Made by a program: the position numbers and the translations under genes. Source: a virus (taxonomy: Duplodnaviria > Caudoviricetes). Taken from it: 64,000 nucleotides of DNA. The stretch lies in IMG/VR virus record IMGVR_UViG_3300021400_000468, positions 36,469-100,468 of that record; one strand, 5' to 3'. Positions 1-64,000 of the stretch are shown here, piece by piece. The notes beneath the pieces were generated by a model, which was given only the letters and a program-made list of their open reading frames with translations, did no database searches and was not told the origin of the DNA. Within the stretch, counting starts at the first letter, position 1; every line of letters begins with the position of its first letter.

Positions 1-238
1 TCTCTTTGAAATCCCGAAAAACTTCCTCGATTTCGTATGTCCCATCTTCCTGACAGTCAAGAAGAAGTTTGACGGTGTTGTTTTCAAACACCGAATCAGC
101 CAGCTTCTTGTTACACTGGATCGCCTTAACGCCAGTGGCTATCAGAATTTTGGTAGCCTTATCTTCAACATTTGGGAGGACTTCATTTTCCACATAATCC
201 ACAATTCCTTTCAGGAATTGATCTTTTGTAACACGCAT
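1..238 (-). CDS. Hypothetical protein, runs off the left edge
   Basis: ATG at 238 (MRVTKDQFLKGIVDYVENEV...), frame open to position 1. Confidence 0.6.
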   Translation of the reverse strand, partial: MRVTKDQFLKGIVDYVENEVLPNVEDKATKILIATGVKAIQCNKKLADSVFENNTVKLLLDCQEDGTYEIEEVFRDFKE

Positions 239-349
239 ATGTATTGCCCTGAACCTTTCTGTATTTTTACACTTTGACGGAAGGGAGGGACGGCGGTCCC
301 CTCAGAACCGACCGGGAATCGCCGTCCCGTTTTAACTTATGCGGTCAGA

Positions 350-823
350 TCAACCGCCAGTGCCGGTGGTCGTGGTGGTGCCAGCGGCGTCAGTAGGAGG
401 CGTCACAGGAGGATAGGGCGGGAACGGAGGAAACGGTCTCACGGCGGCAGGACCCCATCCGGGAGCAACATGCGCGTTCGGAACGACGAGCTGCGTGATG
501 CTGTAGAGCTGCTGGATCTGCTGAGCCATGAATCCGGTAGTGGCGGTAGCACCCGCGATGTACGCATGAACTTCGGCCAGCTTATTGTCCGTGTTCTGGT
601 TCGCCTTCAGCAGAACGATCTCATCATCCTTCCTCGCGCTCTCCCGGATCAGCTCCATCTCATATCTGGTGACAGGACGATCACCGGAATCCGCAGACTG
701 CGCCTTGGGGCCGACACCGAGAATCCCGGCAAGCCCACCAGCGCCGTTGATTGCGCCGAGCGCAGTTCCGATAATACCGGTAGTCAGACCGGCATTGGCA
801 ACGCCTCTGCTTGCATATTCCAT
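350..823 (-). CDS. Hypothetical phage protein (Gly-rich hydrophobic N-terminus, Pro/Thr-rich tail)
   Basis: 157-aa ORF with AAGGAGG RBS. Confidence 0.7.
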   Translation of the reverse strand: MEYASRGVANAGLTTGIIGTALGAINGAGGLAGILGVGPKAQSADSGDRPVTRYEMELIRESARKDDEIVLLKANQNTDNKLAEVHAYIAGATATTGFMAQQIQQLYSITQLVVPNAHVAPGWGPAAVRPFPPFPPYPPVTPPTDAAGTTTTTGTGG

Positions 824-931
824 TTTATAGTCCTCCTTGATAAAAGAATTTGGAATATCATGGTTTGCTCTCTATTCTTGGAACTGATATCGCGAGTACA
901 GATCCTCAAACTTCGAGTATAGCGGATATAT

Positions 932-965
932 AAAAGCGCACCGGTGATCGGTCGATGCGCTTTTA
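932..965. terminator. Intrinsic terminator-like hairpin downstream of the RBP gene
   Basis: aaaagcgca...tgcgctttt inverted repeat. Confidence 0.6.
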
Positions 966-981
966 TTCAGGGATTAAGATT

Positions 982-1005
982 GCCTCACGGGGAGGCGGGG
1001 GGGGG
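982..1005 (-). other. GC-rich tract and hairpin just after the C-terminal variable repeat (DGR IMH/hairpin-like)
   Basis: gcctc-acggg-gaggc stem at 982-996 and a G9 run, within 35 nt of the stop codon. Confidence 0.5.
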
Positions 1006-1015
1006 AGCGCGAAGA

Positions 1016-1135
1016 TTAAGTACAGAAGCCGAGCGCGACCCCGTAGCTGACGTTCGCAGTGTTGAAGTCGTAGCCGCCGCTGGTGGTGACCCTAGCGAAG
1101 CCAGTCGCAGAGAAGGCGGAGCGGGTCCACCAGTT
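1016..1135 (-). repeat. DGR-type variable repeat (terminal)
   Basis: WWTRSA...GVALGFCT; variable codons mostly NNC/NNT, as expected from AAY template codons. Confidence 0.65.
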
Positions 1136-4100
1136 AGACGCGGACGCAGACCCCAGCTTGCTCTTCTTTCGTAAAGTGCCGGATGAAAACAGCCCGGTGT
1201 ACTCCACTCCTGTGGTCTCGTACATGGAACCGAAGACTTCTCTGCCGGAAGGAATCCAGACGGTATCTGTGGAAGCCGAGTTGTTGACCGCCGTTTCGGA
1301 AGCGTTGTAGATCTTCGTATACTTCGTGACTTCCTTGATGGCGCCCCGGATCACGGCGGGGATACCCGGCAGGATGGTCTCCCGCAGATAGGTCCGCATC
1401 TCGGATTTCTCCCAGCCGCCCAGCGTACCGGTTCCCTCTTTTCCGGAACTCTTTGAGGGATTCATCCGGTGATTGTCCTTCAGCAGATACTTGGAGACCC
1501 AGGCGATCTTGGCTTTTCCGCTACCGTCAGCCAGCGGGTCGGCGTTGTCTCCCATGGCGGCGATCTGCATTCTCACAGGCTCGCCGTCGAGGTACATCAC
1601 CTTAGTATCGCCAAGGCTGTACTTCGTACTGTATGTCCCGTCTTCTTCTGCCGCAAGGATGTCAGACCAACTGTCCGTGATCTCATGCTCTTCAACAGAA
1701 GCACCGAGACAGAAGCCGAGGCAGACTCCTCTCGTGAAAGACGCAAAGCTGCTGTTATCGCCGCCAGCTGCGCTCACACTCCTAAAGTACTTCACTGCAC
1801 TCGCGGAGCGCAGCCACCATTCGACGGCGCTGGTACTTTCGACGATACACTTCTTACGGGAAGCGTTATCCTTGAAGGCAAGGCTGTAAACCGGCCCGAG
1901 CGTCTCATAGGAAGTACCGAAGCCAATTTCATGGTTGGAAGGAATCCAGAGGTCATCTGTACTCACAATGTTCTTCTTAACTCCGCCATTGTAGTGACAA
2001 GAATACTTTGTGACAGGCTTGATCGCCGACTTCACATCGTCTGGAATAAGGCCGTAGATTGTGCTGTTGAGATACGTTCTCATTGCCGAGGCTGCCCAGC
2101 CTCCAGAGGTGGTGTCGGAGGAATTCATGTTGTGCTTCGTCTTCAGCAATTCCTTGCCGATCATCGTAATCGGAGCTTTCCCGGAACCGTCCGCCATGTC
2201 GTCCTCATTCATCGCCACGATCTGCATATTGATGGTGCCTTCCGTTCCGAGATCAAGCGGCTTGTAGTTGCCGAGCTTATACTTGGTCTTGTAAGTTCCA
2301 TTGTCGATGTTCGCAAGGATGGTCGCCCAATCGTCCGTGATTTCCACATCCTCAAAGGCTGACTCAAACGCCGCATACACTGTCTTGTTCGCCGTGATAT
2401 TCTTCAGAATATCCGGATCTGCAACACTCTGCCCACTCGAAGCTGCCCAGCCGAGGAACTCCAGCGACTCATCTTCACTGCTCACGGGCGTCTCTCCGGT
2501 ATATACTGCCGTTCCTCCTTCCAAAACGGAAACGGTCTGGAGCAGAGTCGAGCCATTGTAGAAATACACGTTGTACTTCGGCGTGTAAGTCGCGGTATAG
2601 GTTGCATTCCCCATCACCGTTGTAACCGTAGGAGTCCATCCACGGAAGGCTCCGCCGCTGGTATCCGGGTTCTGCGGCGTGGACCCGTTGTACTTCGGCG
2701 TGGACCCGTAGGCAACACCGGTGTCCGTTTCCAGAACAGTTCCGTTGCTGTTCTTCCACGTCACGGTGTAGGTCCGGACGGTCGCGGTGTAGGCCGCATA
2801 CACATTCCGGTCGGTGGTCACGGCCTTTGTCGCGTTCGCGTCAGCCGCAGTCGCGTTTTTGTTCTTGTTCCAACCAACGAAGGTGTAGCTGTACTGCGCC
2901 GTCGCGGTCCGTTCGGGAGTTCCGGCATAGGTTCCGTTCCCGCCGTCCACGATCTCTTCCGTGTGCAGAAGCTCCGTGCCGTCGTAGTTGTAGTAGCGCA
3001 GATCGCAGGTGATATGCTGATACTCGATATTGATGTTCGGATACCGGGACTTCTTATCCGCCAGCCAAGCGCCGGTAATGGAATCCAGCCCCGTGATCGT
3101 TCCGGAAACGACCGCTTTATCAAGGTTTCCGCCCGATTCATCCAAACCACGCATCGTGTCAAGATGATCGTAGAACGCATCCACTTCCTCAGTCGTGGTC
3201 ATCACAGCGGCAAAGCCGAGGATTCTCACACGGCTGTTCGCGGGGATCTCTGCCAGAATATCCTCAACCGGAATTCCGGGGCAGTTCTCCACGCGCAGGG
3301 TCGTGATGTTCTCATAGTCCGGCATGACGAAGGACGTGATACCGGGCTGATTCCTCACCGTCAGGTTGGTCACGGTTTCCGGAAGGTGCAGGGTTTTCAG
3401 AATACCGCCGTTCGGGAGGGCAACACCGGTGACGGCAGTTCCTTCCAGAAGAACGGTTTCGATGTTCGCCGCACCCGACAGGTCCACCGTACCGACAAGG
3501 GACGTGCAGTTCCGGGCATCCACACTCCCCAACAGGGGATTCGTGCCAACGCTCAAACCGGTCAGGTTCTGGTTTGTGTACCCCGCCGCATCGGAGCCAA
3601 CCTTGATGGACTGGAGCTTCGTCGCCTTGGAGAAGTCGGCAAAGCCCACCTTCAGCCCGGAAAGATCGCCCACCGAGGCAAGCTGTGAAGCGGAGTAGAT
3701 ATAGATTTCAGTATCATTCACGTTGTCGAGGGGGCACGCCAGCGTCTGCGGAACGCCGTGCTTTCCTCTTGCCTGAACCGGAACGGAGCCGTACTTGATG
3801 GTCGGATAGATGTCCGCGTAGGGCGTGACCGTGATATCGGCCTTGGCATAACCTCTGAGCTGGATCACGTCAGACAAAGCGTCTCCCGCGTTCCACTTGG
3901 AATCCATATACCGGAACCGATTGTACAGCCACCACTTCCGCTGCTCGGCCTTGGAACCCTGAAGCATAGGCAGGTAAACAGCAGTCGGAGCCTTGCCGGG
4001 ATCGGGATTCACCAGAGGATCCAGATACTTAAACTGTGCATCCTCGTTGAAGATCGCCTCCGGCCATTTTGCCTGATGGTCGGTGAACCGGGCGGAAACC

Positions 4101-7100
4101 GTGGCGTAGGACAGAATACCGGCAGAACGGAGATTCTTGTACATCTGCGCGATTTCCGGGCCGAATGCGTCTCTCAGGTTGCACCACAGGACGGAGTTCT
4201 GTCCATTGAACACATCCGCACCACCCGCCAGATGGTCGGTGTCCTCAAGACCGTAATCAAACACCAGCGACCCTTCGTTGTTCGTGCCGATGGCTGTATC
4301 CATGTCGTAGGGCTCCGCCACGGCCTTCCGGTCGAGGTGTTCAAGCCCGGATGTCGCCTCACCCGAGAAGCCGATGAACAGGTTCTTGGCCCGGGAGTCC
4401 ACCATGAGGAACAGCTCCGTGAAGATGTAGTAGAAGATGAACGAATCCACTTCCGCATACTTGCCGAACTCATGATGGAAGCGGGATAGACGGTATTCCG
4501 CCGTATCCTTGGTGTAGGTTACATCCTCCGTCACAAGCCGCTCCACATAGTCCACGGCTCCGGTTTCCGGATCCACCACCTCATCATAGACGGTATGGGT
4601 CTCCTGATAGGTCACGGGCGTTTCCAGATCATTCCCCGTCGCTCCGGCCCGGTAGGTCGAGAAGACGAAGGACTGGAACTCCTGAAGTTTGGAATAGTCC
4701 ACCCATTCGTCGGACGGGAAACGGGCTTCATAGTCGTACCGCCATGCGGCCTTGACCTCTCCGGTGGAGGGATCAGCCTGAGGTGCCTCGGAGAAATAGT
4801 CGCTCAAGAAAAGCATGAGGTTGGATGTGTTGTTCTGGAACTCCCATGACTCCATATCTCCGCTGTACCCATAGGGGCCGGGAGCGCGTTTCGGCAGGTT
4901 GAAGTTATACTTGCCCATGAACTGCTCAGAGCCGTCCGCAGGATTGCGCCAGAACAGAACAATCGGGAAGCCGTAGATACCCTTTCTGACCTTGGCATTC
5001 GACAGTTCTTCGGGGCGTTTGTACGGGTCGGCGTCGCAGAACAGCTTCACCAGCTCCACGTTGTTTGCGGATTCCGAGGACGCCACATCCGCTTTCAGAA
5101 CGAAACGGTTGAAGGGGATGATACCGGGGGCCAGCTCGTAGTTGTCCGCCTCCGTACCTCCGGGCATGACGAAGCCGCCCTTGAACTGCATATCGTAGTT
5201 CTTCCGGGCATACGGAGCGGAGGAAGTACCCTGAACGTTGGCCTGACAGCCGGTAGCCGTGAAGGACCGGGCCGGGGTCACGGGATCGGTGTATTCCACG
5301 GAGACGGACTTTTTGTCACCTTTGTACTGCGGCAGTTCTTCCGCCTCGATGATCATGAACGGCAGATCATTCGGGAGCTTGGAGATAACCACTCGCCCGT
5401 ATTCATCAAACACATCGTTGTGGGCGTGGCGGGCCAGCATCGCCGTAATGTTCTGGGTGTCCGCGATCCAGTTCCCGACGATCTGGAACCGGGTCAGGTT
5501 GTTGTCGTAAATCCGGATATTGTACAGATCGGTGGTGCAGGTATTCGCTCCGACCGAAATGTTTACCGGGTTCTGCTGAGAGAAGTCATCATCATCCGGG
5601 TACTCCACAACTCCGGACATAATGCCGTTGATGTAGATATACAGCAGACGATTTTCTGTTCTCTTCTCCGCCACAAACGCGATCCGGACGTGCTCGTCTT
5701 CCTTGTACTGCGTGGAGATTTCAGACCGTTCGGATTTCAGCGTCGCCCGCTGGGAGGTAAGCCGGAAGCCCCGGTTCCCGCTGAAACAGGATACCAGAAT
5801 GGCGTCATAATCCAGCACGTCCCGGGTTGCAAACTCGAATTCGAGGGTCTTGCCGGTAGACCGGAAATCTTTCTCGAAGGGCTTGTACGGGATCGTGACG
5901 CGGGCATCCCCGGAGACCCGGAGAACGGTGTTGCCGTCCTTGTCCGCCACCCAGCCGTTTGAGACGAAGTTGAACCCGCTGAGCGTGCAGGAGATGTTTC
6001 GCTCCTCATCCCTCCAGATTTCCGGATGCTCTTCGTTGTTGGACCGTCCCTGACTGGACAGGCGCAGGGCAAGGGAATCTTCCTCCGGCTCCACGTCGAT
6101 GTCGGACTGCTCCACGTCGATCACGAAATGAACGACAGCCGTTCCGCTCCGGATGTACAGGTCCAGCTCCCCGTATCCGTCGCAGCGGTAGTTCCACGTT
6201 TGCTCCGTCCGGTCCACGGTCAGGTCGGTGATCTTTGTGTTCCCGGCATACAGGCTGACCACGGAAGTCAGGCTTCCCGGTGTGTAGACGCGGTACGGGA
6301 TGAACAGGGTTTCGTACTGGACGGCCTCGGAGGTCCGGAACGCGGAAGCGATGATCGGCGCGGTCGAATCCCCGACAACCACCATATCGAAGTACAGGGT
6401 GTTGGAGGAAACTTCCTCGCCGTCAATGTCCGCCGTGAACCAGACCTTCAAGCTGTGCGCCCCGTGCTCCATAGCCGGTAGGCTGAAGCTCTGCTGTCTG
6501 CCGGAAGCCGCCACAACCTGCGTCCCGACCTCGGTCCCGTCCACCACAAAATGCGTGGTCTTGGAGACGGAGCCGTAAGGCGTGTAGGTGAAAACCACAG
6601 CCTCCCCCGCCGTGAACTCCGACACCGTGGAGAACGAGCTGGTCAACTTCAGATCAACGGACTTGATCGTGAAATTGATGCTCTTCGTATTCTCATACAC
6701 ATCGGTGACGGAGACCTTTACCTTGTTGGAACCGGTCGCCAGAATATCCTTGATATTGACGCGGACGATTCCCTGCGAAATGTCCAGCGTCCGCTTCAAC
6801 ACATTGTTGACCCGGATGGTCAGGATGCCCGCGCCGGTCTCCATCTCATTTTCCAGAGACGACCAGTCGATGGAAATGTAGCAGTCCGCGCCGGTGCTGA
6901 TCGTGTGGGCCAGCCAGCCGGTCATGTTGGTCACGGTCAGGATGGCATTATTGCCGGAACCCCCACCACCGCCACCGCCGCCCCCGGCGATGTAAACGGG
7001 ATCCACCACGTCTTCCCCATTCTTGTAAAAATGGAGCATCCGGGTCTCTTCGTCCATGACCACCTCATCAAAGGCGGTGGTGGAAAACTCTTCCCAAGAG

Positions 7101-7267
7101 TACACGCCGTCTTCACTGTAGGTACACTTCCAGAAGATGCCGGTATTGGAGTTGTAGTAGAACTGACCCAGATTGCCCTCGGTCTCGGAAGTGGGATCCT
7201 CCTCGCCGACGATGTGGGTCTCCATGTTGTACTCAACTCCGTTAATCCGCAGTTTCTTGTAGTACAT
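1016..7267 (-). CDS. Large tail/receptor-binding protein (LamG-like, CotH-like region, LRR-like repeats, InlB-B-like repeats, two C-terminal DUF6273-like domains)
   Basis: 2083 aa after the baseplate genes; YTVTW/FxGW repeats; two WWxRSA...GVxLGFC motifs. Confidence 0.8.
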   Translation of the reverse strand: MYYKKLRINGVEYNMETHIVGEEDPTSETEGNLGQFYYNSNTGIFWKCTYSEDGVYSWEEFSTTAFDEVVMDEETRMLHFYKNGEDVVDPVYIAGGGGGGGGGSGNNAILTVTNMTGWLAHTISTGADCYISIDWSSLENEMETGAGILTIRVNNVLKRTLDISQGIVRVNIKDILATGSNKVKVSVTDVYENTKSINFTIKSVDLKLTSSFSTVSEFTAGEAVVFTYTPYGSVSKTTHFVVDGTEVGTQVVAASGRQQSFSLPAMEHGAHSLKVWFTADIDGEEVSSNTLYFDMVVVGDSTAPIIASAFRTSEAVQYETLFIPYRVYTPGSLTSVVSLYAGNTKITDLTVDRTEQTWNYRCDGYGELDLYIRSGTAVVHFVIDVEQSDIDVEPEEDSLALRLSSQGRSNNEEHPEIWRDEERNISCTLSGFNFVSNGWVADKDGNTVLRVSGDARVTIPYKPFEKDFRSTGKTLEFEFATRDVLDYDAILVSCFSGNRGFRLTSQRATLKSERSEISTQYKEDEHVRIAFVAEKRTENRLLYIYINGIMSGVVEYPDDDDFSQQNPVNISVGANTCTTDLYNIRIYDNNLTRFQIVGNWIADTQNITAMLARHAHNDVFDEYGRVVISKLPNDLPFMIIEAEELPQYKGDKKSVSVEYTDPVTPARSFTATGCQANVQGTSSAPYARKNYDMQFKGGFVMPGGTEADNYELAPGIIPFNRFVLKADVASSESANNVELVKLFCDADPYKRPEELSNAKVRKGIYGFPIVLFWRNPADGSEQFMGKYNFNLPKRAPGPYGYSGDMESWEFQNNTSNLMLFLSDYFSEAPQADPSTGEVKAAWRYDYEARFPSDEWVDYSKLQEFQSFVFSTYRAGATGNDLETPVTYQETHTVYDEVVDPETGAVDYVERLVTEDVTYTKDTAEYRLSRFHHEFGKYAEVDSFIFYYIFTELFLMVDSRAKNLFIGFSGEATSGLEHLDRKAVAEPYDMDTAIGTNNEGSLVFDYGLEDTDHLAGGADVFNGQNSVLWCNLRDAFGPEIAQMYKNLRSAGILSYATVSARFTDHQAKWPEAIFNEDAQFKYLDPLVNPDPGKAPTAVYLPMLQGSKAEQRKWWLYNRFRYMDSKWNAGDALSDVIQLRGYAKADITVTPYADIYPTIKYGSVPVQARGKHGVPQTLACPLDNVNDTEIYIYSASQLASVGDLSGLKVGFADFSKATKLQSIKVGSDAAGYTNQNLTGLSVGTNPLLGSVDARNCTSLVGTVDLSGAANIETVLLEGTAVTGVALPNGGILKTLHLPETVTNLTVRNQPGITSFVMPDYENITTLRVENCPGIPVEDILAEIPANSRVRILGFAAVMTTTEEVDAFYDHLDTMRGLDESGGNLDKAVVSGTITGLDSITGAWLADKKSRYPNINIEYQHITCDLRYYNYDGTELLHTEEIVDGGNGTYAGTPERTATAQYSYTFVGWNKNKNATAADANATKAVTTDRNVYAAYTATVRTYTVTWKNSNGTVLETDTGVAYGSTPKYNGSTPQNPDTSGGAFRGWTPTVTTVMGNATYTATYTPKYNVYFYNGSTLLQTVSVLEGGTAVYTGETPVSSEDESLEFLGWAASSGQSVADPDILKNITANKTVYAAFESAFEDVEITDDWATILANIDNGTYKTKYKLGNYKPLDLGTEGTINMQIVAMNEDDMADGSGKAPITMIGKELLKTKHNMNSSDTTSGGWAASAMRTYLNSTIYGLIPDDVKSAIKPVTKYSCHYNGGVKKNIVSTDDLWIPSNHEIGFGTSYETLGPVYSLAFKDNASRKKCIVESTSAVEWWLRSASAVKYFRSVSAAGGDNSSFASFTRGVCLGFCLGASVEEHEITDSWSDILAAEEDGTYSTKYSLGDTKVMYLDGEPVRMQIAAMGDNADPLADGSGKAKIAWVSKYLLKDNHRMNPSKSSGKEGTGTLGGWEKSEMRTYLRETILPGIPAVIRGAIKEVTKYTKIYNASETAVNNSASTDTVWIPSGREVFGSMYETTGVEYTGLFSSGTLRKKSKLGSASASNWWTRSAFSATGFARVTTSGGYDFNTANVSYGVALGFCT
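1705..1822 (-). repeat. Second DGR-type variable repeat (internal)
   Basis: WWLRSA...GVCLGFCL, same length and anchors as the terminal copy. Confidence 0.5.
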
Positions 7268-7277
7268 TCAAACCTCC

Positions 7278-9251
7278 TTATGCGCTTACCTCGGTGAAGG
7301 TTCCTTGAACGGAAGAAATGAATCCCCCTTCATTCCCAACTTTCTGAGCTTGAACTTTGAAATTAAACTTATTACCGCTCTTATTACTCGGGATCGTGGC
7401 AATAAACAAATAGTGCCCCCCAAGAAGTTCTTCATTCAACTTGCCAGAACACTTCTTTTTTCTGCCACCAATACCAGACTCAGTTATAACTCCATCTTCA
7501 GAGGTTGGGACGCAACTTTCCCAATGCTCTCCGTTGTCGGCTGTGACCAAAACCGCAGTAATTCCTCCAGCGGGTATATTCCCACAGATCGAAACCACAG
7601 CCTTATCGATGTTTCTGGCGGACGTGATAGCCTCGGCCATCGTAATCAGACAAGCCCCGACATTCTTCAAAAAGGTAAAGGTTCTGGAAACCGTTACAGC
7701 CCCATCAGAAACAGAAATCGTGATCGAGTGGGAACCATTCAGAACCTTATTCCAGTAGGAAGTAGAAGGGGCGGATCCTGTACGGAAATCGAACGTGTAG
7801 TTCTGATTCCGGACAGCGTTGTTGATGGTCTTCTTTACGACGCCATCCATGATTTCCTTGACGGTCAGGGTATCGGCGGCATTTTCATCGTTCACCTGAT
7901 AGGTAAAGCTGAAAGCCTCGCTCTTTGTGCCGAGATCTTCACCATCAGCATGTGAACATGTGATCGTAGGAATGACGTTGGCAGATACGGCCTTTGTATT
8001 TGCAGTCAGATAACCGGAAGCAGCGCCATGTACATCTACCGCTTTAACGCGGTAGGTTACAGTGTTCCAACTTCCGACGGCATCCGTATAATTCCTTGAA
8101 GTGCCTCTGTAAATCTCCGTGTAGGAGGTCAGGTTATCCACGGACCGCTCAAGGACATACTCAAATTCATCCTCGTCCTCATCCGTGGACTGGCCCCAAG
8201 AAATAACCGCCTGAATGCCGGTGGTCAACGAGGCCGGGGTAACAGTAATCGGGGAGGCTGGGACCGTCGGAGCGTGATTGTTGGTGACTGTAATATCGCC
8301 AGAAGCAGGGGCGAACCTATAACCGGACTGAGCATCGTAGGTATCATAGGCACACACGCGATAACGAACGCGGGAAGTACCGGCTATCAGGGTGTCCGTA
8401 GTATTAAGAGCGGTGCCCTTATAGACTTGGGTCCAGCGTTCACCGCCGTCAATGGAACGCTGAAGGATATATCCGGCAAGGTTTCCATCCGGGTCGGAAG
8501 ACGTGCCCCAGCTTACAGGAAAAGAAGAACCTGCAGCGATTTCTTCCGGGACAGTCAAAGAAGCGGGAATTGACGGCGCGGCGTTGGCGACAACGGTCTT
8601 TGTGGCGGTGACGGCGTAGTCGCTGTAGGTCCCATCGGACACGTCATACCGCCAGAAAACCTGACCACCATTGTAATTTGGCGGAATAGTGTCTGAAATT
8701 GTCCCGTCGCTGGTAACGCCGCTCTGGATCGTGGTGTCCGTCAACGCGGACGCTCCCGCCGCCATGTAATACCGTTTGACCGTACCGGTGATCGGGGATC
8801 CTCCGGTGACCGTACACCGCAGGGAAACCGCGCCTCCCGCATAGATGGAGGAAGACAGAAGGGAGATGCCGCAAGAGGGGGCTTCGTGGATCGTTGCGCC
8901 GGAATAGGTGTCCGTAGTGACGGCTCTCGCGGTTCCCCCGGAACCCCCAATGAATTCGAAAGTCCAAAGGAACGTCACGGTTCCGGACGTTTTTTGCGCA
9001 AACCAGGATCCACTGAAACGTATATCTTTTTCTGTTGAATCCCCTTTTCCCCAGTAAAATTGCTCAGGCGACGTTCCTTCGTGGTCATAGACTTTCAACA
9101 CGGCCCTGATCGGATATGCCCCGGAATTCCACTCAATCAGGTTTGCGTAAGCGGTCCAAATGATTCTGTCGCCGGACGGAACGACGGACGTGGTAATATC
9201 GTATTTTGCGTGGTCATAGCCTGCTCTTACGGTTATAATTTGATTAGCCAA
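7278..9251 (-). CDS. Tail protein with fibronectin type III/Ig-like repeats
   Basis: Repeated NxAPxxP...W..S.D.D...Y.L.RS...YRVxAxD units. Confidence 0.75.
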   Translation of the reverse strand: MANQIITVRAGYDHAKYDITTSVVPSGDRIIWTAYANLIEWNSGAYPIRAVLKVYDHEGTSPEQFYWGKGDSTEKDIRFSGSWFAQKTSGTVTFLWTFEFIGGSGGTARAVTTDTYSGATIHEAPSCGISLLSSSIYAGGAVSLRCTVTGGSPITGTVKRYYMAAGASALTDTTIQSGVTSDGTISDTIPPNYNGGQVFWRYDVSDGTYSDYAVTATKTVVANAAPSIPASLTVPEEIAAGSSFPVSWGTSSDPDGNLAGYILQRSIDGGERWTQVYKGTALNTTDTLIAGTSRVRYRVCAYDTYDAQSGYRFAPASGDITVTNNHAPTVPASPITVTPASLTTGIQAVISWGQSTDEDEDEFEYVLERSVDNLTSYTEIYRGTSRNYTDAVGSWNTVTYRVKAVDVHGAASGYLTANTKAVSANVIPTITCSHADGEDLGTKSEAFSFTYQVNDENAADTLTVKEIMDGVVKKTINNAVRNQNYTFDFRTGSAPSTSYWNKVLNGSHSITISVSDGAVTVSRTFTFLKNVGACLITMAEAITSARNIDKAVVSICGNIPAGGITAVLVTADNGEHWESCVPTSEDGVITESGIGGRKKKCSGKLNEELLGGHYLFIATIPSNKSGNKFNFKVQAQKVGNEGGFISSVQGTFTEVSA

Positions 9252-9268
9252 TCCTCACACCTCCTCCA

Positions 9269-10024
9269 TCAGAATTCGATCCGGCACAGGAAATCATTCC
9301 AGTTCCCGGTAACATCCACCCCATCGAGCGTTGCGAACGTCACGATGTACTCATTCTCATAGCCAACATGATCATCGGAGGTGAGGTCGGAAAGTTCCTC
9401 CATAGCCTCGGCAAGGGCAAGGCGGGGATAGACTTTCAGATTCAGGATTCTCTCCATCTCCGAATGGGCTTCAGGATCCCGGTTGTGGGCCGCGATCTTC
9501 TCATCAATCTCAGCCAGAACCAGAGGCTTGATGATCAGGTTGTAATATTCCGCAAGGTCCTCGGCGGTCAGCCAGAGGTCAGTCTTGTAATCGACCACCA
9601 TACCAACATCTTCCCCAATGGCAATGGCGACCGGGAAGCGGCGAACATCCACGCCTCTTGCGGAATTGAAGGGGGCAACATACTGCGGGTAGTCGCCCAG
9701 CGTACCGTAGGCGATCATGACCTCTCCAACAACGGGATCCATGGCCCAGACGCCGAACTCATTCAAGAAGAAACCGCTTTCCAAACCACCGTTCAAGCTG
9801 TTGTTGTATTCGATGGTCATATACGCAATGCCATCTTTGCACTTCGGTTCATCCGACGTGGCCTGAGCGACCGTGTTGTACAGCTCCGTCACGGAGGACA
9901 ACCTGATTCCGTCGGGGATTCTGCCAGAGCCGACCATGATCTTTGTCAGGTGCATAGTCTGTCCGGTAAGCAGACGCGCTATCAGATAACGCCCCGCATC
10001 GGTTACAGCGAATCCATAATCCAT
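9269..10024 (-). CDS. Tail fibre proximal/collar protein
   Basis: TDAGR..IA, GSG and F.LNEFGVWA.DP motifs; follows the baseplate wall gene. Confidence 0.7.
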   Translation of the reverse strand: MDYGFAVTDAGRYLIARLLTGQTMHLTKIMVGSGRIPDGIRLSSVTELYNTVAQATSDEPKCKDGIAYMTIEYNNSLNGGLESGFFLNEFGVWAMDPVVGEVMIAYGTLGDYPQYVAPFNSARGVDVRRFPVAIAIGEDVGMVVDYKTDLWLTAEDLAEYYNLIIKPLVLAEIDEKIAAHNRDPEAHSEMERILNLKVYPRLALAEAMEELSDLTSDDHVGYENEYIVTFATLDGVDVTGNWNDFLCRIEF

Positions 10025-10030
10025 TTATCC

Positions 10031-10900
10031 TTAACCTCCTGTTATAATGAGCGTCTTGGTGCGAAGTTCCTCTTCCACGGTAAGCCCTTCGTTCAGAATG
10101 GCAATCGTCAGATTCTCGTCATCCGTCTGTACCGCCGTGGTGTGGTTGCCGAGCATATCAAGATAATCCAATATTTCAAGCGTTATTTTTTTCGGAATTT
10201 CATGGACAACCCATCCAATGCGGGTCTCATCCCGGTCAATGACCGTCTTATACCAGCGAGGCATCATGCCTGACACCCACAAGCCAATATCACCGGGCCA
10301 TTCAGGGAAGACCTCCGGGATTGGCGTAACCACCAGACCACGCCCAAGATGGGACATGGTATAAAGCTGCGAAGTCTGCTCATCGGCCTGAGTGATTGCC
10401 GTGATCCAGATTCCCACGCCCGCCGCACGGATGATCGGAGCCTGAAACAGCTTCAGCACGTCCATCTCCCCCGGCTTCATGACGGAGGTTTCAAAAAGCA
10501 TGGTGGCGGGTTTATCGGGATCTTCATGGTAATACAGGGGCTTGTCCCAGAACATCCGGAACGCTTTCAGAACATCGTAGTACGTGCAGTTGTTCGTGTT
10601 CTTCCAGATTTTGAAAATGAGGTACTTCCGGTATTCATCATCCGGAAGCACCTCAACCGACTGGTCTATGCAAGCCATATACCCGGCTTCGCCACGGGAC
10701 AGGCAGACGATATCGCCGATCCGGTCAAGCTGGATACCCTCCGCCTGATCGAGCCAACGACGGACCTTCAGCTCCGTAAAAAAGTCGCAGACGCTCCGGA
10801 ACTGCTCCTCAATCACCTCAGCCAGCGCGGAGATATTCGGCTGATCCTGAAACTGTGTTACCAGATCCTTTTTCAGGTCAACGCTGTATTCAAGTTCCAC
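10031..10900 (-). CDS. Baseplate wall protein (DUF2612-like)
   Basis: LDQAEGIQLDRIGDIV...DDEYR motif; follows baseplate J. Confidence 0.75.
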   Translation of the reverse strand: MELEYSVDLKKDLVTQFQDQPNISALAEVIEEQFRSVCDFFTELKVRRWLDQAEGIQLDRIGDIVCLSRGEAGYMACIDQSVEVLPDDEYRKYLIFKIWKNTNNCTYYDVLKAFRMFWDKPLYYHEDPDKPATMLFETSVMKPGEMDVLKLFQAPIIRAAGVGIWITAITQADEQTSQLYTMSHLGRGLVVTPIPEVFPEWPGDIGLWVSGMMPRWYKTVIDRDETRIGWVVHEIPKKITLEILDYLDMLGNHTTAVQTDDENLTIAILNEGLTVEEELRTKTLIITGG

Positions 10901-12347
10901 CGAGCGTCACCTCAATCCTGCCGGGATTGGTTTTGGCCCGCTGCCTGTCCGTAATGGTGACCCGGCGGTCAGGATATCCGGACGGCGTTCCGGTTTCATC
11001 ATCGGTGGAGTATAGATATATGTCGAAATAATCCACGCCGGGGATTGTGGCGTACAGCTTATGAATGATCGTCTGCGGAGCCACATCGTCCCCTGCGGCG
11101 AGGGTGTCCATCCAATCCGTTATGATCCCTTCAATCAGGTCCACATAGTTGGTCGGGGCGTTCGTGGTGCCGTTCATGAAAACAACCACCTTGAACCAGA
11201 CGTAAATCGGAATCGGGTGGTTATAGCGGATCATAATAGGCTCCCCGTAAAGACCGGGAAGCTCGATCTCTCTTGAGCCGTATGTATTGATGCCACCGGC
11301 TTTGGTGTTCAGGATAACTTGCGCCAGAAGCGTCTCATCGAAGTCTCCGTCTGCCACAACCTCAACTGAATGCGGGTAACGCCCGTATGCGTCCAATTCA
11401 TTCGTGAAGTTCTCATAGACGGTGCAGGTTGTAACCCCCTGAACCTGTTCGAGGATTGCGGACCGGATGCTCTCAGCCATGGAGGATGAGCGGTTGTAAA
11501 TTTTATCCACATAGGACTGCCGGAGTTCGGTATCGGTCTCGGCCTTTCGACCGGCGATATACGATCCGACATTCGTGACGGATTCCAGCCCCGCGACTGC
11601 CATCATGATCTTCGTGATGACGCCCGGAGGAATCAGGATATCCCCATCCTCCACGGTGGAGAACGTGATAACGGAGCCGATGGATTCCGTGGTCAGGTTT
11701 TCCGACAGGACGAGCGTATTGGAGCTGATCTCGTCCGCAGCTCTCAGAAGCAGAACGCCATCCTCAACGGACGCGGTAAAACCGTCTGCGGTGTTCAGAA
11801 CCTCCGCAAGGGCGGCGAGGTTTTCAGCGTCGGTCTTGGATGCGTCGGGCTGAACGGAATACAGGTTGCTGTTCAGCTCTACCGCGAGGACGGATCTTGT
11901 TCCGGCCTCCGCGATGATGATATTCGCGGCGTTGAAATCCGCGCTTGTGATCTGCGCGTTTTCCGTGATCGTAAGCTGGGTGGCAGGGGTCGTGTTGGAC
12001 GCGATAATGGTCCGGGCGGGGATGATCGTTCCGTCCTTGCCGGTACACAGGATCCGGTAGTAGGACTTCGCCGCCGCCTCACGGACGATGCCGCCGTACT
12101 GCGCCGAATAATCCAGACTTGCCCCTTCTGCTGAGGTGGGGTACTGCGAATAATACACATCCTCGCCAAAGGCCCAGAGGTCGGCGAGCTGGTCCGCTAT
12201 GTTGGTCAGAAGATGGTTGAGGAAGGACTGCGGATCCTTCCGGGTATTGACGCCCCATGCCTCGGACAGCTTATTGTGCATCTCGTCCAGAATCACATCA
12301 AGCCGTTTGATGTGCGGCCCGGTAGGGGTCAATCCGTAATCAGGCAT
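10890..12347 (-). CDS. Baseplate J/gp47-family wedge protein
   Basis: YGLTPTG, AEGASLD, GRxAETDxELR and PHSVEVV motifs. Confidence 0.85.
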   Translation of the reverse strand: MPDYGLTPTGPHIKRLDVILDEMHNKLSEAWGVNTRKDPQSFLNHLLTNIADQLADLWAFGEDVYYSQYPTSAEGASLDYSAQYGGIVREAAAKSYYRILCTGKDGTIIPARTIIASNTTPATQLTITENAQITSADFNAANIIIAEAGTRSVLAVELNSNLYSVQPDASKTDAENLAALAEVLNTADGFTASVEDGVLLLRAADEISSNTLVLSENLTTESIGSVITFSTVEDGDILIPPGVITKIMMAVAGLESVTNVGSYIAGRKAETDTELRQSYVDKIYNRSSSMAESIRSAILEQVQGVTTCTVYENFTNELDAYGRYPHSVEVVADGDFDETLLAQVILNTKAGGINTYGSREIELPGLYGEPIMIRYNHPIPIYVWFKVVVFMNGTTNAPTNYVDLIEGIITDWMDTLAAGDDVAPQTIIHKLYATIPGVDYFDIYLYSTDDETGTPSGYPDRRVTITDRQRAKTNPGRIEVTLGGT

Positions 12348-12702
12348 ACAGTGTCACCTCCTCCCTGAATGTGTCTTCATCCGTTGTTGCGGAATAGATA
12401 AAGGTCGCGGATCGTCCGGCGGGGTCAAAGGTGACGCTTTCCACCTTTGCGGCCCGGACGCCCTCAACCTTCAAAATCTCTGTGCGGATATCCCGCTTGA
12501 TTCGTTCTATATCGGGGTTCTTGATGAAAACATCCTCCCAATACGGGAAGCCGAAATCGGGGCCGAGCCTCCACTCAGAAAAAATCCACCGGAGGTGGAT
12601 CAAGATTGCCTGTTGTATGCTGTTGGTGATCTTTATATCACCGGTATCGGTCAGGACGATATCTCCGTCCCTCGTCAACCAAATATCCGGTCGTTCCATC
12701 AT
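12340..12702 (-). CDS. Baseplate wedge/sheath initiator (gp25-like)
   Basis: EWRLGPDFGFPY motif, 120 aa, position. Confidence 0.7.
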   Translation of the reverse strand: MMERPDIWLTRDGDIVLTDTGDIKITNSIQQAILIHLRWIFSEWRLGPDFGFPYWEDVFIKNPDIERIKRDIRTEILKVEGVRAAKVESVTFDPAGRSATFIYSATTDEDTFREEVTLYA

Positions 12703-12839
12703 GTCAGTCGGCCTCCTTTTTCAACGGACTATTTGTAAGGCCCGTGGAGCTGTTATACGCCCACTTTCCCTTCCGGTGGATGGAAATATGTTCCCGGGAT
12801 AAATCCCGCGTATAACAGCCCCTCGAAGGTCTCTAACGG

Positions 12840-13376
12840 TTATTCTTCCTCTTCCTTGGTTTCCGAATTCCCCACGAACGGCGCGGTGCAGAAGTGGACG
12901 CCTCTTGAATCATTGGCGAAAACCTCGCGGGCAATGTCCTGCATGATGCCGCTCCAGTTCCCGTTCAGATCGGAGATGTCATCATTGAAGAACTGAACCA
13001 CCCTCGGCGTAAACATGACGTAGGTGTGCTTCGTGCCGGTGAAGTCCTCCCCGGAGACGATTTCGGACAGAACGGGATTCCCCTCAAAAATGGTCTTGAA
13101 CAGGGCTTCGCTGTCCTGCTCCACACCATTCTCTTCGTCGTACAGGAAGATGGCGATTCTGATATTGCCGAAGGTGCGGACCTTGGGAAGAACACGGTCG
13201 AGGGCGATGTACTTTTCGTGGTTCTTCACCTCGATATCGAAGGCGTAGTCGGCAACCGGATCATCCAGTTCAAAAACTTCTCCGACTTCGATATCGGGAT
13301 CGTACCGGAACAGGGCGTGAATCTTTCTCTGGTAGGTGTACCACGGAGACGAGAGATTCAGGTTGATTTTTTCCAT
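12840..13376 (-). CDS. Hypothetical protein within the baseplate operon
   Basis: 178-aa ORF with GGAGG RBS. Confidence 0.65.
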   Translation of the reverse strand: MEKINLNLSSPWYTYQRKIHALFRYDPDIEVGEVFELDDPVADYAFDIEVKNHEKYIALDRVLPKVRTFGNIRIAIFLYDEENGVEQDSEALFKTIFEGNPVLSEIVSGEDFTGTKHTYVMFTPRVVQFFNDDISDLNGNWSGIMQDIAREVFANDSRGVHFCTAPFVGNSETKEEEE

Positions 13377-13416
13377 TTTTGACCTCCATATTTATCCGGC
13401 TTTGCCGGTGATTGAC

Positions 13417-14370
13417 TTATTCTTTATCCGGGGCAGTCGTAGGCCCTCCCACGCTGTCCGTATGAGTATGATTTTCCAGACTGACCTGATTGGCAAGAAC
13501 ATCTCCCGTTGCCACGATAGAACCGTTGACGGTCAGGTCCCCATCAAAGGACAAGGGCGGGTTATCCGGATCGGGAACCGCAGGTTCCGCACCATTCATC
13601 AACACCCGCTTTGCATTCAGTTCTATCGTTTCTTCGGCGTTCAGGATTATGTCCTTCCCTGCATTGATCGTAACGACTCCGGGATCCGGCTCTTCTTCAT
13701 CGGGGGCGGTTTCCTCATCTTCGATGTAGCAGTTCACCGTCACATCCCGCTCCGCATTGACGATTGCATCCCGTTCTACGTTCAGGGTTGCATCCTGTTT
13801 GGCATTGACAGTCACGTCACGATCTGAGTTTACGGTGACGTCACGGTCGGCGTTCACGGTTACATCCCGCAGAACGTTGATGACGGTATCCCGCTGGGTG
13901 TCGATAATCACATCATCTTCCTTGATCTTGACGAAGGTATCCTGACGCTGGATGATGATGGCTTCTTCATCCTGTGCGATCTTCGCCAGCTTATTCGGCT
14001 TGGCGAACAGGCCGGGAATGCAGATCGCCTCGGAGAGGTCGAACATCAAATCCTGCTCCGTCTGCTGTCCGAAAAGCCAGTAGTCGATGGGGCGCTCCAT
14101 CAGCAGGACAAGCACCTCATCATCTTTCTTGATGGGGTATACGAAGGTGGAGGTCTGCCCGAAGGTCTGGGGCCACCAGACGGGAACATCCTTCAGCTCC
14201 GGGTATTCGATCCACTCGCCGTTCGGTTTCTTGTACTGCATGACGGGCTGAACGTCGCACATCCCTTTTTCCGGGTAGTATGTCACGACCTTTCCGGGAA
14301 CCGCCGTGTGCATCTTCTTCAGGTGCTTGCGGACAAGCTCCTGCGTCATGTTGACCAGTTCTTGAAGCAT
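13417..14370 (-). CDS. Baseplate central spike (Gp138/gpV-like)
   Basis: HTAVPGKV N-terminus, 8-aa RDVTVNAx beta-helix repeats, C-terminal HTH metal motif (ENHTH). Confidence 0.8.
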   Translation of the reverse strand: MLQELVNMTQELVRKHLKKMHTAVPGKVVTYYPEKGMCDVQPVMQYKKPNGEWIEYPELKDVPVWWPQTFGQTSTFVYPIKKDDEVLVLLMERPIDYWLFGQQTEQDLMFDLSEAICIPGLFAKPNKLAKIAQDEEAIIIQRQDTFVKIKEDDVIIDTQRDTVINVLRDVTVNADRDVTVNSDRDVTVNAKQDATLNVERDAIVNAERDVTVNCYIEDEETAPDEEEPDPGVVTINAGKDIILNAEETIELNAKRVLMNGAEPAVPDPDNPPLSFDGDLTVNGSIVATGDVLANQVSLENHTHTDSVGGPTTAPDKE

Positions 14371-14375
14371 GGTTA

Positions 14376-15239
14376 TCAATACCCCTTTCCACGTTCCAAC
14401 AGACGCATCTTCGTAACCCAATCACCGGATTGAGAATCTCCTGTGTACTCGATGGAATAAACCCGGAAATAACCGGTTGCCGTTCTCGATACCAAGTGAA
14501 CGTAATCGTCGATATGAATATCCCCATTCAGCAGGGTCGTCACCTCATACCCAACAAGTTTATCCCCCGTCTCCATGCTTCCGGCAAGACAAACTCTGAC
14601 CGGCATTTCAATCATGCCTGTTTTTGCAGATACCTCATAAACCTCAGGTTCCGGAATAGTGTCTGAAATCTTCTTCATTTGGACAACACCATCTTGAACG
14701 CTCCAAGACAGGCCGTTGCTTTCTCCGGCTTTCATGAAAATATCATCGGCAAGGCCCACAAACTGAAAGCCCGTGTCTATTTCCTTGAACTCTGCGTTAT
14801 ATCCGTATTTTATCGGGACCCCAAGCTGCCCAGCGGCCTCATCGGTGATCGTTTTCCAATTCGTGCCGGGGGCAAACGAGAGCGAAACATACGAATCCCG
14901 CTGAGGTTCAAGGGTATCAATCACTTCAATATCGGTACGCCAATCTGCTCCATCCATAGCAGTCGATGAAAAGCTAACCGTACCAGAAAAAATCTGCGAG
15001 ATATGGTCTTTATACCCAGCCTGTAAGGTCAATTTGGCATTTTCTTCCCCATCTATCAGCATTGCGGTGTGGGCCGGTGACAAATTCCAGACGGACAAAT
15101 TGCCGGTATTGGGGGAATACAGATCAGTTTTCTGGAAGCTAAAATTGATATGAAGGGGAAACTCTTCCCCTCCAAATTCAAAACCGCCTCCCGGCCCAAC
15201 TATCGTGCATTTATATTTTCTCTGGAAATTCTCACTCAT
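14376..15239 (-). CDS. Baseplate hub protein
   Basis: SVWNLS, LQAGY, IFSG and WSVQDG motifs; upstream of the spike gene. Confidence 0.75.
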   Translation of the reverse strand: MSENFQRKYKCTIVGPGGGFEFGGEEFPLHINFSFQKTDLYSPNTGNLSVWNLSPAHTAMLIDGEENAKLTLQAGYKDHISQIFSGTVSFSSTAMDGADWRTDIEVIDTLEPQRDSYVSLSFAPGTNWKTITDEAAGQLGVPIKYGYNAEFKEIDTGFQFVGLADDIFMKAGESNGLSWSVQDGVVQMKKISDTIPEPEVYEVSAKTGMIEMPVRVCLAGSMETGDKLVGYEVTTLLNGDIHIDDYVHLVSRTATGYFRVYSIEYTGDSQSGDWVTKMRLLERGKGY

Positions 15240-15550
15240 TTTTCAATCTCCGCGTAAAAAAACTCCGCATTTCCATTCCAGAAATCCTCATGCCCGACCC
15301 GATCCAGCTTCGTCTTTACCGCGAACAATACGTTAGGGTACGGTCGCTTCCAAAACGAGTGGTTGATCGGGATTCCGGGGACGATCTTAATATCCTGAAT
15401 GATGGGATTTCTTTCTGTATCAAAAAGCCCGAACTTCCAACAATCCGTAGGGTGATTATATGTAAAACGGATCTCCCACACTTTGTTGTCAAGAACAATT
15501 CTGGAGAAACTGTCATTCATTCTCGGAACAGATATTACCGTGTATTTCAT
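15236..15550 (-). CDS. Baseplate plug-like protein
   Basis: 104 aa between Dit-like and hub genes. Confidence 0.6.
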   Translation of the reverse strand: MKYTVISVPRMNDSFSRIVLDNKVWEIRFTYNHPTDCWKFGLFDTERNPIIQDIKIVPGIPINHSFWKRPYPNVLFAVKTKLDRVGHEDFWNGNAEFFYAEIEK

Positions 15551-16134
15551 CTGTTAGAAGCCACACCTCCCAAGAAATCGGATATTACTCCATGTGCCAC
15601 ATCATCCAAAACCGCACCAAGGGTTTGATTGGACGACAAGAAATCACTTCCTCCATCTGTTGTGTTCGCCATCCCAGCGGTAGCACCGGTTTCCCCGGAC
15701 CCTCCATAAGATGCCGGAGGGCCTTCCACTACGCGAGTGGAGGTTTTCCGAACCTTCTTAAACGTGACCGGAATCTCTTTTGCATATCCGATTTCAAGCG
15801 ACTTTTGAAACGTGATGGACTGGATAGCCATTGACGTGTAAACGGCATCCGTCGTTTCGATTGTAATAGGCTCTTTCCCAAAATAGATTTGTTCAAGTCT
15901 GTTACAAACGTCATCAGCATGACGCCCGCTGTGAATATTCCTCCATGTTACGGGGGAATCAGTCACATACAGGGTCATGCTGATTGTCTCCGCGTCGATG
16001 ATAACAGCATCCGAAATTTGGAAGCCCTCTTCGGTCGCATACTGCGGGATCTCTGCGTCTAGTTGTCTCTGCTCGTCTATCAGCGCATCGAATTCAATCC
16101 CCGCAACCCTAACGGGATGCCTTGCTCTCGGCAT
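15547..16134 (-). CDS. Dit-like tube initiator/baseplate protein
   Basis: FDALIDE...EEGFQISD motif; follows tape measure. Confidence 0.7.
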   Translation of the reverse strand: MPRARHPVRVAGIEFDALIDEQRQLDAEIPQYATEEGFQISDAVIIDAETISMTLYVTDSPVTWRNIHSGRHADDVCNRLEQIYFGKEPITIETTDAVYTSMAIQSITFQKSLEIGYAKEIPVTFKKVRKTSTRVVEGPPASYGGSGETGATAGMANTTDGGSDFLSSNQTLGAVLDDVAHGVISDFLGGVASNR

Positions 16135-16140
16135 AACTCA

Positions 16141-18666
16141 TCACCTCGCAAACTGCAACGCCCTGCCCATCTCTGCCGTAACATCTTTTGCTGCTCTACT
16201 CATAGCTTCATGAGATTTCTTCTGACCAGCCGTATCACCATTGAATGTGTTTTCGATGTTCACATTCTGAACAACGCTCTTGTTAGTATTGCTTCTATCG
16301 CTTATAGATGATGCGGTATCGGTGTGAACAATTGTAACCCCGGTTATCGCAGATAAGCCTTCCCCAACAGACCCGAACAGGTCACCTGCGTTGGATTTTA
16401 TCCAATCCATGAAACCTTGCTTGTCAGCTTCGGATTGTTCCGCATTTCCTTTCGATCTGAATAATGACTTTATCCATCCACCAACAATCGAATCTTTTTC
16501 AGAATCGGCTTCTTTATTTCCGGGAGTTAAGAAATCTTTAATCCCTTGAACGAGCCCACTTTCAGAAACCCATTCCTTTGTTTTTTCCACTCCGGGAGCC
16601 ATGGAATCAACAAACATTTTCTTGAGTCCGCCACCAATGTCGAAAAGTCCATCCCAGCCTTTCTTCGCATCTTCAAGCGCAGCAGGAAAATCTCCCCTTA
16701 GAAGATCGATCAAGAATTCGAGGTCAGAAATCAGCGTCGAAACCACACCGGAAAGAAGCTGAGTGAAACCGCCCAGAATAATCATCAATTGCTCAATGGC
16801 GGTTTGGAATGCTTCACCAAACACCTTATCAAGCACTTCTTGGAGAGGAGCGATCTTCTCATTGATCTCATCAGACAACTCCGTGAATTTTTCGATAAGA
16901 TCCGAAATATCTTCAATGATCGGTTCGAAGTAAGGGTCTACATTTTCGACCCATCCTTCAGCAATCTTTTGGGCAAAACCAGAGATTGCGTCTCCGGCTC
17001 TCTCCAGACCTTTTGCGATACTCTCAAGCGACATCGATCCGAGGGTGAGAAGGTTTTCCACCAATTTGGATAACGCAGTACCTTCTCCCTCGATATTCGC
17101 TTTGTCGAGAATTATTCCGATAGCCTCACCAATATCTTGGATAACGGTTTTCGATACCTTCCCTATCGCGGTGACCAACCGGCTGAAGGATGACACAAAA
17201 CGACCAAAGGCTTCTCCAAGCTCAAAGGTAACAAAATGGTCAAGGAATTTCCCTATGGCATCTCCGACTTTTTCTACCACATTTGATGAAACCTCAACGA
17301 TTGTATCGAAAAGGTCTCCAAGGGTATTGATCAGCTCCTTGAGTGTGTCGAGAGCAGGGGATTCCTTAAAGCCATCGAAAAACCGTTTGACGGCGGTAGC
17401 GGTCTTCGAGATTATAGTCCAAGCGGAACCTGAGAATTTCCCGATGAACTTGCCGACTTCTTCCGTGATTTCTTTGATCCTTCCTACAATAGAAGAGCCA
17501 TTTTGGTTCCACCACTGTTTCAGCCAAACCGCACCAGAGCTGAACAGTTCTTTTACTTTCTTCCACGCTTCCGTTATGGTCTCGCGGACTTCATCAGCAT
17601 TGATTCCTGCTTTGTCGAAGATCCTCCCCAGCAAGGAATCCTTCCCCTGCATGAAACCGATGAAGTCTTCGATCCCAAGCAAGATCAGGGCTATGATCGC
17701 CACAATAGCCATTCCTTTTAGTCCAAGTCCGCTGAAAACCCCGGTCAGACTTTTTACACCCTGAACAATCTTGTCGAAATTCATAGCCACGGCAAATGAC
17801 GCCGCAATTATGGCAAGAAGTTTTAGGGTGTTCTGCATACCGCCCAGCTTTTGGTTGAGAAACACAACACCGCTGCGAGCTTTCTGAAGCCAGCTCATAA
17901 CCGTCTGAAATCCACTCTGTAGAAATTTGGCAATTTCCCTCGTGATTCCGAACATTTCATCGGTTTCTTCGATGAAATACTTGAGCTGGCTTCGGGCCGA
18001 AGACATAACGTCCGAAATCCTCGGCCCCATCTCACTAAAGGCTTTATCCACCGATTCCCCGGCATCCATAAACGCTTTCTGAATATCTTTTGCTTTCAGG
18101 ATACCGGCCTGAGCCATGGTACGGAGCTTTCTTTCGGAAACACCGTAATAGTCAGTCAGAATTTTGATTGCTTGCGGGGCTTTGGCAAATAAGGATTCGA
18201 GGGAACCGCCGTCGAACTTTCCGTTCTTCATGGCCGAAGCCATACTTGAGACAAGGCCTGCCGCATCGGAATTACTGCCGCCACTCAACTTTGTGAGCTT
18301 TGTCATGATTTCCGTGAATCGGGTGGCGTTATCCAAATCGAATAACGTCTTATTGTTCTTTACGAGATCCCCCACATTTTTGGCAATGTCTTCATAGTTG
18401 CCGACAACATCTTTTGAGGTTTCCAGAATCTTTTTCTGGATCTCATCCATATCGCCGAACTGCCCGACCGCACTTTCCAACGCCAGATTCACAGAACGAA
18501 CCTGTTCCACGGCGTCGTTCAAAGCCTTTAGACTAAATCCAATTCCGATTGCGCCGAGGGCCTTTCCGATCATGCTCTTAATCCCACGGACTGTATTGTT
18601 GACCTGCTGAACGCTTTTAGGGTCAACCAAAAACTTCACCGCGGATTCAAGTGTGAATTCAGGCAT
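16141..18666 (-). CDS. Tape measure protein
   Basis: ~840 aa, helical, hydrophobic central segments; after tail chaperone. Confidence 0.85.
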   Translation of the reverse strand: MPEFTLESAVKFLVDPKSVQQVNNTVRGIKSMIGKALGAIGIGFSLKALNDAVEQVRSVNLALESAVGQFGDMDEIQKKILETSKDVVGNYEDIAKNVGDLVKNNKTLFDLDNATRFTEIMTKLTKLSGGSNSDAAGLVSSMASAMKNGKFDGGSLESLFAKAPQAIKILTDYYGVSERKLRTMAQAGILKAKDIQKAFMDAGESVDKAFSEMGPRISDVMSSARSQLKYFIEETDEMFGITREIAKFLQSGFQTVMSWLQKARSGVVFLNQKLGGMQNTLKLLAIIAASFAVAMNFDKIVQGVKSLTGVFSGLGLKGMAIVAIIALILLGIEDFIGFMQGKDSLLGRIFDKAGINADEVRETITEAWKKVKELFSSGAVWLKQWWNQNGSSIVGRIKEITEEVGKFIGKFSGSAWTIISKTATAVKRFFDGFKESPALDTLKELINTLGDLFDTIVEVSSNVVEKVGDAIGKFLDHFVTFELGEAFGRFVSSFSRLVTAIGKVSKTVIQDIGEAIGIILDKANIEGEGTALSKLVENLLTLGSMSLESIAKGLERAGDAISGFAQKIAEGWVENVDPYFEPIIEDISDLIEKFTELSDEINEKIAPLQEVLDKVFGEAFQTAIEQLMIILGGFTQLLSGVVSTLISDLEFLIDLLRGDFPAALEDAKKGWDGLFDIGGGLKKMFVDSMAPGVEKTKEWVSESGLVQGIKDFLTPGNKEADSEKDSIVGGWIKSLFRSKGNAEQSEADKQGFMDWIKSNAGDLFGSVGEGLSAITGVTIVHTDTASSISDRSNTNKSVVQNVNIENTFNGDTAGQKKSHEAMSRAAKDVTAEMGRALQFAR

Positions 18667-18702
18667 AATCTTCACCTCCCCGTTTTGGAATTGTAAATTA
18701 CA

Positions 18703-18978
18703 TTATCTTTTTGAATCATGCTCCCGCTGAATTTCTTCGGCTCTTGCCGCTTGTATGTCTTGTTCCATCTGGTACAAAGCGTACAACTTCAAGGCTTCAT
18801 CGAGAGTATAACAAGTTTCAAGTTCATATTTCGACGCGAGGCGAGCCTTAATTAAGACATACATCCTCATCTCCAAATCGGAGAATGACGTCAGGTCGAG
18901 CTTGCCATATCGCTCGAATTCAGATTCTCCATAGACGCGATTTGGTCTCCAAATTGGCGACCTATGTTCTTGAAAAAA
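18703..18978 (-). CDS. Frameshifted C-terminal extension of tail assembly chaperone (gpGT-like)
   Basis: In-frame T TTT TTC slippery heptamer at 18972-18978; -1 frame open to TAA at 18703. Confidence 0.7.
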   Translation of the reverse strand, partial: FFQEHRSPIWRPNRVYGESEFERYGKLDLTSFSDLEMRMYVLIKARLASKYELETCYTLDEALKLYALYQMEQDIQAARAEEIQREHDSKR

Positions 18979-19427
18979 CTCTGGAAATTGAGATTGATAA
19001 CATCCCAGCAGAGCACGAAAATATCCTGAGTCTCACCACAGAAGATTTCGTTAAACAGGTCAAGATCCAGAGGTTTTACCTTTCCTTCTGTAACAGGGCC
19101 ACTTACAGATATATTGTTGTAATCCAACAGAAGGCGTTTGATAATTCTTTCCATCTCATCTCCATCCAATGTGCCGAGGGACGAACCAATGACCGATACG
19201 GCATCCTTCGGATCAATACCATCAAGGATTCCATTCGCATCGCCATCAGATTTTCTGCCCTGTTCACCGGTTCCAATCAGGGAAAACAGCCCCCCGATGG
19301 CGGGGCCAATTACTTTCGCCAGATCCGCAGAGATGCTGGCACTTTTCATAGCCGGAAACTTATTCACAAAAAAGGAATGCCCGCATACCAGAAATTCCTT
19401 TTTCTCAGTCTGTTTCATAACGTACAT
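18891..19427 (-). CDS. Tail assembly chaperone (gpG-like)
   Basis: Between tube and tape measure genes; contains slippery site. Confidence 0.75.
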   Translation of the reverse strand: MYVMKQTEKKEFLVCGHSFFVNKFPAMKSASISADLAKVIGPAIGGLFSLIGTGEQGRKSDGDANGILDGIDPKDAVSVIGSSLGTLDGDEMERIIKRLLLDYNNISVSGPVTEGKVKPLDLDLFNEIFCGETQDIFVLCWDVINLNFQSFFKNIGRQFGDQIASMENLNSSDMASST

Positions 19428-19494
19428 TTTTTAACCTCCATTCAAAGAAACGGGGGGAGAACCACCCCCTTGATCCTCCCCCTTTTCAAACATC

Positions 19495-19926
19495 TTACTC
19501 GCCCTCTTCGGTGAGATCCGCTTCACCGGTGGACAGTTCCCACTCAAGGTCGGGAGCCTGACGCCCGAACTGCCGAGGCGCGGAACGCACCACCCAGCAA
19601 GCGTCGGAGGCAAAAACCATGCCGCCCTTGAGATCCTTAATCAGGATCGGGAACAGTGCATTGCCGTTTTCCACATCTTCATCGAACTTATCCTGAAGGA
19701 ACTTCGCGGACGCGGATGATCTCAGCAGAACGATCCGGATGTTGTAGGTTCTGTCAGGGCTGATAGAACGGACGATTTCGCCGTCACAGCCTACCTTCTT
19801 GGTGATGCCGTCCCCGTTCGGCTCAATCTGGATGAAGCTGTCCTCTGCGTACCCTTCCACGATATGGGAACCGAGGGAACAGGTCACTTCACGGGGGTTA
19901 TAGGTTTTGATTCTTCCCGCTGCCAT
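19495..19926 (-). CDS. Tail tube protein (DUF3277-like)
   Basis: TYNP.EV, GCDGE and FPILIKD motifs; follows sheath. Confidence 0.8.
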   Translation of the reverse strand: MAAGRIKTYNPREVTCSLGSHIVEGYAEDSFIQIEPNGDGITKKVGCDGEIVRSISPDRTYNIRIVLLRSSASAKFLQDKFDEDVENGNALFPILIKDLKGGMVFASDACWVVRSAPRQFGRQAPDLEWELSTGEADLTEEGE

Positions 19927-19944
19927 CTATTTCACCATCCTTTC

Positions 19945-21084
19945 TTACAGCTCATAGGTCAGGCTGCCCTTGATTTCGGCGAAATGAATCGCACCGGCGA
20001 GTCTCGCCTTGAACTTGCAGCCACGGAGAATACGGGACGCTTTTTCGGAAGCGGTGAGGCTGGAGGCCAGCGGAACGGAGGTGGCAAAGCCGGGAATACG
20101 GACGCCATCTTCGTCAAACTCATCCCGAGCGATGCCGCCCATGACCTGACCGCGCTTCAAGGAGGCGATCATGGCATTGTGGATCAGGGCGATGCCCTCG
20201 TCGGTATACGGGATCTTGGTGTTCATGATGAAAAGATTCACGACCCGGACCTGCATATCGTTCTTCAGCCAGTCACGGAACCGGATCACATCGGCCCACT
20301 CACCGGAGCGGGTCTTGCCGTTCATGGTGATATTGCGGTTGCCGACCGTAATGAAGTAGCACAGGCAGTCATCCACAAGGCTTGCGATCTGCGTGGAGGT
20401 GAGCTGGGAAGGATAGACGGACGTGAGCTGCTTGAACGCGGTGGTTTCGGAACCGGGCTGATAGTTCAGCCACTTGGCAACGAACGCCACGTTGATGTAC
20501 TTGTTGGCGCGAGGCATATCCGCGACAACCTGAGTACCGGTTTCGGGGCCGAACACACCAACGGTACGGTTGTAGACAGCACCGGTAGAGGCGGTCTTGC
20601 TGTTGCGGAGATATTCAGTCTCGGTATAGACGAACATCTTGTCAAACGCCTCGATATACTCGGCGATTTCCTCATACCAGCTCGAATCAACACCCGCGGT
20701 GCAGAGGACGTACCACGTCACGTTGTCGATGGATCGTTCGATGGCCTTCAGCGGGGACACAACAGTCTGCACATTGGAGCCTTCGCCCTTCTGAACCGTA
20801 TCGGTGCTCTTGATGGGCGCGATGTAAATGACGGTCGGGCGCGGGGTCTGGGAGAACGCTACCTGCGCGGCTTCCGCGATGGGATCATGCGCTTCGAGGC
20901 TCCACCCGGTATCCAGCACCTCATCCAGAGACCTGTATGCGCCGAACTCAGGCGGCTCTTCATCAGGCGTCACGGACGGCGCGGGGCCGACGATCAACAA
21001 GTTATCGAAACTGGTATCGTCCACAATCGGGGACACGATATCAATATCGACTGTTGCGATCAAATCGTAATTTTTCTTTGCCAT
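19945..21084 (-). CDS. Tail sheath protein (DUF3383-like)
   Basis: [22 protein letters not shown] and LAGAIH motifs. Confidence 0.85.
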
Positions 21085-21141
21085 TCGGATTTTTCCTCCG
21101 TTTCTATGATTTATGGGAATTGCGCGGTCCGGTTAGAGGAA

Positions 21142-22098
21142 TCAAGGCTTCCTGCCACGGCGGATGATGAGGGTCTTGTTTTCATCGTCCGTTTCAACGA
21201 TCAGATCATCGTCGGTGACATAGGTGACGGAATGATTCGGGTCGAAGTCTGCCGTAACGGGATAGAAGCCCAGCTTTTCGAGATAGTCCAGAAGCCGCTT
21301 CACCGTCTCGTCAAGGTGTCCTCTGACCGCAAAGCCCCTGGACACATATTCGCCCTTGGGCGTATACGGGACAAACTCCACCTCGGCTTCGGTGAAGTAT
21401 CCGGTATTGAACATGGCGAGGATTTCCGTACCGCCGCCGCTGTCGGTAGGCGTGAATTGAGGATCTACAGTTGCCCGCTTCTCCGCATCCTCTTCCGGAC
21501 TTCCGAAACCGCCGGTCGTACTGGTCTTCCGGACAGGCGCTCCGGGGGCAAATATCTCTTCATCCCCGTTGAACTTACCGGTCGGATAAATGATGCTGTT
21601 CTCATCCACAACCCCGGCGTGTTCGATGGACAGGGAGACATAGGACAGCCGAAGCCTCATTCTGGCGCGGTATTCGTAAGAGGTTTCACCGATAATCCCG
21701 GTCAGGTCCTCCACATCTCCATCCCGCATAAACGAAATGGAATGGATGTCGCACCATTCCACGGCATATTCAGATTGGAGATAATCTTCAAAGGCACAGA
21801 GGTCATCGACGGCGGTATTCTCCCGGGCCACCACGCCGAGCTGCGGATCGGTAACAGGAGCACCGTGGGTAAACAGGTCGATATCGACCTGAACGCTGGA
21901 CGCATACTGGCCCACATTCACCCCGTCAAAGACCTTGATGTTCGGTCTTGTGGGACGGACTACCGCTCCGAAGGTAAGCAGAACCAGAGGCAGCTCCGGT
22001 TTCGGAATTCGGCTCTGTCTTGCAAGCAGGACGTTCGCTTCTCCGAAATACTCCTTGGTCAGTTGCCGGAACAGTTCACGGGCTTCCTTTAATCTCAT
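21142..22098 (-). CDS. Tail terminator/neck protein
   Basis: Directly before sheath; 318 aa. Confidence 0.6.
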   Translation of the reverse strand: MRLKEARELFRQLTKEYFGEANVLLARQSRIPKPELPLVLLTFGAVVRPTRPNIKVFDGVNVGQYASSVQVDIDLFTHGAPVTDPQLGVVARENTAVDDLCAFEDYLQSEYAVEWCDIHSISFMRDGDVEDLTGIIGETSYEYRARMRLRLSYVSLSIEHAGVVDENSIIYPTGKFNGDEEIFAPGAPVRKTSTTGGFGSPEEDAEKRATVDPQFTPTDSGGGTEILAMFNTGYFTEAEVEFVPYTPKGEYVSRGFAVRGHLDETVKRLLDYLEKLGFYPVTADFDPNHSVTYVTDDDLIVETDDENKTLIIRRGRKP

Positions 22099-22499
22099 GA
22101 CCCGCCCCCTTCCTCAAGATGCGGAGGGTCAAAGTCGATCTTCGATCCTTCGGCGTTATCCGGGACCAAAGCGAACCGGTAGTTGTAATGGGTCAGGATG
22201 GTATGAAACCACAGCTCGCAGGATACGCATTCGTACCAGTGGCCATTGAAATACAGCATGTCCGCTTTCGTCCCCGCGTCTCTGTCCGAAATCCTGATCT
22301 CAACCTCTCCATGACCCTCCAGCCGTCTCGCTACGCTCTCACCGGCTCCGTCGCGGTCCGAAACCTGATCGCCCCCGGACGGGTGGACATGGATGCTGAC
22401 CATGGTATCATCATAACCGGACACCATATATCCGCGCACTTCATGGGGTTCCTTGAATCTGCGGAGGGGATATTTCCGGTTGAACAATCTTATATTCAT
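22095..22499 (-). CDS. Head closure/neck protein
   Basis: ADMLYFNGHWYE motif; position. Confidence 0.6.
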   Translation of the reverse strand: MNIRLFNRKYPLRRFKEPHEVRGYMVSGYDDTMVSIHVHPSGGDQVSDRDGAGESVARRLEGHGEVEIRISDRDAGTKADMLYFNGHWYECVSCELWFHTILTHYNYRFALVPDNAEGSKIDFDPPHLEEGGGS

Positions 22500-22503
22500 G
22501 GAA

Positions 22504-22965
22504 TCACTTCACCTTTTCGGTATAGTAGGATATTGACTTCTTCATCAAGCCGGTTTCATACAAGGGCTTGTTGAAGCCCTTTCTGGCAACCGTTGACGGG
22601 GCGTTGGGGACAAATTCACCGCGTTCAATTTCGTCCGCAATATCCTGCTTGACCTTCGTGCCGAACTTGCGTATCAAGGGGGCTGTGTTCTGACCTTTGA
22701 CCATGGCATTGAAGATGTTCTCGCATTCTTCAATATACTCTGCTTCGTGCCGTTTGAAGGATTGCTCCATAAACGGACGGGCGGGAATCTTAGAAGTGCC
22801 GAACTCATTATACATAGCCACATCAGCCACATCGGTTCCATCCTCATATACCCCCTTACCACGCTGAAATCCAACGTGGATAGTCCGGTCGGCAAGCCAG
22901 TTCAGCTCGGCCATGAATTTAGCCCCTTTCGGGGTCATTTTCAAATCGTGGAATCCAAGTTGCAT
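22504..22965 (-). CDS. Neck/tail completion protein
   Basis: NEFGT..IPARPF and PNAPST..RKG..KPL..TG motifs. Confidence 0.75.
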
Positions 22966-23363
22966 GGGACATACCCTCTTTCTCCATCCACATGGATCGG
23001 AACGATCACCATACGGCGGATGCTCAGATATTGCAGTCCATAGGTGGTCAGGGCAAGCTCGGCGTCATTGGCGAGGTTGGAAGATTGGGAAGCCCCGAAC
23101 GAAATGGAGGAACCACCCTCAGACACACTTGAAACGCCGAAGCCAAGATTTGCCATGTTGAACTCATCGCCGAGAGGATTTGTCCCTTCGCCGATCAGCT
23201 TCAGCTTATGGCAGACGAGAAGGGCAAGGCCCTGTTCGTACAGTTTCCCGAACTGTTTCTTGGACACCATGGGCCGGACTATTTCAAGCCACAGGTTGAT
23301 GGTCTCATCCGAAACATCCTTGAACTCTGTTCCGATCACGCGGATCATTTCAAGTGCGGTCAT
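22941..23363 (-). CDS. Head-tail adaptor (DUF4054-like)
   Basis: SSVSEG..SISF...TTYGLQY motif. Confidence 0.75.
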
Positions 23364-23387
23364 TTTGTCACCTCATTTCAGGCGGGT

Positions 23388-23750
23388 TCAGGTGGTCTTC
23401 TTCGTGGGCTTTCTGCCGGGCTTGTTGGGCTTTTCTTCCGGATCGGGAGTATTCTCCTGTTCAGGAGAATCGGGAGCCTCTTCTTTGCTTTCGTCTTCCG
23501 ACTCTTCATAGATGGTGCGGACAGGCCCGACGTTTTCAGCCTTGGGGACGGTAACGACGTCCACCAGTTCGAGGATGCCGAGTCTCAGGAAGGTCTTCAC
23601 CACTTCAACATCGGAATACTTCTCAGCTCCGAGGTGGTCGGAAACCTGCTTCGCCACCGGAATATCATTCTCGATTCTCTGGTCGGGCAGGAGCATTACG
23701 GAGCTTCCGAGGAAAACGGCCTTGCCGGATTTGTTCTGAATGTACAGCAT
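23388..23750 (-). CDS. Hypothetical virion-associated protein
   Basis: ORF between capsid and adaptor genes, GGAGG RBS. Confidence 0.6.
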   Translation of the reverse strand: MLYIQNKSGKAVFLGSSVMLLPDQRIENDIPVAKQVSDHLGAEKYSDVEVVKTFLRLGILELVDVVTVPKAENVGPVRTIYEESEDESKEEAPDSPEQENTPDPEEKPNKPGRKPTKKTT

Positions 23751-23836
23751 ATTTATACAGACCTCCAATTATAGATTGAGGGAGGGACGTTCCCTTACGC
23801 CCCTCCCCATCTTCCGAACTTGCTTTCAGGAGCCGA

Positions 23837-24871
23837 TCAGGAAATACCGACGGCGATCATAGCGGACAGCGGGTAGTACACGATGACACCGGCGGTCCGG
23901 GATTCGCAGGGGATGACGGTTTCCAGATTCTTGGGCTGAGCGGAATACTGGCGGTAGGCCATGGGATTCTCAAGCGCGAGCTTGTCTTCCTTGTTGGTGA
24001 ACAGGAAAGCGACGCCCTGACCGTTGGAAGCGGCGGCAAAGGGGTTGGTCTCGACGGAATCGGCATTCAGCTCAGCGGTGGAAACGATATCCTTGATGTA
24101 GGGGCTGTTATCCAGCAGGAACTTCAGGATAGTCAGGCCGGTGTCCGGGATTCTCTTCGTGGCGATGTACATATACACGTCTGCGGGGATGCAGAGGGTA
24201 TCGGGACGCTCCACGTTCTTCGTGGTCACGGCGACGGTCTTCGCCATTCCGTTGATGTCATCGAGGATCTCATCCGGGGTCTTCTCAAACCACTTGGTCT
24301 TGCCGGAAGCGTTGGCAGGGATGGTGTACAGAGGGATGGACTGACCGGTGGACAGAACACCCATCAGGCCGGAGGTATCGTCGCCTCTCCACGCGATAGT
24401 GTTGACGGTCTTGTCGTTGGAGTACCGGGCGGCTTCGGCCTTTCTGGAATCGAGGTTCTTGTTCGCCAGACGGGAAGCTCTCATCTCCTGAACGGAATAG
24501 CCGTAGGACACGCCGATAGACTTGATCTTCGCCGTGGAGGGCTTGCCATCCACATCGGCTCTCGGCAGGTCATCGGAGTAGTTGTCGATGATCTTAGCGA
24601 GACCCTTCTTATCGTAGGAGTAGTAGGTGACGGTCTCAGCGCCCTCATCCACATCATGGGTGATCGGGAAGATCTGGAGGGCGGTCAGTTCGGGATATTC
24701 AACGTCATAGGATTTGGACTTGACGTAATCCAGTTCTCTGGCGAAGAATACGGACGCTTCCTCGGCGCTGTCGAAACGAGCCTGCTTGGAAGCCTGAATC
24801 GCTTCGGCGATGCCGGAATCCTTGATCGCACGAGCGTCCTTTCTGCTGTAGGACTTATGCTTGTTTGCCAT
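23837..24871 (-). CDS. Major capsid protein (DUF2184-like)
   Basis: FFARELDYV, DDLPRADV, YGYSVQE and RTAGVIVYYP motifs. Confidence 0.9.
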   Translation of the reverse strand: MANKHKSYSRKDARAIKDSGIAEAIQASKQARFDSAEEASVFFARELDYVKSKSYDVEYPELTALQIFPITHDVDEGAETVTYYSYDKKGLAKIIDNYSDDLPRADVDGKPSTAKIKSIGVSYGYSVQEMRASRLANKNLDSRKAEAARYSNDKTVNTIAWRGDDTSGLMGVLSTGQSIPLYTIPANASGKTKWFEKTPDEILDDINGMAKTVAVTTKNVERPDTLCIPADVYMYIATKRIPDTGLTILKFLLDNSPYIKDIVSTAELNADSVETNPFAAASNGQGVAFLFTNKEDKLALENPMAYRQYSAQPKNLETVIPCESRTAGVIVYYPLSAMIAVGIS

Positions 24872-24901
24872 TCGTTTTATCCTCCTTGTTGATTCTCAGA
24901 C

Positions 24902-25387
24902 TCAGTGGTTGTAGAGTTCCACGGGAGCGATGCCGTTGGCGGCTTCACCGAGGAAACGACCATTCACGGCGGTAGCGTTTTCGCTTCCAGATTCACCGGC
25001 GGTATTGGTGAAGAAACCGGTCTCGTCGCCGGACTTCACGACATACAGCGGGTCATTATAGGCGACCTCAACGCCGGTGGCGACTCTGACATAGACGCGG
25101 CCCCAGCGGACAACGCCCACGCCAGCGCCCTTGTGCATCCGGATATGACCGTCAAGGTCATATTCGGTGGTGCGGTTGTTGTTCACAACGCCCTCGAAGG
25201 TGCCGGAGCCGGTGAACTTCTTGATCTGCTTACCGGCAACAGTACCGGACATAGCCGCAAGACCCGGCTTCAGGACGCCGGTATCCTCTTCGTTGATGAA
25301 GCTGTCGATAGCGTGGGGGGTGAGGTCTACGAGACCACCCGCGATGCCGCGACCGGTGGTCCAGTTATAAGCGGTCTGAACTGCCAT
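24902..25387 (-). CDS. Capsid cement/decoration protein
   Basis: 161 aa, Gly-rich, GRVYV motif; directly before capsid gene. Confidence 0.7.
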   Translation of the reverse strand: MAVQTAYNWTTGRGIAGGLVDLTPHAIDSFINEEDTGVLKPGLAAMSGTVAGKQIKKFTGSGTFEGVVNNNRTTEYDLDGHIRMHKGAGVGVVRWGRVYVRVATGVEVAYNDPLYVVKSGDETGFFTNTAGESGSENATAVNGRFLGEAANGIAPVELYNH

Positions 25388-25401
25388 TGATTCTTTCCTC
25401 C

Positions 25402-27210
25402 TTAGTTCTTTTTGCCGTTGTTACGACGGCTGTTTTCCTTCTTGATCATGCCGTCGCGGTGTGCTTCCGCAGAGTCGCGATCCGTTCTGCTGTCGGCGTT
25501 GTAAGCCTTCTGGAACATCTGGCGTCTCTGATAGGCCGTATCCTTCTTGGTGGCCTTCTTCACGTCATCGACGCAGAGGCGGTACAGAGCATCGATGTAG
25601 GCCTCGGACTTACCGTCAAGACGGATGCCGGGGCGGACCTTCTTGATGATCTTCTTCTTCGCCGTGGGAATGGGCTGATACTCCAGACCATCAAGGTTCA
25701 GACGGGAACCGATCTTGGCGATTTCCATCCGCTTGCGAAGCTGCTTCTGGACGATGGCATCGATGGAATCCTGATTCATGCGGGAAGGGATGCAGTCATC
25801 GTCACCATCTTCCTCGAATTCCTCTTCTTCCTCGTCATCTTCATCCTCGGCGATTTCCTCATCATCGCCGGACTTGGGCGGGAAGGGAGCGGGAGCATCG
25901 GTATCCTCGTCTTCGTCCTCTTCGAACTCCTCTTCTTCCTCATCCTCATCTTCAACGATGTCTTCGTCTTCGTCATCGTCGGAATCGCAGTTTGCCTTAT
26001 CCTCGCAATCCGCTCCGTCCTCGTTGGTTTCTTCGGGATCATCCTCTTCATCGGAATCGGCCTGAGCTTCGGCACGGTCTTCATCTGTGAGGTTGGGCTT
26101 GGCGGCGGCTTCCTCCTTGCTGTTGGCAGGGATGGGATCGGTATCCGCATCGGTATTTCCGGAACCACCCTTACCACCAAAATCTCTCTCGGCAAGCAGG
26201 GTGTCGATGAGGTCATACAGGAAATCGAGGTCCTCGTCCTGTTCGGCAATCTGCTCCATTGCGCCGTTCATGTCTTCAGGATCACCCTTCTCATCTCTGA
26301 GATCACGGCGGTTCTTCACGGCCTGAAGTTTCTCATCCACGGGTTTGGACTGATCGGGAAGCGCAGGAGCTTCCTGCTCGGGCTTGGGGAGGCTATCCTT
26401 CTTAACGGGAACGGCTTTAGGATTTTCGACAGCCGGTTCCTTCGTGGGAACTTCCTCCTGAGGCTTAACGACTTCCTGGTCGGCCAGCTTAGCGGCCTTG
26501 GCCTCGGAATCATCCTCATCGGTCTTTGCAGCCGCACGTCTCGCCTTGTAATCCGCAATGGCTTTCTGAAGCTCTTCCTGACTCAGAATGCTGTCATTGT
26601 GAATCGCAGACTTCTTAGCGGCTTTTCTCTTTGCCATAGTCTTGTGTCCTCCTGTCATAATGGTTTTATCGGCCCGGCTGTCGATATTGAGCCGCGCCTG
26701 ATCACCTGCCCTTGCTTCCCGTACAACGGCAAGATGATTCACTCTAATATTGCGCTGAATGGCATCATACTTCTGCCCATTCCACACACCCGGCGTTTCC
26801 TCAAGGTCGAGGTTATAGCCGAGGGATAGTTCCTTATAACGGCACTCTTTCAGCGCATCGGTATCATGGATGACGATTTCTGCCCGAACATCGTCTCCAT
26901 CCTTTTCCCCTTCGGTCAGGATCGTGCCGATCTGATTGTCGTGGACGTTATCCGTATTGATCAGGCCAGCATCATGCGTAATGACGATTGGCTTGCCTTT
27001 ATACGACGCCAGACTTTCTGGATCAAACACATCCTCCGGAAGCCGAAGCTCCCGTCTTGTTGTACCGTCGGAGTTCTTATATTCAAAAATACCGGTGGAG
27101 GTCAGGATGGGCTTATCCTTCAAATACCCCTCTTCGGTATAATTGGCGCGAAATGCAGGAAAGCTGTCCAATCTGGTAACATGAACCAGCTTCATAGGTT
27201 TTTCACTCAT
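25402..27210 (-). CDS. Prohead protease-scaffold fusion (DUF2213-like) with long acidic region
   Basis: TEEGYL, GKPIVITH, ELSLGY and NHLAVVREARAG motifs; Asp/Glu-rich C-terminal half. Confidence 0.85.
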   Translation of the reverse strand: MSEKPMKLVHVTRLDSFPAFRANYTEEGYLKDKPILTSTGIFEYKNSDGTTRRELRLPEDVFDPESLASYKGKPIVITHDAGLINTDNVHDNQIGTILTEGEKDGDDVRAEIVIHDTDALKECRYKELSLGYNLDLEETPGVWNGQKYDAIQRNIRVNHLAVVREARAGDQARLNIDSRADKTIMTGGHKTMAKRKAAKKSAIHNDSILSQEELQKAIADYKARRAAAKTDEDDSEAKAAKLADQEVVKPQEEVPTKEPAVENPKAVPVKKDSLPKPEQEAPALPDQSKPVDEKLQAVKNRRDLRDEKGDPEDMNGAMEQIAEQDEDLDFLYDLIDTLLAERDFGGKGGSGNTDADTDPIPANSKEEAAAKPNLTDEDRAEAQADSDEEDDPEETNEDGADCEDKANCDSDDDEDEDIVEDEDEEEEEFEEDEDEDTDAPAPFPPKSGDDEEIAEDEDDEEEEEFEEDGDDDCIPSRMNQDSIDAIVQKQLRKRMEIAKIGSRLNLDGLEYQPIPTAKKKIIKKVRPGIRLDGKSEAYIDALYRLCVDDVKKATKKDTAYQRRQMFQKAYNADSRTDRDSAEAHRDGMIKKENSRRNNGKKN

Positions 27211-27497
27211 GTTCCCATCTCTCCCAACTCATCTTCGTATTCATCGGTCGGAGTATAATCTGACTGATCCGTTTCTTCGGGGCGTCCGTCCTTCTTCCCT
27301 ACCGCACCGGTAAGGAGAATGGTCAACTCCTGAAGCTGTCCGAGAACGGATACCTCCAAGTCTCCGAAATGATCCGCCATCTCATCCTCTCCATTATCCT
27401 GAAGAGAACGAATACTGTTCTCATACTCCACAATCATGGCGGAACACTGACCAATTTTTTTGCAGATCTCTTCAATAGCGTTCGGTTTGGTTTCCAC
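27207..27497 (-). CDS. Hypothetical protein
   Basis: 96-aa ORF overlapping protease start (ATGA). Confidence 0.6.
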   Translation of the reverse strand: METKPNAIEEICKKIGQCSAMIVEYENSIRSLQDNGEDEMADHFGDLEVSVLGQLQELTILLTGAVGKKDGRPEETDQSDYTPTDEYEDELGEMGT

Positions 27498-27519
27498 GGT
27501 GCATCACCTCCCGTTGGCT

Positions 27520-27687
27520 TTATTTTCCATACTTGTTGACGTGAAATGTCTTGCGCCAATCTCTCATCTTGTCACGCTCGACAATATCAGGGGTACAGTG
27601 CTTCCTGCACCTTGGGTTGTCCAGCATGCAGATGCAGACTGTTTCGCCCTTTTCAAAACGAACAAGAACACGGATATACTCTTTCAT
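27520..27687 (-). CDS. Small Cys-containing hypothetical protein
   Basis: MKEYIRV... ORF tiling the operon. Confidence 0.45.
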   Translation of the reverse strand: MKEYIRVLVRFEKGETVCICMLDNPRCRKHCTPDIVERDKMRDWRKTFHVNKYGK

Positions 27688-27697
27688 GGTTTTTTCT

Positions 27698-27874
27698 TTA
27701 CGGTTGTTCCGTGATTTCACAGCAAATCATGGGGGTTCTGATTTCTGCTTCAATGATCATAGCCCATTCTTCTTTATAGGACTGAAGTTCTGCTTCCGTA
27801 CAGACGGAATATACAATACGCTTGCGGTAACCGGACAAATCGCGGAAAACAAGGCGGTAACGCTTCTTTGCCAT
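27698..27874 (-). CDS. Small hypothetical protein
   Basis: GGGAGG RBS before MAKKRYR... Confidence 0.5.
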   Translation of the reverse strand: MAKKRYRLVFRDLSGYRKRIVYSVCTEAELQSYKEEWAMIIEAEIRTPMICCEITEQP

Positions 27875-27909
27875 GGCAAGCCTCCCGGTTTTTGAAAGCA
27901 AAACGGCAT

Positions 27910-27933
27910 AAAAAAAGCGCACTTCCGTGCGCT
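27910..27933 (-). terminator. Intrinsic terminator closing the GNAT-like cassette
   Basis: agcgcac-ggaa-gtgcgct followed by a T run on the minus strand. Confidence 0.7.
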
Positions 27934-28027
27934 CTATATTCTGTTGTGGTCTGGATCATTCCCTACCGGAGCCGATAATCAACAACTTTATTATTCATCC
28001 TCCCTCCAAGCACTCCACACAGAGAAA

Positions 28028-28318
28028 TCAATAGCTCATCATCATGTTATAGCCCACGGCGGAAGCCTCGGCTTTGCAAGCAGCCTCAAACGTCATGTGT
28101 CCACACTTCCGCTGATAACTTTCCTCATCCTTCCACAGGGCGGCAAAATCATCATAGGCGATATTGACATATTCTTCCGCTTCTTCGGTTTTGAGGTACG
28201 CCTTGGCTCGCTCTTCCGTACCCTCCCATGCAGACCTCAGAAACGCATCTTCACAAAGCTCTCTGAACTCTTCACGGGTAATGGGCAGTTCACCGCGACT
28301 GTTTCCTTTTCCGCTCAT
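28028..28318 (-). CDS. Small acidic protein, putative immunity/antitoxin
   Basis: 96 aa, ATGA-coupled to the upstream effector gene. Confidence 0.55.
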   Translation of the reverse strand: MSGKGNSRGELPITREEFRELCEDAFLRSAWEGTEERAKAYLKTEEAEEYVNIAYDDFAALWKDEESYQRKCGHMTFEAACKAEASAVGYNMMMSY

Positions 28319-29169
28319 CTTCCTACCTCTTTGTCTCTTTCCGAATAAGCCGTGTCATAATCAGCGCTGTAAGGAATATTCTTCCGAACATCAGCCAAGG
28401 TCTGGTTCTTCACATTCCCGATCCCGACATATTTGTAGAAGATGATATCTTCTCTGCTATCCCGGTCGGGATTCCATCCCTGTGCTTTCGCACTGTCCTC
28501 ATATGCGGAATCCCATTGACACCGGCTCACCGCTTCAAAACCATTCCGGGCATAAAACTGGTGGTTGCCCTCATAGCTGTCCAACTTGGTTCCGCCGTTC
28601 TTAACAGCGTAGGCCAGAATATCATGCCCTCTGAGCATCCCGCCCTTGCCGTCTCCGGGGCCGACACAGACTGCAACTATATCCCCATTGTCAATGGCAA
28701 TGGTGCTTCCCCCATCCGTAATGTGCATCCGGGCATTGGGATGCCAGTCAGCCATCTCCTGACTGCTCATGGAGCTTACGCGCCACGCATTTTCCGGATT
28801 CTGGGATTTCTTCGCTGCCGCCAGTTTCTTGGTGAAGGTCTTTCTGCTTCCTGCGGTATTGAACTTCACCTTGTTCGATCCGGGATTCCCACTTTCGGAG
28901 TAGAAATCAGACGGGCTTTTGCCGGTTTTCTCTTTCAAGGCATCCCACGCATCCTGAGGGGTGGAGCCTTTCGGAAGGTTGATTCCAAACTTCTTACACA
29001 GACCGAACGCCAACCGCTGACTGGCGTCATACCGGGTCGCTCCATCCATATTATACACCTTATTACGGCTTTTGTCAAACCCGTCCGACAACTTTTTCTC
29101 ATCGGCGTTTAGCCGGGAAACGAGACGTTGATACCGGCGATTTCGATACTCCAGAATTTTGCTGTTCAA
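28315..29169 (-). CDS. Head-associated protein with C-terminal GNAT-like domain
   Basis: G..IL..AVKNGGTKLD.Y....FYARNGF resembles GNAT motifs A/B; N-terminal KILEY..RR..RL. Confidence 0.55.
   Translation of the reverse strand: MNSKILEYRNRRYQRLVSRLNADEKKLSDGFDKSRNKVYNMDGATRYDASQRLAFGLCKKFGINLPKGSTPQDAWDALKEKTGKSPSDFYSESGNPGSNKVKFNTAGSRKTFTKKLAAAKKSQNPENAWRVSSMSSQEMADWHPNARMHITDGGSTIAIDNGDIVAVCVGPGDGKGGMLRGHDILAYAVKNGGTKLDSYEGNHQFYARNGFEAVSRCQWDSAYEDSAKAQGWNPDRDSREDIIFYKYVGIGNVKNQTLADVRKNIPYSADYDTAYSERDKEVGR
29050..29078 (-). promoter_or_regulatory. Intragenic sigmaA consensus promoter
   Basis: TTGACA-aaagccgtaataaggtg(17)-TATAAT. Confidence 0.8.
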
Positions 29170-30127
29170 TGATCTTACCCCTCAACTTTTCCTCTGAACC
29201 TTCACTTACAGGCAGGTTCACCGTATCCTGATCAAATACAGGGATCGCCATGCAGCGACAACAAAAATCCTCGCCGGGATGACAAAACCGCCCGGTATAA
29301 ACCTTCCCTCTGGATTTGGTCATATACCAGCTCGGAGGAGGATCGTCCCATGAAAAGATCTTACCGTTATATTCACGGTGACTTTCTCTGACCCGGCTAT
29401 CATTTCTGGACTTCCATCTATAATGGGTACATCCGGCGTCGGTCTGCTGCTTCCGTGTAATCTGGGAGCAAAGAGTTCCCATCTGGTCTATTGCAAGGGA
29501 CTTGGCTTTTCGCTTCGACACTCCGAAGGACCTGACAATTTCATTCCGGATCTTGGTAATGCCCCAGCCCTCATAATAACCGTTCTGTATGATCTGGCGC
29601 ATGGTGGCAAGTGATTCCTCGGGTATGGATCGAACATAGCCAACATTCTCTTCGGTCCAACGGTCGATCAAATCCCCCCATGTTCCCTTGTTGTAGTAAT
29701 GACCATCAAGATCAACGCCGAAGGTTTTTTTGATGAGGTTTTTCCACTGTCGGACGTTGGTACCGTTTGCCCGCTTAGCCACCTTGCGGATGAAGACATC
29801 GGTCTTGAAATCATCCAGTTTTTCAGCAAGCTCTCTTTCCATCTTCCTGATGGTCTTGCTGAAATGTTCCGTAAAGCTGAGAATCCGGGCGTCCTCACGG
29901 ACCTCGGAGGAATCAACCCGGCTTTCACGAAAAATCTGAATGATTTCAGGAAGATGTTCCTTTATGATATCACGGGCCATATTCGCATGGCGCATAGCCA
30001 CGGAAGCATACTCCCTTTCTGCGGATTCAGGATACAAAAGAGTCCCTTGAACTCTTTTACCTCTTGTGAGGCCGGAGGAGCCTCTGTGGGCGTTTTTCCA
30101 AACCGGAACAGGTATTTTATCAGCCAT
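29099..30127 (-). CDS. MuF/SPP1 gp7-like minor head protein (no toxin extension)
   Basis: YRW....DSRVR.SH....GKIFSWDDPP...HPGEDFCCRC.A.P. Confidence 0.85.
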   Translation of the reverse strand: MADKIPVPVWKNAHRGSSGLTRGKRVQGTLLYPESAEREYASVAMRHANMARDIIKEHLPEIIQIFRESRVDSSEVREDARILSFTEHFSKTIRKMERELAEKLDDFKTDVFIRKVAKRANGTNVRQWKNLIKKTFGVDLDGHYYNKGTWGDLIDRWTEENVGYVRSIPEESLATMRQIIQNGYYEGWGITKIRNEIVRSFGVSKRKAKSLAIDQMGTLCSQITRKQQTDAGCTHYRWKSRNDSRVRESHREYNGKIFSWDDPPPSWYMTKSRGKVYTGRFCHPGEDFCCRCMAIPVFDQDTVNLPVSEGSEEKLRGKIIEQQNSGVSKSPVSTSRFPAKRR

Positions 30128-30219
30128 GCACAAAACCCTCCGAAAACATCCTTCTCGCTCCTCTCTAATACATCTGGGAATAAACGCCGTCCCTCAACCC
30201 TTATCCGAAACTATCGGAA

Positions 30220-30256
30220 CGAAAAAAAGGACACTTTCAACGGCGTCCTTTTTTCG
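30220..30256. terminator. Intrinsic terminator closing the zeta-toxin cassette
   Basis: aaaaaaggac...gtcctttttt inverted repeat. Confidence 0.7.
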
Positions 30257-30264
30257 TCTCTGAT

Positions 30265-30519
30265 TCAGGTATCGGATTCCATCATCTCGAAGGTAACGGG
30301 AAAGAGAATCTTTCCGTACTGACTGATCATCTTCTCTTCTTCCGCTTTCTTCTGCTTCATGAGGCGGTCATAGAACCACTGTTCAACCTCGCCCCATTCT
30401 CCGCCGGATTCGCTGGGATCATCCCCTTCATTTACGCAGCGGATAATGCGGTTGTGCCACTTGGCATCCTTCTCGCAGAACTCACTCCAGATCTTGGGAT
30501 CGACTTTTTCGTTTTCCAT
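30265..30519 (-). CDS. Small acidic protein, putative antitoxin/immunity
   Basis: AAGGAGG RBS at the zeta stop codon; 84 aa. Confidence 0.55.
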   Translation of the reverse strand: MENEKVDPKIWSEFCEKDAKWHNRIIRCVNEGDDPSESGGEWGEVEQWFYDRLMKQKKAEEEKMISQYGKILFPVTFEMMESDT

Positions 30520-30529
30520 GCTTTCCTCC

Positions 30530-31921
30530 TTAGTCATGGATTTCAACCTCACCCTTGTCGTTAATCACATAACGACCGGGTGTACGGCTCTTGTCAAGAA
30601 ATGCTCTGAGCTTATCCTTATCCACGGCGGTAATGGGCTTTCCTCCACCACCGGTGGCAATCAGAACAGGCTCGGATCCCATCGGGCCGCTGTTGTCATA
30701 CAGGCTGAACTCATCAAAATACTGAGCACACGCAACCGATGTATCGGTAACGGCTCCATGAATCTTTCTGACTTCATCCTCGGCAACAAGGCGGGGCGGA
30801 ACCTTACTTCTACCGGCTTCGTATTCAGCCTTGGCATGTTCATACCGACCCTGATTTCTCTTGAGAGCTTCTTCAATATCAAGGGTCATGTAGGAACCCA
30901 CCGCTCTGCACCCTGCGGCATGAGCCTGATCAATCTTCTTCTTCAGGCTCTTTACGCTTCCGTCGCCAGTTCCATCATAAACCGCATTCAAACCGGAATC
31001 CAGCGTTGCGGAATACAGGGACTTGGCAAGACCAGAGCTTTCCTCGTGATAATACCCGGCAGCTTTGGTGGACTTGGAAGCCATATCCTCATAACCGGGA
31101 AGCGCGGCTTTCATCTCATCCGGGTCAATTCCCACGCAGGAATTTTCGGGAAGAGCTTTTTCAGCCATCTTTCTCAGCCTTGACTTACCGGAAGCAGGTC
31201 CGCCGCCGAGAATCGTAACGACCCTCTGTCCTTCGGGCTGAGGAATCTTCCCTTCCAACTTATCACGGATAATCTCTCTGTGAACCTCCTGACGCTCTCT
31301 CGTGAAGTTTCCGTTCTTATCCAGATACTTCTTCGCGGAGTTGGGCTTGGTCTCGGTTCGGCAGTCATCGGCATTCACCGGCTTGCTCGAAATGCTCTCC
31401 CTACTAAGAGGAGTCCCGACCTTAACCGGAGAGGTCTTTCCCTGCTTCGCCCCGGAAGCGGTACTTCCAACACCAGCGGAAGCCCCGGAAGAACCGGAAG
31501 ATCCGGAAGAACTCTTCTTACTCTCAGCGTTCTTCTTGGCCTCGGCCTTGACCTCCTTGATATTCTTTCCGGTCATGGCATTAGGACCGGCGACCACTTC
31601 ACCCTCTTCATTCAAGGCAAAGTGCTTGCCGTTCTTCGTGGTTCTCCACTGGACGTCTTCGCCGTTTACCTGATCGGCATCAAACCGGCTTCCCGCCCCG
31701 CTATTATTATACCACATTTCGCCACGTTTGTCAATAGGAAGTTTATTGAAATCCCTATTTATTTCCGGGAGATTACGTTTGGCAAGCCGCTTGTTTCTGC
31801 GGTTATAAAACGCATCCACACTATCGGTGCGGACTTCCCCATCTCCAGACAGCCCGCGCTTGGCAAGTCTGGCATCCCGACGCTTCTTGTATTCGAGGAT
31901 TTTCTTGCGGTCATTCTGCAT
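30530..31921 (-). CDS. Head-associated protein with C-terminal zeta-toxin-like P-loop kinase
   Basis: LGGGPASGKS, IDPDEMK, HEESS, DGTG and LYDNSG motifs. Confidence 0.8.
   Translation of the reverse strand: MQNDRKKILEYKKRRDARLAKRGLSGDGEVRTDSVDAFYNRRNKRLAKRNLPEINRDFNKLPIDKRGEMWYNNSGAGSRFDADQVNGEDVQWRTTKNGKHFALNEEGEVVAGPNAMTGKNIKEVKAEAKKNAESKKSSSGSSGSSGASAGVGSTASGAKQGKTSPVKVGTPLSRESISSKPVNADDCRTETKPNSAKKYLDKNGNFTRERQEVHREIIRDKLEGKIPQPEGQRVVTILGGGPASGKSRLRKMAEKALPENSCVGIDPDEMKAALPGYEDMASKSTKAAGYYHEESSGLAKSLYSATLDSGLNAVYDGTGDGSVKSLKKKIDQAHAAGCRAVGSYMTLDIEEALKRNQGRYEHAKAEYEAGRSKVPPRLVAEDEVRKIHGAVTDTSVACAQYFDEFSLYDNSGPMGSEPVLIATGGGGKPITAVDKDKLRAFLDKSRTPGRYVINDKGEVEIHD
31706..31734 (-). promoter_or_regulatory. 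Intragenic sigmaA consensus promoter (extended -10)
   Basis: TTGACA-aacgtggcgaaatgtgg(17)-TATAAT. Confidence 0.8.
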
Positions 31922-31984
31922 GGCTACACCCCATTCTCAAGGCCCCAAAACAGGCTTGTTTTTTCCTTCCATTTTAGATTAAAA

Positions 31985-32180
31985 TATACAGTACAGTAAC
32001 AGATACAGTACAGTACAGATACAGTAAAAAAGGGATTTTTTCGATACCGTATCCATACCCTATCGACACGGTATCCTTGATGTACCTCAAACCCAACAGG
32101 GACAACGGACAGAGACACTTTGATAAAAATAGTTTATTCATTAAAGCTGTTTTAGGATACGGTATCCATACCCTATCGAA
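31985..32180. repeat. Iteron-like 11-bp repeats plus TACAG(T/A) short repeats (origin-like)
   Basis: Five GATA(C/G)(C/G)GT(A/G)T units at 32043-32075 and 32156-32179; TACAG array at 31987-32025 beside AT-rich DNA. Confidence 0.6.
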
Positions 32181-32292
32181 AAACAGCCCAAATTCACTCT
32201 CTCTTTGTAGAAAAATCGATGTAGTTAAAGATTGTTCACAGATTATTCATCCAGATCAAGAGTAGTTTAATGTTAAACTATTCGGATTGGAC

Positions 32293-32325
32293 ATGAGAAA
32301 AGGGCGATTTCTCGCCCCATCTCAT
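32293..32325 (-). terminator. Intrinsic terminator closing the portal-toxin cassette
   Basis: gggcga-gaaa-tcgccc-tttt on the minus strand. Confidence 0.65.
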
Positions 32326-32340
32326 CTTCATTTTTGACCA

Positions 32341-32598
32341 TTACTCGGAATCGGAGTCACCTTCATCCGGGATGATCTCAATGTCCTTGATCTCATCTTC
32401 CCAGAGGACAAGCCCCATATCATCATCGTCAAGAGAAACCATGATCGAAGAAAACGCACCGTCCTCACGGTCACAGTCGCCCCTGCCCTCATACTCATCC
32501 ACAAAACACTTGATTGTCTTTCCGTCTGTGGTCTTGATCACAGCATGATGATCAGTGGCATGCCACATGAGATTGTCGATTTCCTTGCCCTTATCCAT
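32341..32598 (-). CDS. Small acidic protein, putative immunity protein
   Basis: 85 aa, overlaps the portal-fusion stop by 8 nt. Confidence 0.6.
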   Translation of the reverse strand: MDKGKEIDNLMWHATDHHAVIKTTDGKTIKCFVDEYEGRGDCDREDGAFSSIMVSLDDDDMGLVLWEDEIKDIEIIPDEGDSDSE

Positions 32599-35377
32599 TC
32601 TTACCCTCTGCTTTCGCTTTTTCTTCTTTCGCCTTTTCGTCCAACGCTTCCTTCAACCTCTGTTTATAATCCTTCGGTTTGGCGGGGACGAAATGACAGC
32701 CATCTTTTGCATAATGCACCGTCATACGATCCGTTTTAAGCCAGCAATCATGATCCCGATCATAGAAACGTCCAACAATCTTGCCAGCCGAGATGGTTTC
32801 CCGATAACAGGTATTACTGTCCGGCTTTCCATATGAAACACCATTTCCGTGATTTTGACTCAATATACTCTGAAGCTCTTTATCACTTACCGTGGTGTAG
32901 CTCGGAGGATTCCCATCTTTAATGCGCTGGTTATATTCGGCAGAGTCTTTCCTGTGAGGATTCTGCTTCTTCTTGTTCAGCCTATCGCTCACTATGCCAG
33001 ACGCAATTACGTAATCAAGCTGCTTGGACGGAATCTTTACGGGAGGATCATCCTGATATGATGGCGAACCTTTATTTGAAGATCCTCCTACCGATCCAGG
33101 TCTACCTCCATGTCCGAAGTTCCCGCTTCCGGGGCCTCCATCCATACTTATTATACCACCTTCTTCGTCAATTGTCAATATCTCAGACAACTTTTCAAAC
33201 AAAAGGTTCATGGATATTTTGAAGGGGCCAAACAGGTTATGACTGAATATATCGGGGATGGTACGGAACCGCTGATTATCCATTTCAAAATCGGCGGTAA
33301 TCATCTCACCCTCATACTCAGTGCAGAAGAACACAGCGGGAATAAGACCAGTATCCTCTTCAAAATCACCAAGACCGATCAACTTCAGGTTCAAGGGGGT
33401 AATGCCAAACTCTTCCTGCGTTTCCCGGACCGCAGCATCAGTTAGAGATTCACCGGGTTCCACATGACCACCGGGACCACAGAGCTGACCGAAGTGATCG
33501 ATATCCTTTCTGGTTCCGGTCAGGATCTTCATCTGCTTAAGATTCAGGACGAACACACCGACCGAACGGATACGTCGGAGAATGTCATCGTCCAACCACT
33601 CCTCGCTGGTCACATCTTCGACGGGATGGACAAGATCGGATTCGACAGCAGGAGAATCATCCTGTGATCCAGAGGCATCGTCTTCATGATCAGGTTCTTC
33701 TTCCTGATCAACCTCTTCTTGTACAGCCTCTTCTACCTGCTCAACCTCTTCCTGATCCTGCGGGAGTTTGGTAGCTTCGGGGGCGGATTCGGGGGCATTG
33801 CCGTATTCGGCATAATCATCGAAGTCGCCCTGTTCCATGAGATGACCGTCACCCTGAGCGGGTTGAGGAGCGACGCCCATCTGCGGAGCGGCACCTCCCA
33901 TGGCTTCCATACCGCCCATGCCACCTTCACCACCCTCTGCTCCCTGCTGACCCTGCGGTGCGCTTTCCATAAGCTCTTCTTCAGACATATCGTCGAGCAT
34001 GGATTCCACATCAAGATCATCGGGTTTGCCGAGGCCAACACGGACTTCTTTAGGATCGAGGACTTCCATACCGACATAGGTATTGGCAATGTTGGCACGG
34101 GTAAGCTCGTTCTGGAGCTTGGAGGATTCAAGCTGAACCTCTTCCGTCTCGGACATGGACCAAAGCGGATTGAAGGAAACTTTGAACTCCGGAACCTTCT
34201 CCACTTCCCCGGTATGCAGACCCGCCGCAAAAATCACGGAAAGCAGATACCGAAGGTTGGAGCGGAGCATCCTCTTCTGGATCCGTTCCACATAGTTATA
34301 GTAGTTCTCAAAGTCACTTTCACCGGTGGCATTCATACCGGCGGGAGAACGACCAAACAGAATGGTTTGGGGAATTGAGGTAATGGCCGAAAGCCAATTG
34401 CAAGAGGCATCGATTACTTCTTGCACTCCGGTGAATCCAAACGTCTGGAAGCTGTAATCCTCACCCTCTGCATCAATCGTAATGGAATTCAGAAGTCCGC
34501 GCGCAGTATCAATGGCCTCCAGTCTGCGGAGGACCTTATCCTCACCCTCTTCGGTTGCCAACAGGGCGGCGAGGTCCTTCATCCGATATACGGGTTGGAC
34601 GGATTTGGAAAGCATCTTCGGGGCGCTCTCATGGGCTACCTCGGCATTGCGGATGGCGCGGTTAATCCGGACGTATTCCGGAATGCCCCAAAGCCTGTAA
34701 TTCTCATAGCTGGTGTTCAGCGGAAGCATTCCGTTTCTGAACGCCAGCACACGGCTGTCATGAACCCAGAAATGCCCCCCGGTAATGGGATTGTTAATTT
34801 CATACCATTCCGGCGTACCGAGTCTGCTTCCGCGAGTTTGAAACGGATCGTTGGGTTCATGGTCGTATATCGAGGCATAATCCGGATTGATACAGGAGCG
34901 GTCAAAAACAAGGATATCATCAATGGACCGGATCCTCTTCCAGTCCAGCGGCTCTTCAAGGCCATGACCATCGTTGATGAGCATAATGGCGAGGGAACCG
35001 CCGAAAAGCCGCGCCCACTTGATTCCGGTCATTGCCACTTCTTCCCAATCAAGCTCGTCAAGGGCAGATTGGTAGAATTCAATCAGGTCCTTATCTTCAA
35101 CATCATCCAGTTCAAAACCATGCTTGACGGCTTCTTCAGCGGGAGTGTCTATGATCTTGGCAAACAGGCCGTTGTTCTCGTAGAACATCTCCAGAAGCAT
35201 ATCATCCACTACCGGTTCAGGCTGATAACGGTAGGCTTCGGTATCGTCCTTTTTGGTTCCGTACCGATTGACCATATTGACATAGCCGTCAAACCGATGA
35301 AGGGGAATCGCATTCCCGGTCTGCTTGCGCAGGACGTTTTCATATCTGCGCATATCGAATGCCATATCTCTATCCAC
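32591..35377 (-). CDS. Portal protein (DUF1073-like) fused to a Nudix hydrolase and a C-terminal Ntox50-like toxin domain
   Basis: KIIDTPAEE, WARLFGG, IPQTILFGRSPAGMNATGESD; Nudix box GGHVEPGESLTDAAVRETQEEFG; KQNPH...GKIVG...TVHYAKDGCHFVP. Confidence 0.85.
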   Translation of the reverse strand: MDRDMAFDMRRYENVLRKQTGNAIPLHRFDGYVNMVNRYGTKKDDTEAYRYQPEPVVDDMLLEMFYENNGLFAKIIDTPAEEAVKHGFELDDVEDKDLIEFYQSALDELDWEEVAMTGIKWARLFGGSLAIMLINDGHGLEEPLDWKRIRSIDDILVFDRSCINPDYASIYDHEPNDPFQTRGSRLGTPEWYEINNPITGGHFWVHDSRVLAFRNGMLPLNTSYENYRLWGIPEYVRINRAIRNAEVAHESAPKMLSKSVQPVYRMKDLAALLATEEGEDKVLRRLEAIDTARGLLNSITIDAEGEDYSFQTFGFTGVQEVIDASCNWLSAITSIPQTILFGRSPAGMNATGESDFENYYNYVERIQKRMLRSNLRYLLSVIFAAGLHTGEVEKVPEFKVSFNPLWSMSETEEVQLESSKLQNELTRANIANTYVGMEVLDPKEVRVGLGKPDDLDVESMLDDMSEEELMESAPQGQQGAEGGEGGMGGMEAMGGAAPQMGVAPQPAQGDGHLMEQGDFDDYAEYGNAPESAPEATKLPQDQEEVEQVEEAVQEEVDQEEEPDHEDDASGSQDDSPAVESDLVHPVEDVTSEEWLDDDILRRIRSVGVFVLNLKQMKILTGTRKDIDHFGQLCGPGGHVEPGESLTDAAVRETQEEFGITPLNLKLIGLGDFEEDTGLIPAVFFCTEYEGEMITADFEMDNQRFRTIPDIFSHNLFGPFKISMNLLFEKLSEILTIDEEGGIISMDGGPGSGNFGHGGRPGSVGGSSNKGSPSYQDDPPVKIPSKQLDYVIASGIVSDRLNKKKQNPHRKDSAEYNQRIKDGNPPSYTTVSDKELQSILSQNHGNGVSYGKPDSNTCYRETISAGKIVGRFYDRDHDCWLKTDRMTVHYAKDGCHFVPAKPKDYKQRLKEALDEKAKEEKAKAEGKNG
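33150..33178 (-). promoter_or_regulatory. Intragenic sigmaA consensus promoter (extended -10)
   Basis: TTGACA-attgacgaagaaggtgg(17)-TATAAT. Confidence 0.8.
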
Positions 35378-35395
35378 TCCTTCGTTTCATGGGCG

Positions 35396-36805
35396 TTACA
35401 GAAGATTATTGATGTTAAACTGCGCCCTCAATTCTACTTCCGCAAAGCCATTCGCGGAGGCATCCACCATATCCTTGAACTTCCATTCCGGGAAGTTCTC
35501 AAGCTGCTCCAGATATGCCTCATTCCAGTCTGCATGAAGAATATCGAAATTTCCGGCTTGCCACTGAGCTGCCATAGGCTCTGCCCGGGACTCCTTACTT
35601 CCGGATTCAGAAACCGCCGTAACATCAAAACCGGACAACAGCTTTATGTATGACTGCGCCTGTTCCTTTCCGGCCTGACCGGGGTCCTGCGGCAACCTGA
35701 TCCGAACACGTTTGAACTCGGCCCTGTCCTTCTGTGCCGTGAGACGGATTGTCTGGCGCACATCGGAAGCAGCCATCTGTTTATTGATAACGTCCGCTAC
35801 AAGGTAACGTCCGTTTTTTCTCTTTCCTATCAACACCCCGGCTGTATACGCCGCGTCCCCGTTCTCATCCTTTTCGGTGGCGGCAAGGTCCCAGCATCTC
35901 ACCCACTGGATCACATCATTCGGAATGACCTCAAGAATATTGCCAAGCTGTGTGCGCTTGAAATACAGACCGGCACTCGGCTTGATCTTCCAGTTTCCGT
36001 AAAGAAGACGCTCCCTTTCCACAATGGACAGGGATTTCAGGTTTGCCAGATAGCTTGGGTTGACCTTCAGGAGTTCCTTATTGTCATAGATTGAAGAGGC
36101 AATAAAGGTAACGGATTTCGGCTCTTCCCTCTCTTCCGTGGTTTTGAGGTCGAACTGCTTCCACAACTCCGTTCGGCTGTCGGCCCAATACAGTTGCTCG
36201 TCACGACGGATGAACCACCTCTTGACGCCGCTTCTTTCCTGAATGGCATAACCGGAATCCTGATCAATCCACCACGAAATAAACTCCGCGACCCATGAAT
36301 TGGCGTCCGGGTTGCAAGTGGCGCGAACAAAGGGCTTTACGCCGCAGGTACTACGGTTACGGGACAGCATGTAGAAAAACTGACGCTCAGAAAAATGGGT
36401 AAGCTCATCCCAACAGATTTCCGCTATCTGCGAACCCTGCCAATTATGGACGGCATCATCTCTGTCCAAGTGGGCGAACTTTACTCTTCCGAGAATTTCC
36501 CCCTCCGGACTTCTGAACATCCACGACCCATCGCCGCCTCTCTTCTCGGCTCCGGGAATACTGTGGTATATCTTGTCGGCTTCATCCCAAAGACCGCCTT
36601 GGCTGAAGATCTGATTGTAGTTCTTACGAAAGATGGTACAGGTAAACCCCGGAACGTTTTTGTACCGCAGGGGAGTAAGCAAAAGGCCGTAGCTCTTCCC
36701 TCCACCGGCGGAACCGCCATAAATGCAGATGTCAGCGCTTGTGGCAAGAAATCGTTCCTGCGGTCCGGGCTGAGGCTTGATAATCATTGTTTCTTTTCCA
36801 GCCAT
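35396..36805 (-). CDS. terL: Terminase large subunit
   Basis: PQPGPQ, YGGSAGGGKS Walker A, WDELTHF Walker B, WDLA and DMVDA nuclease motifs. Confidence 0.92.
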   Translation of the reverse strand: MAGKETMIIKPQPGPQERFLATSADICIYGGSAGGGKSYGLLLTPLRYKNVPGFTCTIFRKNYNQIFSQGGLWDEADKIYHSIPGAEKRGGDGSWMFRSPEGEILGRVKFAHLDRDDAVHNWQGSQIAEICWDELTHFSERQFFYMLSRNRSTCGVKPFVRATCNPDANSWVAEFISWWIDQDSGYAIQERSGVKRWFIRRDEQLYWADSRTELWKQFDLKTTEEREEPKSVTFIASSIYDNKELLKVNPSYLANLKSLSIVERERLLYGNWKIKPSAGLYFKRTQLGNILEVIPNDVIQWVRCWDLAATEKDENGDAAYTAGVLIGKRKNGRYLVADVINKQMAASDVRQTIRLTAQKDRAEFKRVRIRLPQDPGQAGKEQAQSYIKLLSGFDVTAVSESGSKESRAEPMAAQWQAGNFDILHADWNEAYLEQLENFPEWKFKDMVDASANGFAEVELRAQFNINNLL

Positions 36806-37215
36806 TACGCATCTTCATTCTCCTCCGGATCTTCTTCTATCGCGGGCAGATAAATCATTACATCCGGGACGTTGGTAACATCCACCGAACTTTCTGGAGC
36901 ATTGATCTCCACAAGCGGTCTGTCGGTCTGTCCCAAGAACTGCTTACCGAGAAAAATAGCCATAGCCGCAGATTTTTCAGACAGCTTAAGCTGATTCCGG
37001 CGCAGTTTGATTTTCAGAGCCATGGATCCGTTTTGTCTGGAATACTCTTGAAAACTCATTCCGAACGTCCGCTTGCACCATCGGCTCAAGGTATCGCCAT
37101 TCGCAGGTTTCCCGAACTCATCCCGGAACCACCAGCAAATCTCCTCTGCGCTGCATCCGAGTCCTACGAGATCGATAAACTGCTTCTCATCAAATTCTTT
37201 CAATGGGCGGGCCAT
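36805..37215 (-). CDS. terS: Terminase small subunit
   Basis: N-terminal HTH, MAIFLGKQFLGQTD motif, abuts terL. Confidence 0.75.
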   Translation of the reverse strand: MARPLKEFDEKQFIDLVGLGCSAEEICWWFRDEFGKPANGDTLSRWCKRTFGMSFQEYSRQNGSMALKIKLRRNQLKLSEKSAAMAIFLGKQFLGQTDRPLVEINAPESSVDVTNVPDVMIYLPAIEEDPEENEDA

Positions 37216-37234
37216 TGAAGACACCCCCTCTGTT

Positions 37235-37924
37235 TTACTTGATCGCTAACCATCCGGCGAAGTTCAGGTATCTCCAGAAGCAGTCCACTTTGGAGAATCC
37301 GGTGGTGCGAAGAAGGTCCTCATTCCAATGGGCGGTAATGGGAACCAAAACACCCTCAAGGCTTTTCCGCTTCGCGGCGATCTGTTCCTGCGTATACAGG
37401 TTGTCTGCCTTGATCTGGTAGTATTCGGTCACGAGAACGTCATCAATCTCGTCGGTATTGCCGAGGACCTTTTCCACCATAATCAAAGCACCACCGGGAA
37501 CCAGCCGGTCATAGGCACTCCGGACAATCTTCTGACGGTATTCTATCGGCGTGAACTGAAGCGTCAGAATGCTGAGAATCAGACTGCATTCAACTTCCGG
37601 AAGACCCTTCGTAATATCATACAGCCTTGCATCAATATAACCGAACCTCTTCTTCAGTTCCTCAATCATAGGCTCGCTTACATCAAGACACACATAACCG
37701 AAATCGTCTCCAAACTTCCGGACAAACGGAGCAATGGCATTTCCATTACTGCACCCGATATCCATGATGGTTGTATTCGGCTTCAGGTAATGACATCCGA
37801 TCTTTGTGACCAGCTCCCGCATATCGTTATATCCGGGAATGGAACGCTCCAGCATTTCATCGAAACAGTCAGTCACTTCCTGATCAAATTTCCATTTTCC
37901 ATCGGGCATGACCTGATCCTTCAT
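37235..37924 (-). CDS. cmoA: CmoA-like carboxy-S-adenosylmethionine synthase
   Basis: WKFD.EV...FDEM..RSIPGY, DIGCS.G, LTLQF, EK and AKRKSL motifs, matching E. coli CmoA. Confidence 0.8.
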   Translation of the reverse strand: MKDQVMPDGKWKFDQEVTDCFDEMLERSIPGYNDMRELVTKIGCHYLKPNTTIMDIGCSNGNAIAPFVRKFGDDFGYVCLDVSEPMIEELKKRFGYIDARLYDITKGLPEVECSLILSILTLQFTPIEYRQKIVRSAYDRLVPGGALIMVEKVLGNTDEIDDVLVTEYYQIKADNLYTQEQIAAKRKSLEGVLVPITAHWNEDLLRTTGFSKVDCFWRYLNFAGWLAIK

Positions 37925-38769
37925 TTCTTCAACTCCTTCGCAATGTCATTGTACACGCCAATAATGGCCTTATGCTTCTTCGGATTGTATTTGCTTGCTA
38001 ACAACCTATCATGACATTCCCTCAATCGAGAATTTATCTGATAGCTATGGTCGGTCTGGTCACGATAATATGCCCCCTTCTTATAGTAGTCATCAAACGC
38101 CTTGATGCTGGCATATTTCGGAACAGGTTTATTGATCGCCGCAAGGGAGAACTGCCCAATATAATCGAAGATGGCTGGGGTATTGTAAAAGTCCGTGTTC
38201 TTCTTTCCAAACTGTCCGGCATAACGAGCGATATTCCCAGCGGAAAAATCCAGATCATCGCTGTAGCACTTCCGATATTTGGCTACGGCCTGATCTCCCC
38301 CATCATGAAACGCAACCTGCACCTTCCTCTGGGTACAGAAAAGGTCATCTCCACCGATCCCTGTAATTATATGATTTTCATCCATACGCGCATAAATATA
38401 CTTCCACGGAATCATGCACTGAATGATGGTCTTTTTTACGAGATGACAATACGGAATGACCTCCCGGATATCCCGGTACATTCTATCCACATCGGAAGGA
38501 ACACAGATTTCAGTCAACTCAAACCCAAAATCTTTTGCCAGCTTTCTGGATGATTTCAGATCTGCGGACAAAATGCCATCCATATAGAAGGTATAACAGT
38601 GAGGCTTCCGTCCGGTCTCCAACATGGAAAACAGAACCGTTATGGAATCCGTTCCGCCGCTCAACGCAAGGGCGGAAGTCCCATCCGGATCTATCTCCTT
38701 CACACGGTCAAGGCAGATTTGCCTAAACTTATCCGCGTCCTCACGCGAGAAATGCGTTTTCCATTCCAT
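37921..38769 (-). CDS. Asparagine-synthetase-like ATP-dependent amide ligase (synthetase domain only)
   Basis: PP-loop LSGGTDS and TGIGGDDLF; no N-terminal glutaminase domain. Confidence 0.75.
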   Translation of the reverse strand: MEWKTHFSREDADKFRQICLDRVKEIDPDGTSALALSGGTDSITVLFSMLETGRKPHCYTFYMDGILSADLKSSRKLAKDFGFELTEICVPSDVDRMYRDIREVIPYCHLVKKTIIQCMIPWKYIYARMDENHIITGIGGDDLFCTQRKVQVAFHDGGDQAVAKYRKCYSDDLDFSAGNIARYAGQFGKKNTDFYNTPAIFDYIGQFSLAAINKPVPKYASIKAFDDYYKKGAYYRDQTDHSYQINSRLRECHDRLLASKYNPKKHKAIIGVYNDIAKELKK

Positions 38770-39613
38770 CTTGTTTCAGCCTTTCGCTCAATTCCTCGGC
38801 GGCTACCGCATCTGCCGTAGCTACACCATACAGATAAACCACACCCAGCAGACATTTTCCCCTGTGATGATCGAGCTGAATGAAATCATGCTCTCTCTGA
38901 TCGTAAGGAAATTCCTCATGGTAATGTGCCTTGATCTGGTCGGTATAATCGGTATAGCTCGGTCGGCAATACCTGAACGATTCATCAAGATAATACCCGC
39001 AGTCCAAAGCCACAATCAGCTTCGGCCCCCACAGCTTATCAGCACCAATGCTCTCGGCCTTATCGCAGGTGGATACACAGGTAACCACCACATCGCACTC
39101 ATTGAGGAGCTGCATGGTATCACTGGTATCAACAGATACATTGCGGCAGACGGACATAAAATCGCCCACGTTCTTCGCATAATTGCGAGGGGATCCGCGC
39201 ACGACAATATCCTCAACCCCAAACGCTTTCTGGATCGCTATGCAGTTGGCGAGGTTGGTTCTTCCGGTTCCGATAAAGCCGACCTTATGTACTTCACCAA
39301 CATTCATTAACCGAATAGCAAGAGCTGTCATGGCGCCGCAGCGATATCTGGTCAGACCGGCATCGAAAAAACGTAGAGTCTTATGACCGTCATGAATATC
39401 GATGATCTCACTGGTCTCTCCACTCTCATCATCGATGGAGATCACCTTTTCTACTAAATTGCCCTTGACGGTTTTTGCGGACATATAGGTATCGGTTTCA
39501 ACAGCAACGCCGGAATCGTTCCTACGGCTTACATTCACTGATTTGGGATCGCAAAGGGAATCTGCGGTTCCGATCTTTGCGCTCCAATATTCATTGACAA
39601 ACCTTGAAAGCAT
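38741..39613 (-). CDS. Ornithine cyclodeaminase/mu-crystallin-like protein
   Basis: DAGLTRYRCGA..ALA followed by Rossmann VGFIGTG; DVVVTC. Confidence 0.65.
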   Translation of the reverse strand: MLSRFVNEYWSAKIGTADSLCDPKSVNVSRRNDSGVAVETDTYMSAKTVKGNLVEKVISIDDESGETSEIIDIHDGHKTLRFFDAGLTRYRCGAMTALAIRLMNVGEVHKVGFIGTGRTNLANCIAIQKAFGVEDIVVRGSPRNYAKNVGDFMSVCRNVSVDTSDTMQLLNECDVVVTCVSTCDKAESIGADKLWGPKLIVALDCGYYLDESFRYCRPSYTDYTDQIKAHYHEEFPYDQREHDFIQLDHHRGKCLLGVVYLYGVATADAVAAEELSERLKQDGMENAFLA

Positions 39614-39616
39614 GAC

Positions 39617-40714
39617 TTACTTTCCTATCTTATCCAGAATCTCAGTCTGTATGGTTTTGGAGATATGCATCATCATAACAGGGGGAACCATCCTTCCCGC
39701 TCTTTCCCACTTCTGACGGAAATCGCCGGTCAGTTTGAAATCATCGGGAAGGGACGTAATCCTCTTCAGTTCTTCAATGGTGAACTTCCGATCCTCCAGC
39801 GGGTGCATGTTTCCAGCAGAACTTAACGCGCCGCTCGAAGCCAGAACAGTGGAGCACGGGCAATACATGGATTCTCTGGAAAGATTGAACCATGAGCCGT
39901 TCATAACACTGGATCCCTTAACCGGACGCGGAGGATTCTTCGGGAGCTTTTTCAAGATCTGGGCCAGCTTCGTGGACTTGATCCCCTCGCGAAGCATATC
40001 GGCTTCTTCACGGTTATAGCTTACACCTTCAAAGGCATCTTTCAGCGTATAGTAATACGGAAGCGGTTTCGGGAAAACCGGATCCATATTCAGATCATTT
40101 CTCACCCCTACAAAAATGACACGCTCACGAGCCTGTGGAACACCAAGCCACTTTGAATTAAGAAGCTGTGCCTTGGCACGATATCCGCAGTTCTTCATAT
40201 CATTCAGGAAGATCTTGAAATACCCGATTGCGGTTCCCTTCACAAGACCGCTTACATTCTCGGCAACGAAGCACTTGGGCTGAAGATCATTCAGGAGACG
40301 GATATACTCGTAAAACAGGGTTTCAATCTGTTGGACCTTCCCATCGGAATAGTCACGTTCCTTCCCCCAGCCCTTCTCTCTTTTACCGGCAGTAGAAAAC
40401 GCACAACAGGGCGGAGACCCATCAAACAGATCAAGCTCTCCCTGCTTCAGTCCGGTACGGTCGAATATATCCTGTGCCTTGACCTGACGAATATCTCTCG
40501 TATCCAGATAGGCATCCGGATGGTTCATGCGGTATGTTCTCTGAGCTTCTTCCACAAACTCATTGGCCCATACGACATGATATCCTGCCATGCGATAACC
40601 GAGGCAGGAACCACCACCGCCGCTGAAGGTCGAAACGACTTTATATCCATTCCACGGAATCGCTTCGATCTCCTCCATGCTCGGCACTTTATAGGGGGGC
40701 TTAGTTCCACTCAT
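39617..40714 (-). CDS. C5-cytosine DNA methyltransferase homologue, probable carboxymethyltransferase
   Basis: FSGGGG (I), GSPPC (IV), ENV (VI), QARER (VIII); motif X reads GRMVPP instead of GN(A/S)VP. Confidence 0.85.
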   Translation of the reverse strand: MSGTKPPYKVPSMEEIEAIPWNGYKVVSTFSGGGGSCLGYRMAGYHVVWANEFVEEAQRTYRMNHPDAYLDTRDIRQVKAQDIFDRTGLKQGELDLFDGSPPCCAFSTAGKREKGWGKERDYSDGKVQQIETLFYEYIRLLNDLQPKCFVAENVSGLVKGTAIGYFKIFLNDMKNCGYRAKAQLLNSKWLGVPQARERVIFVGVRNDLNMDPVFPKPLPYYYTLKDAFEGVSYNREEADMLREGIKSTKLAQILKKLPKNPPRPVKGSSVMNGSWFNLSRESMYCPCSTVLASSGALSSAGNMHPLEDRKFTIEELKRITSLPDDFKLTGDFRQKWERAGRMVPPVMMMHISKTIQTEILDKIGK

Positions 40715-41201
40715 ATCCACACTCCGGACAAATCCATTTTACTGCCATCTCTTCCGTGAACTCCTTGAACTCGGGCGGAACCTCATCCTCTTCAACCTCC
40801 GGGGGTTCCTCTTCCGGATCATAATCCGCAGAATCACCGTCAAGGGAAGAGAAATCAAGGTCAAATCCCTCGAAGTCAAGCCCTTCCCGGTCGGTTTCCA
40901 GAAGCTCATAATCCCACGGGCTTTCATTGGTCTTGTTATCAACGATCCGAAGCTCTCGGATTTCCTCTTCCGTCAGGTTATCGGCGACCACGCAGGGGAC
41001 TTCATTCATCCCCAAATACTTAGCGGCCTGAAAACGGCATTCACCGATGACGATCTCTCCATCAACAGTAATTACGATAGGCTGCCGGAACCCATACCTC
41101 TGAATGGAGTTGGCAACATTCTTAATCTGCCTGTTGTCATGTATCTTCGCGTTCTTGCTGTACCCATGCAAGAAGCTAATGGACTTCATCTCAATTTTCA
41201 T
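40701..41201 (-). CDS. ParB/sulfiredoxin-like protein with C-terminal CxxC
   Basis: NAKIH, SIQRYGFRQPIV, LRIVDNK, CPECG. Confidence 0.8.
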   Translation of the reverse strand: MKIEMKSISFLHGYSKNAKIHDNRQIKNVANSIQRYGFRQPIVITVDGEIVIGECRFQAAKYLGMNEVPCVVADNLTEEEIRELRIVDNKTNESPWDYELLETDREGLDFEGFDLDFSSLDGDSADYDPEEEPPEVEEDEVPPEFKEFTEEMAVKWICPECGYEWN

Positions 41202-41677
41202 TTGCCAAGCCTCCGCGCAATCGCTCCACACCGAGGGCATCTGCACACCTCTTCGGTTTTTTCTGCCGGTTCCTTCTTCTCCTTCGGCTGAACATCGCCC
41301 GGATCCTCAAACAGATCATCGAACATAGGCTCAAAACCGTCAAAACCAAGATCGCTGATATCATCCTTCAGGACTGCATAATCCCATGGACTTTCGTTCA
41401 GCTTATTGTCTACGATCCGAAGCTCCTGAATCTCCTCATCGGTAAGATCATCCGCATAGGTAACAGGAACGGTTTCAAGACCGAGGCGCTTTGCCGCAAG
41501 CAGTCGGCAATGACCGATGATTACGACGTTGTTTGCATCCACAACAAGAGGCTGACGCCAGCCAAAACGCTTAATGGAATTGGCTACGTTAGACACCTGC
41601 ATCTCACTATGGATCTTGGCGTTCATATCGTAAGGTATCAGATCGGACACCTTTACTTCCTTAACAACAATTGACAC
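41198..41677 (-). CDS. ParB/sulfiredoxin-like protein with C-terminal CxxC (paralogue)
   Basis: NAKIH, FGWRQPLVVD, GHCRLLAAK, LRIVDNK, CPRCG. Confidence 0.8.
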   Translation of the reverse strand: MSIVVKEVKVSDLIPYDMNAKIHSEMQVSNVANSIKRFGWRQPLVVDANNVVIIGHCRLLAAKRLGLETVPVTYADDLTDEEIQELRIVDNKLNESPWDYAVLKDDISDLGFDGFEPMFDDLFEDPGDVQPKEKKEPAEKTEEVCRCPRCGAIARRLGK

Positions 41678-41696
41678 GATTGACCTCCCCTGTCTT

Positions 41697-42509
41697 TCAG
41701 ACTGTCAGATATTTATAGGGGGTTATCAGCCCCCATTCCGCAAACTTCTCAAATCCACCGATCTTGTTGATGAACCCCCTCGCCAGCTCAACTATAAGCT
41801 GGTACTCTATTCCGTTCACGGTATCATCCCCAATAGCGCAACACAGCTCCACAGGCTTTCCGTCATGCTGGGCAAGGAGCCAAGCATATATGTTCACGCT
41901 CACATCGGCCTTGGAAAGATCCTTCCCATGAAGACCGCCTCCGGTAACGGAATCCCCCATATCACTCCCCAGCTTACGATTGGTGGCCCCGGTATCCACA
42001 TCCGTACCGCCAGTCCATTCACCCAGCGGATTGATAACGGCACCGGGGAACTTTGCGGTCAAATCTTCATTCGCTGCGTTGCTCTGGCAAATAATCAGCT
42101 TGTCATCCTTTTCGGACAGAATATACTTCCCGTCACTTTGATATGTTCTGTACAGCTCTTCCGCGATCCCGGTGAGCTTTCTCTGCTCTTCTGTAACCGG
42201 AACCCCTTTGAAAATGCCATTGTCTCCGCATCGGAATCCATGAGCCTGATTATCGGCAAGGTGGGCATCCTGCGGGACAATATCATATTCCACACAAATA
42301 GGACCGGCAATCCTGTGGATTATCTCTTCGGCCTCTCTCCACGAAATCCGAACCGAGGATTCCATGATAACATTGCAAAGGCCATGACCGATCAACACCT
42401 CAACGGCGATCTTCGGATCATGTTCCTTTTTATAGGCCAAATCGACAAGCGCTCCCGCTATGCGATCCGCAATCTTATCCGGATGGGCGGGATTCACCTT
42501 CTCAAACAC
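41697..42509 (-). CDS. metK: S-adenosylmethionine synthetase-like protein (short phage form)
   Basis: HPDKIADRIA, GDNG, GG...DTGATNRK, GGGLHGKDLSKAD. Confidence 0.8.
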   Translation of the reverse strand: MFEKVNPAHPDKIADRIAGALVDLAYKKEHDPKIAVEVLIGHGLCNVIMESSVRISWREAEEIIHRIAGPICVEYDIVPQDAHLADNQAHGFRCGDNGIFKGVPVTEEQRKLTGIAEELYRTYQSDGKYILSEKDDKLIICQSNAANEDLTAKFPGAVINPLGEWTGGTDVDTGATNRKLGSDMGDSVTGGGLHGKDLSKADVSVNIYAWLLAQHDGKPVELCCAIGDDTVNGIEYQLIVELARGFINKIGGFEKFAEWGLITPYKYLTV

Positions 42510-42705
42510 GCTGTATCACCCTTTCTTTTTTTCATTAGGGGCTTCTCAGACGTCCGAGAACGGCTCTGAAATCTCATTTGCTGCTTCACCAATACATCTT
42601 ACATGGTAAAAGTGCTAATGGCTCCAGAAAATACTGTTCAGACCTCCGAAAAACAAAAACGGACGATCCCTCATCGCCCGCTCGGTTCATCCAAATTTGA
42701 CAGCG

Positions 42706-42737
42706 TAACTATACCACACGATAACATGTATGTGCAA
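42706..42737 (-). promoter_or_regulatory. Candidate late promoter upstream of the modification/packaging operon
   Basis: TTGCAC-N18-TATAGT with TG extension, in an intergenic gap. Confidence 0.35.
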
Positions 42738-42841
42738 GTGAAAAAATAGTGAGACTTTATGAAGCAAAAGTGATAATCACTCATGAAAAATCCCCCGGAT
42801 CCCAATCAAAACAAGGAATCCAGGGGTGTTGATCATACGGT

Positions 42842-43516
42842 TCAAACGGCATCCCTCAAAACCGATTTGGTGGTGAACTGTTTTCCATCCTGATATCCGT
42901 CCAGATAATCAGTCTTGGAAATCTCATCCACGGCCCTACTTTCAAACTCCTGATGGGCCATATCGGAAACAGATTTCTTGACCTCGTTCGGGGTCTTCAG
43001 CACAAGGCCCCATTCCTGTTTCTGACCATTCTGCCGTTCAATAGCTTCCTGAAGACCAATGGTGAACCCATATCCGTAGCTGTTCTTAACCTGACGGATA
43101 TAACTGGCTGACGCTCCGATCCCATCAAGCTCTGCGGCAAGCCTTTTGTTCCGATCCTCTATACACCTTACAGCATAGGCAAAGAGTTCGTTACACAGGG
43201 AAACATCTTCCTCGAAGCCGATAATGCCAATCGTATACGTTTTCGATCTTTCCGCTCTTGAGACCATGGGAAGGCACCGATACGCGGAGGAAATAACTCC
43301 CATCAACGGAACCATCCACGGGTTGGTCTGTTTCGTGCAGGTGAACGTCGTTCTGAACCGAATGATGTTCTGCTTATCTTCTCCGAGGCATTCCGCTTCA
43401 GACAGTTTATGCTCGGCCATCAGTTCCCGGGCCTTAAGCATCGCGGCCTGAGCCTCTCCCTCATTCGGGCTTTCCGCCAGCGCAAGGAGCTTTCTGATCT
43501 TTGCTCGATAATCCAT
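42842..43516 (-). CDS. DUF2786-domain protein
   Basis: KIRKLLALAESPNEGEA.AA..KA.ELM. Confidence 0.75.
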   Translation of the reverse strand: MDYRAKIRKLLALAESPNEGEAQAAMLKARELMAEHKLSEAECLGEDKQNIIRFRTTFTCTKQTNPWMVPLMGVISSAYRCLPMVSRAERSKTYTIGIIGFEEDVSLCNELFAYAVRCIEDRNKRLAAELDGIGASASYIRQVKNSYGYGFTIGLQEAIERQNGQKQEWGLVLKTPNEVKKSVSDMAHQEFESRAVDEISKTDYLDGYQDGKQFTTKSVLRDAV

Positions 43517-43564
43517 AAATACCTCCTGTCTTCGTGCTTTAGCTTGTCTCTTCCTTACGTAAGT

Positions 43565-43593
43565 ATTATATCATATATCTCGACAATTGTCAA
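43565..43593 (-). promoter_or_regulatory. sigmaA consensus promoter
   Basis: TTGACA-attgtcgagatatatga-TATAAT. Confidence 0.8.
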
Positions 43594-43664
43594 TACAGTT
43601 TGATAAAATTGTTTGACAATTGTACTCTGCCGACTCCGGATCAGAACGCCACAGTACTTACACT

Positions 43665-44204
43665 TTATCCCTTCTTCTCGTCGGATTGTCTGATCCGCTT
43701 TGCGGTGGTCTTAATACTGGTTAGCCGACTCAAAATCCTAGCACGATCCACACCAAGCGAATCAGCACATCCGCGCACAGACCATCCATCCCTGTAAATC
43801 AGATTCACGATGGTTTTATCTTCATCATTCAACAGGGACATAAACTCTTCGCACCAGCTTTCCAGTTCTTCCGGAGAATCAGGAAGAGGAACATTCTTAT
43901 TCATGGCTCCCCAAAAACCAACCATCCAGTTTTCTGGTTTTTTCTGACGGAATCCATACCGCTGTCTGCGCTTCTCAAACTCTTCCATATCACCGCCGAC
44001 ATTACGAAGAACGGCATAACAGTTTACACACAGACCATTTGCATAATACCGGCCTCCGCAATACTGACACTTCCGGATTTTCCGCAGCTCATCCCTCACG
44101 GAAATCATCTCATGAATCCGATCTTCATAAGCCCGGACCACACCATCCAGCCTTATCTGGAACTCTCTTTCTTCGTCGCTGATTCTGACCTGCTTTGTTC
44201 TCAT
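43665..44204 (-). CDS. Protein with Zn-finger-like Cys pairs and sigma-70 region-4-like HTH
   Basis: CQYCG/CVNC; L..EDKTIV.L.Y.DGWS....A..LGV. Confidence 0.6.
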   Translation of the reverse strand: MRTKQVRISDEEREFQIRLDGVVRAYEDRIHEMISVRDELRKIRKCQYCGGRYYANGLCVNCYAVLRNVGGDMEEFEKRRQRYGFRQKKPENWMVGFWGAMNKNVPLPDSPEELESWCEEFMSLLNDEDKTIVNLIYRDGWSVRGCADSLGVDRARILSRLTSIKTTAKRIRQSDEKKG

Positions 44205-44299
44205 TACTATCCTCCGTCCGACAGATTTCCGTCTTTACACCTTAATTTCGCATCGGAAACCTATGAGATAAAATATACGGGGCAATCCCCTGCGCCATT

Positions 44300-44328
44300 A
44301 TTATACCACACAGCCGGACATTTGTCAA
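44300..44328 (-). promoter_or_regulatory. sigmaA consensus promoter
   Basis: TTGACA-aatgtccggctgtgtgg-TATAAT. Confidence 0.75.
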
Positions 44329-44666
44329 CCTATCTGGCAATGAACGCGGAATCCATCCGGGGAAATCGACTGAAACCCAATCGAATCCACAAAGAACGCC
44401 TCTTCACCGACAACGATCACATCCGACACGGACATGCTGGTACCGGTATAATCTTCAGGCTTATCTCCCACATTCAGCACAAAAAACATCTCATCCAGAA
44501 AGGAGAACTCATTTTCATAAGCAGAAGGATCATACTCACCTTCCCACACCTTCTGATAGATAGAGGGATCCACTTTACCGGCCCATTCAATAGTCCGTTC
44601 ATAGTTTTCAAAGTGAACGCGCTCCACATCCTTTTCGTGATCGATCTGATATACTGCAAACTTCAT
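44325..44666 (-). CDS. YodL-domain protein
   Basis: YQI, Y..VWEG, PEDY.G.SMSVSDVIV, FFVDSIGF. Confidence 0.8.
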   Translation of the reverse strand: MKFAVYQIDHEKDVERVHFENYERTIEWAGKVDPSIYQKVWEGEYDPSAYENEFSFLDEMFFVLNVGDKPEDYTGTSMSVSDVIVVGEEAFFVDSIGFQSISPDGFRVHCQIG

Positions 44667-44684
44667 TCTATATCCCTTCCCCTC

Positions 44685-45299
44685 TCAAAGGATCTTGATT
44701 TCCTTGTTCCGTGCCCGGATATAGTACCCGGCTTCGTGATCTCCATCCCAATCGTGATAAGGCTCATGAATTACATATCCGATCACGTCACCGAACGTCA
44801 CGGTCTTCAGCCCTTTATACCTTCTGGCAATCTTAACCAGCAAATCGCTGCTTCTCCATGAAAGGAACTGTCTGTTTCTCTGGTCCTCATAATACTTCCG
44901 GATCGACCGCTCCTGTTTTTTTACAAGCAGTTTCTCAGCTTCTTCCTTGGTTACAAACCAAGTATCGCTGAGGCATACCCATTCGGTTTCTTCCAAAACG
45001 GTAAACGCAGAATCGGGATAGCATTCCGTGTAATCACAGGGTTTTTTGTCATTCCGGATACAGGGCATCTCGGAAACACGAAAAGCAATTCGCTCGTAAT
45101 AATAATCCGAAAGTTTACCGTCGGAAAAGGAACACCGCTTCTCTACCGCAACGCGGACAACAGACCTATCATTCCGGAGATCAACCTTCCCAATCTCTCT
45201 GCCATAGGTCCGGATGGTCTGCACATCAATGGTGTACCCCTTAACCAGATACTCCGCAACCTTCTGGGAGAACAGTCTTTCGATTTCTGAAAACTTCAT
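44685..45299 (-). CDS. Hypothetical protein
   Basis: 204-aa ORF with RBS. Confidence 0.65.
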   Translation of the reverse strand: MKFSEIERLFSQKVAEYLVKGYTIDVQTIRTYGREIGKVDLRNDRSVVRVAVEKRCSFSDGKLSDYYYERIAFRVSEMPCIRNDKKPCDYTECYPDSAFTVLEETEWVCLSDTWFVTKEEAEKLLVKKQERSIRKYYEDQRNRQFLSWRSSDLLVKIARRYKGLKTVTFGDVIGYVIHEPYHDWDGDHEAGYYIRARNKEIKIL

Positions 45300-45320
45300 A
45301 TATGCTTTCTCCTCTCTTGG

Positions 45321-45587
45321 TCAATGATCCTTAAGAATCATCTCGACCTCTTCAACCTCACCACGGATGAAGTACACATCAAGAAACTCAAGCAATTCAA
45401 TCAGACTCATGTCCTCATCTTCGTGAATGATCAGTTTTTCTCCGGAAGGGGAAACGATACCAAGCACCTCATCTCCCTTAAAGAAGGAATCCCCACAATA
45501 ATCACAGTCTCGGACATAATTCTCGTTTCCTTCACCATCCATATCAACGCCAAGCATCTCGTAACGATCATAGTCAACTCTAGGCAT
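45321..45587 (-). CDS. Hypothetical protein (CxxC)
   Basis: ORF tiling the operon. Confidence 0.55.
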   Translation of the reverse strand: MPRVDYDRYEMLGVDMDGEGNENYVRDCDYCGDSFFKGDEVLGIVSPSGEKLIIHEDEDMSLIELLEFLDVYFIRGEVEEVEMILKDH

Positions 45588-45601
45588 CACGCTTCCCCCT
45601 T

Positions 45602-46036
45602 TCAATACCCGAAGCAATACTCTTCATCGTCTTCGTCTTCGCTTTCCTCAACGAACTTAAACGGACCATCGCAATCATAAATCGAACCAACCTTTTCATG
45701 ACCGTTCATCTCATCGAGATATTCTTCAACAAGAAGCAGATCGGCAAGGTCGACAAGAAGGTCCTCATACTCTTCATCATTCATGCAATCAAATACTCTG
45801 GTGAGCACATCACCGAAAGGCGTGTGGGCCAGAAGCCAGTTGGCATAGCTGCTCAGGTCATTGCACCAGCCGCTCATCATTCCGGTGTTGTCAAACACAT
45901 CGCCATCATTATACCACTTATACACCAGCTTGCACACGGCAGTCACGATCTGGGAAGCCATCGTCTCACCCTCACCACAATCCGGAAGATACTTATCGGT
46001 CAGACTGTCAAACTTGTCGAAATAACTCCATTCCAT
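45602..46036 (-). CDS. Hypothetical acidic protein
   Basis: 144-aa ORF downstream of the promoter at 46101. Confidence 0.65.
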   Translation of the reverse strand: MEWSYFDKFDSLTDKYLPDCGEGETMASQIVTAVCKLVYKWYNDGDVFDNTGMMSGWCNDLSSYANWLLAHTPFGDVLTRVFDCMNDEEYEDLLVDLADLLLVEEYLDEMNGHEKVGSIYDCDGPFKFVEESEDEDDEEYCFGY

Positions 46037-46100
46037 ATCTTGTCCTTGCCTTTCTGCCCCTTGGGGGCCTCATCAAACTCACTCTCGACCTCACGATTAT

Positions 46101-46129
46101 ATTATATCACATTGCACGACGTTTGTCAA
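46101..46129 (-). promoter_or_regulatory. sigmaA consensus promoter
   Basis: TTGACA-aacgtcgtgcaatgtga-TATAAT. Confidence 0.8.
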
Positions 46130-46182
46130 TATAAAAGTCTAATTTTATGAAAATATTTTTCTTTTCGGAAAGTTCGGGTCAA

Positions 46183-46599
46183 TTAAATGGCCTCTTTTTC
46201 ATACCACCCATACAAAGGACGAGAGCCGCTATCCCACGTGTCATAATACTTCCCATCAACCACACAAACCACATGATGAGCCACCTTGAGAATAAACGTT
46301 CCTGTCGGATGATCTTTGGCAAACTCATCAACCGTAGGACGGCTCTTCCCGCTTCTTACAGATACCCCATGATAGCTGAACCCAAGTTCTGCAAGAATCT
46401 GATGGCGAACATTGGTGTCCACATCAAAGATGTTATTACACTGATATTTGAGACAATACGGGATCTCCATCTTAAATGCTTCAACCCAGCTCACATTGAA
46501 CGCCTTGGCAAGCGCTCTAATCTGACAATCTCCATAATTGTCCTTAAGATCCATCTGATTCGGCTGAAAATACACGAACCGTTTTGACTGTCTTGCCAT
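46183..46599 (-). CDS. Conserved phage protein with possible Cys-His-Asp triad
   Basis: GDCQIRAL...HHVVCVVDGKYYDTWDS. Confidence 0.6.
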   Translation of the reverse strand: MARQSKRFVYFQPNQMDLKDNYGDCQIRALAKAFNVSWVEAFKMEIPYCLKYQCNNIFDVDTNVRHQILAELGFSYHGVSVRSGKSRPTVDEFAKDHPTGTFILKVAHHVVCVVDGKYYDTWDSGSRPLYGWYEKEAI

Positions 46600-46647
46600 A
46601 TGATCTCCTTCCTTCCCAGCAGAGATTCTCACTTACAGCCACCTTGC

Positions 46648-46890
46648 TTACACGTTCCAATATTTATTATAGGCAAGCTCCGCTTCACTCCAGTACAAGA
46701 GGTTCCGGAAAGTGCTATACGGAACATACCATATGGTAGCAGGTTTACGGCATCTGGGTTCATAGACCTCAACTTCAAGCCGCACAAACTCATAGCCGCT
46801 GCTCTCCACACGAACGGTGAACCGCCAATTCTCTTTCATGATTCCTTCTTCAATAAGGGCCTCGCGAACGATCTCTTCAACTCTTGTCAT
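46648..46890 (-). CDS. Hypothetical protein
   Basis: ORF downstream of the promoter at 46959. Confidence 0.55.
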   Translation of the reverse strand: MTRVEEIVREALIEEGIMKENWRFTVRVESSGYEFVRLEVEVYEPRCRKPATIWYVPYSTFRNLLYWSEAELAYNKYWNV

Positions 46891-46958
46891 CTCAATGCCC
46901 CTTTCACTAATCCACACGATGATCTCTCGATCAAGCACTTCCCTGCCCCAGCATAATT

Positions 46959-46987
46959 ATTATATCACATTTCTCGACGTTTGTCAA
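46959..46987 (-). promoter_or_regulatory. sigmaA consensus promoter
   Basis: TTGACA-aacgtcgagaaatgtga-TATAAT. Confidence 0.8.
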
Positions 46988-47079
46988 TATAGTATACAAA
47001 AATAATGAAAACAATTTTCTCATCAGAAAGCAAAAGGACTGTTCTCTTGCAAACAGCCCTTTTATGTGTACTATGTAAT

Positions 47080-47577
47080 TCACCAAAAACGAAGCTCTGG
47101 GGAAGACGCACAAATGCGGAGGATACTGTCCAGCGCATCACCGTGGATGGTCTGGACATATCTCCGGCATGAATCCACATTATACCTTGTTACGGAAACA
47201 CCTTTATCCGCATATATTCGGCGGGCAATCTCATTCCAATCTTTTCCATCTTCATAACGAAGATTGATCACCTTCTTCTCAATAGGGCGCTTCATCTTGC
47301 TCTCAATCCGGTTTATGATTATCCCCAGCTCCCGGAATTCTTTTTGCATTTCAGAAATATCGGTTTCGATCATCTCCATCTTGGCAACCTTATTGCCGAT
47401 CTTATCTCCAGCCACCGATTTGGCTTTTGGCATATCGGACAGCTCAGGAGAACCGATACTTTCAAGCCTCAGTTCCTCCAGCCTCTCCATCTGATCCGCA
47501 ATGCTCTGAGACAGAAACATATACCGACGCAACGCTTCTTTAAGAAGCAACCGTTCTTGCTTACGGATATCGCTCAC
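47080..47577 (-). CDS. ArpU/RinA-like late transcriptional regulator
   Basis: L.RY, SP.LSDMPK, VINLRY.DG..W.EIA. Confidence 0.7.
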   Translation of the reverse strand: MSDIRKQERLLLKEALRRYMFLSQSIADQMERLEELRLESIGSPELSDMPKAKSVAGDKIGNKVAKMEMIETDISEMQKEFRELGIIINRIESKMKRPIEKKVINLRYEDGKDWNEIARRIYADKGVSVTRYNVDSCRRYVQTIHGDALDSILRICASSPELRFW

Positions 47578-47587
47578 GATGCACCTC

Positions 47588-48091
47588 TCAGTCAGTTAAT
47601 ACGGCGGGATCCATCTGATTCTCATATACTGTTACGCCCACAGCAATGGCTTGCCATACATCGGCTGCAACACCATAAAAGGTGTCTGGGTTCTTCTTGG
47701 TTCCTCTGCCGGTCTTGAAATCATGAACGGCATACCGGTCAATCAGAGCTGTTCGAATATTGCTGTCCTTGGCTTTCATACTATGGCAAAGGCACATCTT
47801 CTCCTGTGAGCGATAAACCAAAATCGGTTCGACACCGTTCATCTTCATCTCCTGCCAAAATCGACCAATCCACACACAGGTGTCAAAAACGGACTTTCCA
47901 ACAGCCATCCCATATGAAGCGATCATTTCAATCGCCGCGTGATCGACGGCTTTTGAAAGAGCGGTAAGCCGCTCTATCAAATCATTGTTATCGATTTTCC
48001 CAAACTCATATAGTTTGAAATCTGGAAGTTCCATAACCGCATAGGCGGACAGAATATTACCAGGGTCCACAGCCAATATTTTCATCTTCAT
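47588..48091 (-). CDS. RuvC-like Holliday junction resolvase
   Basis: KILAVDPG, AIE, D.WQAIAV. Confidence 0.7.
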   Translation of the reverse strand: MKMKILAVDPGNILSAYAVMELPDFKLYEFGKIDNNDLIERLTALSKAVDHAAIEMIASYGMAVGKSVFDTCVWIGRFWQEMKMNGVEPILVYRSQEKMCLCHSMKAKDSNIRTALIDRYAVHDFKTGRGTKKNPDTFYGVAADVWQAIAVGVTVYENQMDPAVLTD

Positions 48092-48107
48092 TCCCTCGCA
48101 AGCATTC

Positions 48108-48692
48108 TCAGACGCCGGAAGAGCTTCCAGACTGCCCTTTTTCAGCCTGTCCATCCTCCAACACCTTCCCGTTCCTCTGCTGCATCAGAAATATCCTGTA
48201 CGTCACCGGCAATGATGATTCAAACTCCATGCGCCCCTTCATACTGTCAATCTGTTTCATGAACAGGCCCTTGTCTACGGTGTCCAAAGTCTGTGGATCA
48301 TGGGCGGCATGATCACGGAACCACTGAGGACTCTGGCAATACCGCTTCAAAATGGGAGGCAGCTTCTCAAAATACGCCTCTGCTCCATTCAGACCATCTG
48401 CCGCCCCGGTTCGGAGAATATGCCACAGTTCTTCGTAGGTCGGTTCCGACAACGCCGCCGCATTCAGCTCACGGATCATCCCCTTTACATCCGCAATGGT
48501 CGGAGGATATCCGGCATGAGTCTCAATCAGACGATACAGGGCCATCTTTACAACTTCCAGTTTTTCATTGGCGAACATATCGGACCACAGACTCATCGCG
48601 GCTTTGGCTTCATCGTTGTCCATATCCCGATAGAACTGCGGATAGGCGGCTTTAAGTATCAACAAGGTATTGGCGGTTTCCTGCCTCGTCAT
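48108..48692 (-). CDS. Replicative helicase loader/inhibitor (G39P-like)
   Basis: MTRQET..LL.ILKAAYP...W...PPTIAD. Confidence 0.75.
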   Translation of the reverse strand: MTRQETANTLLILKAAYPQFYRDMDNDEAKAAMSLWSDMFANEKLEVVKMALYRLIETHAGYPPTIADVKGMIRELNAAALSEPTYEELWHILRTGAADGLNGAEAYFEKLPPILKRYCQSPQWFRDHAAHDPQTLDTVDKGLFMKQIDSMKGRMEFESSLPVTYRIFLMQQRNGKVLEDGQAEKGQSGSSSGV

Positions 48693-49636
48693 AGCTGACC
48701 TCCGGATGCTTCATCCTGAATCACCTTCCAACCTCCGGACATTCCAGAATTGGTATGATTCTTGTTCTGATAATTCCCCTCAAGAATCTTTATGAAGTTT
48801 GAGGGAAGCATAGCCCAATCAAAACTTGCAGACCATTCACTACTTCTTCCGGTAAGAAAATCGGACCTTTCCATGTTCACGAACACTTCCCGAAAGATTT
48901 CTATATTTTCTCCATACTCGGACCATCTGGCTGCAACGTTAACCTTACGGGTTTTCCCCATCTGCCTCAACTTGGGCAATGAGATGCAGATCTCGTTGAA
49001 CATCTCCTTGATCTCTTCATATGGACAAGAATCTTCTTTCTTGCCGCCCTTTGTCTTTGGGGATTCCGGTACAAGCTCTACCGGTGGATTGAACTCAGCC
49101 GAATCAGATGATTCCAATCGACCGGAATCTGATACACTGGCTGATTCCACTATGTCCATCTGGAGTTGCTGACCATCTTCTGCTTCGAGGGATTCTTCCA
49201 CAAAATCCTCGAGCTCTATTGGTCTTGTCCTTCCATCCAAAACGGTAGGGCGGTTGTTATACAGCTCGACCAGAGACCGTCTGAAGCGATGACTTTTGAT
49301 TTCAAGGATCCCCTCACGGATCACCGCATCCAGTTTCGGACTGTCTGTCCAATTGTACTTGTGCCAGTTCTTTACGAACAACTCCCGCGTGTCCTTGTCA
49401 TACAGAACGGTCCCATGGTAGTCATCCCGAAACCTTGCCAGAATCTTCTCAACCTTCTCACGGTTGTACCCCATATCATCGCTGATGCGTTTGAGGGAAA
49501 TCTGATAACACCCACACATATTTGTGTTGGGGTTGGTGAGAACGTAGAGCATGAAGTATTTGTCCTCTGGCAGGAAGTCCTCTTCCACCGTCGGATCGGT
49601 CCAAAAGCTCATGTATATTGCTCTATAAACAGCCAT
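48689..49636 (-). CDS. Replication initiator (replisome organiser)
   Basis: FWTD, KYFMLYVLTN, KNWHKYN; C-terminal SDFLTGR..W.ASFDW...NFIKILEGNY. Confidence 0.8.
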   Translation of the reverse strand: MAVYRAIYMSFWTDPTVEEDFLPEDKYFMLYVLTNPNTNMCGCYQISLKRISDDMGYNREKVEKILARFRDDYHGTVLYDKDTRELFVKNWHKYNWTDSPKLDAVIREGILEIKSHRFRRSLVELYNNRPTVLDGRTRPIELEDFVEESLEAEDGQQLQMDIVESASVSDSGRLESSDSAEFNPPVELVPESPKTKGGKKEDSCPYEEIKEMFNEICISLPKLRQMGKTRKVNVAARWSEYGENIEIFREVFVNMERSDFLTGRSSEWSASFDWAMLPSNFIKILEGNYQNKNHTNSGMSGGWKVIQDEASGGQL

Positions 49637-49669
49637 CTCTTTCTGCCCTTCTCATATCACCAGCCCCGG

Positions 49670-50176
49670 TCACGCGGCTTTCTCATTCCGGGCCATGCTG
49701 ATTCTGATTTTGAACTCGCTGTATGTTTTAAACAACTGATCAAAATAGTCCTCTATTTCTTCACAACTCTTCAGCTCATCCTCCGTGATATCCCCATCTT
49801 GAGCGATATCGATCATATAGTTCATGTACCGCTCCACTTCATTTGGCCTTAGTTGTTTTACAACCTTAACCGCAATCCGCTCCATCGGAACCACTTCACA
49901 GGATAAAATCTCTGACCGATATTCCTTCAACGGGCACTCATGAACGCAATAATAATTTATCAGACGGGGAGCATTATACACATCGGCCATTCGCTTCACA
50001 ATATCCGGGGGAACGGACTTATGCTTGCCAAGCTCTATACTGGACAGATTGGATACGGACATATCAAGAAGTTCGGAAGCACTCTCGCGGCTCGAAAGAA
50101 CTGGGTTGAATTCTGAAGCCCTTTTCCTCTCTTCAAAGTAGATGTTGGGACTATCTTTCATACAATCACCCTGCAT
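49670..50176 (-). CDS. HTH regulator (CII-like)
   Basis: SRE.ASELL..S.SNL..IELG; DG.I..DE. Confidence 0.65.
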   Translation of the reverse strand: MQGDCMKDSPNIYFEERKRASEFNPVLSSRESASELLDMSVSNLSSIELGKHKSVPPDIVKRMADVYNAPRLINYYCVHECPLKEYRSEILSCEVVPMERIAVKVVKQLRPNEVERYMNYMIDIAQDGDITEDELKSCEEIEDYFDQLFKTYSEFKIRISMARNEKAA

Positions 50177-50537
50177 TGCTCTGATCCCCCATCTGTGGTA
50201 TACTTTCAGCAGATTCAGGAAACCCCAATTTCCTCTTGGAAACAGGAACCAACAAAAAAACGAGATCGTCCTGTTCTTCATCGGGATTGGACTTCATCTC
50301 TCCCAATTTACCACCGTACAGGATCTTATCGAACTCATCATACGACATGTGAAACAAATCACGCATCATCAGCTTTTCATAATCCTTCAAAAAAGTCTTG
50401 CCGGACTCTTTGGATTTGTATGCTCCGATACTCATCCCCAACATTTCGGCAGCTTCGGATTGGGCAATACGAGATCGCTTACGGATCGCTTTCAATCTCT
50501 CAGAATCGACTCTAATGATATAATCTTGCTTATCCAA
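50166..50537 (-). CDS. Cro-like XRE HTH regulator
   Basis: LKAIRKR..IAQSEAAEMLGMS..AY..KESG; divergent from repressor. Confidence 0.7.
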   Translation of the reverse strand: MDKQDYIIRVDSERLKAIRKRSRIAQSEAAEMLGMSIGAYKSKESGKTFLKDYEKLMMRDLFHMSYDEFDKILYGGKLGEMKSNPDEEQDDLVFLLVPVSKRKLGFPESAESIPQMGDQSNAG

Positions 50538-50565
50538 ATCATGAACACCTCGCTTTCTAATAAGA

Positions 50566-50594
50566 ATTATATACCTCTTTTCGGAAAATGTCAA
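50566..50594 (-). promoter_or_regulatory. Lytic (cro-side) promoter
   Basis: TTGACA-ttttccgaaaagaggta-TATAAT. Confidence 0.8.
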
Positions 50595-50646
50595 CCCCCA
50601 AAGCCATTTTTCTGTCCAAAAATTCATTTTTCTTTACGGAAAAGTG

Positions 50647-50675
50647 TTGATTTCCGATCAACCTTCCGATATAAT
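50647..50675 (+). promoter_or_regulatory. Repressor promoter
   Basis: TTGATT-N17-TATAAT; TTCCGA/TCGGAA half-sites recur in both switch promoters (possible operators). Confidence 0.65.
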
Positions 50676-50708
50676 CATACCATCCACAACCAACGGAGGA
50701 AGAACGCC

Positions 50709-51074
50709 ATGGCAAAACGCAACGACGAATACCGCATGAACATGATCGCGACCATTCAGAATAACCTCACCACTCTTATGAGGGCGCGCGGATGGGAGAA
50801 CACCGATCTCTCCACCGCAACAGGAATCGGTCTCTCCGACCTCTCCAAATACCGGAACATCGAGTACAACGTCCTCCCCCGCGTGACCGAAATCGCGAAA
50901 CTCTGCGAAGCCTTTCAGGTTACATTCGACTTCATGGTCGGCCTTGATCCAGCCGGACGTTATGCTGGACTCAGCGATGAGGAAAAGAAAATCCTCCATC
51001 TTTACACCTTGGCAGATGACAGGGATAAAATGCTGGTCAAGACAATCCTCGCCAAGAACGATCCCGACACTTAA
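50709..51074 (+). CDS. CI-like XRE repressor
   Basis: NL..LM..RGW...DLS.ATGI..S.LSKY...P.....KLC..F.VT.DF.VG; GGAGG RBS. Confidence 0.8.
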   Translation: MAKRNDEYRMNMIATIQNNLTTLMRARGWENTDLSTATGIGLSDLSKYRNIEYNVLPRVTEIAKLCEAFQVTFDFMVGLDPAGRYAGLSDEEKKILHLYTLADDRDKMLVKTILAKNDPDT

Positions 51075-51109
51075 TCATCTCCAAAGCCCAATTACCATTT
51101 ATTGGATAA

Positions 51110-51405
51110 ACTAAGGTTAACTTTTGGTTAACTACGCCATGATATGTTAACCTCAAAAATGGTCCGGAATTCCACACCATCATACGCAAACCCTTACGAC
51201 ACAAGGCTTCCAGAGTTACCGCTAAACGATGCAAAACGCCAGCGATAAAGCTCATAACCCGGAGGTCATGTGGTTCAAATCCCTTCCCCGCAAGCGAAAA
51301 AGTAACCTTTTTGAGGCTAAAACCCCTTGAAAAGGTTCTTTTTGTGAATAAAATAGACTTGGCAATAATTACCACCTCCTTCTGTGGTTAACAAAAGGTT
51401 AACTC
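51110..51405. mobile_element. attP: tRNA-fMet 3'-half core flanked by GGTTAAC arm-type repeats
   Basis: GCTCATAACCCGGAGGTC...GGTTCAAATCC...CCCCGCAA at 51250-51293; paired GGTTAAC at ~51115-51133 and ~51385-51404; directly downstream of integrase. Confidence 0.75.
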
Positions 51406-51435
51406 ATCTTTTTTCCGCAGAGGATTTTTTCTTCC

Positions 51436-52626
51436 TTAATTCTCTCCGAGGAACGCTTCGTTCAGGATATCTGCATTCTCTTTGTCGGCCTTCTCAATCA
51501 CATGGGCGTAGATGTTGGCGGTTGTGCTGACCTGAGCATGACCGAGACGGCGGGAAATGCTCACGCTGTCCGCTCCGTTGAAGTACAGGATCGACGCCAT
51601 ACTGTGGCGGAACGCATGGGGATTGATATGGGGAAGGCCATGCCTTTCAGAAAACCGCTCCAGCCAGCGGTTCGGACTGTCCGGGTGCATGGGATTCCCA
51701 TTATCCTTCGTAAACAGAAAGTCCTCATCTTCATAACACATCCCAACACGGATCTTTTCGCTTCCCTGCCATGCCTTTAGCTGACGGAGCAGTTTCATGG
51801 TTCCGGACGGAACGGCAATAACACGATATCCCCTTTTGGTCTTAGGGGTATCCACATAAACGCCCTTTCCGGGAGTATACTGGATGTTCCTCTGGATTGA
51901 GATCGTATTCTTCTCAAAATCAATGTCAGACCACTTCAGGCCAAGCACTTCCCCACGCCTCGCTCCTGTAATCAACATGACATGGACAAGAGCTTTCCAC
52001 TTTATCGGCTCACCCTCCAACGCCTCCCTGATCGCTTCAATTTCCTCTGGCTGAAAATACCGAACATCCGCTTTTTCTGCTTTCGGGGGAATCACCCTGT
52101 CGGCTGGATTGATTGGCAACTGTCCTTCCATAACGGCCTCCTTCAAAACAGCATGAATCAGCCGGTGATATTCCAAAACGGTTTTTCCGGAGAGCTTACC
52201 TCCGGTCTTTTTATTCATTCCATCCTGACCGAGCCACGAATAAAACGAATTCAGAGTGTCAGGATGAATATCCCTGATCTTCATATACCCCATCCGTTCA
52301 TTGATCCTCTCAGCCAGCTCCCTGTATCGGGCAATCGTAGAGGTCTTGACCTTCCGTTCTTCCTTCAGATTGATTACATACTCGCAATACTGAGAGAAGG
52401 TATAACGGGTATCGGTTGCCATTCCCTCCTTGCAAGCCTTCTCATAATTAGCTGCAAAGGCCTCCGCTTTCTTCCGTGCGGTTTTCTCAGACCATCCCGG
52501 TTCCACCTTGAACGTCGTGATATAAGGCTTGAGCTGCTTTCCCTCATTATCCCGTCCGCGATGAACCAGAATCTTATAGCCGGTCAAAACCCCTTCCTTA
52601 TTTCTTCGCTCCTGAAGCGATGCCAT
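51436..52626 (-). CDS. int: Tyrosine integrase
   Basis: TGARRGEVLGLKW, PKT, HAFRH, LGHA..STT.NIYAH. Confidence 0.92.
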   Translation of the reverse strand: MASLQERRNKEGVLTGYKILVHRGRDNEGKQLKPYITTFKVEPGWSEKTARKKAEAFAANYEKACKEGMATDTRYTFSQYCEYVINLKEERKVKTSTIARYRELAERINERMGYMKIRDIHPDTLNSFYSWLGQDGMNKKTGGKLSGKTVLEYHRLIHAVLKEAVMEGQLPINPADRVIPPKAEKADVRYFQPEEIEAIREALEGEPIKWKALVHVMLITGARRGEVLGLKWSDIDFEKNTISIQRNIQYTPGKGVYVDTPKTKRGYRVIAVPSGTMKLLRQLKAWQGSEKIRVGMCYEDEDFLFTKDNGNPMHPDSPNRWLERFSERHGLPHINPHAFRHSMASILYFNGADSVSISRRLGHAQVSTTANIYAHVIEKADKENADILNEAFLGEN

Positions 52627-52750
52627 AATCTCACCTCGTTTCCTCGGTGATATTGTACCACGGATGATCCCCTCATTCAACGGTAATCATCCAGAAAAAT
52701 CATTTTTGTAGCCGCGCACAAGATTTCCGTTCGGAAATCTGTTTTTCTTA

Positions 52751-52779
52751 TTGACAATCAACTATCATGGTGATATAAT
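52751..52779 (+). promoter_or_regulatory. sigmaA consensus promoter for the xis-like gene
   Basis: TTGACA-atcaactatcatggtga-TATAAT. Confidence 0.75.
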
Positions 52780-52810
52780 ATAGATGAAGGAAACTTTCAG
52801 AGAGGTAGCC

Positions 52811-53014
52811 ATGAACAGACAAGAAAAGCCACAGCTCATGTCCATCAGGCAAGTAGCCAGAACCGGTGTGCTTCCGGAACACTTCTTGCGGCAGTTACAG
52901 AAAAGGGGAGTTCTCCCGGGATTCCTCAGCGGGAAAAAATTCATCGTCAACTATTCACTCCTACTGGAAATGCTGAACGATCCGAACAGCGATCTATACA
53001 GGGGTAACAAATAA
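52811..53014 (+). CDS. Excisionase-like HTH protein
   Basis: MSIRQVA..G......LR......LPG..SGKKF.VN; divergent from integrase. Confidence 0.65.
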   Translation: MNRQEKPQLMSIRQVARTGVLPEHFLRQLQKRGVLPGFLSGKKFIVNYSLLLEMLNDPNSDLYRGNK

Positions 53015-53040
53015 GGGCGGGATTCCTCCCGCCTTTATTT
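53009..53040. terminator. Bidirectional terminator between convergent genes
   Basis: aaataagggcggga...tcccgcctttattt. Confidence 0.7.
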
Positions 53041-53053
53041 CTGTGGCATAAAA

Positions 53054-53287
53054 TCAAAAGCCCGGTTCACCAGACCATTCTGAACTCGATACGTGGCGGG
53101 GGAGCTTGTCTTCAACTCCGCGAACACATTCGGAGGCCATATCGATGATGTTCTTCAAGGCTTCCAAATCTTCATCCTCCACACTGTCTGCGCCGACAAG
53201 GATATTCTCTGCGGCATGAAGAAGGGATTTGATCCGGGATACCCCAATCTCCACACTGTCCAGTTCCATAACGGGTTTTTCGTTCAT
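53054..53287 (-). CDS. Hypothetical protein
   Basis: ORF with RBS. Confidence 0.5.
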   Translation of the reverse strand: MNEKPVMELDSVEIGVSRIKSLLHAAENILVGADSVEDEDLEALKNIIDMASECVRGVEDKLPRHVSSSEWSGEPGF

Positions 53288-53404
53288 TTTTTGGTGTCCT
53301 TTCCTGATGATGTTATAGACAATTCCTTCCGCACGAAACTTCCTACATTTTAGCACAAACAATAAATGATTTCATGAAAACGAAAGATTTTTCACAGATC
53401 AGAA

Positions 53405-53623
53405 TCATTCATCATTCGTAAGATCCAACACGGTTTCGGTATTATCCTGATTGTACCAGCCTATCGAAATATTGCCACAGCGAACACAGCGGGAAACCAC
53501 CACAGTAACATTGCGGAAAATCTGCACATCTTTATACAGACAAGGATCCAGCTCATTCACCCCATCCGGTCGAACCGATATTCCCTCCCCCCATGTACAT
53601 TTCTTTCGCTCCCGTTCATCCAT
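53405..53623 (-). CDS. Hypothetical protein (Cys-containing)
   Basis: 72 aa, GGGAGG RBS. Confidence 0.55.
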   Translation of the reverse strand: MDERERKKCTWGEGISVRPDGVNELDPCLYKDVQIFRNVTVVVSRCVRCGNISIGWYNQDNTETVLDLTNDE

Positions 53624-53625
53624 AA

Positions 53626-54150
53626 TCAGACCTCCCTGTGAATGCTCTTATCCTTGTCAAAGCGTTCCGGGTATCTCCTCTTCAACTTATCTATGTTCTT
53701 CTGCATTACCTCGGAGAGATCAACTCCAAGAGCATAGGCTATCAGGGAGGCATACCAAAGCACATCCCCAAGCTCTTCCACAAGATCCTCTTTATTGAGT
53801 TCGTGACCCTGAAACCTTGCTTTCTTGACAATATCTATGCACTCCCCAGCTTCCCCATTCAAACCCATCACGCCATTGAGAAGCAATTCTTCCGGGCCGA
53901 ACGTATCTACCTGCGCGGTCCTCAAAGAGGCTCTTTGATAATCATTGGCGGTTAATCCATCCCCTTCCAAAAGGGTCTTGAGATGCTGACAATAAAACAG
54001 GGCATCAATGGCCTCTTCCTGAATATGCTCGATCCTCTGGATGGAGGAAAGGGTCACGTTATCCTCCAACACAACCCCATATTTATGTAGACCCTTATCA
54101 GTCTGGGCCTCCATCATCTTTTCGATGTCTATCTGATACATGGTTTTCAT
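53626..54150 (-). CDS. MazG-like nucleotide pyrophosphohydrolase
   Basis: GLNGEAGE..D..KK, EELGDVLWY, N..KL..RYP. Confidence 0.8.
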   Translation of the reverse strand: MKTMYQIDIEKMMEAQTDKGLHKYGVVLEDNVTLSSIQRIEHIQEEAIDALFYCQHLKTLLEGDGLTANDYQRASLRTAQVDTFGPEELLLNGVMGLNGEAGECIDIVKKARFQGHELNKEDLVEELGDVLWYASLIAYALGVDLSEVMQKNIDKLKRRYPERFDKDKSIHREV

Positions 54151-54151
54151 C

Positions 54152-54439
54152 TTATAACCGCTCCTTCCCACTAATCGCTTCTTCCAACAATTTATTGAAA
54201 TCCCGCTGCATCCTCTGAAGAACCACAACAGCCTGTTCAAGGGTATAATCCCCCTTGGACAATGCGTCCCTCTGCGCAGATCTCATAACTGCCGCTATCG
54301 CTGATGCAAGCGTTCCATGATAGGAAACTGGATAATAAACCGGTTCTCCAGTTTCCTTGTCCTTCTGTCCACGATCCACAACTACGTTATATCCGTAACT
54401 CGTAGGTTTGATCAGGTATCCGTTACCAAGATCGATCAT
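54152..54439 (-). CDS. Hypothetical protein
   Basis: 95-aa translationally coupled ORF. Confidence 0.6.
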   Translation of the reverse strand: MIDLGNGYLIKPTSYGYNVVVDRGQKDKETGEPVYYPVSYHGTLASAIAAVMRSAQRDALSKGDYTLEQAVVVLQRMQRDFNKLLEEAISGKERL

Positions 54440-54702
54440 GACATACCTCCTGTAAGTCCAAGAATTAAGAAAATAAACGAAACAATCAGTTCGAGAACGC
54501 CGCTCAGGTATCCTCCAACCGACAGGGAGGACAGGTACGCATTCATTCTGTGATCTGCTTCGCTGTAGTCATGCCTGTCCCAATCAAACACAGGTGTATC
54601 CCCTATCCCTTTGAAGCGGGTTTCTCGGTATACTCTCGCGGCATTCGCCCCGACTATCGATAAGATTCCAAGGGTAAAGGCGATGATGAATGCAATGATC
54701 AT
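54436..54702 (-). CDS. Small two-TM membrane protein
   Basis: Two hydrophobic segments; paralogous to 56516..56776. Confidence 0.6.
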   Translation of the reverse strand: MIIAFIIAFTLGILSIVGANAARVYRETRFKGIGDTPVFDWDRHDYSEADHRMNAYLSSLSVGGYLSGVLELIVSFIFLILGLTGGMS

Positions 54703-54704
54703 TT

Positions 54705-55160
54705 TCAGTTTATAGAACCGAACGCGGTTTTGATGGCCTCCGGAAGCACTTCTTTCAGCTTCTTTTCAAAGGCGTCGTTGATGATATTGGTTATCCTCCG
54801 GGCAAGATAATCGTATACGCTCTCTCCGTTAAGTCGCAGGGCGTATGCAAGGCTTTCCTCGTATGATTTTTCCGCACTTCTGCGGATCAGTTGTACATCT
54901 CTTGAACACGTATCCACGGCTTTTCTGATCTCGGAGTGTAGAGCGGATGTCATGGCGTTATCTATGATACTGACCAATTTCGAACTGCCGTATCCCTCCA
55001 GAACACTCTTGATCCTTCCTTCGACCACCCTTCCCAGCTCTTCCTCCATGGCTTTATCCACAGCATTCCGGACCACCTGTTTCGCCATGGCTTCGTAAGC
55101 GTTCTTGACTTCCTTCTCAAACTCCTGATCATCCGGAAGATCAATGATCAGTCTCGGCAT
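54705..55160 (-). CDS. Hypothetical helical protein
   Basis: ORF with GGAGG RBS. Confidence 0.6.
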   Translation of the reverse strand: MPRLIIDLPDDQEFEKEVKNAYEAMAKQVVRNAVDKAMEEELGRVVEGRIKSVLEGYGSSKLVSIIDNAMTSALHSEIRKAVDTCSRDVQLIRRSAEKSYEESLAYALRLNGESVYDYLARRITNIINDAFEKKLKEVLPEAIKTAFGSIN

Positions 55161-55464
55161 TCTCCTCACCTCCAGTTTTTTTCACGTCGGTAAATTGGAC
55201 CTGATTCACATAAACGGAATCCAGCATCCCGTTCTCAAGTTCAACGACGGCAACAGGGAACATTCCGGGACCATTCTCGAACTCTTCAAAGTCGGTTCCG
55301 AATGTCCTGAACACCGCCTTTTTCTGCTCCCCGCCTCTATAGGTGACGATACAATGGCGACCGTACATGGGGATTTCCCAAGGCTCAACCGGCCTGAGAA
55401 CGCTCGAACCATTCGATGGTGGGAAAGCCTTTACTTCTGGTTCTTTTGGGTTATAAGGGCTCAT
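55141..55464 (-). CDS. Hypothetical protein
   Basis: ORF tiling the operon. Confidence 0.55.
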   Translation of the reverse strand: MSPYNPKEPEVKAFPPSNGSSVLRPVEPWEIPMYGRHCIVTYRGGEQKKAVFRTFGTDFEEFENGPGMFPVAVVELENGMLDSVYVNQVQFTDVKKTGGEENAETDH

Positions 55465-55471
55465 CTCTTTT

Positions 55472-55825
55472 TCACCTCTTGATCGTGATTTTTCTCGTGA
55501 CCGCATCCTTCTTCACGATGCACTGTGACCCATCCTGAAGGGTGATAACGGCCTTGGTAAACAAACCGGCAGATACCAAAACGATCACATGGTTCAATGC
55601 GGACAGTTCTTCGGGGCCTACAGGAATAAACGATTTGGAACAGTCCGGACAATTCTCTCCGAAGAGTTCATCCAGAAGAGTCTGCATATCCTCAAGGGTC
55701 TCCGCATCCGCCGCGTATCTGACGGCATCGGCGCATCGGCAAAGTCTTTCAGGCTTTACGTCGTGGCCGCACATAATCAACTGTCCGCAGAACGGACAAG
55801 CCTTTTCTTCAAGCTCAACATCCAT
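55472..55825 (-). CDS. Hypothetical Zn-finger-like protein
   Basis: CPFCGQ...CRC...CPDC. Confidence 0.6.
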   Translation of the reverse strand: MDVELEEKACPFCGQLIMCGHDVKPERLCRCADAVRYAADAETLEDMQTLLDELFGENCPDCSKSFIPVGPEELSALNHVIVLVSAGLFTKAVITLQDGSQCIVKKDAVTRKITIKR

Positions 55826-55840
55826 GATTGATTTCTCCTT

Positions 55841-56272
55841 TCATTCCCACCGCATTCCGCCCGGGCCGAACGCGACTTTCTTCCACTCGTTCCCGACCTT
55901 CAACTCCATATCCGGGCATGGATTGGGCAGGAGCGGATACCTATTATCGCCATAGGCGATCCGCAAAAGCTGGTAAATATCGAACGCCCTGTCTGCATCC
56001 TTGAATTTTCCATAGCCGTAGGATGTTCCGATATGACGTCCCAAATCCGGGTACAGGACCTCCCGGGCCTGATACAGCAGATCCTCCAACTTCTCCTGAC
56101 GCTGACAATAATCGTCGGTCGGCAATTGGATATCAAGGAAGTTCCAGATGATCTCCTTGAACTGCCCCATCTTTATCCGGGCATAAAACTCACAGGATTT
56201 TGCCACAAGCCTTGCTTCATCCTCCGTCATGGTCAGGCGGATGGTTTTCTCCGGCACTTTTTCTTTGTTCAT
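55841..56272 (-). CDS. Hypothetical protein
   Basis: ORF tiling the operon. Confidence 0.6.
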   Translation of the reverse strand: MNKEKVPEKTIRLTMTEDEARLVAKSCEFYARIKMGQFKEIIWNFLDIQLPTDDYCQRQEKLEDLLYQAREVLYPDLGRHIGTSYGYGKFKDADRAFDIYQLLRIAYGDNRYPLLPNPCPDMELKVGNEWKKVAFGPGGMRWE

Positions 56273-56511
56273 GCAATCCACCCCAACAGCGTAATCAGAG
56301 CCGACGCGAGGAAGAAAACCCCGGCATAAACGGCTTTAAACTGCAAGTCCCACAGCCGTGCATCCTTCTTAAATTCGTCACCGGTAACTTTGTGCATCAG
56401 GACCGGGTTGTAAAGATGCCGGAAGTAACGCGCCCGGTAGACCCTTATCACGGTTGCAGAAATGAAGCAAACCGCCGAAATAATAAAGAACACGATAGAC
56501 ATCAGCACCAT
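56269..56511 (-). CDS. Small two-TM membrane protein
   Basis: Two hydrophobic segments. Confidence 0.55.
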   Translation of the reverse strand: MVLMSIVFFIISAVCFISATVIRVYRARYFRHLYNPVLMHKVTGDEFKKDARLWDLQFKAVYAGVFFLASALITLLGWIA

Positions 56512-56515
56512 AGCT

Positions 56516-56776
56516 TCACCCTCTCATTTGGCCGATGGCTACGAAAAACATGACCATGGCCACGAAAATAACGACCGTGCCAACCGCAAACCCGGCGTAA
56601 GACAGCCCGGACAAAACGGCGTACATTTGGCAGTCCTTTTCGTCGTACTTTTTACTTTCGCTGTCATAGGTTGAATCGATTCCTTTATACCGGGTTCCCT
56701 TGTACGTGTAGGCAATCCCGGCCCCGGTCAGAATAATCACCCCCAAAGAGAATAAGACAATCGATGTAAGAATCAT
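56516..56776 (-). CDS. Small two-TM membrane protein
   Basis: Two hydrophobic segments; Y..TRYKGI motif. Confidence 0.6.
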   Translation of the reverse strand: MILTSIVLFSLGVIILTGAGIAYTYKGTRYKGIDSTYDSESKKYDEKDCQMYAVLSGLSYAGFAVGTVVIFVAMVMFFVAIGQMRG

Positions 56777-56789
56777 TCCTTCCCCTCCA

Positions 56790-57140
56790 TCAAGCCACCT
56801 CAAAGACCTTTTTCACAAGACGCTTATTCACGGTCCACCCGCAACTGCTTTTGCGCTCTCCATCGGCCAGCCACCTTATAAATCTTGATGTATATCCTGT
56901 CAGGCAAGCGACCTCTTCGGCAGAACCGACGATATCATCTTCATTCGGGTTTGTCGCCGTATATTCCCACACAGCTTTATACAATCTCCGAATCTTCCAG
57001 CCATCGGCGGTCCTCAGATTACGATCATCTTTTTTACGGACAAGCTCTGTGCTGATCCCCAAACACTTGGAAATCTCCCTTATGTTCCCGCAGATTTTTT
57101 CATCCCCGCGTTCTGCCAAATAGACAACTGCCATTTCCAT
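56790..57140 (-). CDS. Hypothetical protein, possible duplicated small DNA-binding module
   Basis: G..REI...LG / GSAEEVA...G repeats, each ending in GW. Confidence 0.5.
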   Translation of the reverse strand: MEMAVVYLAERGDEKICGNIREISKCLGISTELVRKKDDRNLRTADGWKIRRLYKAVWEYTATNPNEDDIVGSAEEVACLTGYTSRFIRWLADGERKSSCGWTVNKRLVKKVFEVA

Positions 57141-57793
57141 TACTGCACCTCGATCCCGAAGATCTCTTTGAAATAAGGAACTTCCTGAACAATCGTCCGG
57201 CAGAACTCACGCCACTCGGCCAACTTGTGGTTCTTCCGGGCCTGATACATGCTCCAGAGGACTTCGTAATTCAGAAACAAGGTCCGCTTCTGATTATAGG
57301 AAGTCGGAAGAAGCTGGATCATATCATCCCAAAAAGCGTTGTCCTTTGTCTCCACGAATTTCAGGCGCCGTTCCTCCAATACCTCAATGGTATGATCCAG
57401 ACAAGCCAGAGCCACGTCGCTCATGCGGTCGCAGGAGAAATCCTGCCGAACGAAGGGCTTTGACTGAATCTTGTGCATGGTGGAGCAGGAATTGGCCACG
57501 GTTCCCACTTTATAGGTGTCGTATTCCTTCCACCAATAGAGGGGGGCAGTCACGTCCATCATGACCGGCAGCATTCTGAGATACTTCCGGTGGTCGCTCC
57601 CTGCTTTGGCCAGCTTCCGCATCAGAGCCATGTCTGCCTCTCCAATGTCAACGAAAGGTTCATTGACTTCACTGGAATAGCACACTTCACTGTCTGACTT
57701 CGCCCAACTATTCATCGGATTCCTCATCCCCCGTATTACCGCCTTCCACTGAGAGAAGGATGGGGGGATTATTTTCTCAATCTTGATGCTCAT
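57140..57793 (-). CDS. ThyX (Thy1)-fold-like phage protein
   Basis: AG.DHRKYLR, APLYWWKEYDTY, NSCSTMH, LP.SY, R..H.L.EW; lacks canonical RHR. Confidence 0.5.
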   Translation of the reverse strand: MSIKIEKIIPPSFSQWKAVIRGMRNPMNSWAKSDSEVCYSSEVNEPFVDIGEADMALMRKLAKAGSDHRKYLRMLPVMMDVTAPLYWWKEYDTYKVGTVANSCSTMHKIQSKPFVRQDFSCDRMSDVALACLDHTIEVLEERRLKFVETKDNAFWDDMIQLLPTSYNQKRTLFLNYEVLWSMYQARKNHKLAEWREFCRTIVQEVPYFKEIFGIEVQ

Positions 57794-58182
57794 TCTTTCA
57801 CCTCGAATGATTCCGGATGATACATCCTGCATACGGTATATTGGGCGCACAAATCCCCTAAAACAGAATTATGGTCATCCCAATACTCGTCCGCCGCGAT
57901 CTTTCTGGGGTTGTTCTTCCACTTCTCTTTCAACTCGGGAAGGTTATCATTCACTGCATCGAATTCAAGGCCCTGCTCCCGGCAAGCCTCGACCGCCGCG
58001 TCAAGCTCCGGCCCTTCCCGGCAAGTCCAGAGAATCAACTTCGCCCCTTCTTTTCTCAGCACCTTTGCCAACTCAATAACGGGGCTTATGGGCTTGATGA
58101 TCTCAGGATAATCCGTCTCAAACAACGTGCCGTCAAAATCAATGGCAATTACAGCATAGTCTCGATCCATGCTTTCCCTCAT
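57790..58182 (-). CDS. HAD-superfamily hydrolase
   Basis: IAIDFDGTL, LWTCREG, RKI.AD.YWDD. Confidence 0.75.
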   Translation of the reverse strand: MRESMDRDYAVIAIDFDGTLFETDYPEIIKPISPVIELAKVLRKEGAKLILWTCREGPELDAAVEACREQGLEFDAVNDNLPELKEKWKNNPRKIAADEYWDDHNSVLGDLCAQYTVCRMYHPESFEVKE

Positions 58183-58430
58183 TTCTGTACAAGCAGAACG
58201 TTTGTGGAATGAGTCAGGTAAACTTTGCCATCGATCTGAACCTGAACCATGTCGCTGCTATCGTAGTTCCACCACTTCTCGACTGCGCCCTCAACGACGA
58301 GCTTGTCGCCGAAGTAGATGTAGGCGTAATCGAACCTCTGGTGGAAGTCGGTGATCCCCCGGTTGCAGGATGCCATTGAAAGCATCAGAGCGGCAAGACA
58401 CCCCGCCGCCACAATCCTTGTACGCTTCAT
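58179..58430 (-). CDS. Putative lipoprotein
   Basis: MKRTR + hydrophobic stretch + MASC lipobox. Confidence 0.65.
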   Translation of the reverse strand: MKRTRIVAAGCLAALMLSMASCNRGITDFHQRFDYAYIYFGDKLVVEGAVEKWWNYDSSDMVQVQIDGKVYLTHSTNVLLVQK

Positions 58431-58431
58431 T

Positions 58432-58767
58432 TCAGAAATCCTCCTTTCTGATTTCTTCCATCTCTTTTTCACTGATACCAACGATCCCGGCAGATTCGCT
58501 TGAATCGGTGGATCGGAAGTGCGCTCCCGGAACCTGCGGAAACATGAACTCGAACATGGCATAATTTGAGGCGTCCACAAGGTATTCCGTGTTCCCTGTT
58601 TCTCGGTACTTGTCAATGCACTTCTTCATCGTGGCAAGGGCGTCGATGTTGCCGGTACGGTAATTTTTCCTGACACTCCCGTACTTAAGATGGCTCATCA
58701 TGACCCGGTTTTTCATCATCTCCACAAACAGGGGTGACCAGTCTTCCATCCAGTTATCCACCATCAT
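58432..58767 (-). CDS. Hypothetical protein
   Basis: KYG...TGNTEYLVDASNYAMFEF; AGGAGG RBS. Confidence 0.65.
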   Translation of the reverse strand: MMVDNWMEDWSPLFVEMMKNRVMMSHLKYGSVRKNYRTGNIDALATMKKCIDKYRETGNTEYLVDASNYAMFEFMFPQVPGAHFRSTDSSESAGIVGISEKEMEEIRKEDF

Positions 58768-58951
58768 GGGCTTCCCTCCTTAATCCTGAGATATCTTTAA
58801 TTAAAGAAATCGGCTTTTTCCTTTAATTACAACCGGAAAATCCGGATGCAAGTAAAAAGGTCTTTATTTCATCTGCCCACAAAAGGGGCCAACCTAAGTC
58901 AACGGAAACTCGTTACCGGCTCCCTTCACAGTAGAATCACCCCCTTTCAAA

Positions 58952-58983
58952 GTTGCAAATTTGTTGCAAGTTGGTTGCAAGTT
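58952..58983. repeat. Three GTTGCAA direct repeats at 11-bp period
   Basis: Copies start at 58952, 58963 and 58974. Confidence 0.7.
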
Positions 58984-58986
58984 AAA

Positions 58987-59057
58987 CAGGGGATGAAGGG
59001 CTCGAACCTTCTCCGTGGGTTCCAAAGACCCATGTACTACCGTTATACGAATCCCCC
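58987..59057 (-). tRNA. tRNA-Gln(UUG)
   Basis: GGGGGAT/ATCCCCT acceptor; TGGGT-CTTTGGA-ACCCA; GAAGG-TTCGAGC-CCTTC. Confidence 0.85.
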
Positions 59058-59062
59058 AAATC

Positions 59063-59494
59063 TCAAGCCATTACTTCATGAACACTCACATAATACCGGT
59101 CCGGAAGGTAGTCTGCATAGGCGACGGTCTTTCTCTGTCGGTAAATCTTGATTCCGGATCCATCATCAACTGTCATCCAGACATACTTCACATTGTTGCT
59201 GTACCTCGGATCATTCACCCGATACTCCTGTCCGGGCTGGATAATGAAACGGGTTTCTTCTGGCTCTGCAAAGAACTCAATGAACGCCCCGTAATCTCCA
59301 ATTACAATCCTGTCATAGAAATCACAGACCTTCGTTCCTTTTGAGGTGAACAGAGGACGATCATCTCCATCAACCTTCAGCCACCCCGGAACATTATCCA
59401 GAAAATACTGCCGATACTTCTCAGACAGATCACCGGGAAGGGGTTTATAGCCATACTTCTTAGCAAGCAGGGCTTCGATTCTCAACGTATTCAT
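59063..59494 (-). CDS. Hypothetical protein within the tRNA cluster
   Basis: 143 aa; RIVIGDYGAFIE motif. Confidence 0.65.
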   Translation of the reverse strand: MNTLRIEALLAKKYGYKPLPGDLSEKYRQYFLDNVPGWLKVDGDDRPLFTSKGTKVCDFYDRIVIGDYGAFIEFFAEPEETRFIIQPGQEYRVNDPRYSNNVKYVWMTVDDGSGIKIYRQRKTVAYADYLPDRYYVSVHEVMA

Positions 59495-59513
59495 TTGCTT
59501 TCCTCTTCATCAA

Positions 59514-59559
59514 TGGGGGCGGAGGGACTCGAACCCTCACGCCTTTCGGCTTCAGATTA
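59514..59559 (-). pseudogene. Orphan 3' half of a class II (Leu-like) tRNA
   Basis: AATCTGAAGCCGAAAGGCGTGAGGGTTCGAGTCCCTCCGCCCCCA with no matching 5' half. Confidence 0.7.
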
Positions 59560-59561
59560 TA

Positions 59562-59643
59562 TGGGGGATATGGGATTCGAACCCACACACCTTAAGGCAG
59601 TTGTTTTTGAGACAACCCTGTTTTCCCATTACAGCAATCCCCC
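59562..59643 (-). tRNA. tRNA-Leu(CAA)
   Basis: GGGGGAT/ATCCCCC-A; GTTGT-CTCAAAA-ACAAC; long variable arm; GGTTCGAATCC. Confidence 0.85.
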
Positions 59644-59647
59644 ATTT

Positions 59648-60190
59648 TTAGATATATTTCCATATAACACCAAAACAAGATTTTCGATAACCCTTTGTTG
59701 CTCTCCAAATCATAGTTTTTACTTCGGCAAAGGGCAAATTCTTTTCCTGACTATAATACCTCGCCGCATCAGATAGACTATCAAACTCCTTGACAATGGC
59801 TCCGAGTTTAGTTTTCCCCGCTATTGGCTTACTTCTGGATTTCCCAATTTTCTTTTTCAAAACTTCTTTCGCATGGAACATATTTTCCTGCGGTGTCACC
59901 CACTCTAAATTCTCCAATTTATTATTGTTGTGGACTCCATCAATGTGGTTTACTTGCAGATCATCTGCTTTATCACAAGGATCGAATTGCATTAAAACCA
60001 ATCTATGAACAGAATAGGAACACGGCGTCCCATTCTTCATCAAAGTTACGATTTCATATCCACGCGGATTAAGGGAAGTCTTAAAGGGCTTTCCTCTTTT
60101 GGTATATACAACCCCATTTGTATCTATCATGTAATCCTCATGCCCTTTTATCCTTTCTCTCCTATACAACTCAACCACCTCATTTTCCAA
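59648..60190 (-). CDS. HNH homing endonuclease (I-HmuI/NUMOD-like)
   Basis: SVHRLV..F, VNHIDG...NN...NLEWVT..EN..HA; EFDSLSDAAR; AT-rich relative to flanks. Confidence 0.85.
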   Translation of the reverse strand: MENEVVELYRRERIKGHEDYMIDTNGVVYTKRGKPFKTSLNPRGYEIVTLMKNGTPCSYSVHRLVLMQFDPCDKADDLQVNHIDGVHNNNKLENLEWVTPQENMFHAKEVLKKKIGKSRSKPIAGKTKLGAIVKEFDSLSDAARYYSQEKNLPFAEVKTMIWRATKGYRKSCFGVIWKYI

Positions 60191-60194
60191 TTTT

Positions 60195-60569
60195 TAAGAT
60201 CGCCCCACCTGACCCCGATTCTCACTATTGATACTCTACGCCGAAACACTGTCAGTTGGTTTGCGTAGCCTCTCCAAAACTTCCTCGCCTCTCATAGCTC
60301 AGACCGGGGCCGGGTAGGACTTCCCCAAAAACGACAGTCGCTTCTACGCACGTTGCCACCAGCGCGGGATGCGCACACAACCCTTGGCGGACCGTCGTTC
60401 CGTTCATTCTATACCAGCCGTTGCATTTATTATTGACCCTCTATGTACGTTCCCCGGTCTTACGTGCCGGTAGGATCATAACGCCGTTGTACGGAAGCTC
60501 CGCAGTAAGGACTACGGAACTTTTTACCTCCATCCCTTTTGATGGCAACGGACCGGATGGGCGATCCTA
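60195..60569 (-). ncRNA. Candidate ~375-nt structured non-coding RNA
   Basis: 11-bp terminal helix TAGGATCGCCC/GGGCGATCTTA enclosing several internal stems; no credible ORF. Confidence 0.55.
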
Positions 60570-60591
60570 TGTCGCTTCCAGATCAATTTGA

Positions 60592-60664
60592 TTGCGCGGG
60601 CAGGATTCGGACCTGCGGCCTCCAGCTTATGGGGCTGGCGAGCTGACCTCTGCTCCACCGCGCT
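60592..60664 (-). tRNA. tRNA-Met(CAU), initiator-like
   Basis: AGCGCGG/CCGCGCA with 1:72 mismatch; TGGAGCAG D arm; CCAGC-CCCATAA-GCTGG; atypical T loop TCCGAAT. Confidence 0.7.
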
Positions 60665-60666
60665 AT

Positions 60667-60813
60667 ATAGGGGGACGGGATTTGCACCCGTCATGGGCCG
60701 ACGTCTGCCCGGATTGGAGGGAATCGAACCCATAGGGGAAGTACCAGATTACGTTTTTATCCGTACCCCTGTCACCTGACCGTCTCCGCGTCTACCTATT
60801 CCGCCACCCCAGT
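60667..60813 (-). ncRNA. tRNA-like scaffold RNA A
   Basis: TGGCGGAATAGGTAGACGC D arm, variable insert, GACGGG-TGCAAAT-CCCGTC. Confidence 0.6.
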
Positions 60814-60818
60814 TCAGA

Positions 60819-60928
60819 TTATGCGGGAGAGGATTTGCACCTCTCATATCGGTTTTCAGAATTGAGCAACCGTGAACCGACGAAAGGCTCAAATCTGGAT
60901 GTGCGTCTACCTATTCCGCCACCGCATA
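60819..60928 (-). ncRNA. tRNA-like scaffold RNA B
   Basis: TATGCGG/CCGCATA acceptor; identical D arm; GAGAGG-TGCAAAT-CCTCTC. Confidence 0.65.
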
Positions 60929-60933
60929 CTGTT

Positions 60934-61158
60934 CAGCGAAGGTGAGGATTTGCACCTCACATGGGAATGTTATTGCAACCTCGCACGACCGGGAGTCGAA
61001 CCCGACCGTAGGGGGAGTCGAACCCCTATTCACACTCCTCTTGACACCGTGAAATCAGCGTCTACTCTTTACGGCCTGACTGGTCATCCGCCTTTACCAT
61101 GATGCAGAGGCCGGGTGGCATTCCGGTCCCTACACCCTGTCTATTCCGCCACTTCGCC
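60934..61158 (-). ncRNA. tRNA-like scaffold RNA C (inserts in D loop and anticodon position)
   Basis: GGCGAAG/CTTCGCT acceptor; TGGCGGAATAG...GTAGACGC split by an insert; GTGAGG-TGCAAAT-CCTCAC. Confidence 0.6.
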
Positions 61159-61160
61159 GA

Positions 61161-61239
61161 TGGGACATGTGGGATTCGAACTCACATCTCACGGTACTTT
61201 CACCGTTGCGCCGCGTTTTGCCAATTAAACTAATGTCCC
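61161..61239 (-). tRNA. tRNA-like gene with aberrant anticodon arm (undetermined)
   Basis: GGGACAT/ATGTCCC-A; recognisable D and T arms; anticodon region GCGGCGCAACGGTGAAAGTACCGTG. Confidence 0.55.
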
Positions 61240-61454
61240 TGTGCAGAAATCCCTTGTACTTCAGGACCTTGACGGCATCCTGCCAGTGCCGACTCAACAC
61301 TTTACCTTTTACTTCTCGTGGAGTTTGGAAGAAGGCTCCGGATTTTATACTCTCGTACCAGATGTGCACCTCTGGCGGCTCCAGAGCAAGCCGTTTTGAT
61401 GTTCGAGATTTTGCGCTGCGTTCATGCCGCCGTCTTCGCATCTCTCCCACCAAA

Positions 61455-61527
61455 TGGGACGTGAAGGATTTGAACCTTCGGCTACCGAATTATGAGTTCG
61501 GTCCCATAACCACTTGGGTAACGTCCC
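61455..61527 (-). tRNA. tRNA-CAU (elongator Met or Ile2)
   Basis: GGGACGT/ACGTCCC-A; CCGAA-CTCATAA-TTCGG; GGTTCAAATCC. Confidence 0.85.
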
Positions 61528-61615
61528 TTGTTGATGCGGAATCGGTTGGCCTTCCCGATTTACAGCCCCGCATCATGACCGGATATGCGCTCTGACCTCC
61601 AGCATATCGGTGTAG

Positions 61616-61690
61616 GGATCCCGCCCGGATTTGAACCGGTGATTTACGGGTTTATACCGCCCGTCGCTTTATCCATTAAGCCACAGGACC
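61616..61690 (-). tRNA. tRNA-like gene with 9-nt anticodon loop (undetermined)
   Basis: GGTCCTG/CGGGATC; ACGGG-CGGTATAAA-CCCGT; GGTTCAAATCC. Confidence 0.6.
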
Positions 61691-61695
61691 ATATA

Positions 61696-61780
61696 CGCCG
61701 GGGGTGGGATTCGAACCCACGGAGGATTCATCCTCTTCGGTGTTCAAAGCCGCTGCCTTAGACCTCTCGACCACCCCGGC
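61696..61780 (-). tRNA. tRNA-Ser(UGA)
   Basis: GCCGGGG/CCCCGGC-G; loop TTTGAAC; long variable arm; anticodon stem has two mismatches. Confidence 0.75.
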
Positions 61781-61784
61781 AAAG

Positions 61785-61857
61785 AGCTGACGGAGGGAGT
61801 CGAACCCTCAATCTGACGCTTACAAGACGCCCGCTCTGCCAATTGAGCCACGCCAGC
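61785..61857 (-). tRNA. tRNA-Thr(UGU)
   Basis: GCTGGCG/CGTCAGC-T; GGCGT-CTTGTAA-GCGTC; GGTTCGACTCC. Confidence 0.85.
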
Positions 61858-62592
61858 TTATGGCTTTTCCATCTCCTTCCGAAGACTTTCCTTGATGTAG
61901 TAGTTCCTCCCCAACTCCTTGCAGAGGCGTTCCACATCATGACCGAACTTCTTCCAATCGATATCGCTGGCATGGTAGTTCAGCTTTCCGATCTTCCAGA
62001 GGTCAATGAAGGCTGCGTCAAAGCGCCCTATGTAGGCCAACACATCTTCTGCATTCAATACCGGCTCGCAGGACACCCAAGTATTGATCCCCTTTATATC
62101 GGCTTGCAGAATCGCCATCAGACGCATTGCAATCGATCCGCTTCCGGGTTCTGCCATCGGAGACGGCTGATAATAGTCCTGCTCCGAATATCCCGCATAC
62201 GTGATCCCGAACCAGTCTTCCGAATCCAGAAGGTCAAAATCCCTTACTGCATCCTGACCATTTTTCGTCAGAATCTGGACGTGCGCCCCATGGCCCTTAA
62301 TGAGCTTGATGATCTCCCGCGTTGCGGTCGAATCGTGCCCCTTCGGGTATGGATCACACGTAAAGCAGAGGTGAATCGTTTTCCCGGAGAAGTCCTCGGT
62401 ATCAAGCTGCTTCTTCGTTTCCTCCACGATGTTCTTCCTCGGCACGGCAATCGTGTGGAAGGTCTCCCTTGTACGGTGCAGGACGTTCGGACAGTAGCAG
62501 TACCAGCAGTTATGAGGACAACCCTGATAGATATTCAGAGCATACTCCCCATACTCGGCGGCAGGTCCCTTCGGTTTATAAATCGGCTTCAA
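61858..62592 (-). CDS. Radical SAM protein (SPL-like subgroup)
   Basis: LNIYQGCPHNCWYC (CxxxCxxC), DPYP, ILTK, WVSCEP. Confidence 0.8.
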   Translation of the reverse strand: MKPIYKPKGPAAEYGEYALNIYQGCPHNCWYCYCPNVLHRTRETFHTIAVPRKNIVEETKKQLDTEDFSGKTIHLCFTCDPYPKGHDSTATREIIKLIKGHGAHVQILTKNGQDAVRDFDLLDSEDWFGITYAGYSEQDYYQPSPMAEPGSGSIAMRLMAILQADIKGINTWVSCEPVLNAEDVLAYIGRFDAAFIDLWKIGKLNYHASDIDWKKFGHDVERLCKELGRNYYIKESLRKEMEKP

Positions 62593-63194
62593 ATCTCCAC
62601 CCCCATGGCAAGGGATCTTCTTTCCAGATCCTCTTTATACTCTGTGCAGAACAGGTCCCCCTGTTCGGTGCATTGCAGATACGACTTCCAGAACTCCGAA
62701 AACCGCTTCCGGCATTCGGTATAGTACCGGGTCAACCGGACTTCTCCGAATCCGTATGTTTCCCTCAGATACAGGGCCGTCATATACCAGATCGGCGCGA
62801 TGCTCAAATCTATGGATTCGAGGTAGGCGCGTCTTTCGTATGGATTTCCCCTTGACCGGCGGGTCTTTTTCCATCCCTTCGGCTCGACTGGAGCATACTG
62901 CGTGTCGATCTTGCCAACCTCAACGCCTGAATCCTTCAAATCTCGCAGGGAGGCATAATACAGATTCCCGACAGCCTCCACGCACTCCGTATCTCCGCGC
63001 TCCCGGTATCGTTCAAGCCCGTCACGCATCATATCGTTCAAGGCATTCACATACCGGACCTGTCTTTCAGTTCCGAACCGGTACAGATCATGAAGAACCA
63101 TAACGCTGATGCCCAAGTACACCGACATGAGACTGGATGAAGTCTGCATCCGTCTCTGACGGTCCTGATACTTCTTCCCATACGCTGCTTTCAT
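62589..63194 (-). CDS. Hypothetical protein
   Basis: 201 aa; duplicated L...Y.FG..R motif. Confidence 0.6.
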   Translation of the reverse strand: MKAAYGKKYQDRQRRMQTSSSLMSVYLGISVMVLHDLYRFGTERQVRYVNALNDMMRDGLERYRERGDTECVEAVGNLYYASLRDLKDSGVEVGKIDTQYAPVEPKGWKKTRRSRGNPYERRAYLESIDLSIAPIWYMTALYLRETYGFGEVRLTRYYTECRKRFSEFWKSYLQCTEQGDLFCTEYKEDLERRSLAMGVEI

Positions 63195-63208
63195 GATCCA
63201 TCCACCGT

Positions 63209-64000
63209 TTATTCGTCCTCTTCAACCCATCTGTATCTGCCACAGGTTTCGTCCCACCGATAACCGGCTTCTTCGGGGGTCTTGTCCTCCCACAGCCTCA
63301 CAGCAAACTCTACACTGTCCTTGTCTGTGGCAGGGAACTGCTCTTCCTTCTTTTCCCCATCCTGATAGCAGATCATCCCGCAGTTCGATCCGATATCCTC
63401 GTCCGCATACCAGAGTTCAAATCTGACCTCCGGGAAAATCACGGACAAGGCGCGGACAACCGGCTCGGAACAAGTCCATGCGGTATCATATCTCCAGCCG
63501 GGACCATCCTCCAATTCCTCCGCATCCCAGCAGTTCCATTTGGTTCCCCAATGCTCGCAGCACCAGCCATACCATGTCGGGAAACCATAATACAGTTTGT
63601 TCATGGTGTATCGATGACCGGCGATCAAAGCGGGGGCTTCAATCCCTCCCCAAAGATTATCAGGATCAGGGATTAAGCGGTACGACTTTTTCAGCAGATC
63701 TTTATCGGTATCGGTTAAGGTGTAGGCTGGCGGAAAGTATCGTCCGCCATAGACCTTTCCGGCCTCTTCCGAGGTCATGCAGATTTTGTTGAACGTATCT
63801 TCATCAATCCCGAGACCGGGATCGTATATGCTTCCCGGTCGGCAATACCGCGCATACAGGCTCATGACTGTTCCCATATCACCACCGTCAATGACGTTCA
63901 GATCATCAGGCATGGGAACGATCTTCCGGAAATCGAATACACGGTCGGGCTGATTCTCCGCATGGCTTTCAGACCGGACGAACGCCTTGATCTGATCCAT
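63209..64000 (-). CDS. DUF1281/YubB-like protein, possibly 5'-truncated by the window edge
   Basis: FDF.KIVPMP, WY.WC.EHWGTKWN, DTAW, YADEDIG.NCG. Confidence 0.7.
   Translation of the reverse strand: MDQIKAFVRSESHAENQPDRVFDFRKIVPMPDDLNVIDGGDMGTVMSLYARYCRPGSIYDPGLGIDEDTFNKICMTSEEAGKVYGGRYFPPAYTLTDTDKDLLKKSYRLIPDPDNLWGGIEAPALIAGHRYTMNKLYYGFPTWYGWCCEHWGTKWNCWDAEELEDGPGWRYDTAWTCSEPVVRALSVIFPEVRFELWYADEDIGSNCGMICYQDGEKKEEQFPATDKDSVEFAVRLWEDKTPEEAGYRWDETCGRYRWVEEDE

Follow-up and report, generated by a model that had tools for sequence, protein, structure and literature searches.

The analysed window, a 64,000-nt stretch of the virus record IMGVR_UViG_3300021400_000468, carries four translationally coupled minus-strand genes at 37235-40714, which by ORF calls lie just upstream of a small open reading frame and the large terminase gene. 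Their products are a C5-MTase homologue (CmoX), an OCD/mu-crystallin-like protein, a stand-alone AsnB-type synthetase domain (CmoY type) and a CmoA homologue. The features of the region, in the direction of transcription, are as follows.

42657..42683, minus strand: terminator-like hairpin of 11 pairs with a T run, closing the preceding gene
41697..42509, minus strand: compact MetK-like protein, 270 aa (S-AdoMet_synt_N 3.5e-9; TIGR01034 5e-14 in two stretches)
41198..41677, minus strand: ParB_N-domain protein 1, tandem paralogue of protein 2 (PF02195 3e-7; phrog_620 1e-41)
40701..41246, minus strand: ParB_N-domain protein 2 (PF02195 1e-10; phrog_620 3e-42)
39617..40714, minus strand: CmoX, DNA cytosine C5-carboxymethyltransferase homologue (SpCmoX homology; DNA_methylase Pfam 1e-54)
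38741..39613, minus strand: OCD/mu-crystallin-fold NAD(P)-binding enzyme, cassette accessory (PF02423; AF2 model and Foldseek)
37921..38769, minus strand: CmoY-type ATP-dependent amide ligase (stand-alone AsnB-type synthetase domain; SpCmoY homology)
37235..37924, minus strand: CmoA, carboxy-SAM synthase homologue (TIGR00740 and 4GEK matches)
36805..37224, minus strand: putative small terminase subunit, 139 aa, placed by position only and overlapping the TerL start by 1 nt
35396..36805, minus strand: large terminase subunit TerL (Terminase_6N 6e-19; Terminase_6C 3e-13; phrog_979 3e-155)

Cassette layout and phage context

The open reading frames from CmoX to TerL (39617-40720, 38741-39613, 37921-38769, 37235-37924, 36805-37224 and 35396-36805) are joined by junctions of +3, -29, -4, +10 and -1 nt, the -4 being the overlap of the ligase and CmoA genes, and are thus tightly coupled. 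The first three of these junctions bear out the coupling that a preliminary description had reported for the four-gene cluster. CmoX probably starts with the ATG at 40714, and its residues are numbered here from the GTG at 40720. The preliminary description had also placed terS downstream of the cassette. A small open reading frame does lie directly before TerL, but its family identity was not supported, as the 139-aa product had no match in Pfam, PHROG or NCBIfam.

The apparent transcription unit has the MetK-like gene first and TerL last, and it probably starts after the hairpin at 42657..42683; from 42509 down to 35396, the minus strand has no terminator of comparable strength. Compared with MetK structures, the MetK-like protein retains the HPDK, DTG..RK and GGG..GKD motifs, and SAM supply is a possible function. 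The gene is not specific to the cassette, since it is also present in Oscillospiraceae phages without CmoX. The two ParB_N-domain proteins are about 54-56% identical, with their paralogy seen by tblastn, and the second is directly upstream of CmoX and overlaps its gene. A ParBc neighbour is a known feature of CmoX, present in many of 5,615 CmoX contigs (PMC12783734), and the ParB neighbour is retained in the related cassettes. At 100,468 bp, the record is a virus contig without host flanks. A tyrosine integrase (51436-52680) and divergent HTH regulators (49670-51074) make a temperate lifestyle plausible, and the sequence points to a gut or rumen, Clostridia-like type of host.

The CmoX and CmoA homologues

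The CmoA-CmoX-CmoY system of Synechococcus phage S-B43 carboxymethylates DNA cytosines and then amidates them (Yang et al., Nat Commun, December 2025; PMC12783734). The same three enzyme families are found here, at identities of 42% for CmoX, 29% for CmoA and 23% for CmoY, and again with a ParB-domain neighbour. The gene order is different, being CmoX-OCD-CmoY-CmoA here and CmoA-CmoY-CmoX in S-B43, and so is the host type, which for S-B43 is a cyanobacterium. The cassette here also sits within the packaging operon of an integrase-carrying phage.

The best PDB match of CmoX is SpCmoX itself (8YF3), aligned over the full length (residues 8-365) with an E value of 1e-79. The next is M.HaeIII at 8e-27, and ordinary C5-MTases score 1e-27 or worse. 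Motif IV is GSPPCC (residues 100-105, aligned to GSPPCS), with SPPC at 102-105 ending in the catalytic Cys105 and corresponding to S95-C98 of SpCmoX (PMC12783734); ENV at 154 and QARER at 196 (QxRxR) are present as well. Motif X is ERAGRMVPP, aligned to ERVGRMVPP of SpCmoX. Its R343 has the codon AGG (39692-39694), in full agreement with the preliminary description, which had singled out an Arg in place of the canonical Asn. The equivalent residue is R350 in SpCmoX and N304 (Asn) in M.HhaI, and residues F32, E54, F55 and D76 align with F25, E47, F48 and D69, which bind the adenine and ribose of carboxy-SAM (Cx-SAM) in SpCmoX (PMC12783734). Eight CmoX homologues from related cassettes were checked, and each has SPPC and G-R-x-VPP.

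The significance of the motif X Arg is known from SpCmoX. The wild-type enzyme takes Cx-SAM only and not SAM, R350 touches the carboxymethyl group, and the R350N mutant is dead with both cofactors (PMC12783734). Because of that last result, an Arg-to-Asn change in the homologue described here would probably give an inactive enzyme and not a methylase. M.MpeI N374K, an engineered CpG carboxymethyltransferase that uses Cx-SAM to make 5-carboxymethylcytosine (5cxmC), likewise has a basic residue for the motif X Asn, permitting use of Cx-SAM (cited in PMC12783734). The enzyme here differs in being natural, in having Arg and not Lys, and in belonging to another MTase lineage. By analogy with SpCmoX, whose target is GC (PMC12783734), its target is probably not CG. 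Both the M.MpeI mutant and the cyanophage pathway had been named in the preliminary description, and both are confirmed by that paper.

The CmoA homologue scores 141.2 bits (4e-41) against NCBIfam TIGR00740, below the cut-off of 193.3. The biochemically validated phage enzyme SpCmoA, run as a control, scores 115.6 bits and is below it as well; the cut-off therefore shuts out genuine phage CmoA enzymes. Residues 9-229 match E. coli CmoA 4GEK over its full length (2e-27) and 1IM8 (2e-26), and the identity to SpCmoA extends over nearly the full length. The KR motif is retained, as had been stated before (AAKRKSLEG, aligned with QKRSMLEN of E. coli CmoA). R186 aligns with R213 of the 4GEK chain, which is native R199 after a 14-residue tag offset and is the Arg of CmoA that binds the Cx-SAM carboxylate. 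The fold and this Arg are shared with the E. coli CmoA/CmoB tRNA cmo5U pathway, as presumably is the synthesis of Cx-SAM from SAM and prephenate. What differs is that there is no CmoB here and that the acceptor would be a DNA cytosine, reached through the C5-MTase homologue.

Generic models label these proteins "DNA methylase" and "tRNA methyltransferase", and taken at face value, this would make the MTase an ordinary 5-methylcytosine methyltransferase, with the CmoA-like and ligase genes as unrelated tRNA or metabolic auxiliaries. Such a reading is hardly credible given the Arg for Asn in the cofactor pocket, the conserved Cx-SAM contact residues, the missing CmoB partner, the order ParB-CmoX-...-CmoA kept in many phages and the failure of SpCmoX to use SAM (PMC12783734). 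The sequence-level features of CmoX, CmoA and CmoY all agree instead with the reading of the preliminary description, namely, carboxy-SAM, 5-carboxymethylcytosine and then amidation.

The ligase and its OCD-like partner

The CmoY-type ligase is a bare synthetase domain of 282 aa with no glutaminase domain. Its PP-loop, LSGGTDS at residues 36-42, is invariant in 29 homologues. The match to SpCmoY covers 92% at an E value of 4e-19, and there are weaker and stronger matches to Pfam Asn_synthase (3e-8) and phrog_26038 (5e-32). The AF2 model (pLDDT 95.1) has as its top Foldseek matches the synthetase domains of AsnB (1CT9) and beta-lactam synthetase (1MC1), with TMq of 0.69-0.77. The synthetase-domain fold and PP-loop are common to asparagine synthetase B, beta-lactam synthetase and carbapenam synthetase, with which the ligase is expected to share its chemistry: the carboxylate is adenylated and then attacked by a nitrogen nucleophile. 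It differs from the AsnB type in lacking the N-terminal glutaminase and, by analogy with SpCmoY, in having its carboxylate substrate on DNA. At only 23% identity to SpCmoY, its amine is not readable from the sequence, and the glycine of S-B43 cannot simply be carried over to so divergent an enzyme. The presence of a dedicated OCD-like partner adds to making glycine doubtful.

That partner, which lies before the ligase gene, is absent from the main text of PMC12783734, and the preliminary description had listed it without assigning it a function. It matches OCD_Mu_crystall (PF02423) at 31.7 bits against a cut-off of 24 (1e-7), and its AF2 model (pLDDT 91.9) is a two-domain OCD fold with a Rossmann NAD(P) site. 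The top Foldseek matches are OCD (1U7H/1X7D), Pyr2C reductase (6T3E), CRYM (4BV9), CmnK (7CXS) and AlaDH (1OMO), with TM of 0.72-0.76 at about 15% identity. The two-domain fold, the Rossmann GxGxxx (here GFIGTGRTN) and the Arg of LTxxR(T/C)G are shared across this superfamily, which also includes SbnB (4MP6). Family-invariant residues include K24, K56, R91, G112-x-x-G115-x-G117, G140-S141, D204 and E211, and R139 is retained in at least 90% of the family sequences. The protein could not be placed in any of the functional subfamilies (OCD, LCD, AlaDH, Pyr2C reductase, SbnB/CmnK): the NCBIfam equivalog scores are all far below cut-off, the best being 38.8 bits against 266. In a profile search, it belongs to a separate small subfamily of about 117 clusters (50% identity, E<=1e-10), after which there is a gap to generic OCD proteins. 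No match was found among 50,697 GenBank phage records.

Among the contexts examined, the subfamily is mostly found in phages, and in nearly all of the phage contexts, the gene is immediately upstream of one for a PP-loop adenylating enzyme. In 16 related loci, some of which duplicate one another, it is between CmoX and CmoY (L003, L008-L010, L012-L022, L034), on phage backbones with differing terminase and portal families. Two loci (L027, L040) are otherwise rearranged and still have it directly upstream of the ligase, and four without CmoX and CmoA (L004-L006, L042) have it followed by other PP-loop enzymes. Counting against a link to the ligase, family members in L011, L032 and L039 have no PP-loop neighbour. 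The identities of the OCD-like protein track those of CmoX (Spearman 0.76) and CmoA (0.75) and not those of the ligase (0.30), and the same OCD lineage precedes two deeply different ligase types as well as PAPS-reductase-like or QueC-like PP-loop enzymes. A tailor-made amine accounts for this pattern less well than would a generic product, for instance ammonia, or a role independent of the ligase pocket.

If the product is ammonia, the OCD-like enzyme would release it from an amino acid, either by cyclodeamination or by oxidative deamination, replacing the missing glutaminase, and the base would be 5-carbamoylmethylcytosine. Another CmoY cluster does have an N-terminal glutaminase domain (PMC12783734), and the OCD-like gene occupies the place of that domain here, directly 5' of the bare synthetase gene and overlapping it. 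Archaeal alanine dehydrogenase and cyclodeaminases are among the closest folds, and a generic nucleophile would suit one OCD lineage serving so many kinds of PP-loop enzyme. On the other hand, strand beta-2 ends in V-R-G-S, without an acidic residue. In Rossmann folds, the lack of an acidic residue at this position goes with a preference for NADP(H), which would suggest a reductive role and not an NAD+ deaminase. In addition, type-2 cassettes have an aminoacyl-tRNA-transferase-like gene after the ligase, and a primary amide would be no good acceptor for such an enzyme. The search also found no fusion of the OCD-like protein to a ligase, although this is weak evidence. On balance, we consider ammonia an unlikely product, while still a serious candidate.

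The OCD-like enzyme might instead act on DNA after ligation. In this case, a diamino acid such as ornithine or lysine would have been joined via its side-chain amine, and its free alpha-amino-acid end would be oxidised, cyclised or reductively alkylated in the opine manner. The alpha-carboxylate anchors of OCD-family enzymes, R91 in LTxxR(T/C)G and K56, are kept, and the extra tailoring enzyme LPG_synthase_C carried by some relatives indicates that there are cassettes in which the pendant group is further modified. We know of no OCD-family enzyme that acts on a polymer-bound substrate, and this lack of precedent leaves the proposal distinctly unlikely; the order of OCD before ligase supports neither side.

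A third role would have no connection to the ligase. CmoA releases a 2-oxo acid, and the OCD-like enzyme could handle this stoichiometric by-product, phenylpyruvate, for instance by aminating it reductively to phenylalanine. There are amino-acid dehydrogenases in the OCD family (8J1C, 1OMO), and the co-variation with CmoA is in the right direction, but common descent of the whole cassette would account for it equally well. In the four loci without CmoX noted above, the OCD-like gene is next to PP-loop enzymes with no CmoA present, and in two MAGs with family members, no CmoA homologue was found with the query used. We therefore regard phenylpyruvate handling as improbable.

Proposed pathway and its significance

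By analogy with the S-B43 pathway, CmoA would make carboxy-SAM from SAM and prephenate. CmoX would flip a cytosine out of duplex DNA and attack its C6 with Cys105, transferring the carboxymethyl group to C5 while Arg343 holds the carboxylate of the cofactor, to give 5-carboxymethylcytosine. The CmoY-type ligase would then adenylate the carboxylate of that base and couple a nitrogen nucleophile to it. From gene context and fold, the OCD-like enzyme is the suggested source of the nucleophile, its product most likely being a non-standard alpha-amino or imino acid formed by NAD(P)H-dependent C-N bond chemistry and less likely ammonia. The ParB_N proteins are probable helpers in DNA handling, and the MetK-like enzyme may assist in SAM supply. 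Taken as a whole, we have good confidence in a CmoA-CmoX-CmoY-type DNA hypermodification cassette in which the OCD-like enzyme provides the ligase nucleophile, and in its co-expression with the packaging genes of a phage that is large and probably temperate.

A bulky cytosine amide would be expected to shield virion DNA from host nucleases. We infer an anti-restriction role from the precedent of S-B43, the modification of which confers HhaI resistance in vitro (PMC12783734). Counting against this, the class most depleted in the genome is that of hexamer palindromes centred on GC (ratio 0.22), which is not predicted under complete protection of GC sites; in controls, the depletion pattern was not linked to the cassette.

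The core CmoA-CmoX-CmoY pathway is already published (PMC12783734), so that one more example is of little value on its own. Nothing is new except the OCD-like enzyme before the ligase, and the value of the locus is in that accessory gene, since many independent phage backbones combine such an amide ligase with an NAD(P) enzyme dedicated to it. As this enzyme most likely supplies or shapes the ligated nitrogen group, the final amide probably differs from the glycine amide already published, and the final base may be an uncharacterised one. More specifically, we tentatively suggest, as a reading somewhat less likely than not, that a non-glycine nitrogen group is added to 5-carboxymethylcytosine by a unit of two enzymes, the OCD-like protein and the ligase without a glutaminase. 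The group would be either a non-proteinogenic amino or imino acid produced in place, or ammonia delivered by a cyclodeaminase or dehydrogenase instead of a glutaminase, and the base would be one not yet described. The OCD/PP-loop pair is used again in phage cassettes without CmoX and CmoA.

Yang et al. point out that for some amide ligases the amine substrates have yet to be established (PMC12783734), and the present ligase belongs with these. The locus comprises four genes that are easily cloned as a set and offer a concrete way to look for a new hypermodified cytosine, with the Cx-SAM supplied by E. coli itself. If the OCD-like protein feeds the ligase, it would be a new route of nitrogen supply to an AsnB-type enzyme. 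Finally, the variants in relatives, with an aminoacyl-tRNA-transferase-like gene in some and an ABC importer with PAPS-reductase-like enzymes and no CmoX in another, suggest that 5cxmC is a platform for chemistry wider than the one amide shown so far.

Gene layout of the record

The virus record is 100,468 bp long and has no terminal repeat; the window is its final 64 kb, and everything scanned in the window is of phage character. The genes recognised include those for a tail fibre, baseplate, tape measure, sheath-like protein, major capsid protein, portal and TerL. MazG and HNH genes are also present, and the seven tRNA genes of the record are clustered near its end. The genes from MetK-like through TerL look like one minus-strand transcription unit beginning after a strong hairpin. 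Within it, the four-gene core of CmoX homologue, ornithine-cyclodeaminase/mu-crystallin-like (OCD-like) gene, CmoY-type ligase and CmoA homologue has gaps of +3, -29 and -4 nt.

Features of the window
35396-36805 (-), TerL
36805-37224 (-), 139-aa ORF
37235-37924 (-), CmoA-like gene
37921-38769 (-), AsnS-like ligase
38741-39613 (-), OCD-like gene
39617-40714 (-), C5-MTase homologue (CmoX)
40701-41246 (-), ParB_N protein, second of a tandem pair
41198-41677 (-), ParB_N protein, first of the tandem pair
41697-42509 (-), MetK-like gene
42657-42683 (-), strong terminator-like hairpin preceding the MetK-like gene
49670-50281 (-) and 50142-51074 (+), divergent HTH proteins
51436-52680 (-), tyrosine integrase
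58986-61857 (-), seven tRNA genes: Gln-TTG, Leu-CAA, Met-CAT (two), Ile-TAT, Ser-TGA, Thr-TGT

The preliminary description placed the core directly upstream of terS in a temperate phage. The 139-aa ORF has the right position for terS, ahead of TerL, but it is recognised by no Pfam, PHROG or NCBIfam profile, and a profile search for terS gives no match even at E 0.5. The integrase and HTH pair form a lysogeny-type module (49670-52680), located mid-record, and agree with a temperate lifestyle, but the record holds no host junctions, and neither an attachment site nor host flank is visible around the module.

Several other domains were observed. The portal (Phage_portal_3; 32591-35377, -) has C-terminal NUDIX and Ntox50 (toxin) domains, and a 463-aa protein near it (30530-31921, -), with a Zeta-toxin kinase domain, is followed by a Mu F-like head protein. 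The NUDIX/Ntox50 and Zeta-toxin kinase domains may be effectors delivered by ejection. At 1016-7267 (-), a tail-fibre-like protein of 2,083 aa contains DUF6273 repeats as well as a stretch weakly resembling CotH kinase. Outside the window, the phage encodes a protein of 609 aa whose GmrSD_N domain belongs to a family of type IV, modification-dependent nucleases (L038:2659-4488, which is record 22659-24488). The phage also has a gene for a Lar-like restriction-alleviation protein (L037:4643-5374). The two are noteworthy because this phage probably hypermodifies the cytosines of its own DNA.

Homologues of CmoX, CmoA and CmoY

The relevant pathway was described for Synechococcus phage S-B43 (Yang et al., Nat Commun 2025; PMC12783734). 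The phage CmoA makes carboxy-SAM (Cx-SAM). CmoX is a C5-MTase homologue whose cofactor is Cx-SAM rather than SAM, and it produces 5-carboxymethylcytosine (5cxmC) at GC sites; CmoY, an AsnS-like ATP-dependent ligase, adds glycine. SpCmoX, the S-B43 enzyme, has Arg350 in place of Asn304 of M.HhaI, and structure 8YF3, at 1.9 Å, shows this residue in contact with the carboxymethyl group. The same paper lists 5,615 CmoX candidates by the criterion of an SPPC motif plus the Arg, often with CmoA, ligases and ParBc proteins as neighbours.

Pfam and NCBIfam give the same four family assignments for the core that had been made from the sequence alone. The best PDB match of the MTase is 8YF3, over its full length at E 1e-79, with the next match at 8e-27, and it is 42% identical to SpCmoX. 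Motif IV is GSPPCC, and the protein keeps SPPC/Cys105, ENV, QxRxR and Arg343, together with four adenine/ribose contacts (F32, E54, F55 and D76 for SpCmoX F25, E47, F48 and D69). The Arg noticed earlier in motif X reads as described (ERAGRMVPP), with the Arg343 codon AGG at 39692-39694. The CmoA homologue aligns over its full length with E. coli and H. influenzae CmoA, and its KR motif, also pointed out before, does align with the KR of E. coli CmoA, the Arg being 4GEK chain residue 213, or native Arg199. It scores 141 bits against TIGR00740, and the validated SpCmoA of S-B43 scores 116. Both fall below the curated cut-off of 193, which is uninformative for phage enzymes because a validated one scores just 116. 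The ligase is 23% identical to SpCmoY across 92% of its length (E 4e-19). A high-confidence model of it (pLDDT 95) can be overlaid on AsnB and beta-lactam synthetase at their synthetase domains; the PP-loop is present and the glutaminase domain is absent.

On these comparisons with the S-B43 proteins, the cassette is by sequence a member of the CmoA-CmoX-CmoY system and would be expected to work like it. The original reading of the operon as a carboxy-SAM pathway to 5cxmC followed by amidation thus agrees with the homology of all three enzymes. By analogy, CmoA would convert SAM and prephenate to Cx-SAM; CmoX would use Cx-SAM to turn DNA cytosine into 5cxmC, with Cys105 as the nucleophile and Arg343 binding the carboxylate; and the ligase would use ATP to join 5cxmC to a nitrogen nucleophile as an amide. 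An Arg-to-Asn "revertant" had been suggested as a check, but it is unlikely to yield a methylase because the same change is inactive in SpCmoX (PMC12783734). PADLOC defence-system models return generic MTase matches only.

The ParB_N neighbours of the cassette are as reported for the published system. The 270-aa MetK-like protein falls about 115 aa short of bacterial MetK in length. It retains the main active-site motifs, among them HPDK, DTG..RK and GGG..GKD, and could provide extra SAM. The gene is not specific to the Cmo pathway, since gut Oscillospiraceae phages that lack CmoX commonly have it and since phage metK genes appear, in at least part of the literature, as auxiliary metabolic genes. 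Many human-gut Oscillospiraceae and Acutalibacteraceae phages carry it at about 67% DNA identity, adjoining ParB-like genes upstream of the terminase.

Depletion of GC-centred 6-bp palindromes was considered as a read-out of the CmoX target and rejected. The whole virus record has 64 against 294 expected (ratio 0.22), including CAGCTG (2 vs 36.6 expected), AAGCTT (2 vs 35.9) and CGGCCG (0 vs 18.2). Palindromes with other centres stand at 0.64-0.70 of expectation and non-palindromic NNGCNN at 1.04. The controls show no tie to the cassette: because other cassette-bearing loci give ratios between 0.15 and 0.92, and an Oscillospiraceae phage without CmoX gives 0.34, the depletion says nothing about it.

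The OCD-like protein and its family

The protein encoded between CmoX and the ligase (290 aa) is above the Pfam threshold for OCD proteins. Its model (pLDDT 91.9) matches all top Foldseek folds at TM 0.72-0.76 and about 15% identity, namely ornithine cyclodeaminase, Pyr2C reductase, mu-crystallin, CmnK, archaeal alanine dehydrogenase, lysine cyclodeaminase, iminosuccinate reductase and SbnB. The Atlas search concurs. It is a genuine, very divergent OCD/mu-crystallin enzyme. There are no relatives in 50,697 GenBank phage records and about 40 clusters in a set of 5.8 billion proteins. When 1.84 billion representatives are searched exhaustively with a profile, 117 clusters reach E<=1e-10, below which scores fall to partial matches with generic OCD proteins.

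Conserved across the family are R91 (the Arg of an LTxxR(T/C)G motif), K56, K24, D204 and E211. In OCD structures, such Arg and Lys residues anchor the substrate alpha-carboxylate, and R91 and the lysines probably do so here. The Rossmann motif is GFIGxGxxN, and beta-2 ends in an R-G-S turn that contains no acidic residue; G140 and S141 of this turn are invariant, and at least 90% of the sequences have R139. As a general Rossmann rule, a beta-2 end lacking an acidic residue points to NADP(H), so the turn suggests that cofactor.

Cassette contexts and the role of the OCD-like enzyme

The window's order, ParB-CmoX-OCD-CmoY-CmoA, recurs on IMG/VR contigs L012 and L021/L022 and on Ruminococcus MAG contig L034. 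A second arrangement, in loci L008-L010 and L013-L020 and probably in L003, has ParB-CmoX-OCD, a ligase just 24-28% identical to that of the window, an LPG_synthase_C gene and CmoA. Loci L027 and L040 are rearranged, yet the OCD-like gene is still immediately 5' of the ligase. It occurs without CmoX or CmoA in L042, ahead of a QueC-like PP-loop protein, and in L004-L006, with an ABC permease and NMT1-type binding protein on one side and two PAPS-reductase-like PP-loop proteins and ParB-like genes on the other. The exceptions with no PP-loop neighbour are L011, L032 and L039. From these contexts we infer that the OCD-like enzyme works together with the adenylating enzyme, here the ligase. No OCD-like/ligase fusion was found among longer proteins, which is weak evidence.

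The cassette lacking CmoX and CmoA (L005:4303-10068; also L004, L006 and L035), with its NMT1/SsuA-type binding protein, is undescribed and may be a further route of nucleic-acid modification that draws on an imported compound.

As to what the enzyme supplies, we tentatively favor a role in synthesizing the amine, which would be an amino or imino acid of a non-standard kind. The aminoacyl-transferase-like gene of the second arrangement favors an amine with a second nucleophile. In MprF, LPG_synthase_C (PF09924) is the domain responsible for aminoacyl-tRNA-dependent transfer. The window lacks the gene; in many related cassettes its presence suggests that the hypermodified cytosine is aminoacylated in one more step.

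LPG_synthase_C genes, between the second ligase type and CmoA
L008:8714-9610
L010:8717-9604
L013:9581-10462
L018:9660-10562

The enzyme might instead be an ammonia source replacing the missing glutaminase, which we consider rather unlikely. The ligase falls into two deep types exchanged among cassettes, and their exchange behind one OCD lineage favors such a generic product. Across ten loci, pairwise identities of the OCD-like protein follow those of CmoX (Spearman 0.76) and CmoA (0.75) but not those of the ligase (0.30), values that are descriptive and not a test because the sequences are related. That the enzyme tailors the residue after ligation is improbable. A minor rival, very improbable, is that it recycles phenylpyruvate, the CmoA by-product; this is weakened by family members that exist without CmoA.

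The phage backbones of the loci differ in terminase and portal families, and therefore the cassette moves between phages. The open-access literature searched holds no report tying an OCD-family protein to phage DNA modification or hypermodification, and the main text of PMC12783734 makes no mention of a cyclodeaminase, crystallin or dehydrogenase. Compared with the S-B43 system, the window has another gene order, a highly divergent ligase and a different host type, its relatives lying on rumen and gut MAG contigs of Clostridia. It also adds the OCD-like enzyme, which is a part of the cassette beyond those in the main text of the published account.

Follow-up and report, generated by a model that had tools for sequence, protein, structure and literature searches.

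In the published CmoA-CmoX-CmoY system a carboxymethyl group is placed on cytosines of DNA and is then extended by an amide bond (Yang et al., 2025; PMC12783734). SpCmoY, the one characterised short ligase, of 271 aa and with no glutaminase domain, attaches glycine (5cxmdC has an m/z of 286.1 and its glycine amide of 343.1), a carboxamide product was only inferred, for a cluster of glutaminase-fused ligases, and the amine substrates of many CmoY-like ligase clusters were stated as unknown (PMC12783734). An uncultured phage of approximately 100 kb carries a cassette of the composition CmoX-OCD-like-ligase-CmoA, in which an enzyme of the ornithine cyclodeaminase (OCD)/mu-crystallin fold is encoded together with a short ligase of this type. 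An OCD-like enzyme whose gene is tied to a single ligase clade is a cheap and direct experimental handle on the amine question of CmoY-like ligases, and the pairing points to a DNA base that is not yet catalogued. New amide handles on DNA are of relevance for the evasion of phage defence and for enzymatic DNA labelling.

No description of the CmoX-OCD-ligase-CmoA form was found in the literature searched, in agreement with an earlier note on this DNA whose author knew of none, and the terms cyclodeaminase, crystallin, dehydrogenase, NAD and reductase are absent from the main text of Yang et al. (2025; PMC12783734). The same note had interpreted the locus as yielding a modification beyond a simple carboxamide. 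What stands of this interpretation is a conserved, translationally coupled OCD partner of a glutaminase-less ligase in a CmoX/CmoA cassette; the carboxamide has to be given up as published baseline, as the characterised SpCmoY attaches glycine. As SpCmoY also lacks a glutaminase domain, a glutaminase-less ligase is not unusual in itself.

The gene string and its carboxymethylation enzymes

The window, i.e., the whole stretch of 64,000 nucleotides of viral DNA that was analysed, encodes on the minus strand, in this order, two ParB proteins, CmoX, the OCD-like protein, the ligase and CmoA, directly followed by terminase genes (Table 1). The four-gene form spans 37235-40720. CmoX and the OCD-like gene are separated by 3 nt, the OCD-like gene and the ligase gene overlap, as had been noticed earlier, here measured as 29 nt, and the ligase stop and the CmoA start overlap by 4 nt, which joins the four genes as one operon. 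The start of the ligase, MEWK..., is supported by a homologue in locus L009 that starts alike and overlaps its own OCD gene in a similar manner.

Table 1. Genes of the cassette and its upstream neighbours in the window.
Feature	Position	Strand	Description
CmoA-type carboxy-SAM synthase candidate	37235..37924	-	229 aa; TIGR00740 E 4.2e-41
Ligase, P0002	37921..38769	-	282 aa; predicted CmoY-type ATP-dependent amide ligase; PP-loop SGGxDS, no glutaminase domain
OCD-like gene, P0001	38741..39613	-	290 aa; predicted OCD/mu-crystallin-fold NAD(P)(H) enzyme
CmoX-type DNA cytosine C5-carboxymethyltransferase candidate	39617..40720	-	367 aa; Pfam DNA_methylase E 1.2e-54
Two tandem ParB_N-domain genes	40701-41246 and 41198-41677	-	Pfam ParB_N E 1e-10 and 3e-7
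Minimal MetK-like protein	41697..42509	-	270 aa; HPDK and GG..GKD..K.D motifs

The CmoX candidate is 45% identical to SpCmoX and its GSPPCCAFS motif aligns with GSPPCSAFS of SpCmoX. The motif-X arginine within GRMVPP (R343) corresponds to R350 of SpCmoX, which binds the carboxyl group of Cx-SAM (PMC12783734), and it is invariant in SpCmoX and all related loci. The CmoA candidate finds its best NCBIfam match in TIGR00740 (CmoA) with 141 bits, which is under the equivalog cut-off of 193, it matches phrog_4752 (E 8e-73) and it is 29% identical to the biochemically tested SpCmoA. The ParB_N genes lie upstream of CmoX and overlap it; a ParB gene is found 5' of CmoX in nearly all of 80 related loci, and the association of ParB with Cmo genes was noted by Yang et al. 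as well (PMC12783734). The gene string is headed by the MetK-like gene, whose motifs align to SAM synthetases and whose product may act as SAM supplier. It was rejected as a member of the module, no homologue being present beside the other CmoX loci examined.

By homology, the cassette is a CmoA-CmoX-CmoY carboxymethylcytosine system with an additional OCD-like gene. It resembles Synechococcus phage S-B43, in which genes for CmoA, a methyltransferase with SPPC motif and motif-X arginine, a glutaminase-less ligase of ~270-280 aa and ParB are likewise all adjacent. It differs from S-B43 in the OCD-fold gene placed between CmoX and ligase, in the gene order, and in the ligase, which belongs to a separate clade from the glycine-attaching enzyme of S-B43.

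The amide ligase

Pfam assigns to the ligase Asn_synthase alone (residues 33-145, E 2.9e-8) and no GATase domain; the protein furthermore has the PP-loop motif LSGGTDS and matches phrog_26038. Ligases of sibling loci have 472-488 aa and carry GATase_6/7 domains, which indicates that the lack of the glutaminase domain, stated in the earlier note, is real and not the result of a short ORF call. The ligase shares 22.8% identity with SpCmoY over 92% of its length (E 5e-12). In a ligase tree a branch with an SH-aLRT of 92 sets off the OCD-linked ligases (12 of 12), which are placed apart from the SpCmoY-like and from the glutaminase-fused ligases. As the ligase falls outside the SpCmoY branch, glycine should not be assumed as its amine. 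For the locus scan an alignment of five ligases was used, as a single-protein query matched nothing.

Fold and family of the OCD-like protein

The assignment of the second gene to the OCD/mu-crystallin superfamily, proposed earlier from the sequence, is supported by profile, structure and profile-profile searches. Pfam PF02423 scores 31.7 bits (cut-off 24), covering residues 86-186 only. The AlphaFold2 model (pLDDT 90.5, pTM 0.89) has the predicted two-domain fold composed of a dimerisation/substrate domain and a Rossmann domain. In a Foldseek search of the PDB the first 46 matches (E 1e-12 to 5e-8, TMq up to 0.78) are OCD/mu-crystallin members without exception (46/46), the best ones (E 1e-12 to 1e-9, TMq 0.65-0.78) including 6t3e, 1u7h, 4bv9, 7cxs, 5gzm, 6rqa, 1omo and 4mp6; a structure search of the ESM Atlas agrees with this two-domain fold. 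Using hhalign, the OCD-like family aligns to canonical OCD proteins with a probability of 99.8% and E 4.6e-30 over 272 columns.

The OCD-like proteins are, judged from these comparisons, a divergent and mainly phage-borne branch of the superfamily. No NCBIfam equivalog cut-off is even approached, those for Pyr2C reductase, LhpI, archaeal AlaDH and tyramine oxidase subunit B included, the best equivalog score being that of PRK07340 (38.8 bits, cut-off 266), and the OCD and cyclodeaminase models reach 18-20 bits at cut-offs of 350-417. In a representative library the full-length OCD-like members extend to about E 1e-11, only fragments follow, and canonical OCD proteins appear from about E 3e-7 onwards; the branch comprises 117 clusters (50% identity) at E 1e-10 or better. 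A tblastn search of 50,697 isolated phage genomes with the OCD-like protein returned no match; the CmoX-OCD-ligase form is known from metagenomes only. The family is acidic, with a median pI of 5.5, as is CmoA. The pI was dropped as an indicator of DNA binding, since the DNA-acting SpCmoY is acidic too, which makes it a weak criterion.

Active site and cofactor

No variation is seen at K24, K56, R91, G115, G117, G263 and D268 across 88 diverse OCD-like members, and the GxGxxG dinucleotide motif is intact in the family. In alignments to AlaDH, CRYM and 8j1c, K24, K56 and R91 fall into the motifs P-x-K/R, G-x-K and T-x-x-R-T, which in AlaDH 1omo read MPPK, GLKW and TSLRTG. From what is described for these residues in the literature, we take the three to form the clamp for the substrate carboxylate. 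The end of strand beta2 reads R/K-G-S-(P/K/R)-(R/K) and has no acidic residue. Thereby, it resembles the NADPH-using CRYM and the NADP-bound 8j1c and is unlike the NAD-using AlaDH, so that by this rule of thumb the cofactor is probably of the NADP type.

The canonical G-x-D loop ('ig.d'), which presumably holds the catalytic aspartate of cyclodeaminases (Asp228 of P. putida OCD), falls into a gap of the profile alignment. At the resolution of this profile alignment an invariant aspartate, D204, lies 2-4 residues from the G-x-D position, and the family-specific motif D-x-G-Y-x-L-x-E-S-F-R stands where the canonical loop would be. This suggests that the active site is remodelled and that the chemistry may differ from that of every known member.

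Among the closest known enzymes are the NAD(P)H imine reductases of the superfamily, i.e., the Pyr2C reductase 6t3e, the ketimine reductase CRYM (4bv9), the iminosuccinate reductase 6rqa and the NADP amino-acid dehydrogenase 8j1c, which share the two-domain fold (TMq 0.71-0.78). They have in common with the OCD-like protein GxGxxG and the K/R-K-R carboxylate clamp, and CRYM and 8j1c also the lack of an acidic residue at the beta2 end. However, the OCD-like protein is only 13-16% identical to them and ~30 residues shorter, its G-x-D loop is replaced, and it is phage-borne and linked to DNA-modification genes.

Conservation of the OCD-ligase pairing

A co-occurrence survey, suggested in the earlier note, was positive. 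The order CmoX-OCD-ligase(-LPG_synthase_C)-CmoA is kept on metagenomic and viral contigs with ~19 distinct OCD sequences of 32-55% identity. The 80 CmoX loci of IMG/VR that are nearest to this one were surveyed: the OCD-like gene is present in eight, in each case immediately 5' of the ligase, 40 have a ligase without OCD-like gene, and none has an OCD-like gene without ligase; these synteny counts are not independent events, as kin share contexts. The OCD-ligase pairing is beyond chance, and one particular ligase clade has the OCD-fold gene as its fixed partner. Against a fixed pairing counts a LigA-type ligase with 44% identity in locus L031, which has no OCD gene. On contig L127 the OCD-like protein and the ligase are fused in one frame of 569 aa, a single case for which a sequencing error is possible; it came up by chance, and a search for fused OCD-ligase forms among longer proteins yielded none. 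For locus scans an alignment of 34 OCD-like sequences was used, that of 88 sequences being too diverse.

In the five-gene form a gene of the LPG_synthase_C type, with the fold of an aminoacyl-tRNA transferase (E 1e-16), is located 3' of the ligase. According to the OCD tree, the same OCD lineage is combined with ligases of the type LigA and with LigB plus LPG_synthase_C.

OCD-like genes in other settings

The OCD-like branch with its remodelled active-site loop recurs in other putative DNA-modification cassettes. In the phages of loci L002-L004 the OCD-like gene lies directly 3' of an ABC permease and an SsuA/TauA-like binding protein, with no CmoX or CmoA nearby, and in locus L118 the gene next to it on the 5' side encodes a polytopic membrane protein; in both settings it again adjoins PP-loop and ParB genes. 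The transporter neighbours, together with the acidic pI, are hints of a small-molecule substrate. Orphan copies without ligase are found in contigs of rumen Clostridia and count against a role in amine supply; orphan copies adjoin IS110 transposase genes in bacterial-looking contigs.

Proposed pathway

In analogy to S-B43, CmoA would form carboxy-SAM, CmoX would transfer its carboxymethyl group onto C5 of cytosine, and the short PP-loop ligase would adenylate the carboxymethyl carboxylate and then couple an amine, so that the operon as a whole would hypermodify cytosines of the phage DNA. The predicted substrate of the OCD-fold enzyme is a small acid of the alpha-amino, alpha-imino or alpha-keto type, on which the enzyme would act probably as NADPH-dependent imine reductase or reductive aminase and less likely as cyclodeaminase. 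That it makes a non-standard, amino-acid-type amine which the ligase attaches is the reading that we prefer from the sequence comparisons, and we give it an even chance. The final base would be an amide of 5-carboxymethylcytosine unlike the published glycine adduct, and it is probably not yet characterised, as the OCD-fold enzyme that accompanies the amide ligase is undescribed.

A precedent is the logic of SbnB and CmnK, which provide siderophore and antibiotic ligases with L-2,3-diaminopropionate: an OCD-fold enzyme feeds a non-proteinogenic amino acid to an ATP-dependent ligase. The fold is shared (Foldseek 7cxs E 1.5e-11, 4mp6 E 4e-10). As SbnB and CmnK depend on NAD+ and as no PLP partner of the SbnA/CmnB type turned up in the annotation of the module or of the genes around it, the formation of diaminopropionate is not supported here. 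Phenylpyruvate is a by-product of the CmoA reaction, and its recycling to phenylalanine by the OCD-like enzyme was considered as a one-for-one amine supply. This candidate was down-weighted, since members of the family are also present in cassettes and prophages (L002-L004, L026, L118) where no CmoA is in reach.

More broadly, but only tentatively, the OCD-like proteins might constitute a phage-specific family of enzymes whose product, a non-proteinogenic amino acid, is attached to DNA by PP-loop ligases in two or more types of cassette. These would be a CmoX/CmoA-dependent kind and one with ParB and PAPS-reductase-like genes accompanied by transporter genes. The five-gene form might then extend the adduct via its aminoacyl-tRNA-dependent transferase to peptide-like adducts on cytosine, which would be a base chemistry not described before.

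Alternative roles of the OCD-like enzyme

The OCD-like enzyme could instead act after ligation. The ligase would first attach an amino acid, such as a diamino acid linked via its side-chain amine, and the enzyme would oxidise, reduce or N-alkylate the DNA-tethered alpha-amino-acid end. The carboxylate clamp would suit a tethered and a free end alike, ParB DNA-binding genes always lie alongside the OCD-like gene, and the combination of one OCD lineage with two very different ligase types suggests that the OCD step is not tied to a single ligase pocket. However, active sites of the OCD fold are buried between the two domains, no OCD-fold member is known to act on macromolecules, the OCD-like protein is acidic, and the transporter genes adjoining it elsewhere point to a free small molecule. 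We consider such tailoring unlikely.

The enzyme might also replace the glutaminase domain as ammonia donor, handing NH3 from cyclodeamination of Orn/Lys or from oxidative deamination of an amino acid to the ligase, with plain carboxamide (5-carbamoylmethylcytosine) as product. Cyclodeaminases of the OCD family and alanine dehydrogenase release ammonia, which suits this role, as do the translational coupling, the L127 in-frame fusion and the gene order, OCD then ligase, that mirrors the order of GATase and synthetase domains in the 472-488-aa ligases. Glutaminase-fused CmoY-like ligases (e.g., L057, 472 aa) occupy the same place between CmoX and CmoA and share the synthetase domain family, but they have their own ammonia-producing GATase domain, no OCD gene and a separate tree branch, and the OCD-linked ligases are not their sister group. 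Furthermore, the LPG_synthase_C-type enzyme of the five-gene form needs an amine or hydroxyl acceptor and a primary amide offers neither, the NADP-type strand end speaks against an NAD+ cyclodeaminase, and transporter genes would be hard to explain for ammonia only. Taken together, this makes ammonia supply improbable.

A function outside of the DNA pathway, as auxiliary metabolic gene (proline/pipecolate supply, redox balance) or as dead remnant, would agree with the orphan copies next to IS110 transposase genes and with the 72 of 80 nearest CmoX cassettes that have no OCD-like gene, but it appears very improbable given that position and coupling are kept down to 32% identity, that the residues for cofactor and substrate do not vary among 88 members, that unrelated cassettes again have the gene next to PP-loop and ParB genes, and that OCD-like protein and ligase are fused in L127.

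Gene organization of the cassette

The window constitutes the final 64 kb of a 100,468-bp IMG/VR virus record (completeness 100%, CheckV) and nearly all of its genes are encoded on the minus strand. The pair of genes claimed in the earlier note at 37921-39613 matches two ORFs exactly, namely the ligase and the ornithine cyclodeaminase/mu-crystallin-fold (OCD-like) gene. Both belong to a gene string that is headed by a MetK-like gene and ends with a CmoA-like gene, after which a 139-aa gene, the large terminase and the portal follow. From CmoX to CmoA, the core genes are separated by 3 nt at the first junction and overlap by 29 nt and 4 nt at the next two, so that all four are almost certainly co-translated. 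The minimal MetK-like protein keeps the SAM synthetase motifs HPDK and GG..GKD and is ~110 residues short; no MetK-like gene was found beside the other CmoX loci examined. The portal protein carries C-terminal NUDIX (602-699) and Ntox50 toxin-like (800-898) domains, and this part may be packaged or injected cargo.

Features of the window and of loci carrying OCD-like or CmoX genes
Sequence	Feature	Position	Strand	Size or content
Window	Portal protein	32591-35377	-	928 aa
Window	CmoA-like	37235-37924	-	229 aa
Window	Ligase	37921-38769	-	282 aa
Window	OCD-like	38741-39613	-	290 aa
Window	C5-methyltransferase (CmoX-type)	39617-40720	-
Window	ParB_N	40701-41246	-
Window	ParB_N	41198-41677	-
Window	MetK-like	41697-42509	-	270 aa
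Window	Seven clustered tRNA genes	58986-61857	-	Gln, Leu, Met x2, Ile-TAT, Ser, Thr
L005	LPG_synthase_C-like	8714-9610
L014	LPG_synthase_C-like	8587-9444
L031	CmoX homologue with intein insertion (Hint + LAGLIDADG)	2405-4594		729 aa
L127	OCD-like/ligase ORF	243-1952		569 aa
L002-L004	OCD-like cassette	L002:4303-10068		ABC permease, SsuA/TauA-like binding protein, OCD-like, 267-aa PP-loop protein, ParB-like, PAPS-reductase-like (376 aa), ParB
L118, prophage in Oscillospiraceae MAG	OCD-like cassette	5931-10199		Polytopic membrane protein, OCD-like, ParB-like, PAPS-reductase-like, ParB, then terminase, portal
L026	OCD-like locus			ParB, OCD-like, two small genes, asparagine-synthase-like, HNH

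Relation to the CmoA-CmoX-CmoY system

Carboxymethyltransferases are defined by an SPPC motif and a motif-X arginine (Yang et al., 2025; PMC12783734). The window methyltransferase, which is 45% identical to SpCmoX from Synechococcus phage S-B43, possesses both SPPC and the arginine, the latter in GRMVPP (R343, corresponding to SpCmoX R350). For the CmoA-like protein the top NCBIfam match is CmoA (E 4e-41, under the equivalog cut-off), and it shares 29% identity with the tested SpCmoA. The ligase contains the PP-loop SGGTDS, is matched by asparagine synthase in the synthetase part only and shows 22.8% identity to SpCmoY in an alignment over 92% of its length. Judged by all sequence-level criteria, the cassette is to be classified as a member of the published kind.

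SpCmoY (271 aa) likewise lacks a glutaminase domain; the amine that it joins to 5-carboxymethylcytosine (5cxmC) is glycine (PMC12783734). The earlier note was right that the short ligase needs a free amine. Its baseline of a simple carboxamide differs from what has been demonstrated: the characterized short ligase attaches glycine, and a carboxamide was only proposed, for the glutaminase-fused ligase cluster (PMC12783734). Such fused ligases (472-488 aa, GATase_6/7 and Asn_synthase) are present in sibling CmoX loci. Compared to the S-B43 system, the window cassette adds the OCD-like partner and a separate ligase clade. The text of Yang et al. (2025; PMC12783734) mentions neither the OCD-like partner nor the ligase clade dedicated to it nor a five-gene form, no description was found elsewhere in the searchable literature, and we regard these three features as new relative to CmoA-CmoX-CmoY.

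Linkage of the OCD-like gene and the ligase

Contexts of homologues were taken from assemblies, IMG/VR, GTDB genomes and JGI metagenomes and scored with purpose-built HMMs. CmoX cassettes hold 19 of the 27 distinct OCD-like sequences recovered. Seven of these 19 show the four-gene form ParB-CmoX-OCD-LigA-CmoA (window, L008, L009, L013, L022, L117) or a truncated version of it (cut contig L001), and 12 the five-gene form ParB-CmoX-OCD-LigB-LPG_synthase_C-CmoA. LigB is strongly diverged, with 24-29% identity to the window ligase. The additional gene between ligase and CmoA (PF09924, E ~1e-16) resembles the C-terminal part of MprF with its aminoacyl-tRNA transferase fold, which suggests that the base is extended further by an aminoacyl group.

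In an unbiased sample of the 80 IMG/VR CmoX loci nearest to that of the window, a ligase is absent in 32, a short ligase lies upstream of CmoX in 24, a glutaminase-fused ligase is found in 16, and an OCD-like gene together with a ligase in eight. None of the 80 loci contains the OCD-like gene without a ligase, and it is always located immediately 5' of the latter; the co-occurrence survey suggested in the earlier note gives a positive result. When 44 ligases were placed in a quick maximum-likelihood tree, a branch with SH-aLRT 92 had all 12 OCD-linked enzymes on the same side, with the OCD-less L031 ligase as their sister (99). The L031 cassette encodes a LigA-type ligase, and a 124-aa uncharacterized gene and a thymidine kinase replace the OCD gene. 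As four-gene and five-gene forms are intermixed in the OCD tree, the same OCD lineage is combined with both ligase types. On the single contig L127, OCD-like runs in frame into the ligase, with no stop before the ligase's own ATG. Related sequences inherit their context by descent, and the counts therefore represent stable linkage rather than many independent origins. The pairing is real and conserved.

Fold, predicted cofactor and active site of the OCD-like protein

The Pfam match is confined to the Rossmann part (residues 86-186, 31.7 bits) and every NCBIfam equivalog match is far under its cut-off. An AlphaFold2 model built with 34 homologues is confident (pLDDT 90.5, pTM 0.89), and its first 46 PDB neighbours all belong to the OCD/mu-crystallin family (E 1e-12 to 5e-8), including Pyr2C reductase, ornithine and lysine cyclodeaminases, mu-crystallin, CmnK, SbnB, iminosuccinate reductase and archaeal alanine dehydrogenase (AlaDH). 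When 1.84 billion representatives were searched exhaustively with a profile, 117 clusters were obtained at E ≤1e-10; full-length members extend to ~1e-11 and canonical OCDs start at ~3e-7, with only fragments in between. Profile-profile comparison connects the family to canonical members (99.8%, E 4.6e-30, 272 columns).

Across 88 diverse members, K24, K56, R91, G115, G117, G263 and D268 are invariant and T88, D204, G206, R214, D222, Q226, F235 and D238 almost invariant. In HMM alignments P22-x-K24, K56 and T88-x-x-R91 correspond to AlaDH MPPK, GLKW and TSLRTG and to the CRYM and 8j1c equivalents, motifs which we take to form the clamp for the substrate alpha-carboxylate in the OCD family. Strand beta2 ends in R/K-G-S-(P/K/R)-(R/K), aligning with CRYM WNRTKEN (NADPH) and 8j1c FSPS (NADP) and not with AlaDH YDVREK (NAD). 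Since it has no acidic residue, the usual beta2 rule suggests NADP(H) as cofactor, which speaks somewhat more for a reductase than for an NAD+-dependent cyclodeaminase. The active site is predicted to be remodelled, because the canonical G-x-D loop aligns to a gap and a family-specific D-x-G-Y-x-L-x-E-S-F-R motif takes its place.

Possible function of the OCD-like enzyme

In the favoured reading, to which we give an even chance, the OCD-like enzyme makes a non-standard amino-acid-type amine which the ligase attaches to 5cxmC: a small alpha-amino, alpha-imino or alpha-keto acid would be converted to the amine, which would then be coupled to adenylated 5cxmC. Transport genes lie immediately before OCD-like in two unrelated settings, which suggests a free, possibly imported small molecule as substrate. 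It is rather unlikely that the enzyme instead tailors the amino acid after its tethering to DNA. That it serves as ammonia source in place of the glutaminase domain, giving only a carboxamide, would fit the gene order and the L127 fusion; it is at odds with the ligase phylogeny and the NADP-type motif, as well as with the transferase of the five-gene form and the neighbouring transporters, and we judge it unlikely. A protein that is inactive or outside the pathway is very improbable. Recycling of phenylpyruvate from the CmoA reaction was down-weighted, as the OCD-like family is also found with no CmoA in reach.

OCD-like genes in other settings

More distant members (L002-L004, L118, L026) are found in phage or prophage islands resembling DNA-modification loci, with no CmoX or CmoA in reach. 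PP-loop ATPases and ParB are recurring partners across settings. The L002 and L118 cassettes encode transport proteins, PAPS-reductase-like PP-loop proteins and ParB-like genes with the terminase just downstream, and neither CmoX nor CmoA was seen within the flanks examined; such cassettes may constitute a second, undescribed DNA-modification system. Near-identical orphan OCD-like copies (L113, L115, L119 and similar) lie beside IS110 transposase genes on rumen Clostridia-type contigs; the rumen MAGs to which these contigs were binned belong to several unrelated taxa, and the copies probably represent an element that is mobile or was mis-binned. In the OCD tree this group is nested within the cassette clade and looks like a stray derivative.
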